Positions 1 to 64,000 of a DNA stretch of 64,000 bases are shown here, piece after piece. The DNA lies in the NCBI GenBank assembly GCA_016875015.1, contig VGSJ01000001.1, positions 12,889-76,888 of the forward strand, read 5' to 3'. Each line of letters starts with the position of its first letter. The stretch's first letter is position 1. The position numbers and the translations under genes were made by a program. The stretch comes from Deltaproteobacteria bacterium (GTDB taxonomy: Bacteria; Desulfobacterota; Desulfobaccia; Desulfobaccales; 0-14-0-80-60-11). Under the pieces are notes generated by a model. It searched no databases and was not told the origin of the DNA. It saw only the letters and a list, made by a program, of their open reading frames with translations.

Positions 1-1344
1 CGACCCCAGCGCGGTTTCGAGTTCGGGCAGGAGCCCGTCAAGGCGATTCCAGGACTCCCGTTCGGCCTCACCGAGCCCCCGGGGGAACCCCAGTTCCTGC
101 CAGGCGGCCTTAAGAAGGCGGCCCCACTGCCCCGCGGGGGCTGCGGGCAACTTCAGGGAGTTCCAGACCCGGTCCAGCCGCGGCAAAACCGCTCTATCCG
201 CCTCGGGGGGCCGGGATCGGAGCACCGCCTGGCGAAGCTGATCCCACCCCTGATCCACCCGCCGCTCCCGGAAAGCCCGGTCCCATTGGGCCGGTGGGCC
301 GCCATGGACCTGCACCTCTCCGTAATAAGGAGACAGGAGCAGGGAGACCAGGTCTTCCCGGCGCTCCCGGGCCGCGATAAAGGTCAGGGGCAGCAGGGCG
401 GCCCGGAACAGGGGGACTTCGGACAGGTTCGGCCCCTGGGAGAAATTGTAGGCCCAGCCCTCCGGGGACTGGGGCGGCCCCAGCAATTCGGCCAGGACTC
501 GCCGCAGCTGGGGAGTGTAAGCGTCGATGGCCAGGGCGGTGACTGCCAGGCGGTGCAGCGGCAGGCCGCTTCGGGCGAGTTCCACCAGCTGGGCCGCCAC
601 CCAATGCAGTTCCTGCCCGGGGTCGGGAAGAGCCACCGCCTGCCGCACGTTCTCAAGGTCGCCCCCCACCTGGAGGTGGACCACCTGGGTGCGGCGGCTG
701 ACCTCCTTAAGCCAGAGGTCTTCCATGGGCGCCGGGGTTTCCAGGCCCGCGACCAGGAGCCGGGGGGGTAGCTTGATCTTGCCCTCCCTAAGGGCGGTCG
801 TGAGATAGGCCGGGAGTTCCCCGGGGCTCAGCCAGCCCCCGGCCCGCAAGAGATCGACATAGATGCCGGTGACCCGACGGCGCCAGGCCACCAGCGGCGA
901 ATCCCCCTCGCCCGCGGTGGGGCGGGCGTCCCCGCCCGCCATCGAGTAGCGGCACAGGAGGGTGTGGGCTTCGTCTAAAGCCTGGGCCCAGACGAGCTCG
1001 GGGGTGGGGCCGGACGGCGGCGGGGCCGTTTGCAGGGCTTGACGCCACCGGGCCAGGCGCACCAGGGCCGGGGCCAAAGCTTCTTGGGGCCACAGCCCCT
1101 GGAAGAGCTCGGACCACCAGGCGTTGAGGGTGAAGAGCGGCAGCGGTTCCCAGGCGGAGCGGCCGGCCTCCAGCGCCGCCAGGCGCTGCCGGTGCCAGAC
1201 CTGGTGCGCCAGCCGCTGGTGGGGGACGACCGCCAGGGCGCCGGGGCCGGCGTGGGCCAGCAGGTAGTCTTGCAAGGCGGCGCCGGAGGGGAAGAATTTA
1301 TGAGGGGTGCCGAAAGACAAAGACATAACGCCTGGCATTTTCAT
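1..1344 (-). CDS. Large ORF cut by the left window edge (N-terminal 448 codons present); tentatively an AddB-like / PD-(D/E)XK-family DNA repair protein
   Basis: Hand translation of the minus strand from ATG 1344 (alternatives 1338, 1326) is stop-free down to nt 1. It is missing from the ORF track only because its stop lies outside the window. MKMPGVMSLSFGTPHKFF...VVPHQRLAHQVWHRQRLAALEAGRSAWEPLPLFTLNAWWSELF resembles N-termini of AddB-like 'probable DNA repair protein' families. Function is tentative. Confidence 0.5.
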   Translation of the reverse strand, partial: MKMPGVMSLSFGTPHKFFPSGAALQDYLLAHAGPGALAVVPHQRLAHQVWHRQRLAALEAGRSAWEPLPLFTLNAWWSELFQGLWPQEALAPALVRLARWRQALQTAPPPSGPTPELVWAQALDEAHTLLCRYSMAGGDARPTAGEGDSPLVAWRRRVTGIYVDLLRAGGWLSPGELPAYLTTALREGKIKLPPRLLVAGLETPAPMEDLWLKEVSRRTQVVHLQVGGDLENVRQAVALPDPGQELHWVAAQLVELARSGLPLHRLAVTALAIDAYTPQLRRVLAELLGPPQSPEGWAYNFSQGPNLSEVPLFRAALLPLTFIAARERREDLVSLLLSPYYGEVQVHGGPPAQWDRAFRERRVDQGWDQLRQAVLRSRPPEADRAVLPRLDRVWNSLKLPAAPAGQWGRLLKAAWQELGFPRGLGEAERESWNRLDGLLPELETALGS

Positions 1345-1404
1345 AGGCAATTCTTTGGTGGCGCCGGCGTCTCGCCGGGGCTTGGTGTATCAGGGTGCGC
1401 AGTG

Positions 1405-1435
1405 CCTACATGGCGGGCAATGCCCGCCCTACATT
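1405..1435. repeat. GC hairpin (GGCGGGCA-a-TGCCCGCC) flanked by direct CTACA, just downstream of ftsH
   Basis: Stem 1412-1428 read directly. It lies ~38 nt past the ftsH stop on the minus strand. There is no U-tract, so a terminator role is uncertain. Same style as the other GC hairpins in the window. Confidence 0.4.
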
Positions 1436-1465
1436 ACTGGCACGGAGGCCCGCGCTGCCATCATA

Positions 1466-3361
1466 TCAAGCGGTTTGCTCCTGGCCGTGGGAATTCAAAA
1501 TCTCCCGCAGTTCCTCGCCTTCCAGGACCTCTTTTTCCAGGAGGATTTTGGCGGCTTTCTCCAGGACCTCCCGGTCTTTTTCCAGGACATCTTTGGCCCG
1601 CTGGTGCGCTCGGTTCAGAAGCGCCGCCACCTCCTGGTCGATTTCCAAAGCCGTGGCTTCGCTGTAATCCTTGGAGCCGGGGGAGAGCATGGTGTCCAGG
1701 AACAGGGGGCGCCGCTCCCGCTCGAAGGTGATGGGCCCCAGGTGTTCGCTCATGCCGTACTCCCGCACCATGGAGCGGGCGATGTCCGTGGCCCGGTAGA
1801 GGTCGTTCTGGGCCCCGGTGGAAATCTCGTTGAAGGTCAACTCCTCGGCCACCCGGCCGCCCATCATTACGGCCATGCGGTCTTCCAGCTCGGTCTTGGT
1901 CATCAGGTAGCGGTCTTCGGTGGGCAGCTGCATGGTGTAGCCCAGGGCGCCGATGCCCCGGGGGATGATGGACACCCGGTGCACCCGGTCGGTGGTGGGC
2001 AGGGCTTCGGCCACCAGGGCATGGCCGGTCTCGTGATAAGCCACGATCTCTTTTTCCCTGGGGTTCATAACCCGGTTGCGCTTTTCCAGGCCGGCCACCA
2101 CCCGGTCGATGGCCGCCTCAAAGTCGTCCATCTCCACGCTGGACTTGTTTCTCCGGGCCGCCAGCAAGGCCGCTTCGTTGACGATGTTGGCCAAATCCGA
2201 CCCCACCATGCCGGGGGTGCGGGCCGCCAGGGTGTGGAGGTTGGCCTCCGGGGAGATCTTGATGTTCCGGGTATGGATCTTCAAAATATCTTCCCTACCC
2301 TTGAGGGAGGGCCGATCCACCAGGATGTGGCGGTCGAAGCGCCCGGGGCGGATCAGGGCCGGGTCCAGGATCTCCGGGCGGTTGGTGGCGGCCATGATGA
2401 TCACCCCTTTGCGGGTGTCGAAGCCGTCCATCTCGGACAACAGCTGGTTCAGGGTATTTTCCCGTTCTTCCGGGCCGCCCATGGGACTAAGGCCCCGGGC
2501 CTTGCCGATGGCGTCCAGTTCGTCGATGAAGATGATGCAGGGTGCCTTCTCCTGGGCCGTGGCAAAGAGATCTCGCACTCGGGCGGCGCCCACCCCCACG
2601 AACATTTCCACGAAATCGGAGCCGGACAGGCTCATAAAGGGGACCCCGGCCTCTCCGGCCACGGCCCGGGCCAGCAGGGTCTTGCCGGTGCCCGGGGGAC
2701 CCACCAGCAGGACGCCCTTGGGGAGGTTGCCCCCCAGGACCTGAAATTTGGCTGGGGTCTTCAAGAACTCGATGATTTCCTTCAGTTCCTCTTCGGCTTC
2801 TTCCACGCCGGCCACATCCTGGAAAGTGACCTTGGTTTCGTCCTGGACATAAACCTTGGCCTTACTCTTGCCCACGGTCATGAGGCCGCCGGCGCCGCTG
2901 CCGATCTTCCGGAAGAAGTAGACCCAGATGCCGATGAGGAGCAGGAAGGGGAACACCCAGGCCAGGAGAGACGTGAGCCAGGTCTTTTCCTGGACGGCGC
3001 GATAACTGATATTGTCCTTGGCCAGGAGCTTCACCAGATCCTGGTCTTCCAGCCTCACCGCCGAAAATATCGGCTTTTTCTTGTCAAACTGCTTTTCCAG
3101 GGTCTGGGGCAGGTCAGGCTTCTTTCTCTCTTTGGCCAATTCGTCGACGCCCTTGGGCAAAAGGCTGCCCGTGATGCTGTCAGTGCTGACGACCAGGTCA
3201 TCGACGCCCTTGATCTGCACCAGGTGGCGAAATTCGCTGTAACTGATCTCCACGGACTGTTGCATGGCGCTGTAATATTGAAAGATCGACAGCAACAGGA
3301 TTAAAGCCAGCACATACCAGACGCCGTAACGGGCCATGGAGGAGGGGGGGGGCTCGGTCAT
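1466..3361 (-). CDS. ftsH: ATP-dependent zinc metalloprotease FtsH
   Basis: 631 aa with N-terminal TM segments, Walker [12 protein letters not shown], Walker B IIFIDELD, an SRH region and the Zn motif HETGHAL. Full-length FtsH architecture. Confidence 0.97.
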
Positions 3362-3517
3362 GATTACCTCATACCTCTTTATTACCGGGTAGTTCGCTGC
3401 ACATAATATAACGATTGAGGCGGGATAAGCAACCTGATCTTCCCGGGGCCTTGCGGACGGGTCGCGTCCTGCTTATGATATAAAAATATCCCTTTGCCGG
3501 GCCGCAGGAAAATTTGA

Positions 3518-3550
3518 CTGTAGGGGCGGGTTTAAAACCCGCCCCTACAG
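3518..3550. repeat. Perfect hairpin repeat CTGTAGGGGCGGGTTT-a-AAACCCGCCCCTACAG
   Basis: Read directly in the ftsH/small-ORF intergenic region. Member of the GTAGGGGCGG...CCGCCCCTAC hairpin family also seen at 7263-7295 and inside the MITE-like elements. Confidence 0.8.
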
Positions 3551-3608
3551 ATGCTTGGTAGATTTGATTGAAGTCGATACGGACAATTTGCCATCTAAGG
3601 AGCGACGC

Positions 3609-3833
3609 ATGGAAAACGAATTAAAGAATCTGGATATTGATAAACTCCCCCTGCCCAAGCTGGTGGAGGCACTGCGCCAGGCCGCCAAACGCTGCCAGTG
3701 CGAGGGGACCCGGGAAGCCATCTTTACCGCCCGGGGCCGGGATAATGTCGTAAATTGTCTGGCGTGCGAACCGATCTATGATGTCCTGGAATCGTTAGAA
3801 AAGGCGCTGAAAATCCTGCAACCGGGGAAATAG
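3609..3833 (+). CDS. Small Cys-rich hypothetical protein (74 aa)
   Basis: ATG at 3609 is preceded by AAGGAG (3597-3602, 6-nt spacer). The track ORF begins at an upstream TTG (3555). Contains CxC (CQCEG) and CxxC (CLACEP) pairs. No family recognised. Confidence 0.55.
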   Translation: MENELKNLDIDKLPLPKLVEALRQAAKRCQCEGTREAIFTARGRDNVVNCLACEPIYDVLESLEKALKILQPGK

Positions 3834-3850
3834 GGTTTCCGATAAACCAG

Positions 3851-3880
3851 AAAAAAAACCGGCGGGCACGGAGGCCCGCC
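3851..3880 (-). terminator. Rho-independent terminator downstream of ruvB
   Basis: On the minus strand: GGCGGGCCTCCGTGCCCGCC hairpin followed by GG + TTTTTTTT (plus-strand A8 run at 3851-3858), ~50 nt after the ruvB stop. A second GC hairpin lies at 3905-3924. Confidence 0.75.
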
Positions 3881-3932
3881 TGACCAGAAAAGCCCGGGCG
3901 GCGGGGCGGCCGTCTCTGGCCGCCTGATCCCC

Positions 3933-4958
3933 CTAAAACAAGGCGGGGTGCGCCCCTTTGCGGGGCAGCTTGGCGAAATACTCTGCGGCCCGGTTGGTGG
4001 CCATGCGGCCCCGGGGGGTGCGCTGCAAGAAGCCGCATTGGATCAGGTAGGGCTCGTAGACATCTTCCAGGGTGTCTTCCTCTTCGCACAGGGCCGCGGC
4101 CAGGGTTCCCAGGCCCACCGGCCCGCCGTCGTACTTCTCCAGGATGGTGAGCAGGATCTGGCGGTCCATGCGGTCGAACCCCAACTCGTCCACGTCCAGC
4201 AGGGTGAGGGCGGCGTCGGCGCAGTCCCGGGTGATGCGGCCGTCACTCCGCACCTGGGCGTAATCCCGCACGCGTTTCAGGAGACGGTTGGCAATGCGGG
4301 GGGTCCCCCGGGAGCGCCGGGCGATTTCCCAGGTTCCATCGGCATCTATCTCCACCCCCAGCACCTGGGCGGCCCGGCGGGTGATCTGGGCCAGATCTTC
4401 CACCCGGTAAAATTCCACCCGGAGCATCAAACCGAAGCGGTCTCGCAAGGCCGGAGTGAGGAGACCGGCCCGGGTGGTGGCTCCCACCAGGGTGAAATGG
4501 GGCAACTCCAGCTTTAGAGAGCGGGCCCCCGGCCCCTGGCCGATGATGAGGTCCAGGCGGAAGTCCTCCATCGCCGGATAGAGGATTTCTTCCACTATCG
4601 TGGGCAGGCGGTGGACTTCGTCAATGAACAGGACATCCTTGGGAGCCAGGTTGGTGAGCAGGGCCGCCAGATCCCCGGCCCGCTCCACCACCGGTCCCGA
4701 CGTGGACTTGATGCCCCCGCCCATTTCGTGGGCGACGATAAAAGCCAGGGTGGTCTTGCCCAAACCCGGGGGACCGTGCACCAGGATGTGGTCCACCGGC
4801 TCGCCCCGGCCCAGGGCCGCAGCCAGAGCAATCTCAAGGTTGCGCCGCAGTTCCTCCTGGCCCACGAACTCGGCCAGACTCCGGGGCCGCAACCCCGCCT
4901 CCAACCCCAGGTCCTCCGCCTGGAGCCGAGGATTGACGATGCGTTCTTCCTCGCTCAT
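3933..4958 (-). CDS. ruvB: Holliday junction branch migration DNA helicase RuvB
   Basis: 341 aa. [19 protein letters not shown], Walker [12 protein letters not shown], Walker [10 protein letters not shown], and a C-terminal winged-helix region typical of RuvB. Confidence 0.97.
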
Positions 4959-5098
4959 GTGAGGCTAATGTACCCCAGCCTAAGCAGCTTTGCAAGCGGG
5001 GCGGCTTGCCTCAAATCCAGAAAACCTTGGCCCCAAGGCCCAGGTTTGATAGACTTAGCTTAGACCATGGGCGTAAATAAGAAAGAAAGGCATGCGGT

Positions 5099-5509
5099 AT
5101 GGAGGAAACAACTAAAAATAAATCATCGGTAAAAGTTCGCAATCCTAGCGATCACATGGCAAATGAGAGGACATTTCTTGCCTGGATCAGAACAAGCATT
5201 GGCATAATGGCATTTGGTTTTGTCGTCGAGAAGTTTGCGTTTTTCATGAAAAATTTATCATCATTTTTGGGAAAATCAGTTGCTCATGAATCTGCCCCCT
5301 CTTCGGTAGGATATTCATCGATTTTTGGCATAGTCCTGGTTGCGTTCGGGGCCTTGATGGGAGTACTTGCATTTATTAGATATAAAAAGGTCGAAAAAGA
5401 AATCGATGAAGATACATATCGACCGTCATTATTGCTTGATATCCTTCTTACCCTCCTCGTCATTGGTATGGGGGCTTTCTTTGTAGTTTACATGATTTAT
5501 AATATTTAA
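5099..5509 (+). CDS. DUF202 (YidH-like) small membrane protein
   Basis: 136 aa. ANERTFLAWIRTSIGIMAFGF is the DUF202 signature, and there are three predicted TM helices. The gene is visibly AT-rich compared with its flanks. Confidence 0.8.
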   Translation: MEETTKNKSSVKVRNPSDHMANERTFLAWIRTSIGIMAFGFVVEKFAFFMKNLSSFLGKSVAHESAPSSVGYSSIFGIVLVAFGALMGVLAFIRYKKVEKEIDEDTYRPSLLLDILLTLLVIGMGAFFVVYMIYNI

Positions 5510-5529
5510 ACCCTCTTCTATATTTTATT

Positions 5530-6477
5530 ATGCAACTTGCGATATCCGCACAGGGAATCGGCAAGGGTTTCCGCACCGGGCTGTGGGGCCCGGTCAAGCC
5601 GGTGCTCCGGCAGGTGGACCTCACGGTCGCGCCCGGGGCCATCTTCGGCGTGCTGGGGCCCAATGGCGCCGGCAAGACCACCCTCATTTCGATTTTGGCC
5701 ACTCTGCTGTTGCCGGACACCGGCCGGGCCAAGGTATTGGGCCTGGATGTGGTCCGGGAGGCGGCCCGCCTCAAGGAGCGCATCAACCTGGCGGCCAGCG
5801 GCGCCCATTTCCTCTGGTGCATGACGGTTTCGGACAGCCTCAGGTTCTACGGCCGGCTTTACGGGTTGGGAGGCCGGGCCTTGACGAACAAGGTGGAAAA
5901 GCTCCTGGACTTATTCGGGCTGGCGGAACACCGGGCGGTTACCTTCGAGCGGCTCTCCACCGGCCTCAAACAGCGTCTCGCTTTGGCCAAGGCCCTCATC
6001 AACGACCCCGAACTGCTTTTCCTGGACGAACCCACGTCGGGCCTTGACCAGGAGATGGCGCAGCATATCCGGGAGGAGATTCTCCGGCTCAACCGGGAGA
6101 CCGGGGTCACCATGCTCCTGACCACCCACAACCTGCGGGAGGCTGAGATGCTGTGCACCGAGGTGGCCTTCTTAAAAGGGGGCCAACTGATCAGCGAAGG
6201 CCGCATCCCGGATTTGCAGCGGCGCCTGGGGTTGGGGGACCACCTGAGCCTGATCTTTAAGGACTCCCCGGCGCCGCTGGACTACGGCCGCCTGCCCGGG
6301 GTGTTGCGCTACACGGTGCAGGACTCCCGGGTGGACCTGGTGCTGGACCGGGTGGACGAGCGGCTGCCGGCTATCCTGGAGGCCGTGTATTTGATGGGAA
6401 AGAAGCTGACTAAGGTGGTGGTCAAGCCCGTGGACCTGGAAGAAATTTACCATGAAATTACGCACTCACCTGAATAA
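5530..6477 (+). CDS. ABC transporter ATP-binding protein (ABC-2 / DrrA-like subfamily)
   Basis: 315 aa. Walker A GPNGAGKTT, signature LSTGLKQRL, Walker B LLFLDEPTSGLD, H-loop TTHNL. Confidence 0.92.
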   Translation: MQLAISAQGIGKGFRTGLWGPVKPVLRQVDLTVAPGAIFGVLGPNGAGKTTLISILATLLLPDTGRAKVLGLDVVREAARLKERINLAASGAHFLWCMTVSDSLRFYGRLYGLGGRALTNKVEKLLDLFGLAEHRAVTFERLSTGLKQRLALAKALINDPELLFLDEPTSGLDQEMAQHIREEILRLNRETGVTMLLTTHNLREAEMLCTEVAFLKGGQLISEGRIPDLQRRLGLGDHLSLIFKDSPAPLDYGRLPGVLRYTVQDSRVDLVLDRVDERLPAILEAVYLMGKKLTKVVVKPVDLEEIYHEITHSPE

Positions 6478-7246
6478 GATCTGGGCCTTCAGCACCCGCA
6501 GCACCCTGGTGAACCGGCGCAACGTCTTCGCCATCTTCGAGATGGTGTTCTGGCCGCTCATCGGCGTTTTTTCCGTGGGTCTCTTGACCCGGTTCCTGAG
6601 CCTGTCGGGGGAAACGGTGTCCTTTATCCTCATCGGCGCGGTGACCATGAACACCGTCCAGATTGCCCAGTTGGACCTGTCTTACGCCCTGCTCTATTCC
6701 GTCTGGTCCAAGAGCCTGAAACATGAATTCATCGCCCCGGTGCGCCTGTTCCACATCCTCGTGGGCTCGGGCCTGGTGGGGTTGGTCCGGGGCTTGCTGG
6801 TCTTTGTGATCATGGGAGGTCTGAGCGTCTACTTTTTCGACATGGATCTGGGGCGGCCCGGCCCGGCGGGGCTGATCTTCTTTCTCCTGGGCATATTTCT
6901 GAACGCCGCCATTATCGGGGCCCTGGTCCTGTCGTTGGTGCTGCGTTTCGGCCAGCGGGCCGAAGTGGCGGCCTGGGCCTTTTCCTACCTCATGCTGCTC
7001 CTGTGCGGCCTCTACTATCCGGTCAGCGTGCTGCCCCAGGGGGTCCAGTTCCTGGCGCAGCTCATTCCGCTCACCTATTTTCTCGATTATTTCCGGCACT
7101 TCTATGGCTTCCCCCTGACGTCCAGCCACCCCCTGCTTTACGGGTTCTCCCAAACTGTGGTATACCTGTTCGTCAGCTACGGCTTGGTCGCCCTGAGCTT
7201 GCGGTCCGCTTACCAGCGGGGCATTTTACTGCGGTTGTCGGATTAA
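6452..7246 (+). CDS. ABC-2 type transporter permease
   Basis: 264 aa, about 6 hydrophobic helices. The start overlaps the ATPase stop by 26 nt, which suggests translational coupling. Confidence 0.8.
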   Translation: MKLRTHLNKIWAFSTRSTLVNRRNVFAIFEMVFWPLIGVFSVGLLTRFLSLSGETVSFILIGAVTMNTVQIAQLDLSYALLYSVWSKSLKHEFIAPVRLFHILVGSGLVGLVRGLLVFVIMGGLSVYFFDMDLGRPGPAGLIFFLLGIFLNAAIIGALVLSLVLRFGQRAEVAAWAFSYLMLLLCGLYYPVSVLPQGVQFLAQLIPLTYFLDYFRHFYGFPLTSSHPLLYGFSQTVVYLFVSYGLVALSLRSAYQRGILLRLSD

Positions 7247-7262
7247 ATGCCGGACCAGAACG

Positions 7263-7295
7263 CGGCCGGGGCGGGTTTGAAACCCGCCCCGGCCG
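7263..7295. repeat. Hairpin repeat CGGCCGGGGCGGGTTTGAAACCCGCCCCGGCCG
   Basis: Perfect GC stem read directly, 17 nt after the permease stop. The GGGGCGGGTTT(G/A)AAACCCGCCCC core is shared with the 3518-3550 copy. No T-tract. Confidence 0.7.
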
Positions 7296-7322
7296 ACTAT
7301 CCCAGAGGCTCTGTCTTTTAAC

Positions 7323-7343
7323 TGAAAACCGAAAACTGAAAAC
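7323..7343 (+). repeat. 3 x 7-bp tandem repeat (TGAAAAC CGAAAAC TGAAAAC) just upstream of murI
   Basis: Read directly. It ends 10 nt before the murI ATG. Confidence 0.7.
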
Positions 7344-7353
7344 GGTATTGAGT

Positions 7354-8151
7354 ATGATCGGCGTGTTTGATTCGGGCTTCGGCGGGCTGGTGGTCTTGCG
7401 GGAGTTTTTGCAGGTCCTGCCGGATTATGACTACCTCTACCTGGGGGACAATGCCCGGATTCCTTACGGCACCCGGTCCGACCAGGTGGTGATCCGCTTC
7501 ACCGAGCAGGCGGTGGATTATCTCTTCCGCCAGGGCTGCCGGCTCATCATCCTGGCCTGTCACACCGCCTCGGCCCGGGCCTTGCGGCGCATCCAGCAGG
7601 TCTGGCTGCCGGCCCGCTACCCCGGCCTTCGGGTCCTGGGGGTGCTGATCCCCACGGTGGAAGAGGCCGTGGCCCGGACCCGGGTGAAGCGCATCGGGGT
7701 CATCGCTACCGAGGGCACCGTGATCTCCCAGTCTTTCGATCTGGAGCTGAAAAAACTCGACCCCGAGGTTGCGGTCGTCCAGCAGGCCTGTCCGCTCCTG
7801 GTGCCCATCATCGAGAGCGGGGAGCAGGAGTGGGAAGGCGCCACCCTGATCCTGCGCCGCTATCTGGCCCCCTTCCAGGGCGTGGACACCCTGATCCTGG
7901 GCTGCACCCACTATTCCATCTTGAAAGACCAGATCAGGGCCATCCTGGGCCCCGGCCACGATCTGATCTGCTCCGGCCAGGTCACCGCGGCCAAGCTGGC
8001 GGATTACCTCAATCGCCATCCCGAGATGGAGAGCCGCTTAAGCCGGGGCGGGACCCGCCGTTACCTCACCACCGACCTGACGCCGCGCTTTCAGCAGTTG
8101 GCCAGCCTGTTCATGGGTCATCCCCTGATCTCCGAACTGGTGGAGTTGTGA
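7354..8151 (+). CDS. murI: Glutamate racemase
   Basis: The conserved N-terminus MIGVFDSGFGGL starts at ATG 7354. ILACHTAS and LGCTHY carry the two catalytic Cys. The track ORF (7003) is an upstream read-through extension overlapping the permease gene. Confidence 0.93.
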   Translation: MIGVFDSGFGGLVVLREFLQVLPDYDYLYLGDNARIPYGTRSDQVVIRFTEQAVDYLFRQGCRLIILACHTASARALRRIQQVWLPARYPGLRVLGVLIPTVEEAVARTRVKRIGVIATEGTVISQSFDLELKKLDPEVAVVQQACPLLVPIIESGEQEWEGATLILRRYLAPFQGVDTLILGCTHYSILKDQIRAILGPGHDLICSGQVTAAKLADYLNRHPEMESRLSRGGTRRYLTTDLTPRFQQLASLFMGHPLISELVEL

Positions 8152-8241
8152 AGCAGCGGCCAGTGGTCAGTTGCCAGTTAAGAAAACTCCTTCTGCATTC
8201 AAACTCAGAATCCTGGCTATCCACGAAACCAAGTACGCCTT

Positions 8242-8378
8242 ATACCAAGTTGCGCTCATAGAAGTAAGAAAAGCTGTTGTCGGGGCGCACCTGCGTGTGC
8301 GCCCTCTTGTGGGCGGACACATGGGTCCGCCCCTACACAAGAAAAAGGTAAATTACCTGTATGATCGCAACTTGGTAT
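8242..8378 (-). mobile_element. MITE-like element, family A copy 1 (137 bp; terminal inverted repeats ATACCAAGTTGCG...CGCAACTTGGTAT; two internal GC hairpins)
   Basis: Termini are inverted repeats of each other. Internal hairpins lie at 8283-8304 and 8311-8332. The reverse complement aligns along its length with the 8832-8969 copy. Confidence 0.7.
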
Positions 8379-8701
8379 CACGGGTTCCCCGTCTCCTCAG
8401 GCGTTGGCGCTTCGGGTTCGGGTTCGGGCTCAGGCTGGGGAAGAGGCTCCACTACCTCCGGAGCGGGCGGGGTAGCGATTGGCCCTCTGGAAGAGCCAGA
8501 AGGAATTCCGGCCCGATTCTCAACGCCCGGCTTTTTCTCATCAGGGGTCTTATCCGGTAAGTTATTGGTGATGTGCACAGTTCCCTGACTGTCAGTAAAC
8601 CGTTGAATCTTTCCGTAGGCCGTCGAAGACGCACAGATCCACAATCCCAAAGTAAGCATGAAAAATTTTATCAGGACAGGCAACCTGCGCTCTTTCCGCA
8701 A
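8378..8701 (-). CDS. Small secreted protein, DUF4124-like N-terminal domain with a Pro/Glu-rich tail
   Basis: 107 aa from a TTG start (internal ATG 14 codons in). Signal peptide ...LGLWICASSTAYG, then KIQRFTDSQGTVHITNNLP (the DUF4124 pattern), then a PEPEPEPE tail. The stop abuts the end of MITE copy A1. Confidence 0.6.
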   Translation of the reverse strand: MRKERRLPVLIKFFMLTLGLWICASSTAYGKIQRFTDSQGTVHITNNLPDKTPDEKKPGVENRAGIPSGSSRGPIATPPAPEVVEPLPQPEPEPEPEAPTPEETGNP

Positions 8702-8780
8702 ACCTAATCAGCAGCCCGCGAACCGGCCCCGGCGGCTTCTTGGACATAACATTACCGTTAAACAGCCCTCTATTGCAAGT

Positions 8781-9076
8781 ATGATGACCTCGTAAAAAGT
8801 CTTTTTCCCCTCCCCTGGTGGGAGGGGATTAATACCAAACTGCGATCATACAGGTAATTTATCTTTTGTAGGGGCGGACCCATGTGTCCGCCCCTCAGGT
8901 TGGGCGCACACGCGGGTGCGCCCCTACAAACCGTGAGTTTTTCTTACCTCTATGCGCGCAACTTCGTATAAGGGGAGGGGGAAGATAACTCATCGAAGAT
9001 ATTAATTGTTTCACCCCCACCCTGACCCTCGCCCATCAAGGGGGAGGGAATTTTGGACTTTTTACGAAACCATCAT
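8781..9076. mobile_element. MITE-like element, family B copy 1 (TIR ATGATGnnyTCGTAAAAAGTC), carrying a nested family A element
   Basis: The left end ATGATGACCTCGTAAAAAGTC (8781-) matches the reverse complement of the right end GACTTTTTACGAAACCATCAT (-9076). It contains CCCCTCCC/GGGAGGGG hairpins (e.g. 8807-8827) and encloses family A copy 2. Confidence 0.6.
8832..8969 (+). mobile_element. MITE-like element, family A copy 2 (138 bp), inverted relative to copy 1 and nested in family B element
   Basis: ATACCAAACTGCGATCATACAGGTAATTTA...GTAGGGGCGGACCCATGTGTCCGCCCC...GGGCGCACACGCGGGTGCGCCCC...CGCGCAACTTCGTAT. Near-identical blocks with the reverse complement of 8242-8378. Confidence 0.7.
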
Positions 9077-9169
9077 GGATGACTTGTTCTTTACGGCCTG
9101 GAAAAAACCGGAGAATTTTGCGGTTATTAATTCCCGCGCTCTGCCCAGCCCGGTTAGGGGGGACTAATC

Positions 9170-10882
9170 TCATGGGGTCGTATTCACCAAAATACTACTC
9201 ACGCCGCTGAGGATGGCATCAGCCACTAGGGAGGCGTCCATCTGGGGAGGAGTAAATTTGTCGAACCGGTTCAGAGCGATGAAGATGGTGCGCCCCGAGT
9301 CGGGATAATACAGCCAGCGTGTGAGAACGCCCGGGTTTTCGCCGCCGTGACCGTACATTTTCTCCCCAAACCAGGGGTCCGAGTCGAAAACCTCCAGTCC
9401 GAAGCCGAAGGTGGAGGGGGCTTTAGGGGTAGTCATCTGCGAAAGAGACTGGGCGTTCACCACCTTGCCCCCGAAGAGGGCCCGGGCCCAGGTAAGCATA
9501 TCTTGGGCGGTGCTCACCCCGGACCCGGAGGTCCAGTCCCAGGAGAGATCCCAACCGGAGGTGTCCACGAGCTGAGAGGTGTCCACGAGGGTGGGGTAAT
9601 AATCGACGTCGATCCAACAATAGTCCCGGGTATAAGGACCGGTTTTCTGGCCGCTTCTGGTGAGGGCGGTGCGGGACATCTCCCGGGGGCTGAAGAACCG
9701 GGTCCGGATGGCATCCTCTAAGGGTTCATCGGTGGCAGCTTCGGCAATCTTCCCCAGGAGATAGTAACCGGCGTTGCAATACTCAAATGCCGTGCCCGGG
9801 AGGAAAGCGGAGTTGTAAATCCAATATATGACTTCATCATAAGAAGAATCTGAAGGCCAGGCATAGTAAGGATCCGACAGCATAAGGTCAGTGAAAAATG
9901 GGTCACCCACATAGTCATAGAGACCGCTGGTGTGGTTCAGGAGCATGGCCACGGTGATCTGAGCACGGAAGGGCACGGTTCCAGGCGCTAGAAGGGCCGG
10001 CAGCCATTTTTCCACGGTATCGGACAGGGCGATTTTGTTCTCCTCCACCAGCTTCATAATGAGCGCCGCCGTGAAGACCTTGGTGACCCCGGCGAGGCGG
10101 ACCTGCATGTCCGGCGTCATGGGCACGTTGGCGTCCAAATCGGCCTTGCCGGCCGCGCCGATCCACACGCCGTCTTTGGTCTGCACGGCCAGGATCGCTC
10201 CCGGGACTCCGGCATCGCTCACCTGCGCGTCCAGGAGGGCCTGGAGTTGGGCGGTCGGAAGGGAAGGAGGGGTGATTGGCGTTTGGTTTTCCCCTTGATT
10301 TATCGGGAGGGGAGTCGGAATCGTGGTGCTTCTAAACCCCGATGGTGCACCGCCCCCAAGGATTCCCCCAACATTCGCCGGCGAGTTGGAGGGAAAACCA
10401 CCAACTGCCATGCCCTCTCCACTTCCCGAGGCGCCTCTGGCTTCTCCACTTTTCATGGACCCGGTCACACTCTGGGGCTCGCCAGTATCCCCGGCCCGGT
10501 TAGCGCCTTTCCCTTTTTTGGTTTTGGCGGTTTTGGCCTCTACGTCATCATCGGTCTCTTTAGACGCAGGTTCCTCAGCCTCTTTAGGCGCAACGTTCTC
10601 AGCAGGTGTTTGGTCCCCGCTGACTGGCGCGCTGGCGGTAAATCTACTTCCTTCGGTACTGCGAGGGACTTGAATCTCCCCTTTCTTTCCCACGGTAACT
10701 TGATCCCCTTTGGCATCCTTCGGGGCCGTTCTTATGATAATCACCTGCTCCGCGGGTTCTTGTGGAGAAGAGGTTTGTCCCTTTTCAGGAACAGGAGCCT
10801 TCCCCGGCATACTTCCGGTGTAAGCCGGCAGGGCCAGGATTAAACCCAAAATTATGGGAAAAAACTTTTTTATCATCTTCAA
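9170..10882 (-). CDS. Secreted beta-lactamase/PBP-fold (serine hydrolase family) protein with a long low-complexity N-terminal linker; nucleophile Ser replaced by Gly
   Basis: 570 aa with a signal peptide MKMIKKFFPIILGLILALPA. The C-terminal ~350 aa carry class-C-like motifs: [S]xxK appears as AGVTK, YxN as YCN, and a GHGG box. The Gly codon GGG is the reverse complement of 10088-10090. Confidence 0.75.
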   Translation of the reverse strand: MKMIKKFFPIILGLILALPAYTGSMPGKAPVPEKGQTSSPQEPAEQVIIIRTAPKDAKGDQVTVGKKGEIQVPRSTEGSRFTASAPVSGDQTPAENVAPKEAEEPASKETDDDVEAKTAKTKKGKGANRAGDTGEPQSVTGSMKSGEARGASGSGEGMAVGGFPSNSPANVGGILGGGAPSGFRSTTIPTPLPINQGENQTPITPPSLPTAQLQALLDAQVSDAGVPGAILAVQTKDGVWIGAAGKADLDANVPMTPDMQVRLAGVTKVFTAALIMKLVEENKIALSDTVEKWLPALLAPGTVPFRAQITVAMLLNHTSGLYDYVGDPFFTDLMLSDPYYAWPSDSSYDEVIYWIYNSAFLPGTAFEYCNAGYYLLGKIAEAATDEPLEDAIRTRFFSPREMSRTALTRSGQKTGPYTRDYCWIDVDYYPTLVDTSQLVDTSGWDLSWDWTSGSGVSTAQDMLTWARALFGGKVVNAQSLSQMTTPKAPSTFGFGLEVFDSDPWFGEKMYGHGGENPGVLTRWLYYPDSGRTIFIALNRFDKFTPPQMDASLVADAILSGVSSILVNTTP

Positions 10883-10929
10883 TCAGTAAACAAGGGCGTA
10901 TGCCGCCCCGGCTTTCCCCAGGCTCACCC

Positions 10930-11427
10930 TTACCGAGCGGTGCTGGCCGGCTTCGGGTTGATTATTTCCTGGGAAATCTCCACGTACATCGCTCCACCCC
11001 GATAAGTGGACTTAATGGCCAACTTCTTGGAGAAGGAGCCTGCGGTCACCATTAAGAAACTCTCTCCCTCTTTGACCACAGTGAGCTTTACTCTATGGCC
11101 CGAACGAGGCGCAACTCTCACCATGGTGGGGTCGCTGGAGTACCACGTCGGGCTTAGGTCATACTCGACCCTAAAAACATCCAGACCAACGGCCCGGGCA
11201 TAGCCCACATAGTACTTCCCGTTTTGGATATCGGTAAATTTGGCGGGTGACACCCATACTTCACCCATGAAAAAATTTTCCTTGGTTATGCTCTGGACTT
11301 TAAGCTCTACCTTAAGGGCGGTTATTGTCACCCCGGCGTCAGGGCTTTTACCCCATGCCGGGCCCATGGGCAGGGCCAGAAGCAACCCTAACCCGATAAC
11401 TATCCACCACCAGCGCTTTGCGACCAT
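10930..11427 (-). CDS. Secreted hypothetical protein, possible Ig-like (Big_2-type) fold
   Basis: 165 aa with a signal peptide ...LLLALPMGPAWG. WYSSDPTMVRVAPRSGHRVKLTVVKEGESFLMVTAG resembles the Big_2 consensus. Confidence 0.6.
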   Translation of the reverse strand: MVAKRWWWIVIGLGLLLALPMGPAWGKSPDAGVTITALKVELKVQSITKENFFMGEVWVSPAKFTDIQNGKYYVGYARAVGLDVFRVEYDLSPTWYSSDPTMVRVAPRSGHRVKLTVVKEGESFLMVTAGSFSKKLAIKSTYRGGAMYVEISQEIINPKPASTAR

Positions 11428-11561
11428 AACTATGTCCCTCTATTCGAGTATGCGAAATTTTTCGGCATCCTATCGATGCCTGCGTCAAGCTTGGCCTTTG
11501 AGACTCTTTTTCACGCTTGACCCCCTGAACCGTTCCTCGCAGCCAAGGCCTCGCCAGTGAC

Positions 11562-13649
11562 TTAAGGAGTAAACTGATTCGCGTTGAGAAAGGGTTGCAG
11601 CGGCGGCAGCGGCGGCGATTCGCCCGAGCGGCCGTCCCGGCCCACCGCCGGGACCTTGAAAGTGATCTCCACGCCGGTCTTCGTGGTCCCGTGAGGCACA
11701 ATCAGCTCGGGGTGATCAAAGGGACGAGATTCGTTTCTCACCCGGTTGTCGGTCAACGCCATCAGAAAGGACACCAGATCATTTTTATCCAATGGCTGCC
11801 CAATAAGCCGGCCGATGGGAGCTATCAAGGGGTCCAGGTCCGCCAGATTATTTTCATCAAAGTTGCCGCCCCGGGTATAAAAGTCCACCACCTGACGCAA
11901 GGTCGCCATGCCGCCATTGTGCATAAAGGGGCCGGTGAGTTCCACATTGCGGAGCTGGGGTACCTTAAAGGCCCCATGGTTGCCGTTCCGGTCCGGCGGT
12001 TGCGTGTTGCCGATGGGCAAGGGCGGGATAAAACCGGCAACATAGCTGGCCTGCGCCCCGGTCGGTGGACTGTTATAGCTTGGCGGTATCAGGCCATCCC
12101 TCAACAACATGCCGAGGCGGCTATAATCCAGGGGAAACTCAGCGCCGGTTAACGGGTTGATAAACGGTGCGGTCGCAAACCGGCCCAGGTCGTTTTGAGT
12201 CGGCACCACGCCGATATTATTCCACCCGTTATCATAAAAGGCTATCAGGCGGTCGGCGGTGTTCATTATTTCAACGGCTGCCGCGGGCGGCAGAAACAGG
12301 GGAGGAAATCTGGCCAGGGCGGCGCCATTGACTATTGGTTCGGCGGCCTGAGTACTGATCGGGAGAACGTGGCAGCCGGTGCAACCCACCGCCTGGAAAA
12401 GCGCCAGGCCGCGCTGCTGCGGTGGGGTCAGATTGGCGGCGCCTCCCAGGAAGAGGTCGAAGGGGGATTCGCCGGAAATCAGGGTCGCCTGATAAAGCTG
12501 CACCGCCAGACCGAAAAAGAGGGAGAAGTTGGCCTCCATCTGGGTGAACTGATTGGTGTTGCCCGGAGTGGCCGGCCCGGCAACCACTTTAAGGCCGAGG
12601 TCTGGGTTGGCCGGATTGACAAACTCAAGATGCTGGGTGGTATTATTCCAATACTGGGGTTGAAACGCCGCCTGGATCATGGCGCTATACGTGGTGTTCA
12701 GACCTTTAATCAAGGTAATCACGTCACCGATCTTCGTGGACTTGGCCAGGGGAGATTCCAGCACGCTGTCCCGGGGATGCACCGCCTGTTTGGCCAGGGG
12801 CGGCAGGCTGAGCATCTTTTTGCCGAGCTTGGGCCAGGTGCGCCCCCGGAAAGACATTTCCAAGTCGCTGAGGGGCGGTCCCACCGCCTGGGAGGCCAGG
12901 GAGGCGTTTTCCAGCCGGACCCTGGCCGGAGTGAGTCCCGTGCCTTTATCCTCGAAGACCCTGGCGTTAGCATCCGCCGGGCCAAAGGGATTGACGCCGT
13001 TAAAGATGTTGTTGGCCCGCCCATCCCAGAAATTGGCAAAATTAAAGGCCGCGTTGATGACCGTGGGGGTATTGCGGGGCTCCACCCGCCGGACGTTGAC
13101 TCTATGACCCCTGAGGTTAAGGTTCCAGATGGGGTCGATCAGGGGAGTGCTGATATCCACCGCGCTCCCTAACTTGATGTCCACAAACTGAGCCAATCTA
13201 ACCCCCTGGGAAGAAGCGACGTCGTGATTGAACGGCCGCGCCAGGGGGGCATCAGTATCGGGATCGACGGGCTTAAAAAAGGGAAAGCTAGCCTGGGTCA
13301 AGGTGGAGTTCGGACCGTGAGGGGGGCTAAAAGTAGTGGAGCCCCCTAAAATATCCGGATTCATCTGGTTGCGGAACCGGTTGTCGGCGCCGGCATGGAA
13401 GTGACAGCTGGCGCAGGCCGTCATGCCGTCGCTGCCCACCTGCATGTCCCAGAAGAGGGCCTTGCCCAATTGGATGGCGGCGTTTTTGTCGAATACATAG
13501 CTGGCAAGAAAAACCGGTTCTGGAACCGTAAACGCGCTCAGCGGTTGGGCCCAGCCGGTTCCCCCGAGCAGCGCCAGGCTAAGGGCGATGGCCAGTAACC
13601 CGAAGACTTGCCTTATCATCAACTTTTTCTTGACCCTTTTTTTCGGCAT
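11562..13649 (-). CDS. Di-haem cytochrome c peroxidase family protein (CCP/MauG-like), secreted
   Basis: 695 aa with a signal peptide. Two CxxCH motifs (CASCHFH, CTGCHV). FWDGRANN and FKVPQLRNVELTGPFMHNGGMATLRQVVDFY are typical of the CCP/MauG family. Confidence 0.88.
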   Translation of the reverse strand: MPKKRVKKKLMIRQVFGLLAIALSLALLGGTGWAQPLSAFTVPEPVFLASYVFDKNAAIQLGKALFWDMQVGSDGMTACASCHFHAGADNRFRNQMNPDILGGSTTFSPPHGPNSTLTQASFPFFKPVDPDTDAPLARPFNHDVASSQGVRLAQFVDIKLGSAVDISTPLIDPIWNLNLRGHRVNVRRVEPRNTPTVINAAFNFANFWDGRANNIFNGVNPFGPADANARVFEDKGTGLTPARVRLENASLASQAVGPPLSDLEMSFRGRTWPKLGKKMLSLPPLAKQAVHPRDSVLESPLAKSTKIGDVITLIKGLNTTYSAMIQAAFQPQYWNNTTQHLEFVNPANPDLGLKVVAGPATPGNTNQFTQMEANFSLFFGLAVQLYQATLISGESPFDLFLGGAANLTPPQQRGLALFQAVGCTGCHVLPISTQAAEPIVNGAALARFPPLFLPPAAAVEIMNTADRLIAFYDNGWNNIGVVPTQNDLGRFATAPFINPLTGAEFPLDYSRLGMLLRDGLIPPSYNSPPTGAQASYVAGFIPPLPIGNTQPPDRNGNHGAFKVPQLRNVELTGPFMHNGGMATLRQVVDFYTRGGNFDENNLADLDPLIAPIGRLIGQPLDKNDLVSFLMALTDNRVRNESRPFDHPELIVPHGTTKTGVEITFKVPAVGRDGRSGESPPLPPLQPFLNANQFTP

Positions 13650-13696
13650 GGGAAGTTCCTCATCCTTAATATTTGGGATAAAAATCTCTCATCGGC

Positions 13697-14929
13697 TCAA
13701 TCATCCAACAGTAACAGCGGCAAATACGGCAGACCGGCGCGCCTCTCCGCTTTAATATTATCTATGGCCAGCCGGCCTATAATGGTGGGGGGCGGAAAAG
13801 TGGCCGCCGCGTTATGGATGACCCGCAACTCGCCGGCGTTGGTTAAAGCCGCCGGCACGCTCCCCCGCGCGGCGGTAAGGTCGCCTGGACTGATGGGGAA
13901 TACCGCGGTAACCCAATCACCCCCGGCAGGCAGAGACAACCCCTTCGTTGACACCGCAATATTGAGCGGCGGCAGACTGCCCACCGCCACATCGCCGATC
14001 ACGACCCGCACCTGAAGGCCGTTGGGACCGGTATTTTTCAGCGACATGGTAATGAAATTCACGCCCGCGGCCAGGTAATTTCCTGACCATTGGGCGTTGC
14101 GATTAACGACGGATAGCCTGCTCCCGGGACCCACGGCGCCGTCGATGGCGGTAACTTGCATAAAGGCGTCGCCAACGCCGCCGGGGCCGCCGCCGGGAAT
14201 AATTTCCGGGGGAAACGGCGGCTCAATGCCGCCTAAGCCGGCATCCCAGTTCTGCAGCGTGCCGTATTGGAAGGTATCGATCCAGCCGACAGTCACCGCG
14301 GCAGCGGCTTTAACATTGTCCACGCCTAGTTGACCCACAGCCGAGGGGGGGGGGAAGGTCGGGTTCGGGTTGTGCATGATCCGCAACTCACCGGCATTGG
14401 TTAAGGCCGGCAGCACATTCCCCCGGGCCGCAACCATCCGGCTGGGAGTGATGTTGAAGGTCGCGGCAACCCACCCGCCGCCGGCCGGCAGAACCACCGA
14501 GTCCCTGGACACCGCCATATTGAGCGGCGGCAGACTGCCCACCGCCACATCGCCGATCATGACCCGCACCACCAGGTCAGTGGCCCCCGTGTTTTTCAGG
14601 GACATGGTAATGACGTTCACGCCCCCGGCCAGGTAATTCCCTGACCACTGCAAGTCCCGGTTTATGACGTTTATTCTGCTCCCCGGATTTGGCAGTCCCC
14701 CGATCCCGGTGATTTGCATATAGCGGTCGCCGACGCCCCCGGGGCCGCCATCTGGAATCACCACCGGGGGAAAGGGAGGCTCGATACCGCCCAGCCCCGC
14801 ATCCCAGTTCTGCAGCGTCCCGTCTTGGAATGTATCGATCTGGCCGAGAACCACCGCGGACCCCACGGTCGGTTGCAGAAGGACGGCCGCCAGCAGCAGG
14901 GTTCCCAGAAGCCACCTCAATACCTTCAC
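13697..14929 (-). CDS. Secreted protein made of two ~186-aa tandem repeats; unknown function; C-terminal PYLPLLLLDD tail
   Basis: 410 aa with a signal peptide. Repeat 1 (~14309-14851) and repeat 2 (~13751-14293) share long identical blocks (IDTFQxGTLQNWDAGLGGIEPPFPP, QWSGNYLAxGVN, IGDVAVGSLPPLN, LTNAGELR). The repeat is also visible at DNA level. Confidence 0.8.
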   Translation of the reverse strand: MKVLRWLLGTLLLAAVLLQPTVGSAVVLGQIDTFQDGTLQNWDAGLGGIEPPFPPVVIPDGGPGGVGDRYMQITGIGGLPNPGSRINVINRDLQWSGNYLAGGVNVITMSLKNTGATDLVVRVMIGDVAVGSLPPLNMAVSRDSVVLPAGGGWVAATFNITPSRMVAARGNVLPALTNAGELRIMHNPNPTFPPPSAVGQLGVDNVKAAAAVTVGWIDTFQYGTLQNWDAGLGGIEPPFPPEIIPGGGPGGVGDAFMQVTAIDGAVGPGSRLSVVNRNAQWSGNYLAAGVNFITMSLKNTGPNGLQVRVVIGDVAVGSLPPLNIAVSTKGLSLPAGGDWVTAVFPISPGDLTAARGSVPAALTNAGELRVIHNAAATFPPPTIIGRLAIDNIKAERRAGLPYLPLLLLDD

Positions 14930-15037
14930 TCGGATAATCCCCCTTAAACCCCTAGTTGGGCGTCATCCCAACCCCAACCCGGCGCACATCCCCGGGGGCC
15001 GCGGCGGCGGTGCTGCCGCCGCGCCCCGGGGGCGGGC

Positions 15038-16339
15038 TTAATTAATCACAAAGGGTATCCGGGCGGTCTTCACAATCCGCTCCCGGCCGGGGACATTCTC
15101 CCCCCGGGTATCAAAGAACTCCACCGTGGCGAAGGCGTTGACCGCGGTGTCCGTCCTGATCAGGGCGTCAATGCGCCGGGCCACGCTGTAACGAATGGGA
15201 GTCCCGGCCGGCACCCTATAGGCGTGGCTGTACCGGGCCAAAGGCGGCACCCCCAGGGCCCGGCCGTCCCAGGCAATGATCACCACGTCCACCGGGAAGG
15301 TGACCCGCATGGAGTTGTAGGAGGCGCAGAGGGCGCGGACCAGGATGGTCTTGCCCCTCTGGGCGTTGACGGACACCTGCATCCCGGTAACCCCGCCGTT
15401 GAGACCCGGGGGAACGACCACGTTAGGCGGGATGGTCCCCAGGACCCCAGGGGCGTTGGGCACCACCACACCGGTGATAAACCAGTTATCCGGGTTGAAG
15501 TCATGGAAGTGCCCGTGCCAGAACTGGTCGTCCACCCCGGGCCGGTTGAGGATGGCGGGATACCAGGCCCTGGCCTCCAGCCCGATCTGGTTGTGCCAGT
15601 AGGAGTCCATGTCATCACAGACCCAGAGGGCCTCATAATCATAGGGGACGGTATAGGCGTGGGGGTCCCCGCTGGCCAGGTCGCCGGCCACGAACCCCGG
15701 GAACTGGGGAAACGCCGCCAGGCTGGCCGCGGTGCGGCGCGGGTAGCCGCCGGCGGTGAGAGGGTTAGCATAGGCGTCGGGCGGCTCGATGATGAGGAAG
15801 CCGAAGAGTCCCATCTCAAAGTGCTGCACCGTGTTGCGGTGGCAGTGGTAGAAGTAGCTGCCGATGAAGTTGGGCTGCAACTGGTAGGTGTATTTCCCGA
15901 TTTCCATGGAGGTATGCCCCACCCCGTCGTTCATGGGAGTAGGCTCGATGCCGTGCCAGTGAATGGTATGGGGCGGCGACGTCTTGCCCTGGGTCTCAGC
16001 ATGGAAGATCACCCCCCGGGGCACCCGGAGGATAGTTCCCGGATAGGTGCCGCCTTTGGAGGCGTCCATGTCTTGGTCCCCGACGGCCATGATAACGAGG
16101 GGCGCCCCATTCCAACCGGTAATGGTGATGCCCTCAGTCAACGCCAACTGCACTGTGTTAGGAACTTTCACATCGCCTAAGCCAAGGGACTCCATAAATG
16201 CCGGCACGGGATTGGTGGGGGTCAGCAACTCAGGGGTGCCGGGGCTTTCCTTGGGCGGGTCCCACATCTTGGCCCACATGCCTTCCATGCCGGCAATGGA
16301 CCGGCGGGGTATGATAATACCGGAATTTGGCAGCGCCAT
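15038..16339 (-). CDS. Multicopper-oxidase-like protein without signal peptide (carries the domain-1-type HxHG and HxH copper motifs)
   Basis: 433 aa. HTIHWHG (H127/H129) and GSYFYHCHRNTVQHFEMGLFGFLIIEP (H165-C166-H167) match MCO motifs 1 and 2. A good SD (AAGGAGAG) precedes the ATG. The N-terminus is not signal-like. Confidence 0.8.
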   Translation of the reverse strand: MALPNSGIIIPRRSIAGMEGMWAKMWDPPKESPGTPELLTPTNPVPAFMESLGLGDVKVPNTVQLALTEGITITGWNGAPLVIMAVGDQDMDASKGGTYPGTILRVPRGVIFHAETQGKTSPPHTIHWHGIEPTPMNDGVGHTSMEIGKYTYQLQPNFIGSYFYHCHRNTVQHFEMGLFGFLIIEPPDAYANPLTAGGYPRRTAASLAAFPQFPGFVAGDLASGDPHAYTVPYDYEALWVCDDMDSYWHNQIGLEARAWYPAILNRPGVDDQFWHGHFHDFNPDNWFITGVVVPNAPGVLGTIPPNVVVPPGLNGGVTGMQVSVNAQRGKTILVRALCASYNSMRVTFPVDVVIIAWDGRALGVPPLARYSHAYRVPAGTPIRYSVARRIDALIRTDTAVNAFATVEFFDTRGENVPGRERIVKTARIPFVIN

Positions 16340-16415
16340 CTTATCTCTCCTTATCTCCTGTTCATCAAGTAATCCAGAGAACTAGGCTTATGGTCCCGAT
16401 CCTGATCTCAGGGGA

Positions 16416-17945
16416 TCAGACCAGGGGGGGGTCGTTGCCTCCCCCCGGCTTGGTCACCGGGGCGCCGTTCCCAAAGGTCAGCATCATGTCAAAATCTTCA
16501 TCCCGGGGAAAATCCTTCCAGCCGGGCGTGTTCCGGTCGCCGATAATAGTTATCCCCGAAATCGAGCCGCAGTTGTAGTTGCCGCCCTGGGCCGTCTGGG
16601 ACGGCTCCGTATGGTCGTGCATGGCGTAGACCAGGGGCGACTGCCGCTGGTGGATATCCACGTTTACCAACGGGTTGAGGAAACTTTGTTTGAAGGTGCC
16701 GGTCGCGGGCTGATACATGGCAAACTCTTGCTGGGGGGGCCAGGTGGCGCCGAGGCCGGCCGGAAGGCCCGGGTCCGCCCGGCCGATGCCCCGGGTATTG
16801 GGGACATCCGGGGGCCGCATGAAGGGAATCACCATGTCGTAAATGTCCATGGATTTCGAGGTGAAGGTGTCCACCCAGAGAAGGTTGGATTGGACCCGCC
16901 CGTTGACGCAGGCGATGAAAAAGTGATTGCCGTGCAGATGCATGGAATGGGTCCACAACCCGGCGTTCATGACCCGGGCCAGGCACGGCTCCCCCACCCG
17001 GAGCATGGGGGTGATGGCCGGATGATTGTGGCTGAAATGCCCGGATTGCCCGCAGATGGTGAAGAAATGCGGCTTCTTGTTGAAGGCGTTGTTGATGGCA
17101 ATCCCCGGGCCAAAGGGGAGGGGAAACGCCATCCTCGGATCGGTGTTGGTGGCGATGAGAGGAGGTAAGCCGGGCCTGTCAGTTTCCCCGATAAAGGCGT
17201 CCATGAACGCGGCCGCGGGGTAATCTGCGCCGGGCGTAAAGTTCCCCACCTCCTCAAAGAGCACGGGGCTGGCCTGGTGGAGCAGCCAGACGTACTGCCG
17301 GAAAGGCAGGGTGGGCGGGGTGGCCGCGGCATCCCCCTGTTCCCAGGCCAGGCCGGGCCACCAGGCGGCCCGGCCGAAATCGTTGAACAGTTGCTGGACA
17401 TTGGGCGTGGGCAAGCTGTAAGGGGTCAACCGATTACCCCCCCGGGCGCGGGTGCCGCGCAGGTTGGCGGGCATGACGATGAAGGCGCCGTGCAGCCCCA
17501 TGACCCGGTTCACCGGGGCATTCAGGTTGTCGTAGTAGAGATAGCTGCCCGCTCGGGTGACTCGAAAAGTTCCGGTCACGGTGGCCCCCGGCGCAATGGG
17601 ACCGCTGTTGTACATGCCCGGGATGAAAAAAGCGTGGTCTTCATCCAGGTCATTGGTGATACTGATGTTGATGGTATCGCCCACGGTGGTATAGATTTGC
17701 GGCCCGGGGCAATCCGCCGGGAAATTCGGGGCGTTCGATTTATAGATCCAGAAGTAACAGGTAGCCAGGTTGTTCCCCGGTTCATGCGTCACCATCTCTT
17801 TGACGGCATCGGTAATGGTGAAATTCAGGGTCTGGGTCTGGACTGCGGCGTAGGCCGGGTTGGCCATGAGCCACGGCATCTTGCTGCCCACCACCAGGGT
17901 GGCCAGACCGCTTACGCCGTATTTAATAAAATCACGCCGTTTCAT
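16416..17945 (-). CDS. Tat-exported multicopper-oxidase-like protein (carries the domain-3-type HxxHxH and an HDH variant of HCH)
   Basis: 509 aa. Twin-arginine signal MKRRDFIKYGVSGLATLVVG...AYA. WTHSMHLHGNHFF (H333/H336/H338) and YAMHDHTEP (H443-D444-H445, Asp where the T1 Cys is expected). The N-terminal cupredoxin domain has lost its motif 1/2 histidines (DHAFFIPG, YLYYDN). Confidence 0.8.
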   Translation of the reverse strand: MKRRDFIKYGVSGLATLVVGSKMPWLMANPAYAAVQTQTLNFTITDAVKEMVTHEPGNNLATCYFWIYKSNAPNFPADCPGPQIYTTVGDTINISITNDLDEDHAFFIPGMYNSGPIAPGATVTGTFRVTRAGSYLYYDNLNAPVNRVMGLHGAFIVMPANLRGTRARGGNRLTPYSLPTPNVQQLFNDFGRAAWWPGLAWEQGDAAATPPTLPFRQYVWLLHQASPVLFEEVGNFTPGADYPAAAFMDAFIGETDRPGLPPLIATNTDPRMAFPLPFGPGIAINNAFNKKPHFFTICGQSGHFSHNHPAITPMLRVGEPCLARVMNAGLWTHSMHLHGNHFFIACVNGRVQSNLLWVDTFTSKSMDIYDMVIPFMRPPDVPNTRGIGRADPGLPAGLGATWPPQQEFAMYQPATGTFKQSFLNPLVNVDIHQRQSPLVYAMHDHTEPSQTAQGGNYNCGSISGITIIGDRNTPGWKDFPRDEDFDMMLTFGNGAPVTKPGGGNDPPLV

Positions 17946-18068
17946 TGAACATCCTCCTTATAAATGGCTCCTGCCAAGAACCGGCCGACATCCGCCGCAC
18001 TCCGCTATCCTTATTTTGAGAAATTGATCCTGCAACCTGAGATAATTTTAATCGTCTTCCGTTCATTA

Positions 18069-18094
18069 GAAAATAGGTAAAAATGCCTATTTTC
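18069..18094. promoter_or_regulatory. Perfect 9-bp inverted repeat GAAAATAGG-N8-CCTATTTTC in the divergent intergenic region
   Basis: Read directly. It lies between the divergently transcribed genes starting at 17945 (-) and 18214 (+). It is a candidate operator; no binding protein can be assigned. Confidence 0.3.
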
Positions 18095-18213
18095 AAACCC
18101 GCGGGGCTTGGTTATATTCTTTGCAAAACAGCGGAGAGTTTTGGAAGAGATCGACCGTTAGAACCAGTAGGCACTGATAAAGACCGGCTTCAATCATTAA
18201 AGGAGAACTGCCC

Positions 18214-18780
18214 ATGCCCAGGTTGAGATCCAACCCATTTCTGTTCACCTCTCTTCTGGTGGCGGCCCTGGCGCTTTTCAGCGCCTCGACGCTGCTGGCC
18301 CAGCCCATGTCGAACCCTGAGGCCAAGCCCCCCAGGACCATGACCTGGGTTCTGACCAATGGTACGGTGATTGCCCCCGAGCAGATAAAAACTGACGGCA
18401 ATCTCACCACCGGCTATGTGGTGGAAGCCACGGCCGCGGCCCAAGGCCGGGCTCGCGTCCTCGCCGGCAAGTTCACCATTAAATGTACGATCGAAAACAA
18501 AGGGGGAGGACAGTTCCTGCTCCGGGGCGCCTGGGACATAACCCGGGAAGGTGCACCGCAGACGACCCGCCGCACCCCCGACTCCATCAAGGGGACCCTC
18601 GTGGCGAATCTCGACTTCAACCCCGCGGCTTCCATCAATCAAGCTGCCGGGGCCGGACCCATCAACGGCAATGTTCTCGTCAATCCTAAGCGGCGCCATG
18701 CGGGTAAGGAAGTCAAGGCCAAGGGAACCTTCAAGGGTGACGAAAAATTTAATGGAACCATTTTCCTCTCAAGAAACTGA
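18214..18780 (+). CDS. Secreted hypothetical protein
   Basis: 188 aa. SD AAAGGAG precedes the ATG. Signal peptide ...LALFSASTLLAQP. No recognisable domain. Confidence 0.7.
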   Translation: MPRLRSNPFLFTSLLVAALALFSASTLLAQPMSNPEAKPPRTMTWVLTNGTVIAPEQIKTDGNLTTGYVVEATAAAQGRARVLAGKFTIKCTIENKGGGQFLLRGAWDITREGAPQTTRRTPDSIKGTLVANLDFNPAASINQAAGAGPINGNVLVNPKRRHAGKEVKAKGTFKGDEKFNGTIFLSRN

Positions 18781-18930
18781 GGCGCGGCAGCACGACTTAA
18801 GCCGGTCCGCGGCGATCTTAGCAGGAGAACCGCAGGTCGTGCGAGATTTCCCGCAACTGTTCGTTGCGTTCTGAGAGAACCGCTGGTCAACCTTTATGCT
18901 TCTTTTAACGAGAACACCTAGGAGGGGATT

Positions 18931-21225
18931 ATGAGGGCCCGTAAGCGTTTATTTTCAAAGTTCATAGTCGCGGTGCTGACGTTGTTGGGGAGCGTCGCGT
19001 TGGTCGCAGGCCCGATATGGGCATCCGCCCCGTCAGTTGCGCCGGCAGCAGGGCCGAGTTCCTTATCCAAGGCCCAGGTGGCGGAGGGTTACGGGCGACT
19101 TCCCCTATTTTTCACCGAAAACCAGGGGCAGGTTGACTCACGAGTGAAGTTTTATGCCCGGGGCCAAGGTCATGCCGTCTTCTTTACTTCCGAAAGCATG
19201 GCCCTGAGCCTGAGCCGGGCTTCCGACGATGCCAAGAGAAGGGGCGAAAAGAAAGGTAAAGCCAAAGGTGACCAGGCGTTGGTGCAATTGCGCCCCCAGG
19301 GAATGCGCCCCGGAGTGGAAATCCTGGCCACCGAACCCTTGCCGGGCAAGGTTAACTATTACCAGGGGAATGATCCCGGGAAATGGCGCACCGAGGTGCC
19401 CACCTATAAGTCGGTGCTGTACCGGGAGGCCTACCCGGGCATCGACCTGAAATTTTACGGTGCCGGCCAGCAGGTGGAGTACGACCTCATTATTAAACCC
19501 GGGGCGGATCCAAAACAGGTTAAGTTCCTCTACCAGGGGATCAAGGCCCTGAAAATCACGAAGGGCGGCGAGCTGACCATCACCTTGCCCGGCGGCGGCC
19601 ACCTGGTCCAGCAGAAACCCGTGATCTACCAGGAAATCAACGGCCAGCGGGTCAGCCGGGAGGGGAAATTCCGGTTGCTGCCCGATAAGCGCGGTTATGG
19701 CTTTGATCTGGCCTCTTATGACACCCGCTATCCGCTGATCATTGATCCGGTGATCCTGGTCTATTCCACTTACCTGGGAGGCAACACCTGGGAATCAGGC
19801 AACGCCATTGCGGTGGACGCCTCCGGCAGCGCTTATGTGGCGGGCACCACCCAATCCGTGAACTTCCCCACCACCGTTGGTGTCGCTCAGACGGTTTTCG
19901 GCGGGGTGGAGGATGCCTTTGTCACTAAATTCAACCCCGCCGGCAACGCCCTGGTTTTCTCCACCTACCTGGGGGGCGCGGATGACGATATCGGCTTAGG
20001 TATTGCCGTGGACAGCACCGGCGCTGCCTATGTGGCGGGCGAGACCTTCTCCGCCAACTTTCCCCTGTCGGTGGCCCCGGCCCCGCTCCAAGCCGCCTTA
20101 GCGGGAACTAACAGCGCCTTTATGACCAAACTCAGCCCCACCGGGACCCTGGCCTACTCCACTTATCTGGGGGGGAGCGCGAGTGCTGCCGGGCCCGGCA
20201 CGGGTTCGACTATCGGCAAGGTCATTGCCATAGATGGCGCCGGGATTGCTTACCTAGCCGGGGATGCCAGCTCCACCAACTTCCCCCTGGCGGGCGCCTC
20301 CGTCCAGACCACGCTTAATGGAAGCGTCAACGCCTTTGTCGCCAAGATTAACCCCGCCATCTCAGGCCCGGGTGGCCTGGTATACTCCACCTACCTGGGA
20401 GGCGCGGTGTCCGAGGCGGCGTGGGGGATCGCGGTGAATACCGCCGGCACCGCCATTTATGTGGCCGGCGAGACCCAATCCGGTGACTTCCCCATCTCGG
20501 TGGCCCCGTTCCAGGCCACGAATAAGGGGTTCACCAACGCCTTTGTCACCCGGATTGACCCCAGCGTTGGAGGCCTGGCAGGCCTGGTGTACTCCACCTA
20601 CCTGGGAGGCTCCACGGTTATCCTTACCGGTTTGGGCGGCGACGATGCCGCTACCGGGGGCATTGCCGTGGATGCCGCCGGGAACGCCTACGTGGCCGGG
20701 AACACCGATTCCCTTGACTTCCCCATCACCCCGGGCGTCTTCCAGACTACCTTGAAAGGCGCCAGCAATGCCTTTGTCACCAAGTTCGATCCCACCGGGA
20801 CCCCGGTATATTCTACTTACCTGGGCGGCAACGGCAGTGATCTCGCCTGGTTTATTGCGGTGGACGCTTTAGGCAATGCTTATGTCACGGGCGAGACCAG
20901 TTCCGCTAATTTCCCCCTCTTAGGTCCTCTCCAGAAGACCCTCACGGGGGCGCCCAATGCCTTTGTAACCAAACTCAATGCCGGGGGGACCGGCCTCCTC
21001 TACTCCACTTATCTGGGTGGAACTGCGACCGACTTTGGCTTCGGCATCGCAGTGGATTCTTCCTCGCGCGCCTATGTGGCGGGTTTCACCACCTCCACCA
21101 ACTTCCCCACCAAGAATCCTTTTCAGGCTGCCCCGGCTCTAACTGCCACGGGGGCCGCCTTTGTTGCGAAGCTGCAATCGGGCACTATAACGCCGATCTA
21201 TGAAGTGCTCCTTCTGGATGAATGA
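18931..21225 (+). CDS. Secreted SBBP (beta-propeller) repeat protein; C-terminal PIYEVLLLDE tail
   Basis: 764 aa. SD GGAGG, signal peptide. About 9 repeats of the form YSTYLGG...D.G.GIAVD..G.AYV.G.T.S.NFP....Q... NAFVTK, which is the SBBP repeat pattern. Confidence 0.88.
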   Translation: MRARKRLFSKFIVAVLTLLGSVALVAGPIWASAPSVAPAAGPSSLSKAQVAEGYGRLPLFFTENQGQVDSRVKFYARGQGHAVFFTSESMALSLSRASDDAKRRGEKKGKAKGDQALVQLRPQGMRPGVEILATEPLPGKVNYYQGNDPGKWRTEVPTYKSVLYREAYPGIDLKFYGAGQQVEYDLIIKPGADPKQVKFLYQGIKALKITKGGELTITLPGGGHLVQQKPVIYQEINGQRVSREGKFRLLPDKRGYGFDLASYDTRYPLIIDPVILVYSTYLGGNTWESGNAIAVDASGSAYVAGTTQSVNFPTTVGVAQTVFGGVEDAFVTKFNPAGNALVFSTYLGGADDDIGLGIAVDSTGAAYVAGETFSANFPLSVAPAPLQAALAGTNSAFMTKLSPTGTLAYSTYLGGSASAAGPGTGSTIGKVIAIDGAGIAYLAGDASSTNFPLAGASVQTTLNGSVNAFVAKINPAISGPGGLVYSTYLGGAVSEAAWGIAVNTAGTAIYVAGETQSGDFPISVAPFQATNKGFTNAFVTRIDPSVGGLAGLVYSTYLGGSTVILTGLGGDDAATGGIAVDAAGNAYVAGNTDSLDFPITPGVFQTTLKGASNAFVTKFDPTGTPVYSTYLGGNGSDLAWFIAVDALGNAYVTGETSSANFPLLGPLQKTLTGAPNAFVTKLNAGGTGLLYSTYLGGTATDFGFGIAVDSSSRAYVAGFTTSTNFPTKNPFQAAPALTATGAAFVAKLQSGTITPIYEVLLLDE

Positions 21226-21241
21226 TCCTCGGCGCCCAACT

Positions 21242-21269
21242 CCGGCGCCTCCCCAATAAGAGGCGCCGG
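21242..21269 (+). terminator. GC hairpin (10-bp stem CCGGCGCCTC / GAGGCGCCGG) between the SBBP gene and the next gene
   Basis: Read directly. It is followed by CTATAATA rather than a T-run, so it may be an attenuator or RNA-stability element rather than a full terminator. Confidence 0.4.
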
Positions 21270-21290
21270 CTATAATACGGAGAACTGGTC

Positions 21291-22637
21291 ATGTTGAAGA
21301 AAGGTCGATTCCTTTGGTTGACCGTGGTGTTGCTCCTGGCTTTTGCCCAGCCGGGTCTGCCAGCCTTATCGGCGGTGGGGCCGGTGGTGCCGGATGCGGA
21401 CGGAGATCCCCTGACGCCCCCTTGGGCCCCCCCGTTCCAACTGGGGGCGCCCACCGGTTTTAACGGTTTTCCCGTGTGGTACCGGGACAGCTTGGGGCAG
21501 ACGCTGGTATTGGCCCCGGGGAATCCCCTGGTGTTCTCGGACCCGGTGGACCCCCTCAATCCCTTCTCAGTCCAAGTCGGGTTCGGCGGCGAAGCCATGT
21601 ATTGGACCGGCGATGCCACGATGCCTACGTCTGCCGGTACGGCCGATTTGGGTATGGCCTTGGAGTGCACCTTTAATACCGGCGATCCCGCCCCCGGGGA
21701 GCAAATCGTCTTTGCCCGGATCCGGATCCGCATCGACACCCCCATCCCGGGAACCTACACCGTATTTCATCCCTACGGCGCCAAGACGTTCTCGGACGTC
21801 CCGGCGGGAATAAGGGGGATCAACGACACCTCCGACATCGGGATCGGCGCCCCGGGAGACTTCACGGGAGCGTTGAACGGCCAGATCGGACCCTTTTTAC
21901 GCCAGGTGACCGGAGCGCCGCCGGGATATATCGGTGATGGGCTTCCTGCCCTGGTCACGGGCAGTCCCATCCCCAGCGCCCTCCATCCCTCGGGTTTCCA
22001 GAATTTTTTCCGGGTCGAAGGGCCGCCGGGCTCCGGTCTTGTTTGGGAAACCGATCAAATCGCCGTGGGGGGCAAATTCTATGACGGCACCCCCTACAAC
22101 ATTACCCGGGCCACCTATAATCGGAGCGCCGCCGGGGTCTTTGCGGATGTTTTCGTCACCGTCCCCCCGCCGGTCCCCGCGGGGACAGCTTTCAGGGTGA
22201 GGCGGCCTGATCAGCCGGCTGGATCTGGGGTTCTCATGACCCGCAGCCAGAACCAGTACTATGCCCGGGTCAACTTCCCCGCTGGTCTGCCGGCGAACCC
22301 GACGGTGGTTTGCACCGGCACCACCCCCGGTTTTACCCCCACGGTTCAGTCGTCATCTCTGGTGGCCGGAATCTTCATTACCAAGGCTGAAGCCACCCTG
22401 ATCACGGGGCGTCCTAATCGTTATAATTTAAACATTGAAGCCTTTTCCACTGATGTCCAGGCTGCTCTGACGGCTACAGGTTGGAGTGCGGCCAAGGTGC
22501 CGATGATCCCGCCGGCGGCGCCGGGAGCTCCGTGGACTTTGAGGGTCGCCGGCCTCGCCATACCCCCGGCCACGGTGACGGTGCAATCCGCCGCCGGACA
22601 AGGGGTGCAAAGCAACGTCATGGTCGTTTTACCGTAA
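21291..22637 (+). CDS. Secreted hypothetical protein (448 aa), no recognisable domain
   Basis: Signal peptide MLKKGRFLWLTVVLLLAFAQPGLPALSA. GC3-rich coding pattern consistent with its neighbours. Confidence 0.7.
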   Translation: MLKKGRFLWLTVVLLLAFAQPGLPALSAVGPVVPDADGDPLTPPWAPPFQLGAPTGFNGFPVWYRDSLGQTLVLAPGNPLVFSDPVDPLNPFSVQVGFGGEAMYWTGDATMPTSAGTADLGMALECTFNTGDPAPGEQIVFARIRIRIDTPIPGTYTVFHPYGAKTFSDVPAGIRGINDTSDIGIGAPGDFTGALNGQIGPFLRQVTGAPPGYIGDGLPALVTGSPIPSALHPSGFQNFFRVEGPPGSGLVWETDQIAVGGKFYDGTPYNITRATYNRSAAGVFADVFVTVPPPVPAGTAFRVRRPDQPAGSGVLMTRSQNQYYARVNFPAGLPANPTVVCTGTTPGFTPTVQSSSLVAGIFITKAEATLITGRPNRYNLNIEAFSTDVQAALTATGWSAAKVPMIPPAAPGAPWTLRVAGLAIPPATVTVQSAAGQGVQSNVMVVLP

Positions 22638-22715
22638 GCAACCTTGATGAAGTGTTACTTTTGGCAGACGGATGAATGCAACCCGACTCCGGCGCCGGCA
22701 AAATAAAATCTACCC

Positions 22716-22757
22716 GGCGCCCCGCCTTCCTGAGGGAAGGCGGGGCGCCTTTATTTT
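22716..22757 (+). terminator. Rho-independent terminator ending the plus-strand secreted-protein operon
   Basis: GGCGCCCCGCCTTCC-TGA-GGGAAGGCGGGGCGCC (15-bp stem) followed by TTTATTTT. Confidence 0.85.
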
Positions 22758-22847
22758 CAGGGCGCTTTGCCTCCGACCCGCATAAGTTGCGCCTCGCCCC
22801 CACGAGGCGGCGCCGGGTAAACCGGAGTGCCCCTCACAATCCCGGTT

Positions 22848-22948
22848 ATACCAAGTTGCCATCAAACAGGTAATTTATTTGTAGGGGCGCCATGAATTGC
22901 GCCACGAAAGCATTGACAAATATTACTTCTATGCGCGCAACTTGGTAT
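22848..22948 (+). mobile_element. MITE-like element, family A copy 3 (101 bp, single degenerate hairpin)
   Basis: ATACCAAGTTGCCATCAAACAGGTAATTTATTTGTAGGGGCGCC...TTACTTCTATGCGCGCAACTTGGTAT. It has the same termini and subterminal blocks as copies 1 and 2. Confidence 0.65.
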
Positions 22949-23268
22949 GAAACCTTGGATCAATAATGTTATTCTGAGTACTGATAAAAATTTCTTAAAT
23001 TACCATTAGGTTGAGATTCTTTATTTCTTCAGGATGATAAAAACGGTTATTATATTCAATCAATATACAAAATTTCGGGAATCCCGGGACCATAGGTGAT
23101 TCATTTTTATCCGATATTCAGAAATAGCACGGTTTGTAAATTCATGTTAAATTTAAAAAAGGAGCTTACCCAAAATTTCAGGTATATTTTTCTCGGGGTG
23201 AGAAGAGGTTGCCACCTATCCGTGGTCGACAATAAGAGAGCATTCCACCTATTCTCCTGGAATTCACC

Positions 23269-25605
23269 ATGAGTCCTGACAAACGGTCATATAATCTGGC
23301 TATTGTGGGAGCGGGACGGCAAGGCATGGCTATCCTGGAGGCCTTGGTGCCAACCCGGAAGACGGATCAACTCCTCCGCGAGCAACCCTTGCATGTAGTG
23401 GGAGTGGCCGATCTGAACCCGGAAGCTCCCGGTATAAGCTACGCTAATCGGTTCAACCTCTTTGTGACGGTCAATTTCGCTGATTTCTTCAAACTTCCCG
23501 ACCTAGCCATCATCGTCAACGCCACCGGCCGCCCCGAAGTTTCTCAGCAATTGCGTGAGCAGGCCCCTGGGAATTTAATGGTTCTCAACGTGGATCGACC
23601 ATTCTTTTCTTGGGAGGACTTCTGGGACCTTATTCCTGTGGAACTATCGTCTATTCAAGAGGTTGCGCCATTGCGACTAGGTATTGTCGGGGGAGGCAGG
23701 GGGGGGCATGAGGTTCTCCAGCTTCTCGCGGGAAATCAAAGTTACACGCGAAGAATTGAAATCCTCGGAATGGCCGACCCCAATCCCCTGGCCCAGGGCA
23801 TGGTCCTGGCGAAAAGTATGGGTATTCCAACGTTTGACGACTACGCCATGCTTTTGAAGGAAGCCCCGGACTTGATCCTGGAACTCACCGGGGAGCTGCA
23901 AGTTCGGGAAGGAATCATCCGGCAAAAGCAGCTCCATACCCAGATTATCGACCACATCAAGGCCCGTCTTTTCTGGGAACTGTTGCGCCGGGAGGAAGAC
24001 CGCCTGCGAAATAAGGTGGAAAGTGAAATCAAGTTGGGACGGCAACGCAGCCGCTTCCATAGGATATTCGACCACCTGCCCGACCCGGTGCTGGTGTTGC
24101 TCTCCAACTATATTGTGGATGAAGTCAACCTCACCTTTTTGAACCGCTTCCAAAAAAAGGAAGCGGAGGTCGTCGGGAAACCTTGTTATGAAGTGCTTCA
24201 TCAATTCGATGAGCCCTGTGACGCCAAAGGATTGGCCTGTCCCATGGCCCGGGTGCTGGAGAGTTGCCAAACCGTCCAGGTTTTGCACCACTGTTTAGGC
24301 TCCGAAGGTAAGGGGCACTGCGACGAAATTACCATGTCACCCTTGTTCCCGCCGGAAGCAACCCAAAAAAGGGTGGTGGAGGTCATCAAAGACATCACCC
24401 CCCGCCGGAAACTGGAAGTGGCCCTGGAGCAATCGCAGGCCCAGACCCAGGCATTGCTGAAGTATGCCATAAAAGAGAAGGCCTTTCTGGAAACCATTGT
24501 CAATGGGATTAAGGACCACATGATGGTCATAGATCTCGATTATAAGATCGTCGAGGTCAACCGGGCCTTGTTGGAGATGGTGGGGTTAGCACGGGAAGAC
24601 GTGGTGGGCAAGCACTGTTATGAAGTGTCCCACCACTTGCAGGAGCCTTGCGCCAGCCCTGATCATCCCTGTCCCTTAAAGAAAACCGTGGCTACCGGCC
24701 AGACCGCTTCCGCCATCCACGTCCACTTTGACAAGGATGGCCGGGAAAGCTATCTGCACGTGGTCTGCCATCCGCTGTTTGATGAGGAAGGACGGATTCG
24801 GGGAGTGGTCGATCTGTCCAGGGATATTACCCAAGAAATCAGCCGCACCCGCATGCTGCACGAAGACAAGATCGCTTCTTTGGGGAAGTTATCCGCCAGC
24901 GTCGTGCACGAGATCAACAATCCGTTGACCGGCATCCTCAGTTCCATCCGGGTGATCAAGCGCATGATGGAAAAGGAATTTCTGGGCGAGGAAGAGTTGA
25001 GAATGATGAAGAAACACACGGAGATAGTTTATAATGAAATTTTCCGGGTGGGCAAAACGGTTTCCAGCCTCCTGCCTTTTTCCCGCCGGTCCAAGCCGGA
25101 ATTCAAACCGGTCGATCTCAATACGTTGTTGGCTGAAACCTTGTCGCTAACCGAGCATCAGATGCGGCTGCAAGGGATCACGGTGGAAGCCCGCTGGGAT
25201 CCAAATCTGCTGCAGGTGAGGGCGGATCCAGGGAAGATGAAGCAGGTCTTTTTAAACCTCTTGTTGAATGCCCAGGATGCCATGCCGAAAGACGGCGCTT
25301 TGACCCTGGTGACCAGAAATACCAGGCGCCAGGAGGTCTTGGTGCTCATCGCCGACACCGGGATGGGCATTCCCAAAGATAAGTTCTCCCAAATTTTTGA
25401 ACCGTTCTATACCACCAAAGCCGGCGGTCTGGGGGCAGGGCTGGGGCTTTCCGTGGTGCATGGCATCATCGGGGACCACCAGGGGGTTATCAGAGTTCAC
25501 AGCGTTGTGGGCCGTGGAACCTGCTTTACTATCCGTCTGCCCGCCTATAAATGGGGAGAAAACCATGTTGCCTCACAAAAAGATCACCATCCTGGTAGTG
25601 GATGA
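23269..25605 (+). CDS. Cytoplasmic sensor histidine kinase: tandem Rossmann-like N-terminal modules + 2 PAS-like domains + HisKA + HATPase_c
   Basis: 778 aa with no TM segment. GxGxxG twice (IVGAGRQG, IVGGGRGG). Two PAS-like regions each carry GKxCYEVxHx4EPCx6CP. H-box SVVHEINNPLT, N-box LLLNAQDAM, G-boxes DTGMGIP and GLGAGLGLS. Confidence 0.9.
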   Translation: MSPDKRSYNLAIVGAGRQGMAILEALVPTRKTDQLLREQPLHVVGVADLNPEAPGISYANRFNLFVTVNFADFFKLPDLAIIVNATGRPEVSQQLREQAPGNLMVLNVDRPFFSWEDFWDLIPVELSSIQEVAPLRLGIVGGGRGGHEVLQLLAGNQSYTRRIEILGMADPNPLAQGMVLAKSMGIPTFDDYAMLLKEAPDLILELTGELQVREGIIRQKQLHTQIIDHIKARLFWELLRREEDRLRNKVESEIKLGRQRSRFHRIFDHLPDPVLVLLSNYIVDEVNLTFLNRFQKKEAEVVGKPCYEVLHQFDEPCDAKGLACPMARVLESCQTVQVLHHCLGSEGKGHCDEITMSPLFPPEATQKRVVEVIKDITPRRKLEVALEQSQAQTQALLKYAIKEKAFLETIVNGIKDHMMVIDLDYKIVEVNRALLEMVGLAREDVVGKHCYEVSHHLQEPCASPDHPCPLKKTVATGQTASAIHVHFDKDGRESYLHVVCHPLFDEEGRIRGVVDLSRDITQEISRTRMLHEDKIASLGKLSASVVHEINNPLTGILSSIRVIKRMMEKEFLGEEELRMMKKHTEIVYNEIFRVGKTVSSLLPFSRRSKPEFKPVDLNTLLAETLSLTEHQMRLQGITVEARWDPNLLQVRADPGKMKQVFLNLLLNAQDAMPKDGALTLVTRNTRRQEVLVLIADTGMGIPKDKFSQIFEPFYTTKAGGLGAGLGLSVVHGIIGDHQGVIRVHSVVGRGTCFTIRLPAYKWGENHVASQKDHHPGSG

Positions 25606-26914
25606 TGAGTTGAGTATACGCGAAGCTTTTAGCGACTGGCTAAAGCAGGATGGTTTTGAGGTGGAAACTGCGGACGACGGACCGGTGGCATTGGCCAAGA
25701 TCAAAGAACGCCATTATGATATCATGCTGGTTGACGTCAAAATGCCTCAAATGGACGGGATCACGCTGCTCAAGCACTTGAAGGAGAACGATCCCGATAC
25801 GGCCGTGGTGATGATGACGGCCCACGGCGCCATTCAGGACGCGGTGGAAGCGATAAAGCTGGGGGCTAACGATTATCTGCTTAAGCCGTTCGAATTGGAG
25901 GAACTCAGCCTCACTATCGAGAAACTGGTTCAGATGCAGACTCTGGCCATGGAAAACCTGATTCTCAAAGACCGGGTAGCGTCCATAACCCGCTTTGAAA
26001 ACCTGGTAGGCCAATCCCCCCCGATGCTCAAGCTCTTCGAAACCATCGTCAATGTGGCCCGCAGCGATGCCACCGTATTAATTACCGGGGAAACCGGCAC
26101 CGGCAAAGAATTGGTGGCCAGGACCATTCACGCCCGGAGCCCGCGCGGCTACAGTCCATTTATTGCCATAAACTGTGGGGCCTTCACGGAACATCTCCTG
26201 GAGAGCGAACTCTTCGGCCATGAGCGAGGCGCTTTCACCGACGCCAAATTTACCAAGAAAGGCCGGTTGGAGATGGCCAACGCCGGGACCCTCTTTCTCG
26301 ATGAAGTGGGCGACATCTCCATGAAGATGCAGATCGATCTCCTGCGCGTCCTGGAAACCCACGAATTCACCCGGGTGGGAGGGACAACGACGATAAACAG
26401 CGACTTTCGGGTCATCGCCGCCACCCATCAGGACCTTCAGGAAAGCATACGGCGTCGCACCTTCCGTCAAGATCTCTTCTACCGCCTTAACGTCATCCAC
26501 CTGGAGGTTCCCCCTTTACGGGAGCGGCCGGAAGATATCCCCCTGCTGGCTGAGCACTTCCTGCGACGCTATGCCACCGAGACCGGCAAGAAGATTGACT
26601 CCATTCATCCAGAAGCCCTGGCGGCGATGCGGCGACATGCATGGCCCGGGAACATCCGGGAGCTGGAAAATGCCATCGAGCGGGCGGTCGTGGTGGGAAA
26701 AAGCCGGCAGATCAAACCTGCCGACCTGCCCTTTGTCTTTGCTCCGGGTGGAGCGGAGGAAGCCGCGAATCTCTCTTTGGAGGATATGGAGCGCCGTCAC
26801 ATCGCCCTGGTGCTGGCCGCGGAAGGCGGTCACATCACCAACGCTGCCAAGGTCCTGCGGATCAACCGCAACACCCTTTACGAGAAAATCAAGAAATATG
26901 GCCTAACGCCTTGA
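25565..26914 (+). CDS. Sigma54-dependent response regulator (NtrC family: REC + AAA+ + Fis-type HTH)
   Basis: ATG 25565 (SD GGGGAG) gives MLPHKKITILVVDDE and overlaps the kinase gene by 41 nt. Walker A GETGTGKE, GAFTGA-type loop (GAFTDA), and C-terminal HTH NAAKVLRINRNTLYEKIKKYGL. The track ORF start (25397) is an upstream extension. Confidence 0.92.
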   Translation: MLPHKKITILVVDDELSIREAFSDWLKQDGFEVETADDGPVALAKIKERHYDIMLVDVKMPQMDGITLLKHLKENDPDTAVVMMTAHGAIQDAVEAIKLGANDYLLKPFELEELSLTIEKLVQMQTLAMENLILKDRVASITRFENLVGQSPPMLKLFETIVNVARSDATVLITGETGTGKELVARTIHARSPRGYSPFIAINCGAFTEHLLESELFGHERGAFTDAKFTKKGRLEMANAGTLFLDEVGDISMKMQIDLLRVLETHEFTRVGGTTTINSDFRVIAATHQDLQESIRRRTFRQDLFYRLNVIHLEVPPLRERPEDIPLLAEHFLRRYATETGKKIDSIHPEALAAMRRHAWPGNIRELENAIERAVVVGKSRQIKPADLPFVFAPGGAEEAANLSLEDMERRHIALVLAAEGGHITNAAKVLRINRNTLYEKIKKYGLTP

Positions 26915-26960
26915 AGATAGTCAACCAAGCGGCTTCCCGGCTGAAGCACGGTTGAACTCT

Positions 26961-27518
26961 ATGTCACTCCGTCCGTTTCTGGGGCTGGTTCCCCTGGGCC
27001 ACGTGGATCTGCTGGTCCTTCAGCATTTGTGTACGGCCATTACCGAGTTTCTTTCCCTACCGGTAAGGATCTTGCCCCCCAGACCCTTGCCGCCCCATAC
27101 CTACCACCTGCCACGGAATCAATATGACTCCACCCGACTCCTGGAATACCTCCTCAGCGAGAGCCACGACGAGGCTTTCCGAGTACTGGGGATAACTGCG
27201 GTAGACCTCTGCATCCCGATATTTACCTTCGTCTTTGGAGAAGCCCAATTAGACGGGAAGGCGGCGATCATTTCGACGTTGCGCCCCGGGGGGGGCGCCG
27301 ATAACATCAAGCCGCGACAACCTATCTTTTTGGAACGCCTGGTCAAATTGAGCTTGCACGAGTTGGGCCATACCTTTAACCTGCCGCACTGCCGGCGGGA
27401 GGGTTGTCTCATGGGTTTTGCCGCCAACCTGGAGATATTGGACCAGAAGAACATAGAACTCTGTGAGTATTGCCGGATCCTGCTGGCCGATTATTTCAAC
27501 ACCGTCAGCGACCTATGA
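26961..27518 (+). CDS. amzA: Archaemetzincin-like zinc metallopeptidase (peptidase M54)
   Basis: 185 aa from ATG 26961. HELGHTFNLPHC (HExxHxxGxxH + Cys), followed by CLMG...CEYC, the second Cys4-type zinc site typical of archaemetzincins. Confidence 0.8.
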   Translation: MSLRPFLGLVPLGHVDLLVLQHLCTAITEFLSLPVRILPPRPLPPHTYHLPRNQYDSTRLLEYLLSESHDEAFRVLGITAVDLCIPIFTFVFGEAQLDGKAAIISTLRPGGGADNIKPRQPIFLERLVKLSLHELGHTFNLPHCRREGCLMGFAANLEILDQKNIELCEYCRILLADYFNTVSDL

Positions 27519-27723
27519 CATTAGCCCCCTTCGCAATCCGTCCGTGACCCATCTGTAGCAAAAACCCTTCCTATCCACTTTTTGCCAACAGTTTTTTCGG
27601 TTGCACCCCTCTACCTGACCCTTGTATCCCCGCCTCCGCGGCGAGGACGCGATTGCCAACCGGCAAACTTCTCGGACTCTTTTGAAGCCGCGTCGCGGCG
27701 GCGCGACCCACCTTCCGGCAATA

Positions 27724-29406
27724 TCACGGGGTAGTAACCTGCCCCACGGCATAAAGGGCAACTGGGTCCTGAATTCCTTTCAGGCGGGCCTCAAACTCCC
27801 GGGTAATGGTGACCTCGGCCTGAATCAGCTGGTACACCGCCGCGGAGATCACCACCTCCCCGCGTCGGGCCTGGCCCTGGATGCGATGGGCCAGGTTCAC
27901 CGCGGACCCCACGATGCCATATTTGGCCCGGGTTTCCGAACCGATATTGCCCACCACCACCTCCCCGGCATGGAGGCCGATCCCCATGTGGAGAGGCGGC
28001 AATTTCTGGCCGATTCCAGCCAGGTTGACGCCCAGCATGGCCTGCTGCATCGAAAGGGCGCACTGCAGCGCCTCCCGCCCCACCGGCGCCAGGGGACCGT
28101 CGAGCGGATCAAAAAAGGCCAGGATCGCATCCCCCAGGAAATCCACGATGATGCCGTGATGCCGGCGCAGCACCTCCACCATCCGGGAAAAATAACCGTT
28201 GACCAGCTGAATGGTGGCCTCCGGGCTCAAGGTCTCGGCAATGGGAGTAAAACCCCGAATATCCGAAAACATGATGACCACCTGCCGCTTTTCCCCGCCC
28301 AAACGGCTGGCTTCCGGCCGCTGCATGAGTTTGGCGGCGATCTCCTGGTCCACGTAGCGGCCAAAGGTATTGCTGATGAAATCGCGCTCTTTCAAGCCCG
28401 CCACCATGTCGTTGAAGCTCAGGGTCAACTGGCCGATCTCGTCCCGGGATCGGACCTCCAGGGACTCGCCGTAATCGCCCTGGGCCACCAGGGCCGCTTT
28501 CCGGGAGAGCCGCCGGATGGCGGCGACTATGGACCCCACTCCCAGGCGGATGAGAATCAGGCTGACGGCCAGGCAGATCAGACCCGCCAGGATATAATAA
28601 AAGCGAAAACGCAGGATCGGGGCCATGATCTGGTTTTCCTGGGCATGGAGCATGATGGCCCAGGGAGCCGCGTGCAGCCGGTAGTAGCCGATCACCTGGT
28701 TATGGCCCACCTCGGTCCCGTAGGGCTTCTCCTTCATGGCCTTGAGCATGGCGAGCTCCAGGGGATTTTGGGTCTCCCCCAGACAATGCCGGGTTGCCAT
28801 GGCCGGGTTGGTGTGGGCCAGGTACTGCCCCTGTTCGTTCACCAGACAGGCCATAAAGGCATGGAACCAACCGGAAGTGAGGATGCCATGCATCAGGTAG
28901 TCCAGTTTCATGGTCACTTCCAGGCGTCCCAGGGGTTGTCCCGCCTCATTCAGGAGAGTGGTTCTGAGGCTCACGGTTTTATGATCCGGGGGATAAAAAA
29001 ACTGGGGCGGAGAGACTTTGGCCACCCGGGGGGCCAAGCCCCCGCCCCCCCTGTCCTCCTGGATAATCCCGGCGCCGCCGGGCGGCGGCTCCTGCCACTC
29101 CAGGCTGACCTGGCTCACCCCCGGCTGTTCCCGCAGCTTTTGCAATATCCAGTTCTGGTTGTCCGTCCCCCGGCGGTCACCGCCGGTATTGACCAGGGAC
29201 GGGATCCATTGCAGGGGCTCATTCAGGCGCATATCCATATGATGGGCCGCCCGCTCCAGCCGGAGAATGGCGGCTTCCTGCCACTCCCCATAGAGAGTGC
29301 CCCGGATATAAATGTAGCCCGCCACGCCGATGCTTAACAGAAAAACCGCCATCGGCAGGATCAAAAAGATTATCAGGCGCTGTTGTAAGGTCTTGATAGT
29401 AAACAT
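27724..29406 (-). CDS. Membrane-bound class III adenylate/guanylate cyclase with periplasmic sensor region and HAMP domain
   Basis: 560 aa. TM1, a ~250-aa extracytoplasmic region, TM2, HAMP (IRRLSRKAALVAQGDY...IGQLTLSFNDMVAGLKERD), and a cyclase domain (VVIMFSDIRGFTPIAE, GDAILAFF, GLHAGEVVVGNIGS). Confidence 0.9.
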   Translation of the reverse strand: MFTIKTLQQRLIIFLILPMAVFLLSIGVAGYIYIRGTLYGEWQEAAILRLERAAHHMDMRLNEPLQWIPSLVNTGGDRRGTDNQNWILQKLREQPGVSQVSLEWQEPPPGGAGIIQEDRGGGGLAPRVAKVSPPQFFYPPDHKTVSLRTTLLNEAGQPLGRLEVTMKLDYLMHGILTSGWFHAFMACLVNEQGQYLAHTNPAMATRHCLGETQNPLELAMLKAMKEKPYGTEVGHNQVIGYYRLHAAPWAIMLHAQENQIMAPILRFRFYYILAGLICLAVSLILIRLGVGSIVAAIRRLSRKAALVAQGDYGESLEVRSRDEIGQLTLSFNDMVAGLKERDFISNTFGRYVDQEIAAKLMQRPEASRLGGEKRQVVIMFSDIRGFTPIAETLSPEATIQLVNGYFSRMVEVLRRHHGIIVDFLGDAILAFFDPLDGPLAPVGREALQCALSMQQAMLGVNLAGIGQKLPPLHMGIGLHAGEVVVGNIGSETRAKYGIVGSAVNLAHRIQGQARRGEVVISAAVYQLIQAEVTITREFEARLKGIQDPVALYAVGQVTTP

Positions 29407-29650
29407 GCGGCAAAAGCCTTTCAGGGGGAGCAGTCAGGCCGGCGAACCGCGCTGGCCGCTGAACGGCTCATGAGATGCAATACCCCCCGGCGCCCGTCAA
29501 TCTTCCCGGGCAAGCCCCGCGGCCTTTTTCCCAGGGACAGGGCCGCGGGTGGGTCCTAAAGGAACGCCTCAGGTGAAGCAATTATAACTCTCTTTCCGGG
29601 AATGGGAGTCAGAGTTTCTGCTGACGGGGCCTGGCGAAGGGGTCGCCGGC

Positions 29651-30592
29651 TCAGGATTTCCGCGCCCAGGGACTCCGGCAAAACCAGTCGTAGGTTTTGT
29701 GCAGACCTTCAGGGAGGGGCGTTTTGGCCTGCCACCCCAGAGAGGTCAGGCGGCTGACGTCCAACAATTTTCGGGGGGCGCCATCGGGATAGGCGGGATC
29801 AAGCTTAATCTGCCCCTTAAAGCCGATGACCGCGGCCACGGCCCGGGCCAATTCCAAAACCTGAATGTCCTGGCCCACCCCGATATTGATGATCTCCCCC
29901 TCCTGATAGCGTTCCATCAGGAAGAAGCAGGCGTCGGCCAGATCATCCACGTAGAGAAATTCCCGCCGGGGGGCGCCGGTGCCCCAGACGGGCACCTCCG
30001 GGGCGCCCGTAATTTTGCCCTGGTGAAATTTCCGGATCAGGGCGGGGATGACGTGGGAGTCCAGCAGGTCAAAATTGTCTCCCGGGCCATAGAGATTGGT
30101 GGGCATCACCGAAATGAAACAGGCGCCGTACTGCCGGTTATATGACTGGCACATCTTGATGCCGGCAATTTTCGCCACCGCGTAGGGCTCATTGGTGGGT
30201 TCGAGCTTGCCGTCCAGGAGATAGTCTTCCTTCATGGGCTGAGGGCAGAGCCTGGGGTAGATGCAGGAACTCCCCAGAAACATGAGCTTTTTGACGTCGT
30301 GGCGGTAGGCCTGGTGAATGATATTGGCCTGAATCATCAGGTTGTCGTAGATAAAGTCCGCCGGAAACGTGGCATTGGCCCTGATTCCCCCCACCCGGGC
30401 GGCCGCCAGGAAGACGTACTCAGGTCGTTCCCGGCCAAAAAAGTCGGCCACCGCGGCCTGAGCCCGCAGGTCCAATTCCGGTAAGCTGCGGCCCACCAGG
30501 TTCTTAAACCCGGCAGCCTGCAGCCGCCGCCAAATGGCGCCTCCCACCAGACCCTGGTGCCCGGCCACATAGATTTTTGCATCAGGTTTCAC
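29651..30592 (-). CDS. fcl: GDP-L-fucose synthase (GDP-4-keto-6-deoxy-D-mannose 3,5-epimerase/4-reductase)
   Basis: A GTG start at 30592 (GGAGG ~12 nt upstream) gives [24 protein letters not shown] and a ~313-aa Fcl-sized product. The longer track ORF (to 30724) would overlap gmd. Conserved ...NLYGPGDNF..., [10 protein letters not shown]. Confidence 0.9.
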
Positions 30593-30648
30593 GATGTTGC
30601 AGGTCCCCTCCCTGTTGGCCGGCGGCGTGCGGTCGCCGGCTCCTCCGG

Positions 30649-31716
30649 CTAACGCGGCGAGTCCGCCTCGCCCTGGGGGCCAAGCTGGTTTTCCTGCCGC
30701 AGACGCTGGATCACGTCCTGGCACTGGCGCAGGTCGATCAGATCCTTAAGGTCGGCATCCACCATAATGCGCACCAGCTCCCGGAAGCTGACCCGAGGCT
30801 CCCAGCCCAGGATTCGCCGGGCCTTGCCGGCATCTCCCCATAAATAGTCCACTTCCGTGGGCCGGAAGTACTTCGGATCGATCTCGACGTATTCCCGCCA
30901 GTCCAGGTCGGCATGGGAAAAGGCTTCTTCCAGGAACTCCTGGACCGAATGGGCCTCCCCGGTGGCGATCACCAGGTCTTCCGGGGTGTCCTGCTGCAAC
31001 ATGAGCCACATGGCTTCAACGTAGTCCGGGGCATAGCCCCAATCGCGCCGGGCCGAAAGGTTCCCCAGGTAGAGTTTCTTCTGCAAGCCGAATTTGATCC
31101 TGGCCACCGCCCGGGTGATCTTGCGGGTCACAAAGGTCTCCCCCCGGCGGGGCGATTCGTGGTTGAACAGGATGCCGTTGTTGGCAAAGAGGCCGTAAGC
31201 TTCCCGGTAGTTGCGCACCATCCAGTAACCATAAAGCTTGGCCACGGCATAAGGACTCCGGGGACACATGGGGGTAGCTTCATTCTGGGGCGGCGGGGAG
31301 TCGCCAAACAGTTCGCTGGACGAGGCCTGGTAAAACCGGGTCTTGATGCCGCTGCGGCGAACGGCCTCCAGGAGCCGGGTCACCCCCAGGCCGGTCACAT
31401 CCCCGGTATATTCGGGCATGTCGAAGCTGACCCGCACGTGGCTCTGGGCGGCCAGGTGGTAGATTTCGTCCGGTTGGAGGTTGTAGATCAGATGGCTAAG
31501 TTGCCCGGAGTCGCTCAGATCCCCATAATGAAGAAACAACCGGGCCCCCGCTTCATGGGGGTCCACGTACAGGTGGTCAATGCGCCTGGTGTTGAAGGTG
31601 CTGGACCGGCGCACCAGGCCATGCACTTCATAACCCTTGGCCAGGAGGAACTCGGCCAGATAGCTGCCGTCCTGTCCGGTAATGCCGGTAACCAGCGCCT
31701 TTTTATTCCGACTCAT
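30649..31716 (-). CDS. gmd: GDP-mannose 4,6-dehydratase (long form)
   Basis: 355 aa. [57 protein letters not shown]. Confidence 0.95.
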
Positions 31717-31770
31717 CTAATGCCTCCATGAACTTATCAGCCGGGCGCCGGGCGCCGGGCGCCTCCACCC

Positions 31771-33180
31771 TCAATAGGCGTGGCTGTCTTTAAAACTCCG
31801 AACAATCGTCAGGATGATGATCTTCAGATCGAACCACAGTGACCAGCGGCGCAGATAATCCAGGTCATATTCCACCCGCTTTTCCATCTTTTCCAGGGTT
31901 TCGGTCTCGCCCCGCCAGCCGTTGACTTGGGCCCACCCCGTAAGGCCGGGGCGCACCTTGTGCCGCAGCATATACCCCGGAATGAGACGGCGGTAATACT
32001 CATTATGCGCCACCGCATGGGGCCTGGGCCCGACAATGGACATGGACCCCATGAGGACATTGAAAAACTGGGGCACCTCATCCAGGCTGGTGCGCCGCAA
32101 CCATCTGCCGAAAGGGGTCACCCGGCTGTCGTCTTTGGTTGTTTGGGCAATATGCTGGCCGTCTTCACAGACTTCCATGGTGCGGAATTTGTAGACGATG
32201 ATCTCAGAACCATCCAGGCCATAGCGCCGTTGCCGGAAGATTATGGGGCCCGGAGACGTCAACTTCACCCCCAGGGCAATCAGGACGAGCAGCGGGGACA
32301 CCAGTATCAGGATCAGGCTGGCCAGCACCAGGTCTTCGGCCCGCTTCAGCCAGCCGTTCACCCCGAAGAAGGGGGTTTCCCACAAAGCGATGAGCGGTAT
32401 GCCGCGCAAATCGGTCAGGCTGGCGGACAGCAGGGAGAAAATGAAGACATCCGGGACATAATAGACCGAGGCGGTGGTGTCCTGGAGGGATTCCACCACC
32501 TGGCGAAGGCGGTCTTCGGCTCGCAGGGGCAACGCCAGATAGACCATGTCGACCTGCTGTTTCTTCACGACCCCAATCATGTCGTCCAGGGTGCCCAGCA
32601 CCGGATAGCTTTGGTGATCCAGGAGGACTTCCCCCGTGACCCGGTCGTCAAAAAACCCCAGGAGGCGCATCCCCAGCCAGGGAGTCTCCACCACGTTTTT
32701 CGCCAGGCGGCGTCCCAGGTCCCCCGCCCCGGCAATAAACACGGTGCGGCTGTTGCGGCCTTGCTGCCGCAGCCACCGCAAGCCCCAAAAGACCTGCAAC
32801 CGCAGAATCACCATGGCCACGGGGACTGTCACCATCCAGGTGAACATGACTTTCCGGGAAAAAACCATCGAGGTCTTGCTGGCGTATCCCAGCAGCATGA
32901 GGATGGCCACGATCACCAGCCAGGCCAGAAGAACCCGGCGCACCAAGTGGATGAGATTGGCGCCGCGCCAGGGCTGATAGAGTTGGGTGGCCCGAAAAAC
33001 GATAATGGTTAACAGGAAGGTGACCAGCGCCAGGACCTGGAAGATAAGGCGAAAGGATTCCTCATAGAACCAGCAGATGAGGACCAGCATCAATACCGCC
33101 AGGACCCCGTCCAGGAGCCATTGCAACCGGGAGATGATCCAGCGGTATTCATTAAAAATGCCCTGGCGATGACTAAACAC
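31771..33180 (-). CDS. Polyprenyl-phosphate hexose-1-phosphate transferase (WcaJ/WbaP-type priming glycosyltransferase)
   Basis: 469 aa. Four to five N-terminal TM helices, a central Rossmann-like region, and a C-terminal bacterial sugar transferase domain (PGPIIFRQRRYGLDG, SIVGPRPH, KVRPGLTGWAQVNGWRGET). Confidence 0.9.
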   Translation of the reverse strand: MFSHRQGIFNEYRWIISRLQWLLDGVLAVLMLVLICWFYEESFRLIFQVLALVTFLLTIIVFRATQLYQPWRGANLIHLVRRVLLAWLVIVAILMLLGYASKTSMVFSRKVMFTWMVTVPVAMVILRLQVFWGLRWLRQQGRNSRTVFIAGAGDLGRRLAKNVVETPWLGMRLLGFFDDRVTGEVLLDHQSYPVLGTLDDMIGVVKKQQVDMVYLALPLRAEDRLRQVVESLQDTTASVYYVPDVFIFSLLSASLTDLRGIPLIALWETPFFGVNGWLKRAEDLVLASLILILVSPLLVLIALGVKLTSPGPIIFRQRRYGLDGSEIIVYKFRTMEVCEDGQHIAQTTKDDSRVTPFGRWLRRTSLDEVPQFFNVLMGSMSIVGPRPHAVAHNEYYRRLIPGYMLRHKVRPGLTGWAQVNGWRGETETLEKMEKRVEYDLDYLRRWSLWFDLKIIILTIVRSFKDSHAY

Positions 33181-33263
33181 CTGCGACTCTCCTGCCTGAA
33201 CCGGTTTTTACCAACATCCGGCGCGGCCCGCGCCTTTTGCCGTGCGACCTCGCGTTATCCGGG

Positions 33264-34520
33264 TCAAATCCGGTCCCGGTCTCCCTGATTTACCAGACCA
33301 TAAAACAAACGCTCCCATTCTGCCATAATTTTTTCACGTCCCAACCAGGCTTCCGCAAATTGACGGGCCCTGAGCCCCATTTTTCTCCGGGCCTCTTCAT
33401 CTTGGGCCAGGTGGACAACGGCCTGGGCGAGGCTGCCGGCCGCTTCCGGGGGGGTCAAAAGGCCGGCCTGGGACTCCGTGGCGACTCTGCCCAATTCCGT
33501 CTCTGGCCGGGCAGTGGCAATAAATGGCCGCCCCGCGGACAGGATGTTGCCCAGTTTGGAAGGCATGACCAGGTCTGAGGCCTTGTCCTTCTGGACTACC
33601 AGGTGGATGTCGGCCGCCTGCAGCAGCAAAGGGAAACGGTCCCTCGATTGTACCGGCCAAAAGCTCACCGTCTCCAGGGCCAGACGTTGGGCCCGGTCCA
33701 TCAGTTGTTCCCTGGCAGCCCCTTCCCCCACGAACACATACCGGATGGCCTGATTATCGCGGGTAATGGCCGCCGCGTCCAGGATGATTTCCAGCCCCTG
33801 CTTCTCCCCCATGCTCCCGGCATACAGGACCATGATTTCGGCATTCAGCCCCAACTCCCGCCGCACGGCATTCCGGCGTTCTCCGGGCTTGATAGCCTCA
33901 AGGTCAGCCCAGTTGGGCAGGAGGTGGACGCGTTCCGGCGGCGCCCCTTTCTCCTGTATTCTGGCCGCCATGGCCCGGGAAATGGTGGTCACCGCCTGGG
34001 ACCGGGTGAAGAGGAAATGTTCCAGGCGCGAAAGGAGGGCGAAAAGGAGCGGTTGCTGGATGATCCCCAATTCACGGGCCGCATCCAGTTGCAAATCCTG
34101 AACGTGGAAGATGAAGGGGACCTTCTGGTGCCGGGCCAGGAGCGCCGGGACCAGTCCCGATTGCAGCAGGGGGCAGACCGCCAAGACGACGTCCCAGGAC
34201 CGCGCCCAGAGAGTCGGCCACCAGGCGAGGCAACTGGCTCCGAAGGAAAGCTCATGCAGCACCCGGCCCTTGCCGGTCACCCGGGCCGGGGCATAGAGAG
34301 GCGCGCGCAGGACCTCCACCCCCTCCAGCCATTCTCGCCGCCAGGCCGGCCGGCGGTATGCGGCCGGCACCCGCCACACCGGATAGTAGGGGGGGGCGGC
34401 GAGGACGGTAACGGCGTGCCCCCGTTCGTGCAGCCAGGCCCCCAACTCCCCGGTGTAACGCCCGATCCCGACAAACTCCGGAGCATAATTGATGCCGTGA
34501 ATCAGGATGCGCAGCGCCAC
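33264..34520 (-). CDS. Glycosyltransferase family 4, WcaI/WbuB-like
   Basis: 418 aa from a GTG start. MALRILIHGINYAPEFVGIGRYTGELGAWLHERGH is the WcaI-type N-terminus. GT-B C-terminal half. Confidence 0.85.
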   Translation of the reverse strand: MALRILIHGINYAPEFVGIGRYTGELGAWLHERGHAVTVLAAPPYYPVWRVPAAYRRPAWRREWLEGVEVLRAPLYAPARVTGKGRVLHELSFGASCLAWWPTLWARSWDVVLAVCPLLQSGLVPALLARHQKVPFIFHVQDLQLDAARELGIIQQPLLFALLSRLEHFLFTRSQAVTTISRAMAARIQEKGAPPERVHLLPNWADLEAIKPGERRNAVRRELGLNAEIMVLYAGSMGEKQGLEIILDAAAITRDNQAIRYVFVGEGAAREQLMDRAQRLALETVSFWPVQSRDRFPLLLQAADIHLVVQKDKASDLVMPSKLGNILSAGRPFIATARPETELGRVATESQAGLLTPPEAAGSLAQAVVHLAQDEEARRKMGLRARQFAEAWLGREKIMAEWERLFYGLVNQGDRDRI

Positions 34521-34524
34521 CGAT

Positions 34525-35505
34525 TCATCCTTTCCGGCCCCGGGCCGTCGCGATCAGGCAGTCCCCGGTCAGGTTCCGGTTGAGATGCCTGAACCAGGGC
34601 AACACCAGGGCCCGGGCCGTCAGCGTCAGCCCCGCGGCCATTGGCGCCGACCGCATGACGCGGTTGGTCCGGCCTTGGCGGGCGGCCAGGCTGACACAGA
34701 GAGATTGGGCCATCCAGAGAGCCGGGGTGAAGGTGTCGAGAGTCGTGATCTCGTAGCCGGCCCGCGTAAGGACCGTTTGCAGGGTTGCCGGGGAAAAGTG
34801 CCAAAGATGAAAGGGCACATGCCAGTTGACCCAGGCGCGTCCGAACACTCGGCGCCAGAGGCTGGCGGCATTGGGGCAGGAAAGCCAGACTTCCCCCTCC
34901 GGCCGCAGCAGGCGCCGCACCTCAGCCAGCATCTGCACCGGATCCCAGGCGTGCTCCAGGACGTTGGCCAGGACCACCACGTCGAAAAGCTCCTGGGGCC
35001 TGAACTGCCCCAGCGGCGACGTGTGCACCCGAAAGCCCCGCCCGCGGGCCAGGGCTGCGGCCGACTCGTTCAGCTCCAGGCCTTCCACCTGAAAGCCGTT
35101 GCCGGCATACAGGCTCAAGCCCCGCCCCTCATTGCACCCCACGTCCAGCAGCCTTCCGGTTCCCCGGCGTCCATGAAAACCCATGTCCCCGTCCCACGAG
35201 AGCCAGAGGCGATACAATCCGGAAGCGAAAAGGCGCTCCCTGAGGCCCCGATAGGCGCTGTCAGGTTTTACCCCGGCGTTATAGAACCGCTCGTATAAGC
35301 CTTTGAGTTCCCCTTCCGGCGGCCGGGGCCAGGTCTGCTCCAGGCCGCAGTGGCAACAGCGCCGAATGGCAAAAGTTCCCGGAGCCCCGAAGCGGTCGTC
35401 AAACAATCCCTCCAAAACCGGCCGGCACGTCTGGCCGCACATCAGGCACGACGCAGCGTCATCTGTCCGGGTTGGCGCCGGGAATCTGTTGGTAGAGAAA
35501 TTCAT
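34525..35505 (-). CDS. Class I SAM-dependent methyltransferase with N-terminal Cys4 zinc-ribbon
   Basis: 326 aa. CLMCGQTC...CCHCG, motif I LLDVGCNEGRG, and VVVLANVLEH. Its ATG overlaps the upstream gene stop (ATGA). Confidence 0.8.
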   Translation of the reverse strand: MNFSTNRFPAPTRTDDAASCLMCGQTCRPVLEGLFDDRFGAPGTFAIRRCCHCGLEQTWPRPPEGELKGLYERFYNAGVKPDSAYRGLRERLFASGLYRLWLSWDGDMGFHGRRGTGRLLDVGCNEGRGLSLYAGNGFQVEGLELNESAAALARGRGFRVHTSPLGQFRPQELFDVVVLANVLEHAWDPVQMLAEVRRLLRPEGEVWLSCPNAASLWRRVFGRAWVNWHVPFHLWHFSPATLQTVLTRAGYEITTLDTFTPALWMAQSLCVSLAARQGRTNRVMRSAPMAAGLTLTARALVLPWFRHLNRNLTGDCLIATARGRKG

Positions 35506-36332
35506 TTATGCTCAACGAGCTTTTTCTCATATAACTTGGCATCTATAAGAAAACGAAACCAAAACGTCTGTAAAACAAAAAATATCAAACCTTCCTTACC
35601 ACATAAAAAACCAAGCCTGATAAAGTAACGGTAGAAGAATAATAAAAAAGGCCTGACAAAAAGAGGCAAGTGGTTATAAAAATTCCGCCAAAGTCTTTTT
35701 TTTTGCACCGGAGTTCCCGTTAGACGTCCTTGGATACGCCCTTCAGTCTGGTTCCCGAGCATCTCCATAACTTCGGCATCAGACCAGCGATTATGCCGTG
35801 ACGTCCATTCACTAAGATTCATGCCGATGTTATCGATCATAACTCCGGATAGTTTGCTGGAAGGTCCGGTAACATAGAAATGTTGATCATACTGGCGTTC
35901 TTCGCACCTTCCCTTCCCATGCCGGATTAAGCGCATATGCCAGATAGGAAACATCCCGCCATATTTTATCGGCCGCCCCATGAAATGCACCAGTCGGGGA
36001 ATATAATAACCATTAATGCTCTCCGGAAAACAGTTCTTGAGAGAATTAAGCTGATTAATCAATTCTTCTGAAAGTCGCTCATCTGAATCCAGGTGCAATT
36101 CCCAATCATATTTCATGGCTAAATTATCCATAGCCCAGTTCCTTTGAGATCCATAACTCAAGAATTCATGTTTTACAATATTGACCGAATATCTTTCGCA
36201 AATTTCCAAGGTTTTATCAGTACTATAAGAATCTACGATATGGATATCATCAGATACTTTTGTTGCAGCTTCCAACGTTGATGTAATATTGTTTTCAGAA
36301 TTAAAAGTTAATATAATCACAGAAATACTCAT
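35502..36332 (-). CDS. Glycosyltransferase family 2
   Basis: 276 aa. ISVIILTFNSENNI...VDSYSTD...DSDE. AT-rich gene. Confidence 0.8.
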   Translation of the reverse strand: MSISVIILTFNSENNITSTLEAATKVSDDIHIVDSYSTDKTLEICERYSVNIVKHEFLSYGSQRNWAMDNLAMKYDWELHLDSDERLSEELINQLNSLKNCFPESINGYYIPRLVHFMGRPIKYGGMFPIWHMRLIRHGKGRCEERQYDQHFYVTGPSSKLSGVMIDNIGMNLSEWTSRHNRWSDAEVMEMLGNQTEGRIQGRLTGTPVQKKRLWRNFYNHLPLFVRPFLLFFYRYFIRLGFLCGKEGLIFFVLQTFWFRFLIDAKLYEKKLVEHK

Positions 36333-36464
36333 AAATATCCTTTAATTTAGGCTGAGAACGCTATCTGCGCTTCATTTTGGTTCCAATGATTGTCGCAACA
36401 GTCAAATTTATTATTGACGCATGGCTTCATATTTTCCTTCAAAAAGCATATTGTTCTACCATTT

Positions 36465-37649
36465 TTATTTCATGCGCCGGCGATGCCGGTCAATAATGGC
36501 AGCATAGGATTCTTGCAGCCTGATGGCGATATTATGCCATTCATAATCGTCCCTTACGAGCTTTTTGCCTTTTTGTCCCATTTGATATGCCGTTTCCGGT
36601 TTATCTAATAAATCCAAGATGCCATCTGCTAGTTTAGGCGCATCACACGGAACCACTTTCCCGGCTCCAGCCAATTCCACTTCCCGCCAGATATTAACGT
36701 TATCGGAAATGATCACCGGCAGGCCGGCGGCCATGGCTTCGACTACTGCCAGGCCGAAATTCTCTGAATAGGATGGCAGGACAAACATCGCCGCGTCCCG
36801 GTAGGCGGCCACCTTGTCGGGCCCCAACAGCATCCCCGTGAAGGTGGACCGCGCCAGGACCCCCTCATCTTTGAGCCAGGACCGCACCCGGTCCCCCCAA
36901 CCTTCATTGTCGGGCCCGGCAACCACCAGGTGGACGTCCTGCCGGCGGCGGGCCACGGCGCCGAACGCCTGGGCCAGGATATCCAGGCCTTTTTTGAAAT
37001 TAACCCTTCCCAGAAACAGGATGATGGCCTTATCGCCGATTTCGGGATACCGGGACCGGAACCGGCCCGGCTCCGGCATGAGCTCAAATTCAGCCTGGTC
37101 TATTCCCAGGGGCACCACCAGGCCCGGAGTCTGGAAGGTGAACGGCGCCGCCAGCTCCTGTTCATTTGCCGTAGTGAACAGGATGGCCTCAGCTTTCCGG
37201 ATATTCCGGTTCTGGAATCCCCATTCCAGGAGTTGTTTGCGCCCGCGATGACGTCGATAGATAAAGGGGTCCAAAGCTCCATGCGGTTGGATAAGGTAGG
37301 GAACCCCATGAACCCGGCAGTAGTAACCCGCCACCAGATCGTGGAAGAGATAGAGGTTATGAACGTGCACCAGATCAGAGACTTTGATTTTCCGCCGTAA
37401 ACCTCCGGCCAGGGGCAGGGAGGTGCTCCAGAACCTGGGTGGTTGAATGGGGAAATACCTTACTTCCACCCCCTCCCGCCATACCGGCCGGTCAGTGGGC
37501 GCCTGAAGGGTCCCGGGGCCATCCTGGTTGGTGGTGTAGATGCTTACCTCGTGACCCAGATCGGCCACGGCCCGGGCCATTTCCCAACAGGCTTTGAAGG
37601 GGCCGCCGTAACGGGGCGCCAAATTGGCAATGACATGCAAAATTTTCAT
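36465..37649 (-). CDS. Glycosyltransferase family 4 (GT-B)
   Basis: 394 aa. PSYSENFGLAVVEAMAAGLPVIISD, the E-x7-E type motif. Confidence 0.85.
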   Translation of the reverse strand: MKILHVIANLAPRYGGPFKACWEMARAVADLGHEVSIYTTNQDGPGTLQAPTDRPVWREGVEVRYFPIQPPRFWSTSLPLAGGLRRKIKVSDLVHVHNLYLFHDLVAGYYCRVHGVPYLIQPHGALDPFIYRRHRGRKQLLEWGFQNRNIRKAEAILFTTANEQELAAPFTFQTPGLVVPLGIDQAEFELMPEPGRFRSRYPEIGDKAIILFLGRVNFKKGLDILAQAFGAVARRRQDVHLVVAGPDNEGWGDRVRSWLKDEGVLARSTFTGMLLGPDKVAAYRDAAMFVLPSYSENFGLAVVEAMAAGLPVIISDNVNIWREVELAGAGKVVPCDAPKLADGILDLLDKPETAYQMGQKGKKLVRDDYEWHNIAIRLQESYAAIIDRHRRRMK

Positions 37650-37732
37650 GCCTTCGATTCCCTACTCAGGGCGTCGGCACGGTTGCCGGGGAAATCAAAA
37701 CTCGGGTGAAGCAGGGTAACGGGTACGTCGGG

Positions 37733-38572
37733 CTACTCCCACGCCACGGTTTGCCACAGCCGGCCTTTCAGCCTGGCCGTATCCCGATACATGCTCAGAT
37801 AGTTGCCGTTGATGACTTGCCACAATCTGAAGAGCCACAGCCAGCGCGTCTCGAGAGCGTAACGCCTGAGCTCGGCGGGCAACAGTTCCCGCTGCCACCT
37901 CGCCATTTCGGCTTGGGCCTTCTGCCGAAAGACCGTCGGTTTTTGGCCCTCATGCTGCCGAAACACGGAAAGATACCGGTTAACATAACTATAGCGCGTA
38001 CCCCTGGCGATCATGCGCAGGTAAAGGTCGTTGTCCATGACATAGTGCAGGTCGGTCCGCAGACCTCCCACCGCCTCGTAATCTTGCCGCTTAAAAAAAC
38101 TTCCCGGTGGATTGAAGGCAAAAATACCGCGTTTGGCGAACCAACCGGCATTGGCGGGATGCCGCTTGCAGCGAGTGATGCGTCCTTCTTTATCGAACAG
38201 AATATAATTCCCGCCGAACAGACCCCCGGTCGGATTTTCCTGCCAGGCCCGGGCGATGGCGCAAAGGGATCCCGGCAGCAGCGCGTCATCACTGTTGACC
38301 CACCCCAAAAGATCCCCCGTGGCCCGGGCTAATCCTTGAGCAATGGCGTCCGATTGGCCCTGGTCCGGCTCACTCCGCCAATACGCCAGGCATGAAGCAT
38401 ACCGCTCAATAATCGCCCGGCTATTATCGGTGCTTTGCCCATCCAGGATCATAAATTCGAGGCTTGGGTAGTGCTGATCGAGGATGGAGCGGATGGCTTC
38501 TTCCAGGAACATACCCTGGTTGAAAGAGGGCATGACGATGCTGATTCGGGGAAAATTCATGTCAGGCAACAA
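37733..38572 (-). CDS. Glycosyltransferase family 2
   Basis: 279 aa. ISIVMPSFNQGMFLEEAIRSILDQ...DGQSTD...NSDD. Confidence 0.85.
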   Translation of the reverse strand: MLPDMNFPRISIVMPSFNQGMFLEEAIRSILDQHYPSLEFMILDGQSTDNSRAIIERYASCLAYWRSEPDQGQSDAIAQGLARATGDLLGWVNSDDALLPGSLCAIARAWQENPTGGLFGGNYILFDKEGRITRCKRHPANAGWFAKRGIFAFNPPGSFFKRQDYEAVGGLRTDLHYVMDNDLYLRMIARGTRYSYVNRYLSVFRQHEGQKPTVFRQKAQAEMARWQRELLPAELRRYALETRWLWLFRLWQVINGNYLSMYRDTARLKGRLWQTVAWE

Positions 38573-38644
38573 GCCGCCGGGAGTGCTGAACCGATTTTAA
38601 TCCGCTGGTGCATAGGTTAGCACTTTTCCAGGGATAAGAGTATC

Positions 38645-39874
38645 TCATAGTGTGGTCTCGCGCCGTCCGGCGCGGCTTGCCAGACCCAGCGCCTGGCGCA
38701 CTGCGACGATGTCCTCCTCAAACCCCCAGCCGCGGATAATTTCCAGGGATGCCTGCCCCATGCGCTCTTTGGCCCCGTCTTTAAGGGCCAGGCGCAGGGC
38801 TTGGGCCAATGCCGGTCGGTCTCCGGGAGGAAAGCGAAAGCCGTTGTAACCCGGCTGGACCAGATCAGCTGCGGCTCCCACGCGCTCGGAGGCGACAATC
38901 GGCAGGCCGGAGCACATTGCCTCGTTGATCACCAAGCCCCACGGTTCATCTTCCGAGGGCAGCACGAATACGTCTCCCATGGCGTAGAGGCGCGGGAGCT
39001 CGGCCTGATTGCGAAATCCCAACAAGTGGACCCCGGTCAGATGGCGGTTACTGACATAACGGCGACAAGCTTCGAAGGTCTCCCCGGTTCCCACCAGCAC
39101 CAGGCTCACCCCGGCCAGACCGAGGCTCTCAAAGGCCTGGATCAAGTCTAAGACTCGTTTGCGCCGCTGAAAACGGCCCACATAAAGGATGACCTTAGGC
39201 GCCGCAATGCCGTATTCCTGTTTTAGCCGTTCCCGCTGAGGCGCCCAGATTTCTCGCTGCTGAAAGAAGTAGGCATTATCCACGGCATAGGGCATCAGGA
39301 AAATCTTCGCCTCACTCACCCCGTAATGCCGGTAGTACTCCCGGTTGAGGGCGCCGATGGCCATTAAGGCATCCACCTGCCCGAAGAGCCAGGGCAGCAG
39401 GATGCCCTTGAGGCTTCGGCGCGAGGCGTTAACCGGTAATTTCAGGGTGGGTTCCGAGCGCACCAGAACTTTCGTGCCCAAGCGCCGGGCCACCAGGATC
39501 GCCGCTAACTGGGTAAAATTGTGATAGGAATGGACAAAAAGGGCGTCATAACGCCCCCGCCCCAAGGCCGTGATGATACCGGGATTCACCCGGCACCAAA
39601 AAGAGCTGGAATTTCTGGTGAGCGGCAGATTGCGCCAAAACCTGGAGCGAAAGCCCTGGAGCAGGGGCCGGCCGAACGAAACCGCCTGGCCGTAGCCGCT
39701 GACCGGGTCGGCGGTATCCAACCCCTCGTCCGAGCAAAACCAGACTTCCGGGTCCAGATCCGGCTCCTGCGCCAGGCGCCGCCACAAGGCGGTCTGATAA
39801 TGAATCGGATGTAACGTCAGTATGGCCAGGCGCAGTTTTCCCCGGCTGGTGGTCTGATTGTGCATAACCATCAT
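38645..39874 (-). CDS. Glycosyltransferase family 4 (GT-B)
   Basis: 409 aa. PSEDEPWGLVINEAMCSGLPIVASERVGAAADLV. Confidence 0.85.
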   Translation of the reverse strand: MMVMHNQTTSRGKLRLAILTLHPIHYQTALWRRLAQEPDLDPEVWFCSDEGLDTADPVSGYGQAVSFGRPLLQGFRSRFWRNLPLTRNSSSFWCRVNPGIITALGRGRYDALFVHSYHNFTQLAAILVARRLGTKVLVRSEPTLKLPVNASRRSLKGILLPWLFGQVDALMAIGALNREYYRHYGVSEAKIFLMPYAVDNAYFFQQREIWAPQRERLKQEYGIAAPKVILYVGRFQRRKRVLDLIQAFESLGLAGVSLVLVGTGETFEACRRYVSNRHLTGVHLLGFRNQAELPRLYAMGDVFVLPSEDEPWGLVINEAMCSGLPIVASERVGAAADLVQPGYNGFRFPPGDRPALAQALRLALKDGAKERMGQASLEIIRGWGFEEDIVAVRQALGLASRAGRRETTL

Positions 39875-39897
39875 GAGGTTCTCAAGTAATCACCTGG

Positions 39898-40137
39898 CTT
39901 AGTACAGTGGTTCATAAATACGGTAACGTCTTTCTTACTTCGTGCAGATCACTTCCCCCTCACCCTGACCCTTTCCCCCATTGGGGGATAGGGGAAAAGA
40001 TGGGACCGATTTGATGCTCTGGCATCATAAAAATCTGGCGACCTAACCTACCCCCTCTCCCCCCGCTTCGGGGGGAGAGGGGGTAGGTTAGGGGGGCGAT
40101 ATATGATGTTAGCTTATTTATGAAATCCTGTACTTAG
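39898..40137. mobile_element. MITE-like element, family C (240 bp; TIR CTTAGTACAGtggTTCATAAATA / TATTTATGAAatcCTGTACTTAG) containing a perfect 23-bp stem-loop
   Basis: Termini read directly as imperfect inverted repeats. The internal hairpin 40042-40092 is CCTAACCTACCCCCTCTCCCCCC-gcttc-GGGGGGAGAGGGGGTAGGTTAGG. It occupies the 288-bp gap between two glycosyltransferase genes. Confidence 0.6.
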
Positions 40138-40162
40138 CACCATTGATGACCATAAATCTTTT

Positions 40163-41449
40163 TCATAATGGGCGACTCTCAGAAAATTTGTCGGGCCCTA
40201 GAGAAGCATAAAGACGGATTAACCCCTGATGGTAAACTTCGGGGGCAAACTCACGCACGGCCGCAGCCCTGGCCGCCAGGCCCATCTCTCTGCGCCTGGC
40301 AGGATGGTTATACAACTCCAGGATGCGGGACCTGATCGCTTCTGGGTCACGTATGGGCGCCACGAACCCCTCAACGCCGTCCTTAACGATAGAACCAGAA
40401 TTGGGAGTCGTTATGATCGGTAAACCGCAAGCCATGGCCTCTTGAATGACTCGGGCGGAGCCTTCCATGAGGGAAGGAAATACGAAGACCGAGGCGTTTT
40501 GATAATGCGCCACCAACTCCGCTTGCGGCAAAACCGGCAGGAGACGAAATTTGGCTTTTATCTGAGCCAGGCGTGCTTCTATGTCCACCACCGTGCCGAT
40601 GAGGATGAGTTCGGCGTCCGGCAATTTTAATTTTTCCCATGCCTGGAGCAGATAGAGCGCCCCTTTCCGCAAACCGATCTCCCCCACAAAGAGAATCCGG
40701 AAAGGTTCCGGCTTTGAGCCGGCGACCGGCGCCGGGGAGAAGCGAGCCAGATCTACCCCCAAGGTTAAAATCGTTATCTTGTCTGCCGGGATTCTCCGGC
40801 ATGCCATGAGCGTCTCCCGCACAAAACCTGAGTTCACTAAAATATGGTCAGCCGCATCAATATCCTGGGACACGCACCGCCAGTGCAGATCCGGAAACTC
40901 CTCCGGCAGACCCCACCGGGACGCCTCGGTCTGAAGCATTTCCGCAATGACCAGGGGGTCGGCGATGGAGTGGTCCACCAGACACACCGCGCCGGCTCGC
41001 CTGGCCCGGGCCATGGCGCCCCGGCCGTAACCGGAGCGCACATGCAGCACATCAGCGCCTTGGACGTAATATTGGGACAGCCGGCCAAATAATTTCATGG
41101 ACCAGTAGGAAAAAAATCCCGGGGCAAACCGCTTTGCCAGGGGGGAGCGCCCCAACCGTTCCACCAAATCCGGAGCCAGCAAGGCCACCACCTTGGATGG
41201 GTCGAGACCTTCCTGCCGCCGGGCCAGCAAACGCTTGGAAACTCCGGCCCCCAGCATTTTCCGGCCGGCGGCGCTTTTCAGGAACTCGATCAGAGCGTCG
41301 TTCTTGAGATAACCACCGGCAATAAATTTCTTTAAGACCCCCCCCTGCTGACAGGCCAAAGCCGTCTGATACATGTGGAAGCGATGGCAACCGTTGGAGA
41401 CCACTACGCGGGGAAGAGTTTTAGACAATGGGCTTGTTGGGTTTTGCAT
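40163..41449 (-). CDS. Glycosyltransferase family 4 (GT-B)
   Basis: ATG 41449 (MQNPTSPLSK) overlaps the upstream stop (TGATG). The track ORF starts at an upstream TTG (41524). PSLMEGSARVIQEAMACGLPIITTPNSG. Confidence 0.82.
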   Translation of the reverse strand: MQNPTSPLSKTLPRVVVSNGCHRFHMYQTALACQQGGVLKKFIAGGYLKNDALIEFLKSAAGRKMLGAGVSKRLLARRQEGLDPSKVVALLAPDLVERLGRSPLAKRFAPGFFSYWSMKLFGRLSQYYVQGADVLHVRSGYGRGAMARARRAGAVCLVDHSIADPLVIAEMLQTEASRWGLPEEFPDLHWRCVSQDIDAADHILVNSGFVRETLMACRRIPADKITILTLGVDLARFSPAPVAGSKPEPFRILFVGEIGLRKGALYLLQAWEKLKLPDAELILIGTVVDIEARLAQIKAKFRLLPVLPQAELVAHYQNASVFVFPSLMEGSARVIQEAMACGLPIITTPNSGSIVKDGVEGFVAPIRDPEAIRSRILELYNHPARRREMGLAARAAAVREFAPEVYHQGLIRLYASLGPDKFSESRPL

Positions 41450-42678
41450 CAATCCACCGGGCCGATTCGGGCCGCCGGGTTCTTTTTGAAAAAGTCGCCT
41501 ACTCCCTCGGCAATCGCCTGGCAACCATAGTTATTTGGATGACCATCGTCGTTAAGCGAATAAGGTTGCAGTCCCTGCAAGAGCTTATCTTGCAGATACG
41601 GTTGAGAATCGATGTAGGGAATATCGTTGGCCTGCAAAAAGTTTTTAGTTTTTTTCCACATTAATCGCTCATTTTGTAACAAACTTAAATAATTCAAGTC
41701 GTTGATTCCATGAGCCGCAACGCTAAAAACACTTTCTTTCGTTGGAATTAACACCACATAGAATCTGATCCCCTGCTTAGCACACAGGTTAGACATAATT
41801 TTGAAGGTTTTCAATGAAATGTCCAGTCCCTCGGAAATTCTGACATCATCTAAATTCACGACGGTCAAACGGTATGCGGGAGTTAAGATAGTCTTGATAT
41901 TTTGATTCTCTAATATTACTGCTTTTTGTTGCTCATGAGATTTCACGAAATTTTTTAGATTATCCCAGGTTTTACTTTCATCTTCAAAAGAAATATCCCA
42001 GAGACGCTTTTTGGTAAAGCTTATTACTCTATAAATTTTGACATGATTTCGCAAAAATGATTTAACAGTAATAAGAATATCCTCATCTTTAACCGCTTGG
42101 GCCACGTTGATATCCGCCTTGGATGCCTTCTTGTCAATAGTTTCCTGAAGGTCGAGCGCCGCAATTCTTTCCAAGACCTGTCGGTCACGGGTTTTTAAGA
42201 AATCTAGCCCATTTTTCGACGTATAAACCAAAGAGAATGAGTCGAACAGATCATTGCCCGCATAAAAAGCTTCGATGATAATCTTGGGTTTCTTGGCCAT
42301 CGCTTCAGGTAAAAGCAAGAGACTTTGTACCGGCCCCCAGCCGCCGAAGGCCATATTATAAACCGAAAGACCGGTAGACTTTGCGAGTTGCTGGGGCCAG
42401 GCATTGGCGCGGCTGACGCCGGTGCCATACGTTTGGGAATCTCCCAAAACCATAATATCAATATGTGGGGGAATAGTCTTATTCCGGAAGCCGTTGCTAT
42501 CATGATCAGGATTTTGGGGGTTGGGCCGATGTCCCAAAACCTTATCTGGAATACTTGGGTCTATATCTGATAAAATCCCATTAGGAATAATAAAATTAAT
42601 AATTTGCAAAGAACCTTCTACTAAAAAGACAGGCAGTAAAACCATTACGCCATAAAATAATAGCTTGCGGGTTCGCAT
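41449..42678 (-). CDS. Membrane-anchored SGNH/GDSL hydrolase-fold protein (glycan O-acyl esterase/transferase candidate)
   Basis: 409 aa with an N-terminal TM. Block I VLGDSQTYG, block III YAGNDLF, block V DDGHPN. AT-rich gene. Confidence 0.7.
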   Translation of the reverse strand: MRTRKLLFYGVMVLLPVFLVEGSLQIINFIIPNGILSDIDPSIPDKVLGHRPNPQNPDHDSNGFRNKTIPPHIDIMVLGDSQTYGTGVSRANAWPQQLAKSTGLSVYNMAFGGWGPVQSLLLLPEAMAKKPKIIIEAFYAGNDLFDSFSLVYTSKNGLDFLKTRDRQVLERIAALDLQETIDKKASKADINVAQAVKDEDILITVKSFLRNHVKIYRVISFTKKRLWDISFEDESKTWDNLKNFVKSHEQQKAVILENQNIKTILTPAYRLTVVNLDDVRISEGLDISLKTFKIMSNLCAKQGIRFYVVLIPTKESVFSVAAHGINDLNYLSLLQNERLMWKKTKNFLQANDIPYIDSQPYLQDKLLQGLQPYSLNDDGHPNNYGCQAIAEGVGDFFKKNPAARIGPVD

Positions 42679-42703
42679 ACCTTATTATTGCGATTGATTT
42701 GGT

Positions 42704-43717
42704 TTAAAAGCTCTTTTGGTCAAGTATAAAAATACAATCTTTATCAAAAATGCTTTTAGCGGTGTCGTAAGTTTTTCTGCCCATACGCATTGCCTTTTGC
42801 CAAGGCAAACTTGCCACCGGATCTCTTATACTCTTGCCGATCTGAACCTTATGCAAAAAAGGCGATACTTCGCGCTTGGCGTCCAAGAGGGCCCCGATAT
42901 AAGGCGCAAATAGGTAAGTGCGCATGAAGGTCGACAGCTTGAGGTGGAAGGACGCCAGGTTGGTCAAATAGATCCATCGATTTACCTGTCTGAACCCGTG
43001 GAAGTGAAAGAAAATCAACGGATCTTCCTCGACATAGACCTGGTTTTCCCGCCAATAAAGCCAGTAGCCGCCGATGTTCCATGGGGCCAGATTGGCCCCT
43101 TTATGTTGCAAAACCAGCAACCCTGGAAACCGGGTGGGCCAGTCATCCAAATATTTTTGATCCGCCATACGCCCGGCATCAGGCCAGTCATGACACCATT
43201 CCAGACATTTCTCCCGCCACCACCGGAGGGCGGCCAGACCCGCGCCATCCCTCCGGAAAGACAGCCAGCCCACATTATATTTGCCGTTGGCCCCAGCATC
43301 ATTCAAGTAGGGCGGGAAGCGGTGCTCGATAATCGCTATGGAGTGGTCGGATATTTCATCAAATACCGGTTTCGGGCTATTGAAAAAAAATAAGTCCGCA
43401 TCCAGATAGGTAATGAGATTCACATCAGGATGGTTGGCTAATATGAATAACGGTAAAGAAGGGGTGCAGGTAAAATAATATTCAATCAGCGAGCGGTTCT
43501 GTTTGGCTTTGAGAAGTTCCCTATCGAATCTTTCAAAATCTTCCAAGGAGATTAAATGAATCTCCTCATAGTTTAATTTACTTAAAATATCATAGCACAG
43601 TTGATCCATACATAAGATATAGAGCTTGAATGACTGACAATGTTTTTTAAGGGAAGTATATAGTGCCAGCCCTTTTATTAAATAATGCCGGTCAAAATAC
43701 GTGCAAAAGCAGAACAT
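42704..43717 (-). CDS. Putative nucleotide-diphospho-sugar (GT-A-like) transferase, family unclear
   Basis: 337 aa. The N-terminus MFCFCTYFDRHYLIKGLALYTSL and the YLDADLFFF (DxD) motif resemble GT8/GT-A-like capsule transferases. AT-rich. Confidence 0.5.
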   Translation of the reverse strand: MFCFCTYFDRHYLIKGLALYTSLKKHCQSFKLYILCMDQLCYDILSKLNYEEIHLISLEDFERFDRELLKAKQNRSLIEYYFTCTPSLPLFILANHPDVNLITYLDADLFFFNSPKPVFDEISDHSIAIIEHRFPPYLNDAGANGKYNVGWLSFRRDGAGLAALRWWREKCLEWCHDWPDAGRMADQKYLDDWPTRFPGLLVLQHKGANLAPWNIGGYWLYWRENQVYVEEDPLIFFHFHGFRQVNRWIYLTNLASFHLKLSTFMRTYLFAPYIGALLDAKREVSPFLHKVQIGKSIRDPVASLPWQKAMRMGRKTYDTAKSIFDKDCIFILDQKSF

Positions 43718-43737
43718 GACGTGTTCCTATCCGGGCC

Positions 43738-44871
43738 TTATTTTTTCCGATAAAAATCAGCGATCACTCCCCCGACCCGTTCAACGTCTCCGTCAGTCAT
43801 TTGCGGGTACATGGGCAGACTCAAGATCTCCCGGCAAATTGCTTCAGTTCCGGCTAACCGGTTAGCCAGCGTAACTCTCCCCCGATAGGCCGGCTGTAAA
43901 TGCACCGGGACAGGATAATGAATCATGGCGCCGAGGCCATGGGCCGCCAGGAACGATTGCAGTTGGTCCCGTTTCCGGCTCCGCACGACGTATTGATGGT
44001 AGACGTGCGTGGCGCCGGGTCTGACTTGCGGGAGCAGCAGGGGGGTTTCTGCCAGCAAGGTGTTATAATATCCGGCAATTTCCTGTCGCCGGCAATTCTC
44101 CTGATCCAGATAACGCAGCTTGACCCGCAGGATCGCCGCCTGGAGTTCGTCCAACCGGGAGTTCATCCCCGGCAATTCACTGACATAGCGTTGTCGCCAG
44201 CCGTATTGGCGCAGCAGGCGCACCTGCGCCGCGAGTTCGGGATCATCGGCAGCCACCGCCCCCCCGTCGCCCAAAGCCCCCAAATTCTTGGTGGGGTAGA
44301 AACTGAAGGCGGCCAACCGCGACCCCAAGGCCCCGGCCTTGAGGTTCTGCAAAGCGGCGCCGTGCGCCTGGGCGCAATCTTCAATGACCTTTATCCCATA
44401 ACGTCTGGCGATATCATTAATGGCGGGCATATCCGCAGGGTGTCCATAAAGGTGAACCACGATAATCGCCTTGATTTGATCCTGGCCCTGCATTTTGATA
44501 GCTTCTTCCAGGCTATCAGGATCAAGGGTGAAGGTCTCCGGCTCAATTTCCGCCAGGATCGGCCGGGCGCCGGCCAATTCGATGGCCGCCACCGTGGCCA
44601 CGGCCGTATGGGACACCGTCAGGACGGCGTCTCCCGGTCCCACCCCGCAGGCCCGCAACGCCAGAACCAGGGCATCTGTACCACTCCCCACCCCAATGGC
44701 GTCCCGGACGCCGATATAGCGGGCAAATTCTTGCTCAAAAGCGATTACTTCCTGGCCCAACACGTACCAGCCGCTCTGCAGGACCTGTTGAATCGCATGA
44801 TCTATCTCTGCCTGATGGGATAGATAACTGGCTTGGGGATGCGCGGCCGGTAAAGTTGCTAACTTTGACAA
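43738..44871 (-). CDS. DegT/DnrJ/EryC1/StrS-family PLP-dependent sugar aminotransferase
   Basis: 377 aa. [27 protein letters not shown] (Lys of the Schiff base), YHQYVV. Confidence 0.92.
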
Positions 44872-44881
44872 AATTAGGCTC

Positions 44882-45871
44882 TTATAAGTAAGATGGCAAA
44901 TATCTGCGGTAAAAGTCCAGGGTCAGAGACAGTCCCTGATTCAATGGAACCTTTGGTTCCCAACCCAATTCCTGCCGAATTAATCGGTAATCCGAGTAGA
45001 AGTCGCCGATATCAATTTTCTTGCGCTCTTCCGGAAAAGATCGAATCAAGAATTCCCCGGCGCCATTGGTTTTGACCAGTAAGGCCGCCAATTCTCTTAA
45101 ACTGATCACCCGTTCCCCCCCAAGATTATAAATCCGGCCGATAGCTTCAGGCCGCGTGGCGGCGAGGAGCAAGGCCTCCACGGCATCGTCGACATAGGTG
45201 AAATCCCGCAGCTGCTCTCCCCCCCAGACCTCAAAGGGCTGGTCTTCGATAACCAGGCGGATCCAAATCCCCAGGAAAGTTTGCCGCGCGTCCTTCACCC
45301 TCATCCGGGGGCCGTAAGTATTGGTTAACCGGAGAACCGTCGCCCTGATCCCATAGGCGTCATAGTAAAGAATATGATAGCCCTCCCCCGCCATTTTATT
45401 GATGCCGTTGACATCCACCGGACGCAAAAGATGCTTTTCATCCACCGGGAGATAGCGAGGCCGGCCGTAAATCTGGCGGGTGCTGGCAAATACCACCCTG
45501 ATGCCGGGATTGGCATGGCGGCAGGCTTCAAGAATGGCGAGTTGGGCCCGACTGTTGATTTCCAGGTCCGTAAAGGGATCATGCATGGAGTCCATGTGGC
45601 TGGTCTGGCCCGCCAGATTGAAGAGATAGTCCTGTCCCTGCACCAGGTAATTCAAACTGTATCTGTCCCGCACATCGGAAATATTGACCCGGACCCGGTT
45701 CTCGAACCCGGCCAGGTTGAACAGATTGCCGCCATATTCAGGGACCAGGCTATCCACTAAGGTCACCCGGGCCCCCAACGAAACCAGCCGCCGGGCTAAA
45801 TTGGACCCGATAAACCCGACTCCGCCGGTGATCAGAATCTTGGTTCCGTCAAAAGATTGGCCATCGGTCAT
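44882..45871 (-). CDS. Extended SDR, NAD-dependent sugar epimerase/dehydratase family (apparent NxxxK in place of YxxxK)
   Basis: 329 aa. [27 protein letters not shown], then [10 protein letters not shown] where P-Y-G-x-S-K is expected. Confidence 0.85.
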
Positions 45872-45880
45872 AAGGGTTCT

Positions 45881-47104
45881 TTATCCCAAGCTTTTTCTGA
45901 TGATGTCATCCATCTGTACCCGTCGCTGAACAAACGTATGGTCTCTTAACGTCCGCTTTTGACCTGCCCGGGCGATGGCGGCGCTTTCTTCCGGATTGGC
46001 CAGCAGCCACTTCACTTTTTCTACACATTCACCGGCAGATTTATAGGTCACCACCTCTTTATCCGGTTCAAATAACCGGCTCAGGTTGGCCTTCCAGTCC
46101 GTCACCAGACAGGAGCCGGCGCCGGTCGCCTCAAACAGACGCATATTGGACGCGGAGTTGACCGAAATGTCAGTGTGGCTGTTGAAGCTGAGCTTCGATC
46201 TTCTCAAGGTCCGGTACATTTCGAGGCCAAACGCCGCGGGCGAAACCCAAGGGCGAAGCCGGGGATGAACCGAAAACAACGGCCGGTATGACCATGACGC
46301 GGCTCTGCCAATTTGGGGGAGGTTGGCCAGGCTCGATTCAGATACCCCGGCTTGCCGCAGCGCCTGGAACGCGAGGTGCAGGCAGCCGCGGGCAAAGGTC
46401 TTGATTTCCTCCTGGAAAGATCGATCTAAATTAGGGGTATAAATGCGGATGGGAACCTGTCGGACCAGGTCCAGCAAGAGCCGCTCCCTCTGCCGATGAC
46501 TGCCTTTCCCCCGATTTATGCCGCCCACAAACGAGAAATCAATATCCTGGTGGTTTAGGGTGATCCGCTCCAACAACCGCGTTTCGAAGGCATGATGGAG
46601 GTGAAAACTTTTATGTCCCATTAACTGGAAGCGGTCCACCAGTTCCGGAATACATGATAATACCACATCATAGGCCTGAAAAACACCGGGATCCTGGAAG
46701 GGCGCGCCGCACCAACCGAGAATCAGGCGGATAGACGGACAATCCTGCCTGAGTTCCCTCAGCCATTGGCCGGAAAAAGTCGAAAAGTCATCAATGAACA
46801 CCAGGGTAGGCTGGAATTGTTTTATCTGGGCGGAGACGATATCCCACAACCAGCGGTCCGGGGTAAAATTAATCCCGTGCTCTCCGGCCCAGGCCTTCTG
46901 CAGCGGCTCAATATTGGCCGTCACTTCCATGACCTCATAACCCAAGGGGGTCAGGGCATAGGACCAGGAATCTCCCTCCCCAAAAGCATCATAGTCCAAG
47001 GCCGCTTTCTGCCGGGCATATGACTCACCATCCAGAGCCGGCCGCCGGGCGTAAAAGTCTTGGATATAGGCTGAATAAAATGAGGTGAGTTTGAAAAGTT
47101 TCAT
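45881..47104 (-). CDS. CgeB-like glycosyltransferase-family protein (Glyco_trans_1_2-type C-terminus)
   Basis: 407 aa. The C-terminus NMRLFEATGAGSCLVTDW...VVTYKS..E..EKVKWLL.NPEE...IA.AGQ.R.L..HTF matches the CgeB/DUF3880-type pattern. Confidence 0.6.
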   Translation of the reverse strand: MKLFKLTSFYSAYIQDFYARRPALDGESYARQKAALDYDAFGEGDSWSYALTPLGYEVMEVTANIEPLQKAWAGEHGINFTPDRWLWDIVSAQIKQFQPTLVFIDDFSTFSGQWLRELRQDCPSIRLILGWCGAPFQDPGVFQAYDVVLSCIPELVDRFQLMGHKSFHLHHAFETRLLERITLNHQDIDFSFVGGINRGKGSHRQRERLLLDLVRQVPIRIYTPNLDRSFQEEIKTFARGCLHLAFQALRQAGVSESSLANLPQIGRAASWSYRPLFSVHPRLRPWVSPAAFGLEMYRTLRRSKLSFNSHTDISVNSASNMRLFEATGAGSCLVTDWKANLSRLFEPDKEVVTYKSAGECVEKVKWLLANPEESAAIARAGQKRTLRDHTFVQRRVQMDDIIRKSLG

Positions 47105-47183
47105 TGCTTAAAAAATAGAGATAATATGATCCCCGTTCGTTCAGCCCGTCTTCATTAGTTAATTGGCATCCCCTGATTGATGC

Positions 47184-48236
47184 TTACCAGTAACAGCCTT
47201 CTTCAATTTTATGGTATTGATCAGGCCTTTCTGAAGGCAATGGCCTTACCCAATATTCATTATAGAGTTTTGATATTACTTCATGTTGGTCCCATCTCCT
47301 TCCTTTAATGCCAAACATAATCTGAGTAGCCCCTCCCATATGGATTGCCTTCTTACCTAAAGATTTTGCATAAAAAGCTAGTGGTAATCCATATGCTCCG
47401 GCGCCAATTATGGCTATATCGAAATCAATTTTTTTTACCTCAGCACACATGTGCTCATAAGCGTCAAACCAGGTTTCAAAACCGGTCTTTGTTTTGGCAA
47501 TAGATTGAACCGCTTTCAATGTTATAAGTTCGAAATAAGGCAAAACATCTTTATTTGAAAATAGTAAATTCCTTTTTTTGTATTGAGACTCTATAGATTC
47601 TTTAAATGGATGAATAACGAGAATTTTTTTGTTTTCTAAGGATTTACTCCAAGGATTACCAGAATAATACGGCTCAATCGACCTCAGAGGTATCAAGTAA
47701 GCATATGAACAAAAGCGTTGGCATACTATATTTTCATAAAAATTAAACCAAACCCCTATAAAATCAATTTGATTAATACAATTTATGTATAACTCAGAGA
47801 AGGCATCGAGCGAATCATTATCCGTAGGAAAAAAGCCGGCATTTTCCAACATTGAATTGCGAGTCTGATCATTATATGACATCTTTTTAAATTTTGAGTT
47901 TTTACGAAATTTTAAATAATATGTCAAACAATCTAATTCAATAGACCCAAATCTTGTAACCATTAAAGGTCCTGGAGAAAGTAGTGAATTTCTTATAAGA
48001 TTGTTCCCTTCTTCTTGCGACCAAATAGTCTTATGATAATCCCCAGGTTTAGGATAGTTATTTAATAATCTGAGACGATAAATTCTATAATAAAAAGCTC
48101 GTATTAGATTTATCACGTAATCTCCGTTGATCCGAAATTCTGCCGCAGCCTTTGCCGCGTCCAGCAAAAAGCGGTTTCGATAACCTCTTCCCCTGTCGGA
48201 GATCGGGGTCGGCCGGCCCGGGCCGGCGCCCTCCAA
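47184..48236 (-). CDS. Hypothetical protein, possibly GT-D-type (DUF1792-like) glycosyltransferase; start uncertain
   Basis: AT-rich ORF. TRFGSIELD (compare RFGDGE) and IIGAGAYGLPLAFYAKSLGKKAIHMGG resemble DUF1792. The track start is a TTG in a GC-rich leader, and the true start may be internal. Confidence 0.45.
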   Translation of the reverse strand: MEGAGPGRPTPISDRGRGYRNRFLLDAAKAAAEFRINGDYVINLIRAFYYRIYRLRLLNNYPKPGDYHKTIWSQEEGNNLIRNSLLSPGPLMVTRFGSIELDCLTYYLKFRKNSKFKKMSYNDQTRNSMLENAGFFPTDNDSLDAFSELYINCINQIDFIGVWFNFYENIVCQRFCSYAYLIPLRSIEPYYSGNPWSKSLENKKILVIHPFKESIESQYKKRNLLFSNKDVLPYFELITLKAVQSIAKTKTGFETWFDAYEHMCAEVKKIDFDIAIIGAGAYGLPLAFYAKSLGKKAIHMGGATQIMFGIKGRRWDQHEVISKLYNEYWVRPLPSERPDQYHKIEEGCYW

Positions 48237-48257
48237 CCGGAGCGATTTTCTGGAAAA

Positions 48258-50258
48258 TTATCTCCAGGAGTATTGCATGGCCGGCAGGCGTTGAGCCGCA
48301 TCGCGCTCCGGGGTCTCCGTTTCCACGCCGCCCGCCGCATTTCTGCTCAATACCGGTTGATAACCTTCTTTCAGCAAACCCTTGAACTGGGCATAGAGTT
48401 CGGCGCTGTGCCCCGGAACCGTGTAAAGCGGGTTCCGGTTATATTCATAATGCATTTCTAACATCTTGTATGACGGGAGAAAATAGCTTCTGCTGCCCCA
48501 TTCCACGGCGGCCACCAGGGGGAAGGCCATGTCGTCCGCCTTGGGAAAGCCTCGGGAGAGATCAAGGATTCTGGCATTCAAGAGGAGTGCTTTATTAAAC
48601 ATGCATATTCCAGGACCGATGGTGTCCGTTTGGGTCAACTGGGTTATTCCCGGGGTTTCGAAGGTCAAAGAGGCGCAGCTAAAATTATCCTCGTTCCAAT
48701 CCACCCAGAGGCTGTTCCAGCAAGAGAGGAGATCTTTTGACCCCAGGGTCCGAAAATTATCATACATATACCTGATAAAATTTCGGTCGAGGAGAGTGAT
48801 GTCGTCATCGATAAACATGACGGTGTCGTGGGCGGCAAGGGTGGCGACGGCATATCTGACCCGGCAGCGCCAATTATAGCTGGAATTAAAAATCTTGAGA
48901 TTGGCGAATTGGCGGAACAGTCTCCCGAGGGAGGAAAACCGCGACGGCTTGAGTCGGATGCCCGGCGCATTGTTGCACACAATTAATTCCAGGGGCAGGC
49001 TCCCCAGTTTCTGCTGGAGAAGACTGCGCAACAGCGCGGCCAAAGCCGCTCGCCGCTGATAGGTGAGCACGATCACCGTGACCCCCTCCGCCGGATGAAC
49101 GCCAGGTCCCAAAGCCTTTGCGGCAGCGGGCTCCGGAACCGGGACGGGCGCCCGGCTTAACCGGGTCAGCAGGTCACCGGTCCGTTGCAGAATCACCTGC
49201 CTGGTTCGCCTCGGGTTGGCCACCGCCTTGGCAACCAGGCGAAAAGGCCTGATACAGGCCTCATATCGGGACGGAGCCGGGCCCGGCGCCGGTGGGGCAA
49301 ATCCGGTGGCAAGGCTCAGCCGGGTGAGCATATCGGCATCAATTTCGCCGGCCTCGTCCGCCTTGATGATCCCCTTCTCCTGCATCGCCGGTTTGAGGCT
49401 CAGAATAAAAGAGATTACTTTAATTCTTTGCTCTGGGGTCAGTTGATTTTCTGGGAGTTGCGAGTAGTGAAGCCATTCCAAGAGATGACGGGGAGGCTCC
49501 GATTCTAAGAGACGCGCGGCGAACACCCGTCTGGCTGAAATAATATTGCAGAGCTGTTCATCGGCTTTCGTGCTGCTGATAGAATCGGACCGGCGCCGGT
49601 ATTTATAGGGAGCGCTGCTCAGGTTTTCAATTCTGGTTAGCGCAACCAGCCGGGTCCACAGTTCAAAATCCTCAATATACGGAAAGGATACATCGTACCC
49701 TCCCGCTTTTTCGATCCAGGTCCGGCGCATCATGACCGTGGGGTGGGCCAGAGACCGCCCAAAAAATAATTGCCAGGCGATCATGGCATGGGAGACGGGC
49801 AACTCATATCTCTCTAAAAATTCCCCCCGTTCATCCATCACCTCCATCTGGGTACCCAAAACCCCGATCTCAGGATGCCGGGCCAAATGCTGCAACTGAT
49901 CGTTAAACCTTGACGGCATCGACACGTCGTCCTGATCTTGACGGGCGATGATTTCCCCCCGGCACACGCTCAAGGCGCGGTTGAGAGACCTGGTCAACCC
50001 GATGTTGGTAGGATTATAAAGGAGCACGATGCGAGGATCATCATAACTCTCCAAGGTCTTAACACTCGTATCCGTAGAGCAGTCATCCACGATGACGAAC
50101 TCAAAATCCTCGAAAGTCTGGTTCAGAACGCTATCCACCGCCTCCCGCAGATAAGGTTCGCCATTGAAAACGCTCATGACTACACTTAGCTGAGGATTTT
50201 GTGGGAACTGCTCTTTGGGGTATCCGGTTTCGTTCATGGTCCTTTCACTTCCGCCCAA
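48258..50258 (-). CDS. Two-domain glycosyltransferase (two GT2 modules)
   Basis: 666 aa. Module 1 is LSVVMSVFNGEPYLREAVDSVLNQTFEDFEFVIVDDCSTD...DQDD. Module 2 is VTVIVLTYQRRAALAALLRSLLQQ...IDDD. Confidence 0.85.
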   Translation of the reverse strand: MGGSERTMNETGYPKEQFPQNPQLSVVMSVFNGEPYLREAVDSVLNQTFEDFEFVIVDDCSTDTSVKTLESYDDPRIVLLYNPTNIGLTRSLNRALSVCRGEIIARQDQDDVSMPSRFNDQLQHLARHPEIGVLGTQMEVMDERGEFLERYELPVSHAMIAWQLFFGRSLAHPTVMMRRTWIEKAGGYDVSFPYIEDFELWTRLVALTRIENLSSAPYKYRRRSDSISSTKADEQLCNIISARRVFAARLLESEPPRHLLEWLHYSQLPENQLTPEQRIKVISFILSLKPAMQEKGIIKADEAGEIDADMLTRLSLATGFAPPAPGPAPSRYEACIRPFRLVAKAVANPRRTRQVILQRTGDLLTRLSRAPVPVPEPAAAKALGPGVHPAEGVTVIVLTYQRRAALAALLRSLLQQKLGSLPLELIVCNNAPGIRLKPSRFSSLGRLFRQFANLKIFNSSYNWRCRVRYAVATLAAHDTVMFIDDDITLLDRNFIRYMYDNFRTLGSKDLLSCWNSLWVDWNEDNFSCASLTFETPGITQLTQTDTIGPGICMFNKALLLNARILDLSRGFPKADDMAFPLVAAVEWGSRSYFLPSYKMLEMHYEYNRNPLYTVPGHSAELYAQFKGLLKEGYQPVLSRNAAGGVETETPERDAAQRLPAMQYSWR

Positions 50259-51013
50259 ATTTCTCCCCAGCGGATTTCCACATGGCTGATCACCAGATTG
50301 CTGGCCGTCATTTCCTCAGTGAAGGTCTCCCAGGTATATTCCGTCTCATGGGTTGCATCGGAGCGCCATTCGAGCCCCAGTTCCCGGCGCAGCGGCACCT
50401 GCCAGGCCCGCTCAAACAGCGGGACGCGAATCAGCAGGCGCGAGGGGCGCGCCGCGGCCATGAGCTTTTTCAGGAACTCGGGCCGTTCCGCCAGGTGTTC
50501 CAGGACGTTGGAGAGAATCACCACGTCAAAGCCCTCCGGAGGCAGACAGATCAGCGCATCGCCCAAGAGGTACTCCACCCGGGGATGGGAAAACCGCTCC
50601 CGGGCCTGGGCGATATAGACCGGGTCCAGATCAATACCCACCACTCGGGCCTTGGCTCTGTCCGCCACATCATAGGCTACCGCACCATTCCCGCAGCCGA
50701 CATCCAAAACCCTCTCGTCCGGGAAAATCCGGTGGACGAAAAAATCATGATACCGGGTAAGGCGATGCTTGGCGTGAATGCCGTGATCGTAGCGGATCGC
50801 TTCCTGGTCGATACAACCGGCTAAGGCTTTTTCTTCAGTCAGCAGAGCCCGCAAGGCCGCCTCCGCCCCATAGGCCGAAAGTCCTGCCCATCTCAGTTTA
50901 AGAAACCGCAACCAGATGGCCTCGGGAATCCGGCTGACCAGCCTTTCCAGACCGATTCGGGCCCCGGTGCGGAGGGCTCGCCAGGGCTTCAAGGGATTAT
51001 TGGGACGCTTCAT
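50234..51013 (-). CDS. Class I SAM-dependent methyltransferase
   Basis: 259 aa. Motif I VLDVGCGNGAVA, and FDVVILSNVLEH. It overlaps the downstream gene by 25 nt. Confidence 0.85.
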   Translation of the reverse strand: MKRPNNPLKPWRALRTGARIGLERLVSRIPEAIWLRFLKLRWAGLSAYGAEAALRALLTEEKALAGCIDQEAIRYDHGIHAKHRLTRYHDFFVHRIFPDERVLDVGCGNGAVAYDVADRAKARVVGIDLDPVYIAQARERFSHPRVEYLLGDALICLPPEGFDVVILSNVLEHLAERPEFLKKLMAAARPSRLLIRVPLFERAWQVPLRRELGLEWRSDATHETEYTWETFTEEMTASNLVISHVEIRWGEIWAEVKGP

Positions 51014-51029
51014 AATTAATTATGGCAAT

Positions 51030-51150
51030 TTAATCCAGGCTTTTTCTCCCCCCTTCTCTAAAGGGGGGTAAGGGGGGGATTAAATAAGTGCTTAATACTC
51101 CCCCTAAATCCCCCTTTAATAAAGGGGGACTTAAAACACCCAGATTTAAG
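51030..51150. repeat. Cluster of C/G-run hairpins in a 199-bp intergenic gap
   Basis: CCCCCC-ttctctaaa-GGGGGG (51048-51068) and the palindrome CCCCCTTTAaTAAAGGGGG (51110-51128) were read directly. Same style as the hairpins at 8807-8827, 39960-40092 and 55966-55990. Confidence 0.6.
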
Positions 51151-51212
51151 ATATGCCTCGTTTCATACCATACCAATTATGGATCATAACACTTTGGCTC
51201 ATTGGATTCCTT

Positions 51213-52364
51213 TTATGATACGAGACGCGCGAAGATTTCCCGATGCCGGATCAGCCATGGTTGCAAATCGAATTTCTCCACCGCTCGCTCCCGGGCCGCC
51301 CGGGAGCGCTGCCGCAATCCCTGCGCCACCTGATCCACCGCGTCCGCCAGTTTCACCGGATCGGGGGGCAGAATCCGATCCCAGCTGGCCTTGTCCGGCA
51401 CCCCGATGCCGGCGTCCTCGCCCACCAACTCCGGCACCCCGCCGCTGCCGGCATAAACCACCGGCAAGCCGCAAGCCATGGCCTCCAGGACTACCATGGG
51501 GCAGGGATCATATACCTTCGTGTGCAACAACAGATGAGCCCGATGAAAGATGGCGGGGGCTTCGGCCCGGGAGTATGGGGGCAGCAGGTCCAGCCGATGG
51601 GCAACCCCCAGTGCCTCCACCAATCCCCGAACCTCTGCTTCCAGCCCGGCGCGATCGTCGTTCCAGGCCAATCCGCCGGCCACGACGAGCCTAACATCCA
51701 CCCCCCGGCGGACCAATTCCGCCAGGGTGCGCAAGGCCGACTCGAACCGATAGCGGTCCATAGCCGTCCCCACACTCAACAGCACCAGGCCGCCGGCAGG
51801 GAACGCGGGGGCGGGGCGAAAATAGCCGGTGTCCACGGGGTTGTACAAAATCTCCCAGGCCCCGCCTCTTTCCCCCAGAAAGCGGTCCGCGCTCAGCTTG
51901 CAGAATTGGCTCTGGTAAAAAACATACTCTGCCTCATGGAGCACCAGCTTCATGGGCGCATTCACGGTTTCCCAATCAGCTGCGGCCCAGGCCGGATAAC
52001 CCACGCCGTTCTGATTCAGGACTAGTCGGGCCTTCTTTCTCCTGGCCATCCCCAGAACCTGGGGCAGGTCTGCCGGGAGGGAGCTGCTGCCCAGGTACAG
52101 GATGTTGAACCGCCGGGGAGCATGGGGAAAAATCTGCTGCAGCGTCACAAATTTTACCATGCCGCCCGATACGATTTTCTGCGACCCAGGCATCCGGGAA
52201 TGTCCGAAGGAGACGCGGATTTTCCCCGCTCCCGGCATGCCGCTTACCAGAATGAGCCACTGGTTGACCCGCTTCTGCAGCCGCCGGACCGGGGCCAGGG
52301 CCAGCTGGAGGAGACCGATAACCGGTCCCGGCAGGATGTGCTTTAGAACTTGCTTAAAACCCAT
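51213..52364 (-). CDS. Glycosyltransferase family 4 (GT-B)
   Basis: 383 aa. HTKVYDPCPMVVLEAMACGLPVVYAGSGGVPELV. Confidence 0.85.
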   Translation of the reverse strand: MGFKQVLKHILPGPVIGLLQLALAPVRRLQKRVNQWLILVSGMPGAGKIRVSFGHSRMPGSQKIVSGGMVKFVTLQQIFPHAPRRFNILYLGSSSLPADLPQVLGMARRKKARLVLNQNGVGYPAWAAADWETVNAPMKLVLHEAEYVFYQSQFCKLSADRFLGERGGAWEILYNPVDTGYFRPAPAFPAGGLVLLSVGTAMDRYRFESALRTLAELVRRGVDVRLVVAGGLAWNDDRAGLEAEVRGLVEALGVAHRLDLLPPYSRAEAPAIFHRAHLLLHTKVYDPCPMVVLEAMACGLPVVYAGSGGVPELVGEDAGIGVPDKASWDRILPPDPVKLADAVDQVAQGLRQRSRAARERAVEKFDLQPWLIRHREIFARLVS

Positions 52365-52383
52365 GGCGCCTGTTCAAGGGAGT

Positions 52384-53508
52384 TTAGCCGGAATGCCCCT
52401 GGTCGAAATTTACGAACCCCTTCATGAAATCAAGCCACTGGGGAAACTGGGAATCATAGGTGTTGGCTTGGGCGGTCAGGAGGCCTCTGGCTACCGCTTC
52501 GGCGGCGCGGCTTGGCTGGCTCACCGCATACTCGGTCCAGTGGGCCAGGCCCTCGTAATCCTCCGACTCCACCATCCAGCCGTTCCGGTCGTGGCGCACC
52601 AGGTCCATGGCCTGTCCCACCCTGGTGGTCACCAGGGGCACCCCGCTGGCCATGGACTCCAACACCGCCTTGGGCCCGCCTTCCTGACGGGAAGAAACAA
52701 TGTAGGCGTCCAGGGCCTGGAACAGTCGCCCCACCTCCGGATACGAATCCAGGTAGAGGTGCTTGTAAGGCACCCGGAGGCTTTCTAAACCCGCCTTCAC
52801 GTACCCCCGGGCCGGACCGGACAACAGCACGAAAATCTCCGGTATCCGCGGTTTAAGGCAATCAACGGCTTTCAAGAAAATATCCGGGCCCTTGACCAGT
52901 TTAGGCTCCAGGCCTTCGCCCCAGCCAACCCCGTCTTTTTGAAAAGAGCCCACCACCACTGCGGACTCGGGGATGCCCAGCCGGGCCCGGGCCTGCCGGC
53001 GGGACTCCGGGGTCTGAACCTGGAAGAAGGACAGATTAATGCCGATGGGAATCATAAAAACTTTTTCGGGCGCGATGCCGGAACTCAAAATCAGGTCCCG
53101 CATCTCCGTATGGGAAACTTGAATTCGCTGAATACGTGAATGTTCCCGGCATAATCTCTCATAGCTCGCGTCAAACTCCGGGACGCCGTTGCCGGGTCTG
53201 CCGTGGAAATAGGCGGCGCCCACCAGGTGGTTCCGGGGCCAGGATTCCGCCAGGAGCAAGCTAAAATGACTGGCGAAAAACAGGACCTGCCGTGGGGCCA
53301 GATCAATCCAACCGGGGGAGGCCAGCTTCACTCCCATTCTCCTGGCCAGGGAGGCCAACTCCCGCATTTCCCAGGCCAGCACCCAGATGGGGGAGTCGTC
53401 CACCAGCATTAACCGGGAATAGGGCCGCCAGGTCCGGGAAATGGAGCGACACGCGGCATTTACCGTTTGACGCCCAACCCGTTTGATTAAATGGCCAAAG
53501 GGAATCAA
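52384..53508 (-). CDS. Glycosyltransferase family 4 (GT-B)
   Basis: 374 aa. VSSRQEGGPKAVLESMASGVPLVTTRVGQAMDLV. Confidence 0.85.
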   Translation of the reverse strand: MIPFGHLIKRVGRQTVNAACRSISRTWRPYSRLMLVDDSPIWVLAWEMRELASLARRMGVKLASPGWIDLAPRQVLFFASHFSLLLAESWPRNHLVGAAYFHGRPGNGVPEFDASYERLCREHSRIQRIQVSHTEMRDLILSSGIAPEKVFMIPIGINLSFFQVQTPESRRQARARLGIPESAVVVGSFQKDGVGWGEGLEPKLVKGPDIFLKAVDCLKPRIPEIFVLLSGPARGYVKAGLESLRVPYKHLYLDSYPEVGRLFQALDAYIVSSRQEGGPKAVLESMASGVPLVTTRVGQAMDLVRHDRNGWMVESEDYEGLAHWTEYAVSQPSRAAEAVARGLLTAQANTYDSQFPQWLDFMKGFVNFDQGHSG

Positions 53509-53535
53509 TTAACCGTCCACCCCAAAAGCATGCAA

Positions 53536-54672
53536 TTATTGCGGACGCGATGCCTGGGCCGGCTTCGACTCCAGGGCCCGTAACCTGGCAAGGTATTCTT
53601 CTTCCTGGGGGGTCGGCTTAAAATCCTGCCTGTCCCTGGCGAAGACTTGCCTCCTGAAATAAAAGAAATCCATCAAATCATTATCCAGCACTTGGAGAAT
53701 AATTATATCCGGTTCACAATATTTGGCCCGTTGTTTCAAGAGCGAGACCTCGTCGGCAATAGTGTAACCGCAAATTCCGGCGTTGATAACTTCTTTGTCC
53801 GGATATTTCTGCTGCAACAACCCCGGATAGGTATCGTGGTTGGCCAGATAAGGCCCGAAGGTGAAGGAGTCCCCCAGGCACAAAATGCGCGGTTTCGTTT
53901 TCGGGAATTGCAGGTCACGATCCATCCTCAACCCCTGGGAGTTAACCACCACCCGGTAAGGCATCTCCGGGGCAAACAGCCAGATTTTATTCTCACGAGC
54001 CAGTAAATCCCCCAGGAGCGGGGGCCGGGTACTAAAGGCAGCCACCCTCCGGCGGCTGGCATTCCCCTGGATATATTTGGCAAGCTCTTCCACCACCACC
54101 TGGTTGCCGAACCGCGACAGGTGGCCGTTCTGGGGCAATAAAGTCACGGTCTCAGCCGGGTATCTGGCGAACGCCGCCGTTACATCCGCAAAATCAACCC
54201 GGTACTTGCCAGCCAAACCCTTAAAAAACGACTGGCAGAGATCGCGGCTGCGGGGGTCCTTGCTAAAGTTCGAAGGAGGGTACAGAACTATCAGCCTGGA
54301 GCCCAGCTTGCCCGTTTCCTCCACCAGTTCCGCAAAGCTTTTTTCATACTGTCCCTGGAAATAGGCCAGCAACTCAGCCCCTTCCGGGTTGAACAACGCG
54401 CCCTTGGCGCCCTTGGGGAGGCGGTTCTCCACAACCTCCACTTTTTTTGTGGAAACGGCCAGGGCCACCTTGTTCTGGAGCTTGTGAAAAGCCGCCACCA
54501 GGGCGGACTTATGGTTTCCATGCACCTGGTAATAGACCAGGCGGGCTCCGGTTTCCAATAAAATTAACAGAATCGCTAATGGTACCAGCGCAAAGATAAT
54601 TTTCTTATAAAATGGCATTGACCTGACGTATTGTTCAATCGGCTCCAGCGTGTCATGCTTTTCTTTGGTCAT
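53536..54672 (-). CDS. Membrane-anchored SGNH/GDSL-like hydrolase-fold protein
   Basis: ATG 54672 (MTKEKHD...); the track start is an upstream TTG (54717). N-terminal TM. Block I ILCLGDSFTFG. The downstream blocks are less clear. Confidence 0.55.
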   Translation of the reverse strand: MTKEKHDTLEPIEQYVRSMPFYKKIIFALVPLAILLILLETGARLVYYQVHGNHKSALVAAFHKLQNKVALAVSTKKVEVVENRLPKGAKGALFNPEGAELLAYFQGQYEKSFAELVEETGKLGSRLIVLYPPSNFSKDPRSRDLCQSFFKGLAGKYRVDFADVTAAFARYPAETVTLLPQNGHLSRFGNQVVVEELAKYIQGNASRRRVAAFSTRPPLLGDLLARENKIWLFAPEMPYRVVVNSQGLRMDRDLQFPKTKPRILCLGDSFTFGPYLANHDTYPGLLQQKYPDKEVINAGICGYTIADEVSLLKQRAKYCEPDIIILQVLDNDLMDFFYFRRQVFARDRQDFKPTPQEEEYLARLRALESKPAQASRPQ

Positions 54673-54811
54673 GGCGCTTTCTCTACCGGCCCAAACGGTA
54701 AGGGGAATTGGGCCCAAACCCGGAAGATGAATGAAGTGAGAACCACAGGAATAAGAGGAAAGGGGCCGATGTCCGAAAATTCATCTCTTGAACCCAGAAA
54801 ATAAAGGCTGA

Positions 54812-55801
54812 TTATTTCCTTTGTTTCTGTTTGACGAGTTGCAGATCATTTGCAACCATCATCTCCACCAATTCGTCGAAACTCACGGTGGGCCTCCATC
54901 CCAGGACCCTGGCGGCCCTGGTGTAATCGCCCCGCAGAACATAGATCTCCGTGGGCCGGAAAAACCGCTCGTCGGTGACCACGTAATCCTGCCAGTTCAG
55001 GCCCGCCACCCGGAAGGCCGCTTCGGCAAAATCTCTCACCGAGTGTTCCTGGCCGGTGGCAACCACATAGTCGCCGGGGGCGTCCTGCTGCAGCATGAGG
55101 CGCATGGCCTGGACGTAATCACCCGCGAACCCCCAGTCTCTCCTGGCATCCAGGTTACCCAGGCGCAATTCTTTGGCCTCGCCGCATTTAATCCTGGCCA
55201 CCCCGTTGGTGATCTTTCGGGTCACAAACTCGAAGCCCCGGCGGGGGCTTTCGTGATTGAACAGGATCCCCGCAGAGGCATGGAGATTGTAGTTGCTGCG
55301 ATAATTGCGGGTCAGGTGCAAGCCTGCGACCTTTGAAATCCCATAGGGCGACCTGGGATTGAAGGCGGTTGATTCGTTCTGGGGCGTCTCGGTGGCATTA
55401 CCGAACATCTCGCTGGAGCCGGCAAAATAGAACCGACAAAGGGGCGCCGCTTCCTTCAGGGCCGACAGGACAAAATGGGTGCCGTTGATGTTGGTGTTAA
55501 TCGTGGAAAATTCGTCTTCGAAGGAATAACTCACAAAGCTTTGGGCCGCCAGATGATAGCACTCGTGGGGTTTCACCGCATCCACCACCTTGAAGATGCT
55601 GGGATAGCTTTCCATGGAAGCGGCATGCAATACCAGTCGGTCCAGAATATGTTTGATGCGCCACAGTCGGTGCTCCGGGTCCTCCAGGGCGATGCGCCGG
55701 ATCAGGCCGTGGACTTCGTAATCTTTCTCCAGGAGGAGTTCCGCCAGGTAGGAGCCGTCCTGGCCGGTGATCCCGGTAATGAGCGCTCGTCTCTTGGTCA
55801 T
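54812..55801 (-). CDS. gmd: GDP-mannose 4,6-dehydratase paralogue (short form)
   Basis: 329 aa. [57 protein letters not shown]. This is the second gmd-type gene in the window. Confidence 0.88.
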   Translation of the reverse strand: MTKRRALITGITGQDGSYLAELLLEKDYEVHGLIRRIALEDPEHRLWRIKHILDRLVLHAASMESYPSIFKVVDAVKPHECYHLAAQSFVSYSFEDEFSTINTNINGTHFVLSALKEAAPLCRFYFAGSSEMFGNATETPQNESTAFNPRSPYGISKVAGLHLTRNYRSNYNLHASAGILFNHESPRRGFEFVTRKITNGVARIKCGEAKELRLGNLDARRDWGFAGDYVQAMRLMLQQDAPGDYVVATGQEHSVRDFAEAAFRVAGLNWQDYVVTDERFFRPTEIYVLRGDYTRAARVLGWRPTVSFDELVEMMVANDLQLVKQKQRK

Positions 55802-55845
55802 AGGGTCCCTGCTCTAAATGGGGGCATTAAGAAAGTCCCATCTTT

Positions 55846-55957
55846 GATGGATTCGTAAAAAGTCAGAAAAGGCTCTATTTATGGAATTAGCTTTCAATAA
55901 AATCAATGAGTTACAACCAGGTTTTTTGAAAATTCTTACTTTTTACGGAACCATCAT
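55846..55957. mobile_element. MITE-like element, family B copy 2 (~112 bp)
   Basis: The left end GATGGATTCGTAAAAAGTC matches the reverse complement of the right end ACTTTTTACGGAACCATCAT. These are the same termini as the 8781-9076 element. Confidence 0.55.
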
Positions 55958-56264
55958 CTTTAACTCCTCTCCTCCAATGGGAGAGGGTTCGGCTCCGGAG
56001 AAATGTCGTCTTCTTTTCCATTCCGCGAATACATCCAGAGGTCGGCCCACCCTTGCGACTTCTTCCCCCCGCACCTGGCAAGGCGTTTGCGAGGAGCCTG
56101 GGGTTGTACCTCGGCTTTCAAGGCCAACCCAGTTAAAAACCCCGATCAGCCGACGATGAATTGGCGGTTAACAACCGGCAATTTTTTCGGAATCAGGCAA
56201 TCCCGTGGTTATTAATTTTCCCCTTCTTTGCCAAGCTATAAAATTTGTATTTGCAAGGACAGTG

Positions 56265-57230
56265 CTATTTTTGAATTCGCTTATAATAAAGATACATCTC
56301 ACTGCCGTTCCTATAAGTTTTTTTTAATCTCCATTCCTGTTCAGATTTATCTTTTATATAATTATAAACTAGTGCCGAGAGGGGATACAAAAATATTCCA
56401 ATGCTCAAAAATATATATTGTTTAATTCCAACCTTCGTTCTTTCTTTGAATTTTTTAACATAATTTGCTGGACGTATTAATATGTAAATTAAAATCAACC
56501 AAGCTCTTAATATTAACAATTTAAATTTCGAAATTAAATTCAAACCATCAACCGGATTTGTCATCCGCATTATATGCTCACGGTTACTAAGAATCCAATT
56601 GATAGCCCCATAATATTGGTGGGCATAATATTCTTTATTTAATATTAAATTATGGTGTTTTAACAATAGACTCATTTGTTCTGTATTTAATCTCCTAACA
56701 TGTCCCTCATCTTCAAAGAAAAATCTACCCTCTAAATCCTTATTGATCCCATTGCGAGTCAATAAGCATATTTTATGTTCGAAACTGCCACTATTGCCAC
56801 ATGGCAAAATATGTAAACAACTGGAAGATGGTTTCATAAAATTAACAATTTCTTCAATGACATTATTGATACTATAAACATGTTCTAATACGTGATGGGT
56901 GAATAGAAATTCAAATTTCTTGTTTTTAAAATTATTATCGGAAAGAACAAAAAAATTACAATCCGTATGACGTTCTGTGGCCCGGTCTATGGCGGTTGCA
57001 CTAATATCCGTTCCGTAAACCCGCCAATGGGGTAACGCTTTTTTGATGACCTCCGTAAATACTCCAGTCCCGCAACCAAAATCCAGTGCCTCTCCGGTAT
57101 CCGGCAAGTTCAAGTCTTTGATAATTTCCCAAACTCGTTGTTTTTTGGCGGGTTCCCATTCATCCATATAGCCTTTAGCATAACGCTTTTCGTAGAATTG
57201 GATAGATTCTTCTTGATTATAAAGGTCCAT
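56265..57230 (-). CDS. Class I SAM-dependent methyltransferase with hydrophobic C-terminal extension
   Basis: 321 aa. Motif I ALDFGCGTGVFTEV, and FEFLFTHHVLEHV. Extremely AT-rich gene. Confidence 0.8.
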   Translation of the reverse strand: MDLYNQEESIQFYEKRYAKGYMDEWEPAKKQRVWEIIKDLNLPDTGEALDFGCGTGVFTEVIKKALPHWRVYGTDISATAIDRATERHTDCNFFVLSDNNFKNKKFEFLFTHHVLEHVYSINNVIEEIVNFMKPSSSCLHILPCGNSGSFEHKICLLTRNGINKDLEGRFFFEDEGHVRRLNTEQMSLLLKHHNLILNKEYYAHQYYGAINWILSNREHIMRMTNPVDGLNLISKFKLLILRAWLILIYILIRPANYVKKFKERTKVGIKQYIFLSIGIFLYPLSALVYNYIKDKSEQEWRLKKTYRNGSEMYLYYKRIQK

Positions 57231-57336
57231 ATTATCGCCAGTTTTATTTATCTATAATTATAACCATAGGTGGGCATCGCCAAAACCTCCCCCACAGCTG
57301 ATGCCCTGCTCTCAGCCGGCAAGGTCAGGAGAAATC

Positions 57337-58119
57337 TTATTTCTTGAGGGCCAAGATGCCGAACCCCGTGGTGTACTTGTAGTAAAAATCGTCCTTGGGG
57401 GCCTGGGGGCTGCCTTCCCGTTTCAGGGCTTGACGGCGGCTCCAAAAGATCAGCCTGAGGAGCATCCCCCGAAGGCTGCCCCGCCGGGGCCAGGCCAGGG
57501 TGCCCCAATGGAGCATCAGGTCCCGGAGCATGTCCGACAGGACGCTGAAAAACCCCCCCTGTAATTCGATGGCGATCTGCTGAAATCCCAGAGAGTCCAG
57601 AGTGGTGCGCCAATACGAATCGGTATAGCGCCCGAAGTCGTCGGGGTCGCCATGAATGGGAATAAGAAAGGGCGCCGAAATAAGCAGGGTCCCCCCCGGC
57701 TTCAGCACCCGGTGGACTTCCTTCAGCACCTGCCTGGGTCTCGGGAGGTGTTCCAGCAGTTCCGCACAAATGACTGCGTCGAAGACCTTGTTCTTGAAGG
57801 GCAAGAGGGCCGCGTCGGCCTGGACGTCGGGGCGCTTGGCGGCGGAAAGATTGGCGTAACATGCCTGGAAATCATACTGCCCCAGATCAAAGCGGCCCCG
57901 CTTCAGGCTTTTGTTGCCGCCCAGGTCCAGAACCCGCCCCCCCGGGGACAGCCGGGGCGCCTGCCGGAAATAAAATTGATCGATAAAATGGCGCCGCAGG
58001 GAATAGTCCAGGGAGCGGATGAGGGCTTCAGGAATGTCAACTATCATATTTTGTTTCAACGGCGCCCTTCCATCAGTATAACCGGTTGCTATCCAGGCGT
58101 ATAGTAAAAACAAGATCAC
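57337..58119 (-). CDS. Class I SAM-dependent methyltransferase
   Basis: 260 aa. VLDLGGNKS, VFDAVICAELLEHLP, LKPGGTLLISAPF. Confidence 0.8.
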   Translation of the reverse strand: MILFLLYAWIATGYTDGRAPLKQNMIVDIPEALIRSLDYSLRRHFIDQFYFRQAPRLSPGGRVLDLGGNKSLKRGRFDLGQYDFQACYANLSAAKRPDVQADAALLPFKNKVFDAVICAELLEHLPRPRQVLKEVHRVLKPGGTLLISAPFLIPIHGDPDDFGRYTDSYWRTTLDSLGFQQIAIELQGGFFSVLSDMLRDLMLHWGTLAWPRRGSLRGMLLRLIFWSRRQALKREGSPQAPKDDFYYKYTTGFGILALKK

Positions 58120-58219
58120 GGCCGCCCGCCCCCCAGGCGAAACCTCGCCCCAGGCCCGCCAGGGTGAGGCGCCGCCAGCCCGGGTTTAGGAAGCCCTCTC
58201 TCCCGGTGACGGCCACGGC

Positions 58220-59266
58220 TTATGTCCCTCCAGCCTCACCGGCGGCCAAGTCCGGTTCACCCCGGGATGCCGGGTGGATTTTTCCGGTAAGCACTGCTTC
58301 ATATGCGGCGATCATCCTGACGCCCGAGGGAGCCTGGGCCAATACCTGCCGGTGGAGAGTAGCATATTGTTGTTGCGCCTGGCGCAGGGCGCGTACCGGA
58401 TCATCCCGGAAACTCACCCCGTAGCGCCGACCAAATTCCACGATGCCCCCGCCGTCCTCGTGATACACCAGGGGCAGACCGCACTGGGCCCCCTCTACGT
58501 GGTGCATGCCGCAGGGCTCCCAGAGGGAAGCGGTGAGATAGACGTGATTTTGCCTGAGCAGGTGGGCCAGCGCCCGGCCCCGGGTGGGGGGGTGGGTTGC
58601 CGTGACCTGCCACTTGATCTCCTGGGGCCAGCGCCCAATCACCATCAGGGCGCAGTCCCCCAACTCCCCGGAAGCAATGAGCCGGTCCACTTCCTGATAG
58701 ACCCGGAAGCCTTTGTTCCAGTTATCCGACCAGTGATGGGTGACGATTTTGAACCGGGAGCCGGGCCGGTAGTCATGGGCCGGGGCCGGGTAAAACAACT
58801 CTGGGTCGGCGCCGTTCTGGATCACGTCATGAGGCCATCGGGGGTCAAACCAGCGGGCGATAAAATAGTCCCTCAGCCAATGTGAGATAAATACGGTGTA
58901 ATCAGCCACCACGTTGGCCCGGCGCAAGATCTCGTCCATTTCAGCCGTGTTTTTCCGCAGATCACATTCATTGATCCGGTGTACGCAAAACACCTGGGGG
59001 TGGGCGGCTTTGAAGGCGCTAATCTCCGACACGCCAAACGTGGTGGTGTCTGCGGGACGGGGGTCGACGAGTAAAATGGCCGTTACCCCCGGCTCCAGGC
59101 GAAAGGTGACGCGATGCCCCCGGTCCTGCAGATGGGCCACCAGTTGCTCCAGCACCTGGTTGCCGCCTCCCCAGGGCGACCTCTTGGGCTTGTAGCTCAA
59201 GGCAATTTTGTGCCCGCTGGATTTTAACAGCCCTTTGATGAATCGGGGAATTTGCTTCAGGGTCAT
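58220..59266 (-). CDS. GT-B-fold glycosyltransferase (GT4-like), adjacent to the SqdB-like gene
   Basis: ATG 59266 (MTLKQIPRF...); the track start is an upstream TTG (59302). SLWEPCGMHHVEGAQCGLPLVYHEDGG is an E-x7-E-like motif. Confidence 0.65.
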   Translation of the reverse strand: MTLKQIPRFIKGLLKSSGHKIALSYKPKRSPWGGGNQVLEQLVAHLQDRGHRVTFRLEPGVTAILLVDPRPADTTTFGVSEISAFKAAHPQVFCVHRINECDLRKNTAEMDEILRRANVVADYTVFISHWLRDYFIARWFDPRWPHDVIQNGADPELFYPAPAHDYRPGSRFKIVTHHWSDNWNKGFRVYQEVDRLIASGELGDCALMVIGRWPQEIKWQVTATHPPTRGRALAHLLRQNHVYLTASLWEPCGMHHVEGAQCGLPLVYHEDGGGIVEFGRRYGVSFRDDPVRALRQAQQQYATLHRQVLAQAPSGVRMIAAYEAVLTGKIHPASRGEPDLAAGEAGGT

Positions 59267-59514
59267 GTGGTGGGCGCCCTGACCTGACGCGGGGTCTGGC
59301 AAATGCCGCCTTGGCGTTGACTATGAAGCTGGCTCGGTCACCTTCAGCCGCGGGTAAGGGGTTCTCGCCTGAAATTATACGCCAACCCGGCCGCCTTTAC
59401 CCAAAAATAGTTTTGGGAACTTCTTTGCCAAGCCCAACATTGCAGTTCTTGAGACCGAATCACTGAGATTATAGCACAAATTTAGTTCAAAAAGTACGGT
59501 TCACTTCACCCAGA

Positions 59515-60660
59515 CTACCACCGAACCTGAGGAAAAATCAACTCAGGCTGAATCTGGTCCCGATATTTTTGCACCAGTTGGACCATCCTGCAGAGGGTGG
59601 CTTCATCCAGATAGTGGGGTTTAAGCCCCAGGGACAAGAGGCCAGTCTGCGCCGGGTTATAGTAGTGCTCCTCGGCTTCCCGCCGGGGGTTGGGGAGGTG
59701 CTGGACCTCCACCCTGAGGTCCAGAGCCCGGCCGGCGTCCTGAACTTTCCGGGCCAGGTCGTTCACCGAAAAGGTCTCCACAAACTGGTTGAACACCTGG
59801 TATTCCCCCGGCGCCGGGGGGTGCAGCAAGGCCAGTTCCACGCAGGCCAGGGTGTCCTGAATATTCAGGTAGCCCCGGGTCTGGCCGCCCTGGCCGTAAA
59901 CCGTCAGGGGGACCCCGGCCACCGCCTGCACCAGGAAACGGTTGAGGACAGTGCCGAAGACGTCATCGTAATTGAACATGGGCAGCAGGCGCTCGTCTTC
60001 GGCGGATTCCCCGGTGGTCAAGCCGTACACCGGGCCCTGGTTGAGATCGGTGACCCGGATGGGCCACATGCGGCAATAAAAGTACAGGAGGTCGCCGTCC
60101 TGGGCCTTGGTCAAATGATAGAGGGAGCCGGGGGTCTTGGGATAGAGGAACCGGTGCCGCCGTCCCTTATGTTCCACCTCCAGATAACCTTCTTCAATGT
60201 CGATATTGGGGGTGCCATACACCCCCATGGTTCCCAGCTTGACGATGTGGCAAGCCGGGTTGCACTCCTTGACGGCAAAAATCAGGTTGGTGGTGGACAC
60301 CAGGTTGTTGGTGAGAGTGAAGACGGCCTGGCGGTGCCCCATCATGGAATAGGGTGCGGCAGGCTGTTCGGCGTAATGCACCACCGCGTCCGGCTCAAAC
60401 TCCCGGAAGACCTGGAGGAGAAAGGGATAGTCGCAGACATCCCCGATGTGCACCGTCAAGCGGTGGCCGCTGACCCGCTCCCATAGAGTCGCCCGCCGGT
60501 TCAGATTGGGCAGGGCTATCAGGGGTTCCCGGTTCAATTCGATGCAGGCCCGGCGCCTAAAATAATTGTCCACCACCGCCACTTCGTGGCCCCGCCGGGA
60601 CAGGTACATGGCGGTGGGCCACCCCAGGTAGCCGTCTCCGCCCAGGATCAGGATGCGCAT
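59515..60660 (-). CDS. sqdB: UDP-sulfoquinovose synthase-like SDR (SQD1/SqdB/Agl3 family)
   Basis: 381 aa. Long blocks match my recollection of SQD1: ILGGDGYLGWPTAMYLS, VHYAEQPAAPYSM, HIVKLGTMGVYGTPNIDIEEGY, YPKTPGSLYHLTKAQD, RVTDLNQGPVYG. Confidence 0.8.
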   Translation of the reverse strand: MRILILGGDGYLGWPTAMYLSRRGHEVAVVDNYFRRRACIELNREPLIALPNLNRRATLWERVSGHRLTVHIGDVCDYPFLLQVFREFEPDAVVHYAEQPAAPYSMMGHRQAVFTLTNNLVSTTNLIFAVKECNPACHIVKLGTMGVYGTPNIDIEEGYLEVEHKGRRHRFLYPKTPGSLYHLTKAQDGDLLYFYCRMWPIRVTDLNQGPVYGLTTGESAEDERLLPMFNYDDVFGTVLNRFLVQAVAGVPLTVYGQGGQTRGYLNIQDTLACVELALLHPPAPGEYQVFNQFVETFSVNDLARKVQDAGRALDLRVEVQHLPNPRREAEEHYYNPAQTGLLSLGLKPHYLDEATLCRMVQLVQKYRDQIQPELIFPQVRW

Positions 60661-61736
60661 GAACGGACCTTTAAATCAGGGAAACGCCGCAGGACTTCCT
60701 GGGGCAGCAGCCGGTGTTCCAGGAGGAATTGTCGCAGCTCCTCCGGGGTCAGGGGCTCCGTTTGGGCCGAATTATAGGGTTGGGTCAGGGGGGAGCCGGT
60801 GGCCGCGCCGGGATATTGATAGTCAATCTCGTGGTAGATGGCCCGGAAGGCCGGCAGCACCACGTAAAGTTCCGCCAGTTCCACGCCGCGCCCCGTCTCA
60901 TCCTGGCTCACCAGCTCTTCATAGATCTTTTCCCCGGGTTTGGCCCCGATGATGCTGATCTCTACGGCAGCCGGGTCGTGGCCATAGGCGGGGGCCAGCA
61001 GGTCGATCATCACCCGGGCCAGATCCGGGATGCGGATGGCATCCATCTTGGTAACCATTACTTCGCCGCCGCGGGCCAGCCCGGCGCTCGAAAGGACCAG
61101 AAGGGCGGCGCGGTCGAGCGACATGATGAACCGGGTCATATTGGGGTCCGTCACCGTCACCGGCCCGCCGGCTTTGATCTGCTGGGCGAACACCTCAAAG
61201 ACCGACCCCCGGGAGCCCAGGACGTTGCCGAATCGGACGCTGGAGAAGCGTTGGGCGGAGTTGGCCCGCACGACATTGGCCGCGGTGATCAAACGCTCCC
61301 CCATAAGTTTGGAAGTGCCCATGACGCTGGTGGGATTCACCGCCTTGTCGCTGCTGGTAAAGATCACCAGCTTGACGTTATGGCGGATGGCCGCCTCAAT
61401 AACGTTCTTCACTCCCAGAATATTGGTCTGCACCGCCTCGAAGGGGTTGTATTCGGAAAAAAATACGTGCTTGAAAGCGGCGCAGTGCAAAATAACGTCA
61501 CATCCCCGGGCCACGGTGGCCACCTTCTGGGCATCCCGCACATCCCCCAGGAAGGCGTGGACCTGGGGGTGCCGGGGGGAGAGCTGCTGGTGCATCAAGA
61601 ACAGCCCGCTCTCATTGTTGTCGAACAGGCGCACCTGAGCCGGCAACCGCCCCAGCAATTGCCCCACCAGTTCCTGGCCCACGGAGCCGCAAGCGCCGGT
61701 GACCATCACCACCTGGTCGCAAAAGAAATCTGGCAT
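60648..61736 (-). CDS. Polysaccharide biosynthesis protein CapD/PseB-like (Polysacc_synt_2 nucleotide-sugar 4,6-dehydratase/epimerase)
   Basis: 362 aa. VMVTGACGSVGQELVGQLL, TSSDKAVNPTSVMGTSK, RFGNVLGSRGSV. Confidence 0.88.
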   Translation of the reverse strand: MPDFFCDQVVMVTGACGSVGQELVGQLLGRLPAQVRLFDNNESGLFLMHQQLSPRHPQVHAFLGDVRDAQKVATVARGCDVILHCAAFKHVFFSEYNPFEAVQTNILGVKNVIEAAIRHNVKLVIFTSSDKAVNPTSVMGTSKLMGERLITAANVVRANSAQRFSSVRFGNVLGSRGSVFEVFAQQIKAGGPVTVTDPNMTRFIMSLDRAALLVLSSAGLARGGEVMVTKMDAIRIPDLARVMIDLLAPAYGHDPAAVEISIIGAKPGEKIYEELVSQDETGRGVELAELYVVLPAFRAIYHEIDYQYPGAATGSPLTQPYNSAQTEPLTPEELRQFLLEHRLLPQEVLRRFPDLKVRSCAS

Positions 61737-61746
61737 GGCTTCACCT

Positions 61747-63840
61747 CTAAACCGTCACGGTGCGGGACTCCGTCGTGGCGTGAGTAAGATTTTCGATAGT
61801 ATTGCCCTTAATTGCCGCCACTTTCCGATACATTTTTTTAACATGAAGGCGCGATAAAATTCTGCCAATCCCCACAATACTCATACCGAATTCTTGTCGG
61901 TGAAAGTTAATGACCTCTTTTTGTTGATTATCATGATAAAATCTTAAAGTAATTGGCTTGATCAGCTTCCAATCCGCCGGTTTGCCGTTAAGATCACCCG
62001 ACTCTGCAGAAATCAAGTCATATTGAAACATATCTTCATACACAAGATCGCATTCCAAGAGATTTATTTTCTTATAAAGACTATATGTTATAAATTCATC
62101 TAAGAATACTAAAATCTCATCTTTATCATAAAATTGTTTTTCGCTTATTATATCTTTGGCTGCTTGAAGCCCTACTTCATGAATTTCTCCCATAAATTTT
62201 ATAAAAGAAAGGGCTTTGTATTTAAAAATGAGGTTACTACCAAGTTCCCCGTCTATATATTTTTGGATTATTGCCTCGTCTTTGGCATATTCTAATAATA
62301 AATTTTCTGATTCCCACAGTTCTCCACTGGTTTCTTTTAGAAAATCTTTATATGCTCCTGACAATAATTCCGGCAATCCATCTCTTAGGTCGTGAACTAT
62401 TTTAAGAAATTCATAAGGTGTGATGCCATATTTAGCCATGAATAACAATAATTCCGATAAAATCCCGTCGTTGTAAAAAATTTCTATTGTCAAGGCAAAC
62501 AGCCGGCATTCCAGGTAATCTTCAAAAGTTAAGGTATTGTTAGCCACACATACTTTTTCAGTCTCAACTGATAACAATTTGGTTCCGCCAAATTCATAAA
62601 CGCCAAAACATCGGGGGAGTACTCTATATTTTGATACCAAACCATATCTGGATATCGTTTCTTCTGAATCAAGTTCAGTTCCTTCCAGCAACATAAGTGT
62701 GAAGCACCTGATATAATTGAGATTTGCATTGATGACGTCTTCTATACTCTTAAAATGAGATCTCTTGTTGTCTCCCGGCAAGGCAAGTATGATTTCTGCA
62801 TAAGTATTGCTGCCAATTGCGGTAGCCATTTTGGCCAGATCGATTATGGTTTTAGGGGAGATATTCTGTCTTTTGATGTTTTTCAAAACATCGGGGTCCG
62901 TTGACTGCACCGAGGCCGAAAGACGAAAAAGACCCCCGGTAATTCTGGCCGCCTCCAAAACCCGTTCCTTGGCATTCTTCCCCGTGGCCACATGAATATA
63001 ATCGGGAAAGCCATGGGTTTCCTTGATCTTGGCAATACCCTGAGAAATCAGCAGATCTTGCTGGTACATGCCAAAATTAGAATCCGCAATAAACATATTT
63101 TTGTTGCCTTTAATATGTTGAGCAATATATTTAAGTTCCTCTACAACGTGATCGGGGTTTCTAAAGGACACCTTATTAAAATACTTATCGCTTTCTGAAC
63201 AAAATATGCATGAAAAAGGGCAACCACGGTTTGTTTGAATCAACGGCATTAATTGGCCGTCGAAAAATCCATCGAGAAGGCCGGTGGTATAGGGAGAAGG
63301 AACCTCGTCAAGTTCAATGCGCGCATTACTGTTCTGGAACTGAAAATCACCATTAATTAAAAAATGGCAATTATGCAAACTTGATAGTTTGGTTTTTTCG
63401 ATATTTAATTTATTAGCCAGCAAAGCTTTTAATAATGATAAAAACCATGCTTCCCCCTCTCGATAAACATAAAAATCAATATTGTTCCTTTGCTTTAAAA
63501 ATGATTCCTGTCCGATAACGTTGTTTGGATAATTCGGACCTCCAAATACCACTACAATATTTGGGTAAATTTTCTTGATATGAGAGGCTATAGAGTAACT
63601 TAAATCAAGATTCCAGACATAATTGCTGAAACCTATAATATGCGGCGGTTTGATAAGAAAACTGTTTATTAATTCTTCAGGATACTTAAACAACCGAATA
63701 TGGATCAATTCTCCTAAATGCTTTTTGGCATAGGAAGCTATTGATCCTATTGCCAGGGGGATGGTATTGCTGGCAACAGTCTGTTTGGTATGGGTCAGAT
63801 CGCAGACCCATACATCATAAGGAGGCTGGGGAACTTCCAT
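61747..63840 (-). CDS. B12-binding (class B) radical SAM enzyme
   Basis: 697 aa. N-terminal cobalamin-binding-type region (IVVVFGGPNYP), radical SAM motif NRGCPFSCIFCSE (CxxxCxxC), and a long C-terminal extension. AT-rich gene. Confidence 0.85.
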   Translation of the reverse strand: MEVPQPPYDVWVCDLTHTKQTVASNTIPLAIGSIASYAKKHLGELIHIRLFKYPEELINSFLIKPPHIIGFSNYVWNLDLSYSIASHIKKIYPNIVVVFGGPNYPNNVIGQESFLKQRNNIDFYVYREGEAWFLSLLKALLANKLNIEKTKLSSLHNCHFLINGDFQFQNSNARIELDEVPSPYTTGLLDGFFDGQLMPLIQTNRGCPFSCIFCSESDKYFNKVSFRNPDHVVEELKYIAQHIKGNKNMFIADSNFGMYQQDLLISQGIAKIKETHGFPDYIHVATGKNAKERVLEAARITGGLFRLSASVQSTDPDVLKNIKRQNISPKTIIDLAKMATAIGSNTYAEIILALPGDNKRSHFKSIEDVINANLNYIRCFTLMLLEGTELDSEETISRYGLVSKYRVLPRCFGVYEFGGTKLLSVETEKVCVANNTLTFEDYLECRLFALTIEIFYNDGILSELLLFMAKYGITPYEFLKIVHDLRDGLPELLSGAYKDFLKETSGELWESENLLLEYAKDEAIIQKYIDGELGSNLIFKYKALSFIKFMGEIHEVGLQAAKDIISEKQFYDKDEILVFLDEFITYSLYKKINLLECDLVYEDMFQYDLISAESGDLNGKPADWKLIKPITLRFYHDNQQKEVINFHRQEFGMSIVGIGRILSRLHVKKMYRKVAAIKGNTIENLTHATTESRTVTV

Positions 63841-63877
63841 CTGGTTTTCCTTAAAGCCAAGGTGTGTTCGAATAGAG

Positions 63878-64000
63878 CTAATCCATTACGGTCATCTTGG
63901 AATCCTGGCGCCACTTGATGCGGGGCAGGAAAACTTCGGGGTTAATCCGAGCGGCGGCCCCGGCGATATAATCCAGCATCTGCGTAATCAGGCCGGCAGA
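63878..64000 (-). CDS. C-terminal end of an ORF truncated by the right window edge (unknown product)
   Basis: Hand translation of the minus strand gives ...SAGLITQMLDYIAGAAARINPEVFLPRIKWRQDSKMTVMD*, with the stop at 63878-63880. GC-rich like the core genes. Only 40 codons are visible. Confidence 0.4.
   Translation of the reverse strand, partial: SAGLITQMLDYIAGAAARINPEVFLPRIKWRQDSKMTVMD

Follow-up and report, generated by a model that had tools for sequence, protein, structure and literature searches.

A nine-gene island for exported proteins as a possible elaboration of a predicted two-subunit, two-domain multicopper oxidase

Background

The type C two-domain multicopper oxidases (MCOs), represented by the metagenomic mgLAC (2zwn), the blue copper oxidase of Nitrosomonas europaea (3g5w), and an Arthrobacter enzyme (3gdc), are homotrimers in which one chain bears all four HxH motifs. 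Their domain 1 holds the blue copper and the HxxHxH/HCH motifs and their domain 2 a further HxxHxH, and the trinuclear cluster is built between domain 1 and domain 2 of different chains. The Tat-exported oxidases CueO, PcoA, and CopA, often encoded near Cus efflux genes, are instead single three-domain chains with Met-rich inserts. A multi-subunit organization is represented by the Mnx complex of Mn-oxidising Bacillus (MnxG with MnxE/F), in which all oxidase ligands reside on one six-domain chain and the small subunits do not belong to the MCOs. Export of a signal-less subunit by its partner is a feature of Tat “hitchhiker” enzymes such as NxrAB or the small and large subunits of hydrogenases, where the RR signal is found on one subunit only; to our knowledge, it has been described for no multicopper oxidase, and the literature searched contained no such description. 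Copper proteins are, moreover, accompanied by dihaem enzymes of the MauG/MbnH type: MauG makes TTQ, MbnH forms kynurenine in the copper protein MbnP (PMC11951088), and the copper enzyme methanethiol oxidase is accompanied by an operon with mauG and SCO1 (PMC5739008).

Here we describe an island in a 64-kb stretch of DNA (the window) from a metagenomic contig of Lake Tanganyika (300 m depth).

Results

Layout of the island

Nine genes form two divergent strings, six on the minus and three on the plus strand (Table 1). A check of the open reading frames recovered this layout at the positions given in a preliminary description of the sequence, and the JGI annotation of the source contig gives the same genes, with the exception of a later start for the beta-lactamase-fold gene. 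Intergenic gaps within the strings measure 47-150 nt, and the minus string contains weak terminator-like hairpins; where we speak of operons, the term is deduced from strand and spacing alone. The strong terminator reported earlier behind the plus string forms a stem of 15 bp, 13 of them GC, and a T run, TTTATTTT, comes after it. Judged by reading the N-terminal sequences, eight of the nine products begin with a signal-peptide-like segment (basic n-region, hydrophobic core, AxA-like site), and the ninth, McoB, is the signal-less partner of the Tat protein McoA, as had been proposed.

Table 1. Genes, control elements, and neighbouring regulators of the island
Feature	Position	Strand	Length	Product or description
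blac570	9170-10882	-	570 aa	Exported; ~200-aa low-complexity linker and S12 D-peptidase/DD-carboxypeptidase fold (PF00144, E 1e-57)
p165	10930-11427	-	165 aa	Small exported protein (signal peptide by inspection)
ccp695	11562-13649	-	695 aa	Exported dihaem MauG/MbnH-type enzyme (PF03150)
rep410	13697-14929	-	410 aa	Exported; domain in two copies (69% identical over 183 aa)
mcoB	15038-16339	-	433 aa	Putative paralogous two-domain subunit without signal peptide (Pfam Cu-oxidase_3)
mcoA	16416-17945	-	509 aa	Putative Tat-exported two-domain multicopper-oxidase subunit (RRDFIK motif, Cu-oxidase_3)
Divergent control region	17946-18213	.
p188	18214-18780	+	188 aa	Small exported protein of a small uncharacterised family
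sbbp764	18931-21225	+	764 aa	Exported DUF7948 (E 7e-65) and SBBP (E 5e-37) beta-propeller (Pfam)
p448	21291-22637	+	448 aa	Exported, all-beta, tandem Ig-like sandwiches (AF2 pLDDT 90)
Intrinsic terminator	22716-22749	+		Hairpin closing the plus-strand string
Histidine kinase	23269-25605	+		Soluble, PAS-containing
Activator	about 25565-26914	+		NtrC-type, sigma54

Copper ligands are distributed over two paralogous proteins

McoA and McoB both match Cu-oxidase_3 in Pfam, in agreement with their earlier designation as an MCO-like pair, and are colinear paralogues (hhalign, E 7e-6). The N-terminal cupredoxin domain of McoA has lost its copper ligands; its C-terminal domain contains H333/H336/H338(/H341) and H443-D444-H445, with Asp444 at the position of the type-1 (blue-copper) Cys. 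These ligand His residues are invariant across 80 sequences (invariant positions H333, H336, H338, H443, D444, and H445), and the HxxHxH motif aligns with its counterpart in domain 2 of 2zwn and 3g5w. An AF2 model of McoA (pLDDT 83) retrieved the two-domain MCOs 2zwn, 3gdc, 3g5w, and 7rab as top Foldseek matches. McoB, in turn, has a blue-copper (T1) site (H124, C166, H173) and two HxH motifs (H127/H129 and H165/H167) in its N-terminal cupredoxin domain and no conserved His in its second domain. Residues H124, H127, H129, H165, C166, H167, and H173 are invariant in 33-67 homologues, and in alignments with 2zwn and 3g5w, McoB matches their domain 1, HTIHWHG and YHCH included. Every member of the McoA family carries the RR motif, and a signal peptide is absent throughout the McoB family.

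With the type C enzymes, McoAB shares two cupredoxin domains and the arrangement of motifs in domain 1 and domain 2, and a trinuclear cluster between domains of different chains is likewise proposed. Unlike in the type C enzymes, however, McoA and McoB have two HxH motifs each, as McoA lacks any domain-1 ligand and McoB any domain-2 ligand, both contain a ~130-aa insertion between the domains, and only McoA bears an export signal, as in the Tat hitchhikers. From these alignments, it appears that each of two different exported subunits contributes a part of the trinuclear copper site. Since the two proteins together provide the complete set of trinuclear-cluster ligands, the O2 reduction supposed previously is chemically plausible. 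A split two-subunit oxidase was found nowhere in the literature searched, and within that literature the earlier statement that this is not a described system holds.

The pair is widespread and repeatedly found near copper-handling genes

Of the 72 loci with sufficient sequence, 71 have mcoB directly 3' of mcoA on the same strand. Carriers belong to about ten bacterial phyla and to Methanoperedens, the groups being Nitrospirota, Desulfobacterota, Chloroflexi, Phycisphaerae, Poribacteria, Victivallales, an alphaproteobacterium, and Bacillota besides Methanoperedens itself. Family identity between phyla is 45-59%, and many genomes hold 2-4 copies. Most carriers are anaerobes, and the aerobic Neobacillus and Paenibacillus also possess the family.

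Of about 72 loci, 15 encode a CusB-like adaptor and 8 a CusA protein, YtkA-SCO1 copper chaperones occur near the pair in 11, and a CusB-YHS gene directly follows the island in close relatives. Together with weak NCBIfam matches of the oxidase proteins to CopA and CueO, this would fit a periplasmic cuprous oxidase of the CueO/PcoA/CopA kind working with Cus-type efflux, in which the accessory proteins bind or buffer envelope copper. We nevertheless regard copper homeostasis as unlikely, as McoAB consists of two two-domain chains without Met-rich region (Met 3.0-3.7%, no Met tracts) such as typifies cuprous oxidases, and the accessory proteins are almost free of His, Cys, and Met. In addition, no Cus gene is present in the window, SCO1 and YtkA would equally suit cofactor delivery, and several copies per genome are unusual for a resistance oxidase.

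The dihaem enzyme resembles MauG and MbnH

Assigned to CCP_MauG (PF03150), as the former di-haem CCP/MauG-like domain call implied, ccp695 shares with MauG and MbnH the dihaem CCP fold and two CxxCH motifs (C79 and C423), but is about twice the usual size for the family (695 aa versus 350-390 aa) and contains three large insertions. Its gene lies next to one for a copper protein, as is also the case for MbnH and for mauG in the methanethiol oxidase operon. Tyr591 occupies the axial ligand position of the second haem, matching Tyr294 of MauG and the Tyr of MbnH in the alignment, where the peroxidases 1nml and 1iqc have a Met ligand. With Tyr in place of the peroxidase Met, H2O2 removal is not the best reading, and the H2O2-reducing role formerly ascribed to this protein is not supported; the Tyr ligand rather points to protein modification. 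NCBIfam matches to the MbnH family and TTQ_mauG remain below cutoff (scores of 95 versus 363 and 85 versus 444, respectively), and no MbnP or MADH homologue is found at the ccp695 locus. At 23 of 80 loci, and at 17 of the 40 well-covered ones, a homologue of ccp695 (38-54% identity) is encoded no more than 10 kb from mcoAB; as the dihaem gene is missing from more than half of the loci, it is not obligatory for the pair.

Adjacent regulators and the control region

The kinase and NtrC-type activator downstream of the island were identified correctly before: the kinase combines two PAS domains with HisKA, HATPase_c, and a weakly matching GFO_IDH_MocA Rossmann module. They had been proposed to govern a module by which an anaerobe scavenges periplasmic O2 at the trinuclear site and H2O2 at the CCP. 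In accordance with such scavenging, the trinuclear ligand set is complete, anaerobes are the majority of carriers, and a cytochrome c-Peripla_BP_6 fusion, possibly an electron donor, recurs 3' of the pair in 10 loci. Furthermore, some other lineages, a minority, have sigma54-type two-component systems and good -24/-12 elements next to the pair, the latter in 6 of 68 upstream regions versus 1 of 136 controls. However, none of the orthologous islands of relatives has the kinase/activator pair next to it, and neither string of the window is preceded by a canonical -24/-12 promoter (best match 8/12, not conserved in relatives), so that control by these neighbours is not supported. Considering also the MauG/MbnH-type Tyr and the aerobic carriers, scavenging under their control seems quite improbable; of that first interpretation, unit behaviour is supported and O2 reduction is chemically plausible, whereas the peroxidase role and control by the adjacent regulators are not supported. 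The control region itself contains an 8-bp perfect inverted repeat, AAAATAGG-N8-CCTATTTT, at 18070-18093, which overlaps a sigma70-like -35 element; two relatives retain the repeat, once or twice, in intergenic regions that have otherwise diverged.

The block is conserved in close relatives only

All nine genes recur in identical order in three other metagenomic species, with 65-88% amino acid identity (only about 33% for p448), although the flanks differ on both sides. This synteny in related genomes bears out the coherent gene unit claimed earlier, and recurrence of the island, based on gene order in three species, is more than chance. As a general module, in contrast, the nine-gene system did not hold: blac570, p165, rep410, sbbp764, and p188 are all missing near the oxidase pair in 80 other loci, which indicates a lineage-specific elaboration.

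This absence could also mean that an oxidase operon lies by accident beside an operon for surface proteins unrelated to it. Indeed, p188 and the following SBBP gene form a conserved pair that recurs at two loci without visible oxidase (L093 and L096), and p448-like domains are also part of cadherin-like proteins of Pseudomonas whose genes have no MCO nearby. Accidental vicinity is, however, very improbable in view of the block retained between changed flanks, of the palindrome conserved in the shared intergenic region, and of p448, whose nearest outgroup homologue (56%) directly follows mcoA-mcoB. Because p448 is found directly after mcoB in other lineages, it ties the plus to the minus string; being near mcoAB in 17 of 80 loci (14 of the 40 well-covered), it is an accessory protein recurring with the oxidase pair.

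The remaining exported proteins

The six proteins besides the oxidase pair and the dihaem enzyme look non-catalytic. For p448 and p188, previously noted as having no recognisable domain, there is indeed no Pfam match even at E<=10; p448 lacks a metal-ligand signature and its model retrieved only generic tandem Ig/FN3 arrays in Foldseek, and the p188 family has 77 representatives (E<=1e-3) among 1.84 billion and no PDB match. The 410-aa protein was rightly called a tandem repeat; its domain is otherwise found in surface proteins of about 230 aa with PEP-CTERM, VPLPA-CTERM, or SLH, but the C-terminus of rep410 is a conserved PYLPLLLLDD tail in place of PEP-CTERM. The SBBP propeller was likewise predicted correctly, and sbbp764 ends in a hydrophobic-acidic tail (YEVLLLDE). 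For p165, the suggested “Big_2-like” nature was not confirmed, as neither Pfam (E<=10) nor NCBIfam gave a match; orthologues occur in close relatives only. In blac570, the nucleophile Ser of SxxK is Gly (AGVTK), aligned to the Ser of SVTK in 4y7p (E 1e-40), as the description of a nucleophile-less beta-lactamase fold had it. The replacement is kept in all three orthologues and suggests that blac570 is probably a non-catalytic binding module.

Many of the accessory proteins are of surface type (SBBP, NHL, or RCC1 propellers, Ig-like arrays, a PEP-CTERM-type domain), as would be expected of an oxidase held on surface scaffolds that oxidises an external metal (Mn(II), Fe(II)) or a humic or phenolic substrate. 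In loci of Neobacillus, Paenibacillus, Bacillus, and Methanoperedens, a giant MnxG-like MCO gene directly follows mcoB and is itself followed by a p448-like gene; the p188-SBBP pair of L093 adjoins a multihaem cytochrome, and the paralogous copies per genome resemble laccase-like diversification. McoAB would further share with Mnx a multi-subunit organization. Still, neither McoA nor McoB matches the MnxG model, an NCBIfam search gave no direct family-level similarity to MnxG, MofA, MoxA, or PcoA, the island encodes no outer-membrane or secretion components, and the points in favour all come from context, which makes extracellular oxidation of this kind quite unlikely.

Discussion

In our model, McoA and McoB are paralogues that have shared out the copper ligands between them, with domain 1 of McoB supplying the T1 copper and half of the trinuclear-cluster His and domain 2 of McoA the other half. 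We infer that the two proteins are already folded and bound to each other in the cytoplasm before Tat exports them jointly, with McoB as the passenger. Electrons from an extracytoplasmic donor would enter at the blue copper of McoB and reduce O2 to water at one trinuclear cluster shared by McoA and McoB at their interface. The most likely role of ccp695 would be to mature a partner, either the oxidase or p448, by oxidative modification of one of its residues; alternatively, it may act as a strong H2O2-driven oxidant, and a detoxifying peroxidase is unlikely. As envelope or surface proteins, p448, p188 with SBBP, rep410, blac570, and p165 probably serve to anchor either the oxidase or its substrate on the cell surface.

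Two points sit uneasily with this proposal. First, the predicted four-domain, two-subunit assembly would leave open the six-domain ring of known two-domain MCO trimers, which counts against it. Second, an O2-dependent enzyme is puzzling, given the lake depth of the source and the many anaerobic carriers. On balance, we nonetheless lean, by a modest degree, towards the island being a lineage-specific elaboration of a widespread two-gene module, which would encode a heteromeric two-domain multicopper oxidase.

A nine-gene block conserved in related genomes

The nine open reading frames of the island lie exactly where the preliminary description placed them, so that its observation of a nine-gene island is confirmed, and its interpretation, a module handling O2 and H2O2 or metals, is partly supported. 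On inspection of the sequences by eye, eight N-termini are signal-like and the 433-aa McoB has none, while the RRDFIK stretch of McoA is a Tat motif. Searches of Pfam and NCBIfam mostly upheld the domain calls (two MCO-like proteins, a dihaem CCP/MauG protein, a beta-lactamase fold, DUF7948 with SBBP, and the PAS kinase downstream, with a weak Rossmann match), and the tandem repeat in rep410 stood at 69% identity over 183 aa. By contrast, the label "Big_2-like" for the 165-aa p165 found no support in Pfam at E<=10. The plus-strand gene string ends in a GC-rich hairpin of 15 bp followed by a T tail, and an Rfam scan of the window returned no RNA family.

The gene set recurs in related genomes. 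McoA homologues 78-80% identical are found on contigs of three other metagenomes (L088-L091), which carry all nine genes in unchanged order and orientation and encode products 65-88% identical, with the exception of p448, which is ~33% identical and duplicated. Both flanks differ: the window has racemase and ABC-transporter genes on the left and the kinase/activator pair on the right, and the relatives have a gene for a CusB-YHS adaptor after the beta-lactamase-fold gene and lack the kinase/activator pair. The block has thus been maintained while its surroundings changed. Furthermore, the closest p448 homologue outside this clade (56% identical) lies directly 3' of an mcoA-mcoB pair (loci L094/L095), which connects the plus-strand genes of the window with the oxidase. 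The core object is narrower and more general than first proposed: a conserved two-subunit, split-ligand MCO, frequently found together with a dihaem enzyme of the MauG type and a protein of Ig-like fold, to which this lineage adds surface-type proteins.

Features of the island, the rest of the window and comparison loci (window positions unless a locus is named)
Feature	Position or locus	Sequence or remark
Nine-gene island	9170-22757	
rep410	13697-14929	
rep410 C-terminus	13697-13740	...ERRAGLPYLPLLLLDD
mcoB	15038-16339	
McoB domain 1		H124-x2-H127-W-H129 and H165-C166-H167-x5-H173; blue-copper site and two HxH motifs, invariant
McoB domain 2		no conserved His
McoA domain 1		both motifs gone; H104 and H152 the only ones left
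McoA domain 2		H333-x2-H336-x-H338 and H443-D444-H445; two HxH motifs, invariant; Asp at blue-copper Cys position
Inverted repeat	18070-18093	AAAATAGG-N8-CCTATTTT
sbbp764 C-terminus	21190-21225	...PIYEVLLLDE
Hairpin with T tail	22716-22749	
Kinase	23269-25605	
Polysaccharide-biosynthesis cluster	29651-63840	
Giant MCO genes	L036:13195-17682, L037, L047, L054, L022, L005:13297-18372, L070	
YtkA-SCO1 and cytochrome c-Peripla_BP_6 module	L007, L010, L023, L030, L038, L042, L050, L059, L071	upstream or downstream of mcoAB
Good -24/-12 elements upstream of mcoA	L022 (54 nt), L076, L024, L007, L009, L071	e.g. TGGCACTGCTTTTGCT
p188-SBBP locus	L093:1830-7440	p188 homologue, SBBP/DUF7948 (60%, full length), second p188-like gene, 718-aa multihaem cytochrome with fn3 domain, in a row

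A proposed oxidase with its copper ligands divided between two chains

McoA and McoB both contain Cu-oxidase_3 (Pfam), and profile-profile alignment with hhalign identifies them as colinear paralogues (McoA 61-352, McoB 79-362). The AF2 model of McoA (mean pLDDT 83) has as its top matches the two-domain MCOs 2zwn, 3gdc, 3g5w and 7rab, at a TM score (target) of ~0.67, and the two cupredoxin domains of a two-domain MCO are accordingly present in the McoA model and in the colinear McoB. Their ligands are distributed unequally (see table). McoB has the invariant set of a type-1 copper site (H124, C166, H173), and the Cys position in McoA is an invariant Asp444. The eight His in four HxH motifs that form the trinuclear cluster in an MCO polypeptide do not occur in full in either chain, each of which has two HxH motifs; the full set is found in the pair only, namely H127/H129 and H165/H167 in McoB with H336/H338 and H443/H445 in McoA, and these coincide, when aligned, with the ligand-bearing motifs in 2zwn and 3g5w. 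Throughout the family, McoA has a twin-arginine signal and McoB has no signal peptide.

In the two-domain MCOs already known, domain 1 of one chain and domain 2 of its neighbour hold the trinuclear cluster between them. As the simplest reading of these sequences, we infer that McoA and McoB would form a heteromer with a single cluster at the interface of McoB domain 1 and McoA domain 2, and that the folded complex would leave the cell through Tat. Known two-domain MCO trimers form a six-domain ring, whereas one McoA and one McoB do not close such a ring. No A-B fusion protein occurs among 80 loci, and the A and B clusters separate under single linkage.

Several described oxidases were compared with the pair. 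McoA and McoB as a split MnxG were rejected, as blastp and NCBIfam gave no similarity. CueO/PcoA cuprous oxidases are single chains of three domains with a Met-rich substrate region, whereas McoA and McoB have a two-domain fold, lack a Met-rich tract and score far under the CueO and CopA cutoffs. The literature searched contained no description of a heteromeric split-ligand MCO pair; a Nitrospina paper deals with NXR hitchhiking and an MnxG-like MCO, which is other than the McoAB family.

Occurrence and gene neighbourhood of mcoAB

In a database search, McoA matched 712 clusters (90% identity) that are 45-59% identical across phyla, and a scan of one genome per species yielded 79 loci. Many carriers belong to the Desulfobacterota (Geomonas, Citrifermentans bremense, Geobacter, Syntrophobacteraceae), and others to Nitrospirota, Chloroflexi, Phycisphaerae, Poribacteria, Victivallales, Neobacillus, Bacillus, Paenibacillus, Ca. 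Methanoperedens and one alphaproteobacterium of the Dongiaceae. They are mainly anaerobes of groundwater, sediments and anoxic lake water, and also methane-oxidising archaea; Geomonas, Citrifermentans bremense and Neobacillus are in culture. The family is often multi-copy, with two to four separate loci in each of several MAGs such as JACRCK01 (L011, L012, L021, L080) and DATNCC01 (L053, L065, L072), and samples from Lake Tanganyika hold a second, paralogous locus that is 45% identical (L083).

All nine island proteins were compared by tblastn with 80 independent loci. Of the 72 loci with at least 1.5 kb of downstream sequence, 71 have mcoB directly 3' of mcoA. Long homologues of the dihaem protein (38-54% identical) are present in 23/80 loci, or 17 of the 40 that span at least 19 kb, and a p448 homologue in 17/80 (14 of the same 40); the other five island proteins had no match among the 80 loci outside the source contigs. 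Further neighbours are CusB (15 loci), CusA (8), a YtkA-SCO1 copper chaperone (11), a fusion of cytochrome c to Peripla_BP_6 (10), an MnxG-like giant MCO (7) and assorted beta-propellers (NHL, RCC1). The chaperone and the fusion, in which the cytochrome is joined to a Peripla_BP_6 binding domain, follow each other as a two-gene module near mcoAB, and this module could supply the oxidase with copper and electrons. The giant MCO (1400-1700 aa) directly follows mcoB in loci of Neobacillus, Paenibacillus, Bacillus and Methanoperedens; its best NCBIfam match is MnxG (E 2e-85, far below cutoff), and several of these loci continue with a p448-like gene.

The window contig derives from a Lake Tanganyika metagenome (JGI 3300020083, Ga0194111_10003061), and its Ga0194111 prefix is shared with the MAG contig K_DeepCast_300m. 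The same proteins are held by the NCBI "Deltaproteobacteria bacterium" MAG, in which McoA is FJ121_00105, a "hypothetical protein". A cluster look-up gave no NCBI accession for McoB, with JGI and Logan sources only, and the search for homologues gave a JGI source alone for rep410. Since the NCBI accessions of McoA and the dihaem protein leave room for one gene between them, either mcoB or rep410 may be missing from the annotation of this MAG. Elsewhere, the window holds a large polysaccharide-biosynthesis cluster (GDP-mannose dehydratase, epimerase, priming sugar transferase, many GT1/GT2/GT4 glycosyltransferases and a B12-radical SAM enzyme) with low-GC segments (38-46%) at ~42-48, 56-58 and 62-64 kb.

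The dihaem enzyme resembles MauG and MbnH

The preliminary description listed ccp695 as CCP/MauG-like and proposed that it reduces H2O2, a role that its ligands make less likely. The protein has two CxxCH motifs, at 79 and 423, and its C-terminal segment best matches MbnH (6e1c) and MauG. Tyr591 aligns with Tyr294 of MauG and the Tyr of MbnH, in the column that holds the Met ligand in the peroxidases 1nml and 1iqc, and is kept in 95% of 21 homologues at other mcoAB loci. The Met axial ligand on the electron-transfer haem that, with two CxxCH motifs, defines a detoxifying CCP is thus replaced, and ccp695 has instead both the Tyr axial ligand and, in its FWDGRA motif, the Trp that lies between the haems of MauG and MbnH. 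Nevertheless, it is no strict member of either family, since its bit scores, 85 and 95, fall far short of the cutoffs, 444 and 363 (TIGR03791, TIGR04039), it is twice their usual length, and Pfam and NCBIfam identify neither an MbnP nor a MADH homologue in the products of the island.

With H2O2, MauG and MbnH form a bis-Fe(IV) species, by which residues in a partner protein become oxidised: the product of MauG is TTQ in methylamine dehydrogenase, and that of MbnH is kynurenine in the copper protein MbnP (PMC11951088); a mauG-like gene and SCO1 also stand alongside a copper-dependent methanethiol oxidase (PMC5739008). Given these precedents and the position of Tyr591, maturation or protein oxidation appears a more likely role for ccp695 than H2O2 detoxification. 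One 86-aa fragment listed under "Escherichia coli" as a partial hypothetical protein (MDT9046827.1, from a contig of 259 bp) matches ccp695 at 90% identity or more, probably through contamination of that assembly.

Regulation

The kinase and activator next to the island exist as described, but the control over the island ascribed to them is not borne out, for the pair is missing beside the orthologous islands and no sigma54 promoter is conserved. Across the window, matches to the sigma54 consensus occur at chance level, and the GG-N10-GC element that fits best upstream of mcoA reaches 8/12, with a GC that relatives do not conserve; the island thus has neither a canonical -24/-12 promoter nor the conserved regulator linkage of a sigma54 operon. 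In other lineages, however, -24/-12 elements scoring at least 10/12 precede mcoA in 6 of 68 upstream regions, versus 1 of 136 controls, and some of these loci have sigma54 two-component systems adjacent. Sigma54 control is therefore reasonable for the family, although unsupported for the island of the window.

Between the two divergent gene strings, a perfect inverted repeat with 8-bp arms overlaps a sigma70-like -35 element, and one or two copies recur in the much longer intergenic regions of the relatives L089 and L090; this palindrome is a candidate operator. The N-terminus of the soluble kinase holds two Rossmann-like modules with GxGxxG. Its two PAS domains contain similar Cys motifs, C-x12-C-x6-CP (KPCYEV...EPC...LACP) in the first and C-x12-C-x5-CP (KHCYEV...EPC...HPCP) in the second, which suggests a metal- or cluster-binding sensor. 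The activator reading frame overlaps the end of the kinase by ~40 nt.

Accompanying proteins, probably of the cell envelope

The model of p448 (pLDDT 90) consists of tandem Ig-like beta-sandwiches, for which Foldseek returned generic Ig/FN3 arrays only, at low TM scores, and no functional lead. In Pseudomonas, related domains occur fused with cadherin-like repeats, in proteins without relation to MCOs. The idea of p448 as a marker of MnxG-type systems in Pseudomonas was dropped, as in P. putida the homologue is part of an unrelated cluster of four genes, none of them for an MCO.

The repeat of rep410 is a domain usually found singly in ~230-aa PEP-CTERM, VPLPA-CTERM or SLH proteins. Its C-terminus (see table) has no transmembrane helix and is thus not a PEP-CTERM, which combines a PEP motif, a transmembrane helix and a basic cluster; the tail ERRxGxPYLPLLLLD[DN] is conserved in at least 14 orthologues, at the position of PEP-CTERM in the single-domain homologues. 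Within the window, rep410 and sbbp764 are the only two proteins with such a tail, which may serve as a so far undescribed signal for sorting or anchoring at the C-terminus.

The lack of a nucleophile in blac570, as first described, holds up. The protein (PF00144, E 1e-57) is nearest to alkaline D-peptidase and R61-type DD-peptidases and retains the YxN and HGG motifs, but the SxxK of S12/class C enzymes is absent, with Gly at the Ser of SVTK in 4y7p. All four orthologues have this Gly, the window and two others reading AGVTK and the third AGGTK.

p188 belongs to a small unannotated family and forms with SBBP a conserved gene pair of its own, also present in L096. On the 7.8-kb contig L093, which has no oxidase, the homologues are 46% (p188) and 60% (SBBP) identical to those of the window and adjoin a multihaem cytochrome; this pair may accompany different extracellular redox proteins. 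For p165, p188 and rep410, Pfam at E<=10 and sequence and profile searches of the PDB gave nothing usable, and none of p448, rep410, blac570 and p188 has a composition rich in metal ligands; these four resemble scaffolds of the envelope or surface more than they do enzymes.

Possible functions and significance

Copper handling, O2 scavenging and extracellular oxidation of metals or organics are each a candidate function of McoAB with support from gene context. A more far-reaching model, which we regard as unlikely in its entirety, is that McoAB would be an unrecognised hetero-oligomeric class of MCO in anaerobic bacteria and Methanoperedens, building a single trinuclear cluster from two different subunits and requiring for activity a protein-derived cofactor or cross-link made by the long MauG-like enzyme. 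Variable surface scaffolds would carry it, and it would serve as an extracytoplasmic O2 reductase of high affinity or else oxidise metals or humics at oxic-anoxic boundaries. It would further represent a living intermediate between two-domain and multi-domain copper oxidases.

Multicopper oxidases are among the best-studied metalloenzymes, and to our knowledge the oxygen-reducing cluster is supplied by one kind of chain in all described forms. A cluster split between paralogues, one of them a Tat passenger, would be a new MCO architecture and would inform the origin of three- and six-domain oxidases from two-domain ancestors. The recurrent MauG-type partner suggests a further protein-derived cofactor to discover. 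Finally, a presumably O2-reducing copper enzyme common in anaerobes, and encoded on a contig that comes from 300 m depth in Lake Tanganyika, raises the question of its role there, and the cultured carriers Geomonas, Citrifermentans bremense and Neobacillus open these questions to experiment.

Follow-up and report, generated by a model that had tools for sequence, protein, structure and literature searches.

A gene pair for a putative two-subunit multicopper oxidase with complementary copper-ligand motifs and a single Tat signal

Two adjacent genes for paralogous cupredoxin proteins

The window (the whole stretch of DNA analysed here, 64,000 nucleotides) carries two neighbouring minus-strand genes, A and B, that an earlier sequence-only reading had taken for a split multicopper oxidase (MCO). 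Both open reading frames were recovered with the lengths and positions it had given:

16416..17945, minus strand: gene A, Tat-signal subunit of 509 aa with two cupredoxin domains (ORF list)
15038..16339, minus strand: gene B, 433 aa, two cupredoxin domains, no signal peptide (ORF list)
17847..17945, minus strand: Tat signal peptide of A, MKRRDFIKYGVSGLATLVVGSKMPWLMANPAYA, predicted cleavage after AYA (sequence)

The genes are separated by 76 nt, and both have good Shine-Dalgarno sequences. In line with the assignment to MCOs, both chains pass the Pfam Cu-oxidase_3 profile (A at 41.7 bits and B at 46.1 bits, cutoff 21), and the His residues listed in the earlier reading fall in copper-ligand columns. 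The best sequence and fold match to both proteins was to type-C two-domain MCOs, namely the metagenomic mgLAC (2ZWN) and the blue copper oxidase of Nitrosomonas europaea (3G5W): the B profile matched both PDB entries at E about 3e-15, and the A profile alignment covered both domains of 2ZWN. AF2 models, with mean pLDDT of 81 for B and a modest 68 for A, likewise had 3G5W/2ZWN as best matches over about 355-380 columns at E 1e-15 to 3e-16. In this Foldseek comparison, the top matches were 2ZWN and 3G5W for A (E about 1e-16) and 3G5W and 2ZWN for B (about 380 columns); all top matches of both models were MCOs, and the proposed structural comparison with CueO found that enzyme among the fold matches, with the two-domain MCOs matching best. 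An hhalign comparison of the A family with the B family also spans both domains (probability 89%, E 2e-6, 239 columns). Together, these data indicate that A and B are paralogous two-cupredoxin-domain proteins that are closest to type-C two-domain MCOs.

Division of the predicted copper ligands between A and B

MCOs are recognised by the motif set HxHG, HxH, HxxHxH plus HCHxxxHxxxxM/L/F (PMC7036934). Two protomers contribute residues to the cluster of two-domain MCOs, and type C has its type-1 (T1) copper in the N-terminal domain (PMC13151041). The corresponding domains and motifs of the pair are as follows, and every motif position listed in the sequence-only reading proved correct (A H333/H336/H338 and H443-D444-H445; B H127/H129 and H165-C166-H167):

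17466..17840, minus strand: A domain 1, degenerate cupredoxin (alignment to 2ZWN and 5ZL1; conservation)
16506..17078, minus strand: A domain 2, predicted half of the trinuclear-cluster ligands (alignment to domain 2 of 2ZWN and 3G5W)
16929..16949, minus strand: A HSMHLHG (H333, H336, H338), aligning to IHAMHSHG of 2ZWN
16611..16619, minus strand: A HDH (H443, D444, H445), as MHDH aligning to FHDH of 2ZWN domain 2
15950..15970, minus strand: B HTIHWHG (H124, H127, H129), identical to PHTIHWHG of 2ZWN/3G5W domain 1
15926..15928, minus strand: B Asp138, nine residues past the second His of HWHG, invariant
15806..15847, minus strand: B HCHRNTVQHFEMGL (H165, C166, H167, H173, L178), aligning to YHCHVNVNEH...GM of 2ZWN/3G5W
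15041..15652, minus strand: B domain 2, cupredoxin without copper ligands (hhalign of the B family against the A family, AF2, Foldseek)

Domain 1 of A has DHAFFIPG in place of HxxHxHG and YYDN in place of YHCH; DHAFFIPG and YLYYDN had been called degenerate, and they do fall in the columns that hold HxxHxHG and HCH in the first domain of two-domain MCOs. Where the T1 ligands of this domain once were, H104, D139 and N146 are conserved. In domain 2 of A, H336 and H338 (conserved at 100% in metagenome and genome homologues) are predicted T2/T3 ligands, and H443 and H445 are predicted T3 ligands. The His residues of HDH are kept in 121/121 and 76/78 sequences and the Asp in 93%; D444 occupies the position of a T1 Cys, and an invariant E447 follows the motif.

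Residues 96-190 of B align to domain 1 of 2ZWN/3G5W, with HTIHWHG and YHCHxxxxxH matching residue for residue. H124, H127 and H129 are all 100% invariant, as are H165, C166, H167 and H173, while the axial position is L178 in 78/79 sequences. From the alignment, H124, C166 and H173 are the predicted T1 ligands, H127 and H129 T2/T3 ligands, and H165 and H167 T3 ligands. Asp138, which we take to be equivalent to CueO Asp112 (HWHG+9), may serve the trinuclear cluster as a second-sphere carboxylate. Domain 2 of B aligns its SYNSMRVTF with LWTHSMHLH of A.

The two chains have lost copper ligands in a complementary way: HxxHxH and HCH-x5-H-x4-L remain in B domain 1, HxxHxH and HDH remain in A domain 2, and no homologue has retained the ligands of the other two domains, A domain 1 and B domain 2. 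Among 120+120 metagenome and 79/78 genome homologues, the T1 ligands (three) and the cluster His (eight) were invariant or nearly so. The complementarity claimed for the cluster His residues was thus upheld, both in the alignment of the ligand columns and in conservation, and A and B would between them account for the eight His that make up a single trinuclear cluster. The assignment of ligands rests on alignment at 15-17% identity, at which slight mis-registration outside the motifs could occur. Neither chain alone carries the full four-motif set; only the two chains combined, or the fused proteins P0276 and P0306 described below, contain it. Ligand loss as in SufI/FtsP-type proteins was not observed either, as A keeps four cluster His and B keeps four plus the T1 ligands.

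The sequence-only reading had called the pair type-1-copper-less, with no canonical T1 site, and this part of it did not hold. In such a heterodimer, electrons would pass straight into a trinuclear cluster without a T1 copper, an idea that draws on the replacement of the T1 Cys by Asp in A and on A domain 1 having kept only His104 of its ligands. However, His124 (the first His of HTIHWHG) and His173 (Cys+7) of B had been overlooked, and together with Cys166 they align with the T1 columns of type-C enzymes and are invariant in about 200 homologues, giving B a predicted His-Cys-His copper site. The HCH of B had been read as a variant of WYHSH, a motif of domain 1 in three-domain MCOs; it is better read as the T1 Cys between two T3 His. 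The Asp in the HDH of A is what the copper-free domain 2 of type-C two-domain MCOs normally has: that of 2ZWN, whose T1 lies in domain 1, reads FHDH as well. We therefore regard a T1-less enzyme as very improbable.

Several conserved segments were of low confidence in the monomer models: A residues 379-465, which include HDH, and B residues 133-147 despite strong conservation, and B residues 1-29 with pLDDT below 50. Low confidence of this kind is expected of parts that become ordered only with a partner or metal.

Conservation of the pair, export and natural fusions

Relatives of B, annotated merely as "multicopper oxidase domain-containing protein", were found at 508 loci among bacterial and archaeal GTDB species genomes. 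Their hosts include Geomonas, Citrifermentans, Neobacillus, Minicystis and Ca. Methanoperedens, and many are anaerobes or nitrate/metal respirers. Adjacency and signals were counted in 80 fetched loci of the 508. The co-occurrence of the two genes, which the earlier reading had left to a survey, was borne out: in 75/80 loci A is the gene immediately upstream of B, in the same orientation and with a gap of mostly 1-130 nt, and two further loci are cut within A. Orphan B genes without an adjacent A occur at L054, as inspection of the locus showed, and apparently at L041; the genome of L054 has a complete pair elsewhere (L033).

The character of these hosts, and the many NirK structures among the sequence matches, would also suit a heteromeric enzyme like copper nitrite reductase, with T1 copper and a mononuclear T2 at the subunit interface and no O2 reduction. 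NirK uses three T2 His, whereas the paired HxH motifs on both chains add up to eight His, the MCO pattern, and the two-domain oxidases outrank NirK entries in both sequence and fold matches. A NirK-like enzyme is thus improbable.

The N-terminus of A (MKRRDFIKYG...AYA-A) is a classic Tat signal: R3 and R4 are invariant across homologues, and 75/75 N-termini of A that are complete in genomes contain a twin-arginine motif. B lacks a hydrophobic stretch at its N-terminus and has no upstream start, as an in-frame TAG lies 15 codons 5' of the ATG with no start codon between, and in the 80 fetched loci no B had a signal peptide, nor any open frame 5' of it that could encode one. The claim of a Tat signal on A alone therefore stands. 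N-terminal hydropathy in the window was 1.54 for A vs 0.83 for B; because the ranges overlap across homologues, we gave this measure little weight. A candidate cryptic Tat motif, PRRS in the N-terminus of B, was rejected, as the position of its second Arg is variable (R/W/Q/K/I) and there is no hydrophobic core after it. What B does have at this end is a conserved arm:

16202..16339, minus strand: N-terminal arm of B, MSxxxPxxxIPRxSVxGxEGxWxKMFDPP...NPVP (80 fetched genome loci, L007-L086)

The arm is conserved from Met1 in the 80 loci without an upstream hydrophobic extension. The monomer is predicted to be disordered here, and the arm may be where B contacts A; its elements K..PP and NP.P survive in the fusion P0276, where they form part of an internal linker. 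A subunit with the one signal and an adjacent signal-less partner, the arrangement by which Tat hitch-hikers are recognised, is thus what A and B present. Domains of extracellular type, CarboxypepD_reg-like or dockerin-like, are attached to the C-terminus of many B homologues, and in Bacillus sp. UNC41MFS5 a tatA gene lies 3' of B.

In a related clade, A and B are found naturally fused into one protein that has one Tat signal. In P0306 (931 aa), residues 1-397, including the Tat signal, match A (E 2e-58) and residues 411-707 match B (E 9e-45), and P0276 (792 aa) and P0368 share this architecture. P0276 is present on four contigs from two sources. Its A-like half reads HCH instead of HDH, and a second T1 site was considered there; with no His at +5 or +7 after the HCH, this is unlikely.

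The fused homologues raise the question of whether the pair is a single gene broken in assembly by a frameshift or nonsense error. This is extremely improbable: the 76-nt spacer carries its own ribosome-binding site for B, and two genes, with B starting from the conserved Met1, occur in 75 genomes and on three other contigs of the same organism. The fusions also bear on the possibility that A and B are independent, with A an exported and largely copper-free SufI/FtsP-like protein, B a cytoplasmic cupredoxin protein and their complementarity a coincidence. SufI is indeed among the structural matches of A, B lacks an export signal, and rare orphan B genes exist. However, the half-site His are invariant though neither chain has a full ligand set, and the adjacency in 75/80 loci, the extracellular-type domains fused to B and the fusions with one Tat signal all argue against independence, which we find quite improbable.

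A proposed two-subunit oxidase and its neighbourhood

With half of the copper ligands in each gene and the signal only on A, the pair most likely encodes one exported two-subunit enzyme. The sequence-only reading had envisaged a heteromeric, co-exported, O2-reducing copper protein, and adjacency, the distribution of signals, the extracellular-type domains on B and the A-B fusions all favour it. We consider it likely that A and B form an obligate heteromeric MCO that is exported by Tat hitch-hiking. Such an enzyme may have arisen when a type-C two-domain MCO was duplicated and the copies then lost copper ligands in complementary fashion. As aligned, B domain 1 would hold a complete T1 site (His124, Cys166, His173, with a non-coordinating axial Leu178), and the cluster would be formed by His 127, 129, 165 and 167 of B and His 336, 338, 443 and 445 of A. 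With its halves on B domain 1 and A domain 2, the O2-reducing cluster could form only at that interface. We propose that A and B associate in the cytoplasm and that the Tat system exports the complex on the signal of A, with B as hitch-hiker. Copper may be supplied by SCO1, CopC/CopD and NosL, chaperones whose genes lie near the pair in many genomes. The substrate, for which our best guess is a metal ion or a c-type cytochrome, would be oxidised at the T1 site of B in one-electron steps, and the electrons would reach the cluster over the Cys166-His165/His167 bridge and there reduce O2 to water, with B Asp138 and A Glu447 as likely proton relays. The assembly may be a heterodimer or a larger ring. 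Known two-domain MCOs are trimeric, and a ring of three made from two types of subunit is not symmetric, so some half-sites might stay unpaired.

The pair differs from each of the known systems that it resembles. Type-C MCOs share the HxxHxH and HCH-x5-H of domain 1, the HxxHxH and HDH of domain 2 and a cluster across the subunit interface; B has their two-domain fold with T1 in the N-terminal domain, and A has the fold without T1. However, the known chains carry both cluster halves and form a homotrimer with three clusters, whereas A and B carry one half each, are about 130-170 aa longer and have a signal peptide on A only. Escherichia coli CueO, a three-domain Tat substrate, has in one chain the four motifs, T1 site and Tat signal that A and B combine, but its cluster lies between domains 1 and 3, while A/B has four domains on two chains and a permuted motif order with the A half ahead of the T1-bearing half. 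The six-domain MCO ceruloplasmin descends from duplicated two-domain units in which most inter-domain cluster sites have degenerated and one cluster is left; its domains lie on one eukaryotic chain, in contrast to the separate polypeptides or four-domain fusions (P0276, P0306) of A/B. Additional polypeptides are also found in other MCOs. In Bacillus MnxEFG, the MCO chain holds all T1 and cluster ligands and its partners are accessory, and in fungal POXA3-type laccases the small subunit is accessory to an MCO chain with all copper ligands (PMC10443355). In A/B, the cluster ligands themselves are divided.

HybOC and DmsAB are Tat hitch-hiker complexes. In E. coli PaoABC, a twin-arginine signal is present on one subunit and the adjacent signal-less partner is thought to be carried over after assembly in the cytoplasm (PMC4273604). 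The known complexes differ from A/B in being Mo/FeS/NiFe enzymes, and no MCO reported to use Tat hitch-hiking was found in the literature searched; if the proposal is true, A/B adds a cuproenzyme to the list.

A/B is a widespread arrangement for which we found no description: a split MCO pair was undescribed in the mostly open-access literature searched (heterodimeric and other heteromeric MCOs, two-domain MCO and Tat or hitch-hiking, heterotrimers of two-domain MCOs, Methanoperedens MCO), though such absence is not proof. Surveys for four motifs in a single chain miss a family whose active site spans two gene products, and MCO classification rests on domain number and T1 location. We lean, with some reserve, towards regarding A/B as a fourth architectural class of MCO beside the two-domain homotrimers and the three- and six-domain enzymes. 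Its members would be obligate heteromers of A and B, or fusions of four domains, that have one T1 site and one cluster at a hetero-interface. Duplication followed by complementary loss of ligands would have given rise to the class, which would be widespread among bacteria and archaea, many of them living in anoxic habitats. It would be the first MCO with Tat hitch-hiking and a living example of the intermediate postulated between two-domain trimers and asymmetric multi-domain MCOs. If confirmed, the family would be a natural system for following how the cluster shared between subunits in two-domain MCOs lost its symmetry. The family points to an unexplored O2-reducing oxidase, probably of high potential given the axial Leu, in organisms usually deemed anaerobes.

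A promoter and terminator scan of 11000..18400 yielded no more sites than shuffled sequence and is silent on an operon. Downstream of B lies a 410-aa gene (13697..14929) that might have encoded a third subunit and so brought the domains to six; it was set aside as not a core part because it has no Pfam match and no homologue near the pair in any other genome. Further downstream lies a di-haem protein gene:

11562..13649, minus strand: MauG/MbnH-like di-haem protein, 695 aa (Pfam CCP_MauG 4.7e-21; NCBIfam MbnH/MauG below cutoff)

This protein may exchange electrons with the pair as a partner or may act in its maturation, and with a homologue at most 8 kb from the pair in about 25/80 loci it is a facultative neighbour. 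Genes for CsoR, CopC, CopD, SCO1 and NosL flank the pair. Copper chaperones and di-haem or c-type cytochromes are often encoded beside it.

The gene pair and its predicted type-1 copper site

ORF calling on the window placed both genes on the minus strand, exactly where the sequence-only reading had located them:

16416..17945, minus strand, gene A, a 509-aa ORF
15038..16339, minus strand, gene B, a 433-aa ORF

All of the motif positions listed in that reading were also exact (HSMHLHG at H333/H336/H338 and H443-D444-H445 in A; HWHG at H127/H129 and H165-C166-H167 in B). The genes are separated by a 76-nt spacer, and each is preceded by a strong ribosome-binding site in the window sequence. Protein A begins with MKRRDFIKYGVSGLATLVVGSKMPWLMANPAYA, a textbook twin-arginine (Tat) signal with predicted cleavage before the Ala that follows. 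Protein B begins with MALPNSGIIIPRRSIAGMEGMWAKMWDPP and has no hydrophobic core; because an in-frame TAG lies 15 codons 5' of its ATG and there is no start codon in that interval, no upstream start could supply a signal peptide, and the description of the 433-aa protein as signal-less stands.

Both proteins passed the Pfam Cu-oxidase_3 threshold, while no NCBIfam model reached its cutoff for either, indicating that the family is not curated. Residues 96-190 of B gave their best PDB-sequence match to domain 1 of the two-domain multicopper oxidases (MCOs) 2ZWN and 3G5W, with column-for-column agreement at PHTIHWHG and YHCH-x5-H. In PDB sequence/profile comparison A aligned across both domains of 2ZWN: in domain 1, DHAFFIPG and YLYYDN lay opposite PHTIHWHG and LWYHCH, and in domain 2, THSMHLHG and MHDH lay opposite IHAMHSHG and FHDH. 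The AF2 monomer model of B (mean pLDDT 81) was better than that of A (68), and Foldseek returned 3G5W and 2ZWN as the best matches for both (~355-380 columns, E 1e-15 to 3e-16, target-normalised TM ~0.6), so that A and B are each two-cupredoxin-domain proteins. Profile-profile comparison of the two families (probability 89%, E 2e-6, 239 columns), in which SYNSMRVTF of B domain 2 lay opposite LWTHSMHLH of A, shows that they are paralogues over both domains and the linker. The pLDDT fell below 50 in the most strongly conserved segments of the monomer models (B 1-29, B 133-147 and A 379-465, which includes HDH), a pattern that is only suggestive but would fit regions that become ordered only with partner and metal.

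In CueO and laccases, the type-1 (T1) copper ligands are the first His of HxxHxH together with the Cys and the downstream His of HCH...H. B has the full set, His124, Cys166 and His173, with Leu178, a residue from which a high T1 potential is predicted, in the axial position at His173+5, and the T1 ligands are invariant in 120 metagenome and 79 genome homologues of B. The proposal that the enzyme is "type-1-copper-less" is thus refuted; it came from equating the B domain with the first domain of three-domain MCOs, which usually has WYHSH. The ligands show that the HCH-bearing domain of B instead corresponds to the T1-bearing domain. Canonical MCO motifs permit M, L or F at the axial position (PMC7036934), and type C comprises the two-domain MCOs whose N-terminal domain bears T1 (PMC13151041). 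The Asp in the HDH of A simply reflects what is normal for the second, copper-free domain in type-C enzymes. In A domain 1, invariant His104, Asp139 and Asn146 occupy what used to be T1 positions, with an invariant His152 nearby; these residues could make up a hydrogen-bond network with a structural role or a metal site of another kind.

A predicted trinuclear cluster divided between two chains

The eight predicted cluster His come from B domain 1 (127, 129, 165 and 167) and A domain 2 (336, 338, 443 and 445). They fall in the copper-ligand columns of two-domain MCOs in the 2ZWN/3G5W alignments, and all eight show no or almost no variation across 120+120 metagenome and 79/78 genome homologues. 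The ligands are gone from A domain 1 and B domain 2 in every homologue examined. Judged by these residues, neither chain alone, as a monomer or a homo-oligomer, can form a trinuclear cluster, and the interface of B domain 1 with A domain 2 is predicted to be able to do so. Asp138 of B (HWHG+9) and Glu447 of A are also invariant and are plausible second-sphere carboxylates, which we take to be comparable to CueO Asp112 and Glu506.

Two-domain MCOs are trimers in which each trinuclear cluster is built from residues of two protomers (PMC13151041), and a three-subunit two-domain ring with two subunit types cannot be symmetric. The type-C enzymes are the closest relatives of the pair, but their homotrimer logic, in which each protomer carries both half-sites, does not hold for A and B. 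The combined length of A and B exceeds that of two classical two-domain MCO subunits by ~300 aa; a speculative possibility is an open four-domain heterodimer with insertions in place of the missing third subunit. Mnx is a heteromeric MCO complex with all ligands on one chain. POXA3-type laccases (PMC10443355) are heteromeric as well, yet they too keep all ligands on one chain, whereas the A/B pair divides them. The pair lies outside all of the described 2d, 3d and 6d MCO architectures (PMC7036934), although its fold and ligands place it in the superfamily and it would work like an MCO.

Conservation, fusion and export

A genome scan covering one genome per GTDB species gave 508 loci with a B relative, of which the best 80 were fetched. 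The hosts include Neobacillus, Paenibacillus, Geomonas, Citrifermentans bremense, Minicystis rosea and Ca. Methanoperedens, as well as Nitrospirota, Chloroflexota, Rokubacteria, Actinomycetota and many Desulfobacterota MAGs. The two genes do co-occur: A lies directly 5' of B on the same strand in 75 of these 80 best-matching loci, mostly with a gap of 1-130 nt. Of the other five, two are cut inside A (L016, L070), one is truncated immediately 5' of B (L047) and two have B without an adjacent A (L041, L054). Inspection of L054 (Bacillus sp. JJ1562) revealed a complete pair elsewhere in the same genome, at L033. The orphan B paralogue at L054 (7974..11213) carries an acidic His/Glu-rich insertion, EEHEEHEEHEENH, and has CopC and CopD downstream and no A adjoining.

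An exhaustive profile search yielded 162 clusters (50% identity) with E <= 1e-30, and single chains with both halves were found among the more distant of them. In cluster P0306 (931 aa), residues 1-397 match A, including MKRREFIKYG (E 2e-58), and residues 411-707 match B (E 9e-45). In clusters P0276 (792 aa) and P0368, too, the A half precedes the B half; P0276 is present on four contigs of NCBI and JGI origin, and its A-like half has HCH where HDH is expected and lacks the downstream His. Rosetta-stone fusions of this kind, in which a single Tat signal serves both halves and the gene order is kept, are strong evidence that A and B act jointly on one side of the membrane. The conserved N-terminal arm of B is retained in the fusions as the linker between the halves, which speaks for a structural role of the arm and against its being a targeting signal. 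At two loci the fused genes (L087, 5706..8501 and 12477..14501; L088, 3745..8379) lie beside genes for Por_Secre_tail proteins, and their other neighbours encode a PSCyt1 cytochrome c, a CHRD/Sod_Cu/cytochrome c protein and a second fused MCO.

Among the 80 fetched loci, an RR-x-F-[LIV]-K-type motif was present in 75/75 complete A N-termini. At the N-terminus of B, neither a signal peptide nor an open upstream frame able to encode one was found at any of the 80, and in most of them the alignment extends to a conserved Met1. Many B homologues carry C-terminal CarboxypepD_reg-like or dockerin-like extensions, domains that are typical of extracytoplasmic proteins. Together, the adjacency, the signal on A only and the fusions lend good support to the earlier idea of a heteromer in which B is a hitch-hiker. 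Tat hitch-hiking is documented for other enzymes, such as PaoABC (PMC4273604), and our literature search turned up no MCO for which it has been described.

In the A homologues at L006, L008 and L011, the twin-arginine motif is accompanied by a lipobox-like ...VGC, after which comes a spacer rich in Gly, Ser and Asp; these subunits are probably exported by Tat as lipoproteins and anchor the complex to the membrane. B homologues of 570-867 aa with C-terminal CarboxypepD_reg-like repeats occur at L017, L019, L039, L046, L049, L055, L057 and others; that of L019 (Geomonas limicola) has a dockerin-like tail, and that of L049 has long repeats ending in poly-(GSGS).

Gene neighbourhood and a proposed mechanism

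At one Bacillus locus (L004, Bacillus sp. UNC41MFS5, KK366017.1, 5803..15989), the operon encodes, in this order, a CsoR-like repressor, A, B, TatA, CopC, CopD and a 1492-aa multi-domain MCO. SCO1/SenC comes after the pair in 13 loci, and one more has NosL close by. A metallo-oxidase role would be consistent with such copper-homeostasis neighbours. A giant MCO of the L004 type also lies 3' of the pair in several Neobacillus and Paenibacillus genomes, with weaker matches in Methanoperedens.

A Pfam profile, together with a below-cutoff NCBIfam match, identified a further gene in the window:

11562..13649, minus strand, MauG/MbnH-like di-haem protein, 695 aa

A homologue of this protein is encoded less than 8 kb from the pair in about 25 of the 80 loci (L011, L012, L046, L048, L050, L077, L079 and others), mostly downstream and on the same strand, and cytochrome c or CCP_MauG genes lie beside the fused forms. 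These neighbours point to a haem-protein partner, either an electron donor or a maturation factor. The 695-aa protein is much longer than MbnH or MauG and may donate electrons or modify a protein.

In the mechanism that we propose, A and B would associate in the cytoplasm, the complex would be exported by Tat through the signal of A, and copper would be loaded with the aid of SCO1/CopC-type chaperones. Substrate would be oxidized at the T1 site of B, and electrons would travel over the Cys166-His165/167 bridge to reach the cluster where A and B meet, with O2 reduced to water.

Two other genes flank the pair in the window. A 410-aa secreted two-repeat protein is encoded 3' of B (13697..14929, minus strand) and ends in GLPYLPLLLLDD; a 764-aa DUF7948 and SBBP beta-propeller protein is encoded 5' of A (18931..21225, plus strand) and ends in ITPIYEVLLLDE. 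Among window ORFs of at least 100 aa, only these two have a ...LLLD[DE] terminus, and this shared C-terminal end might act as a short sorting tag.
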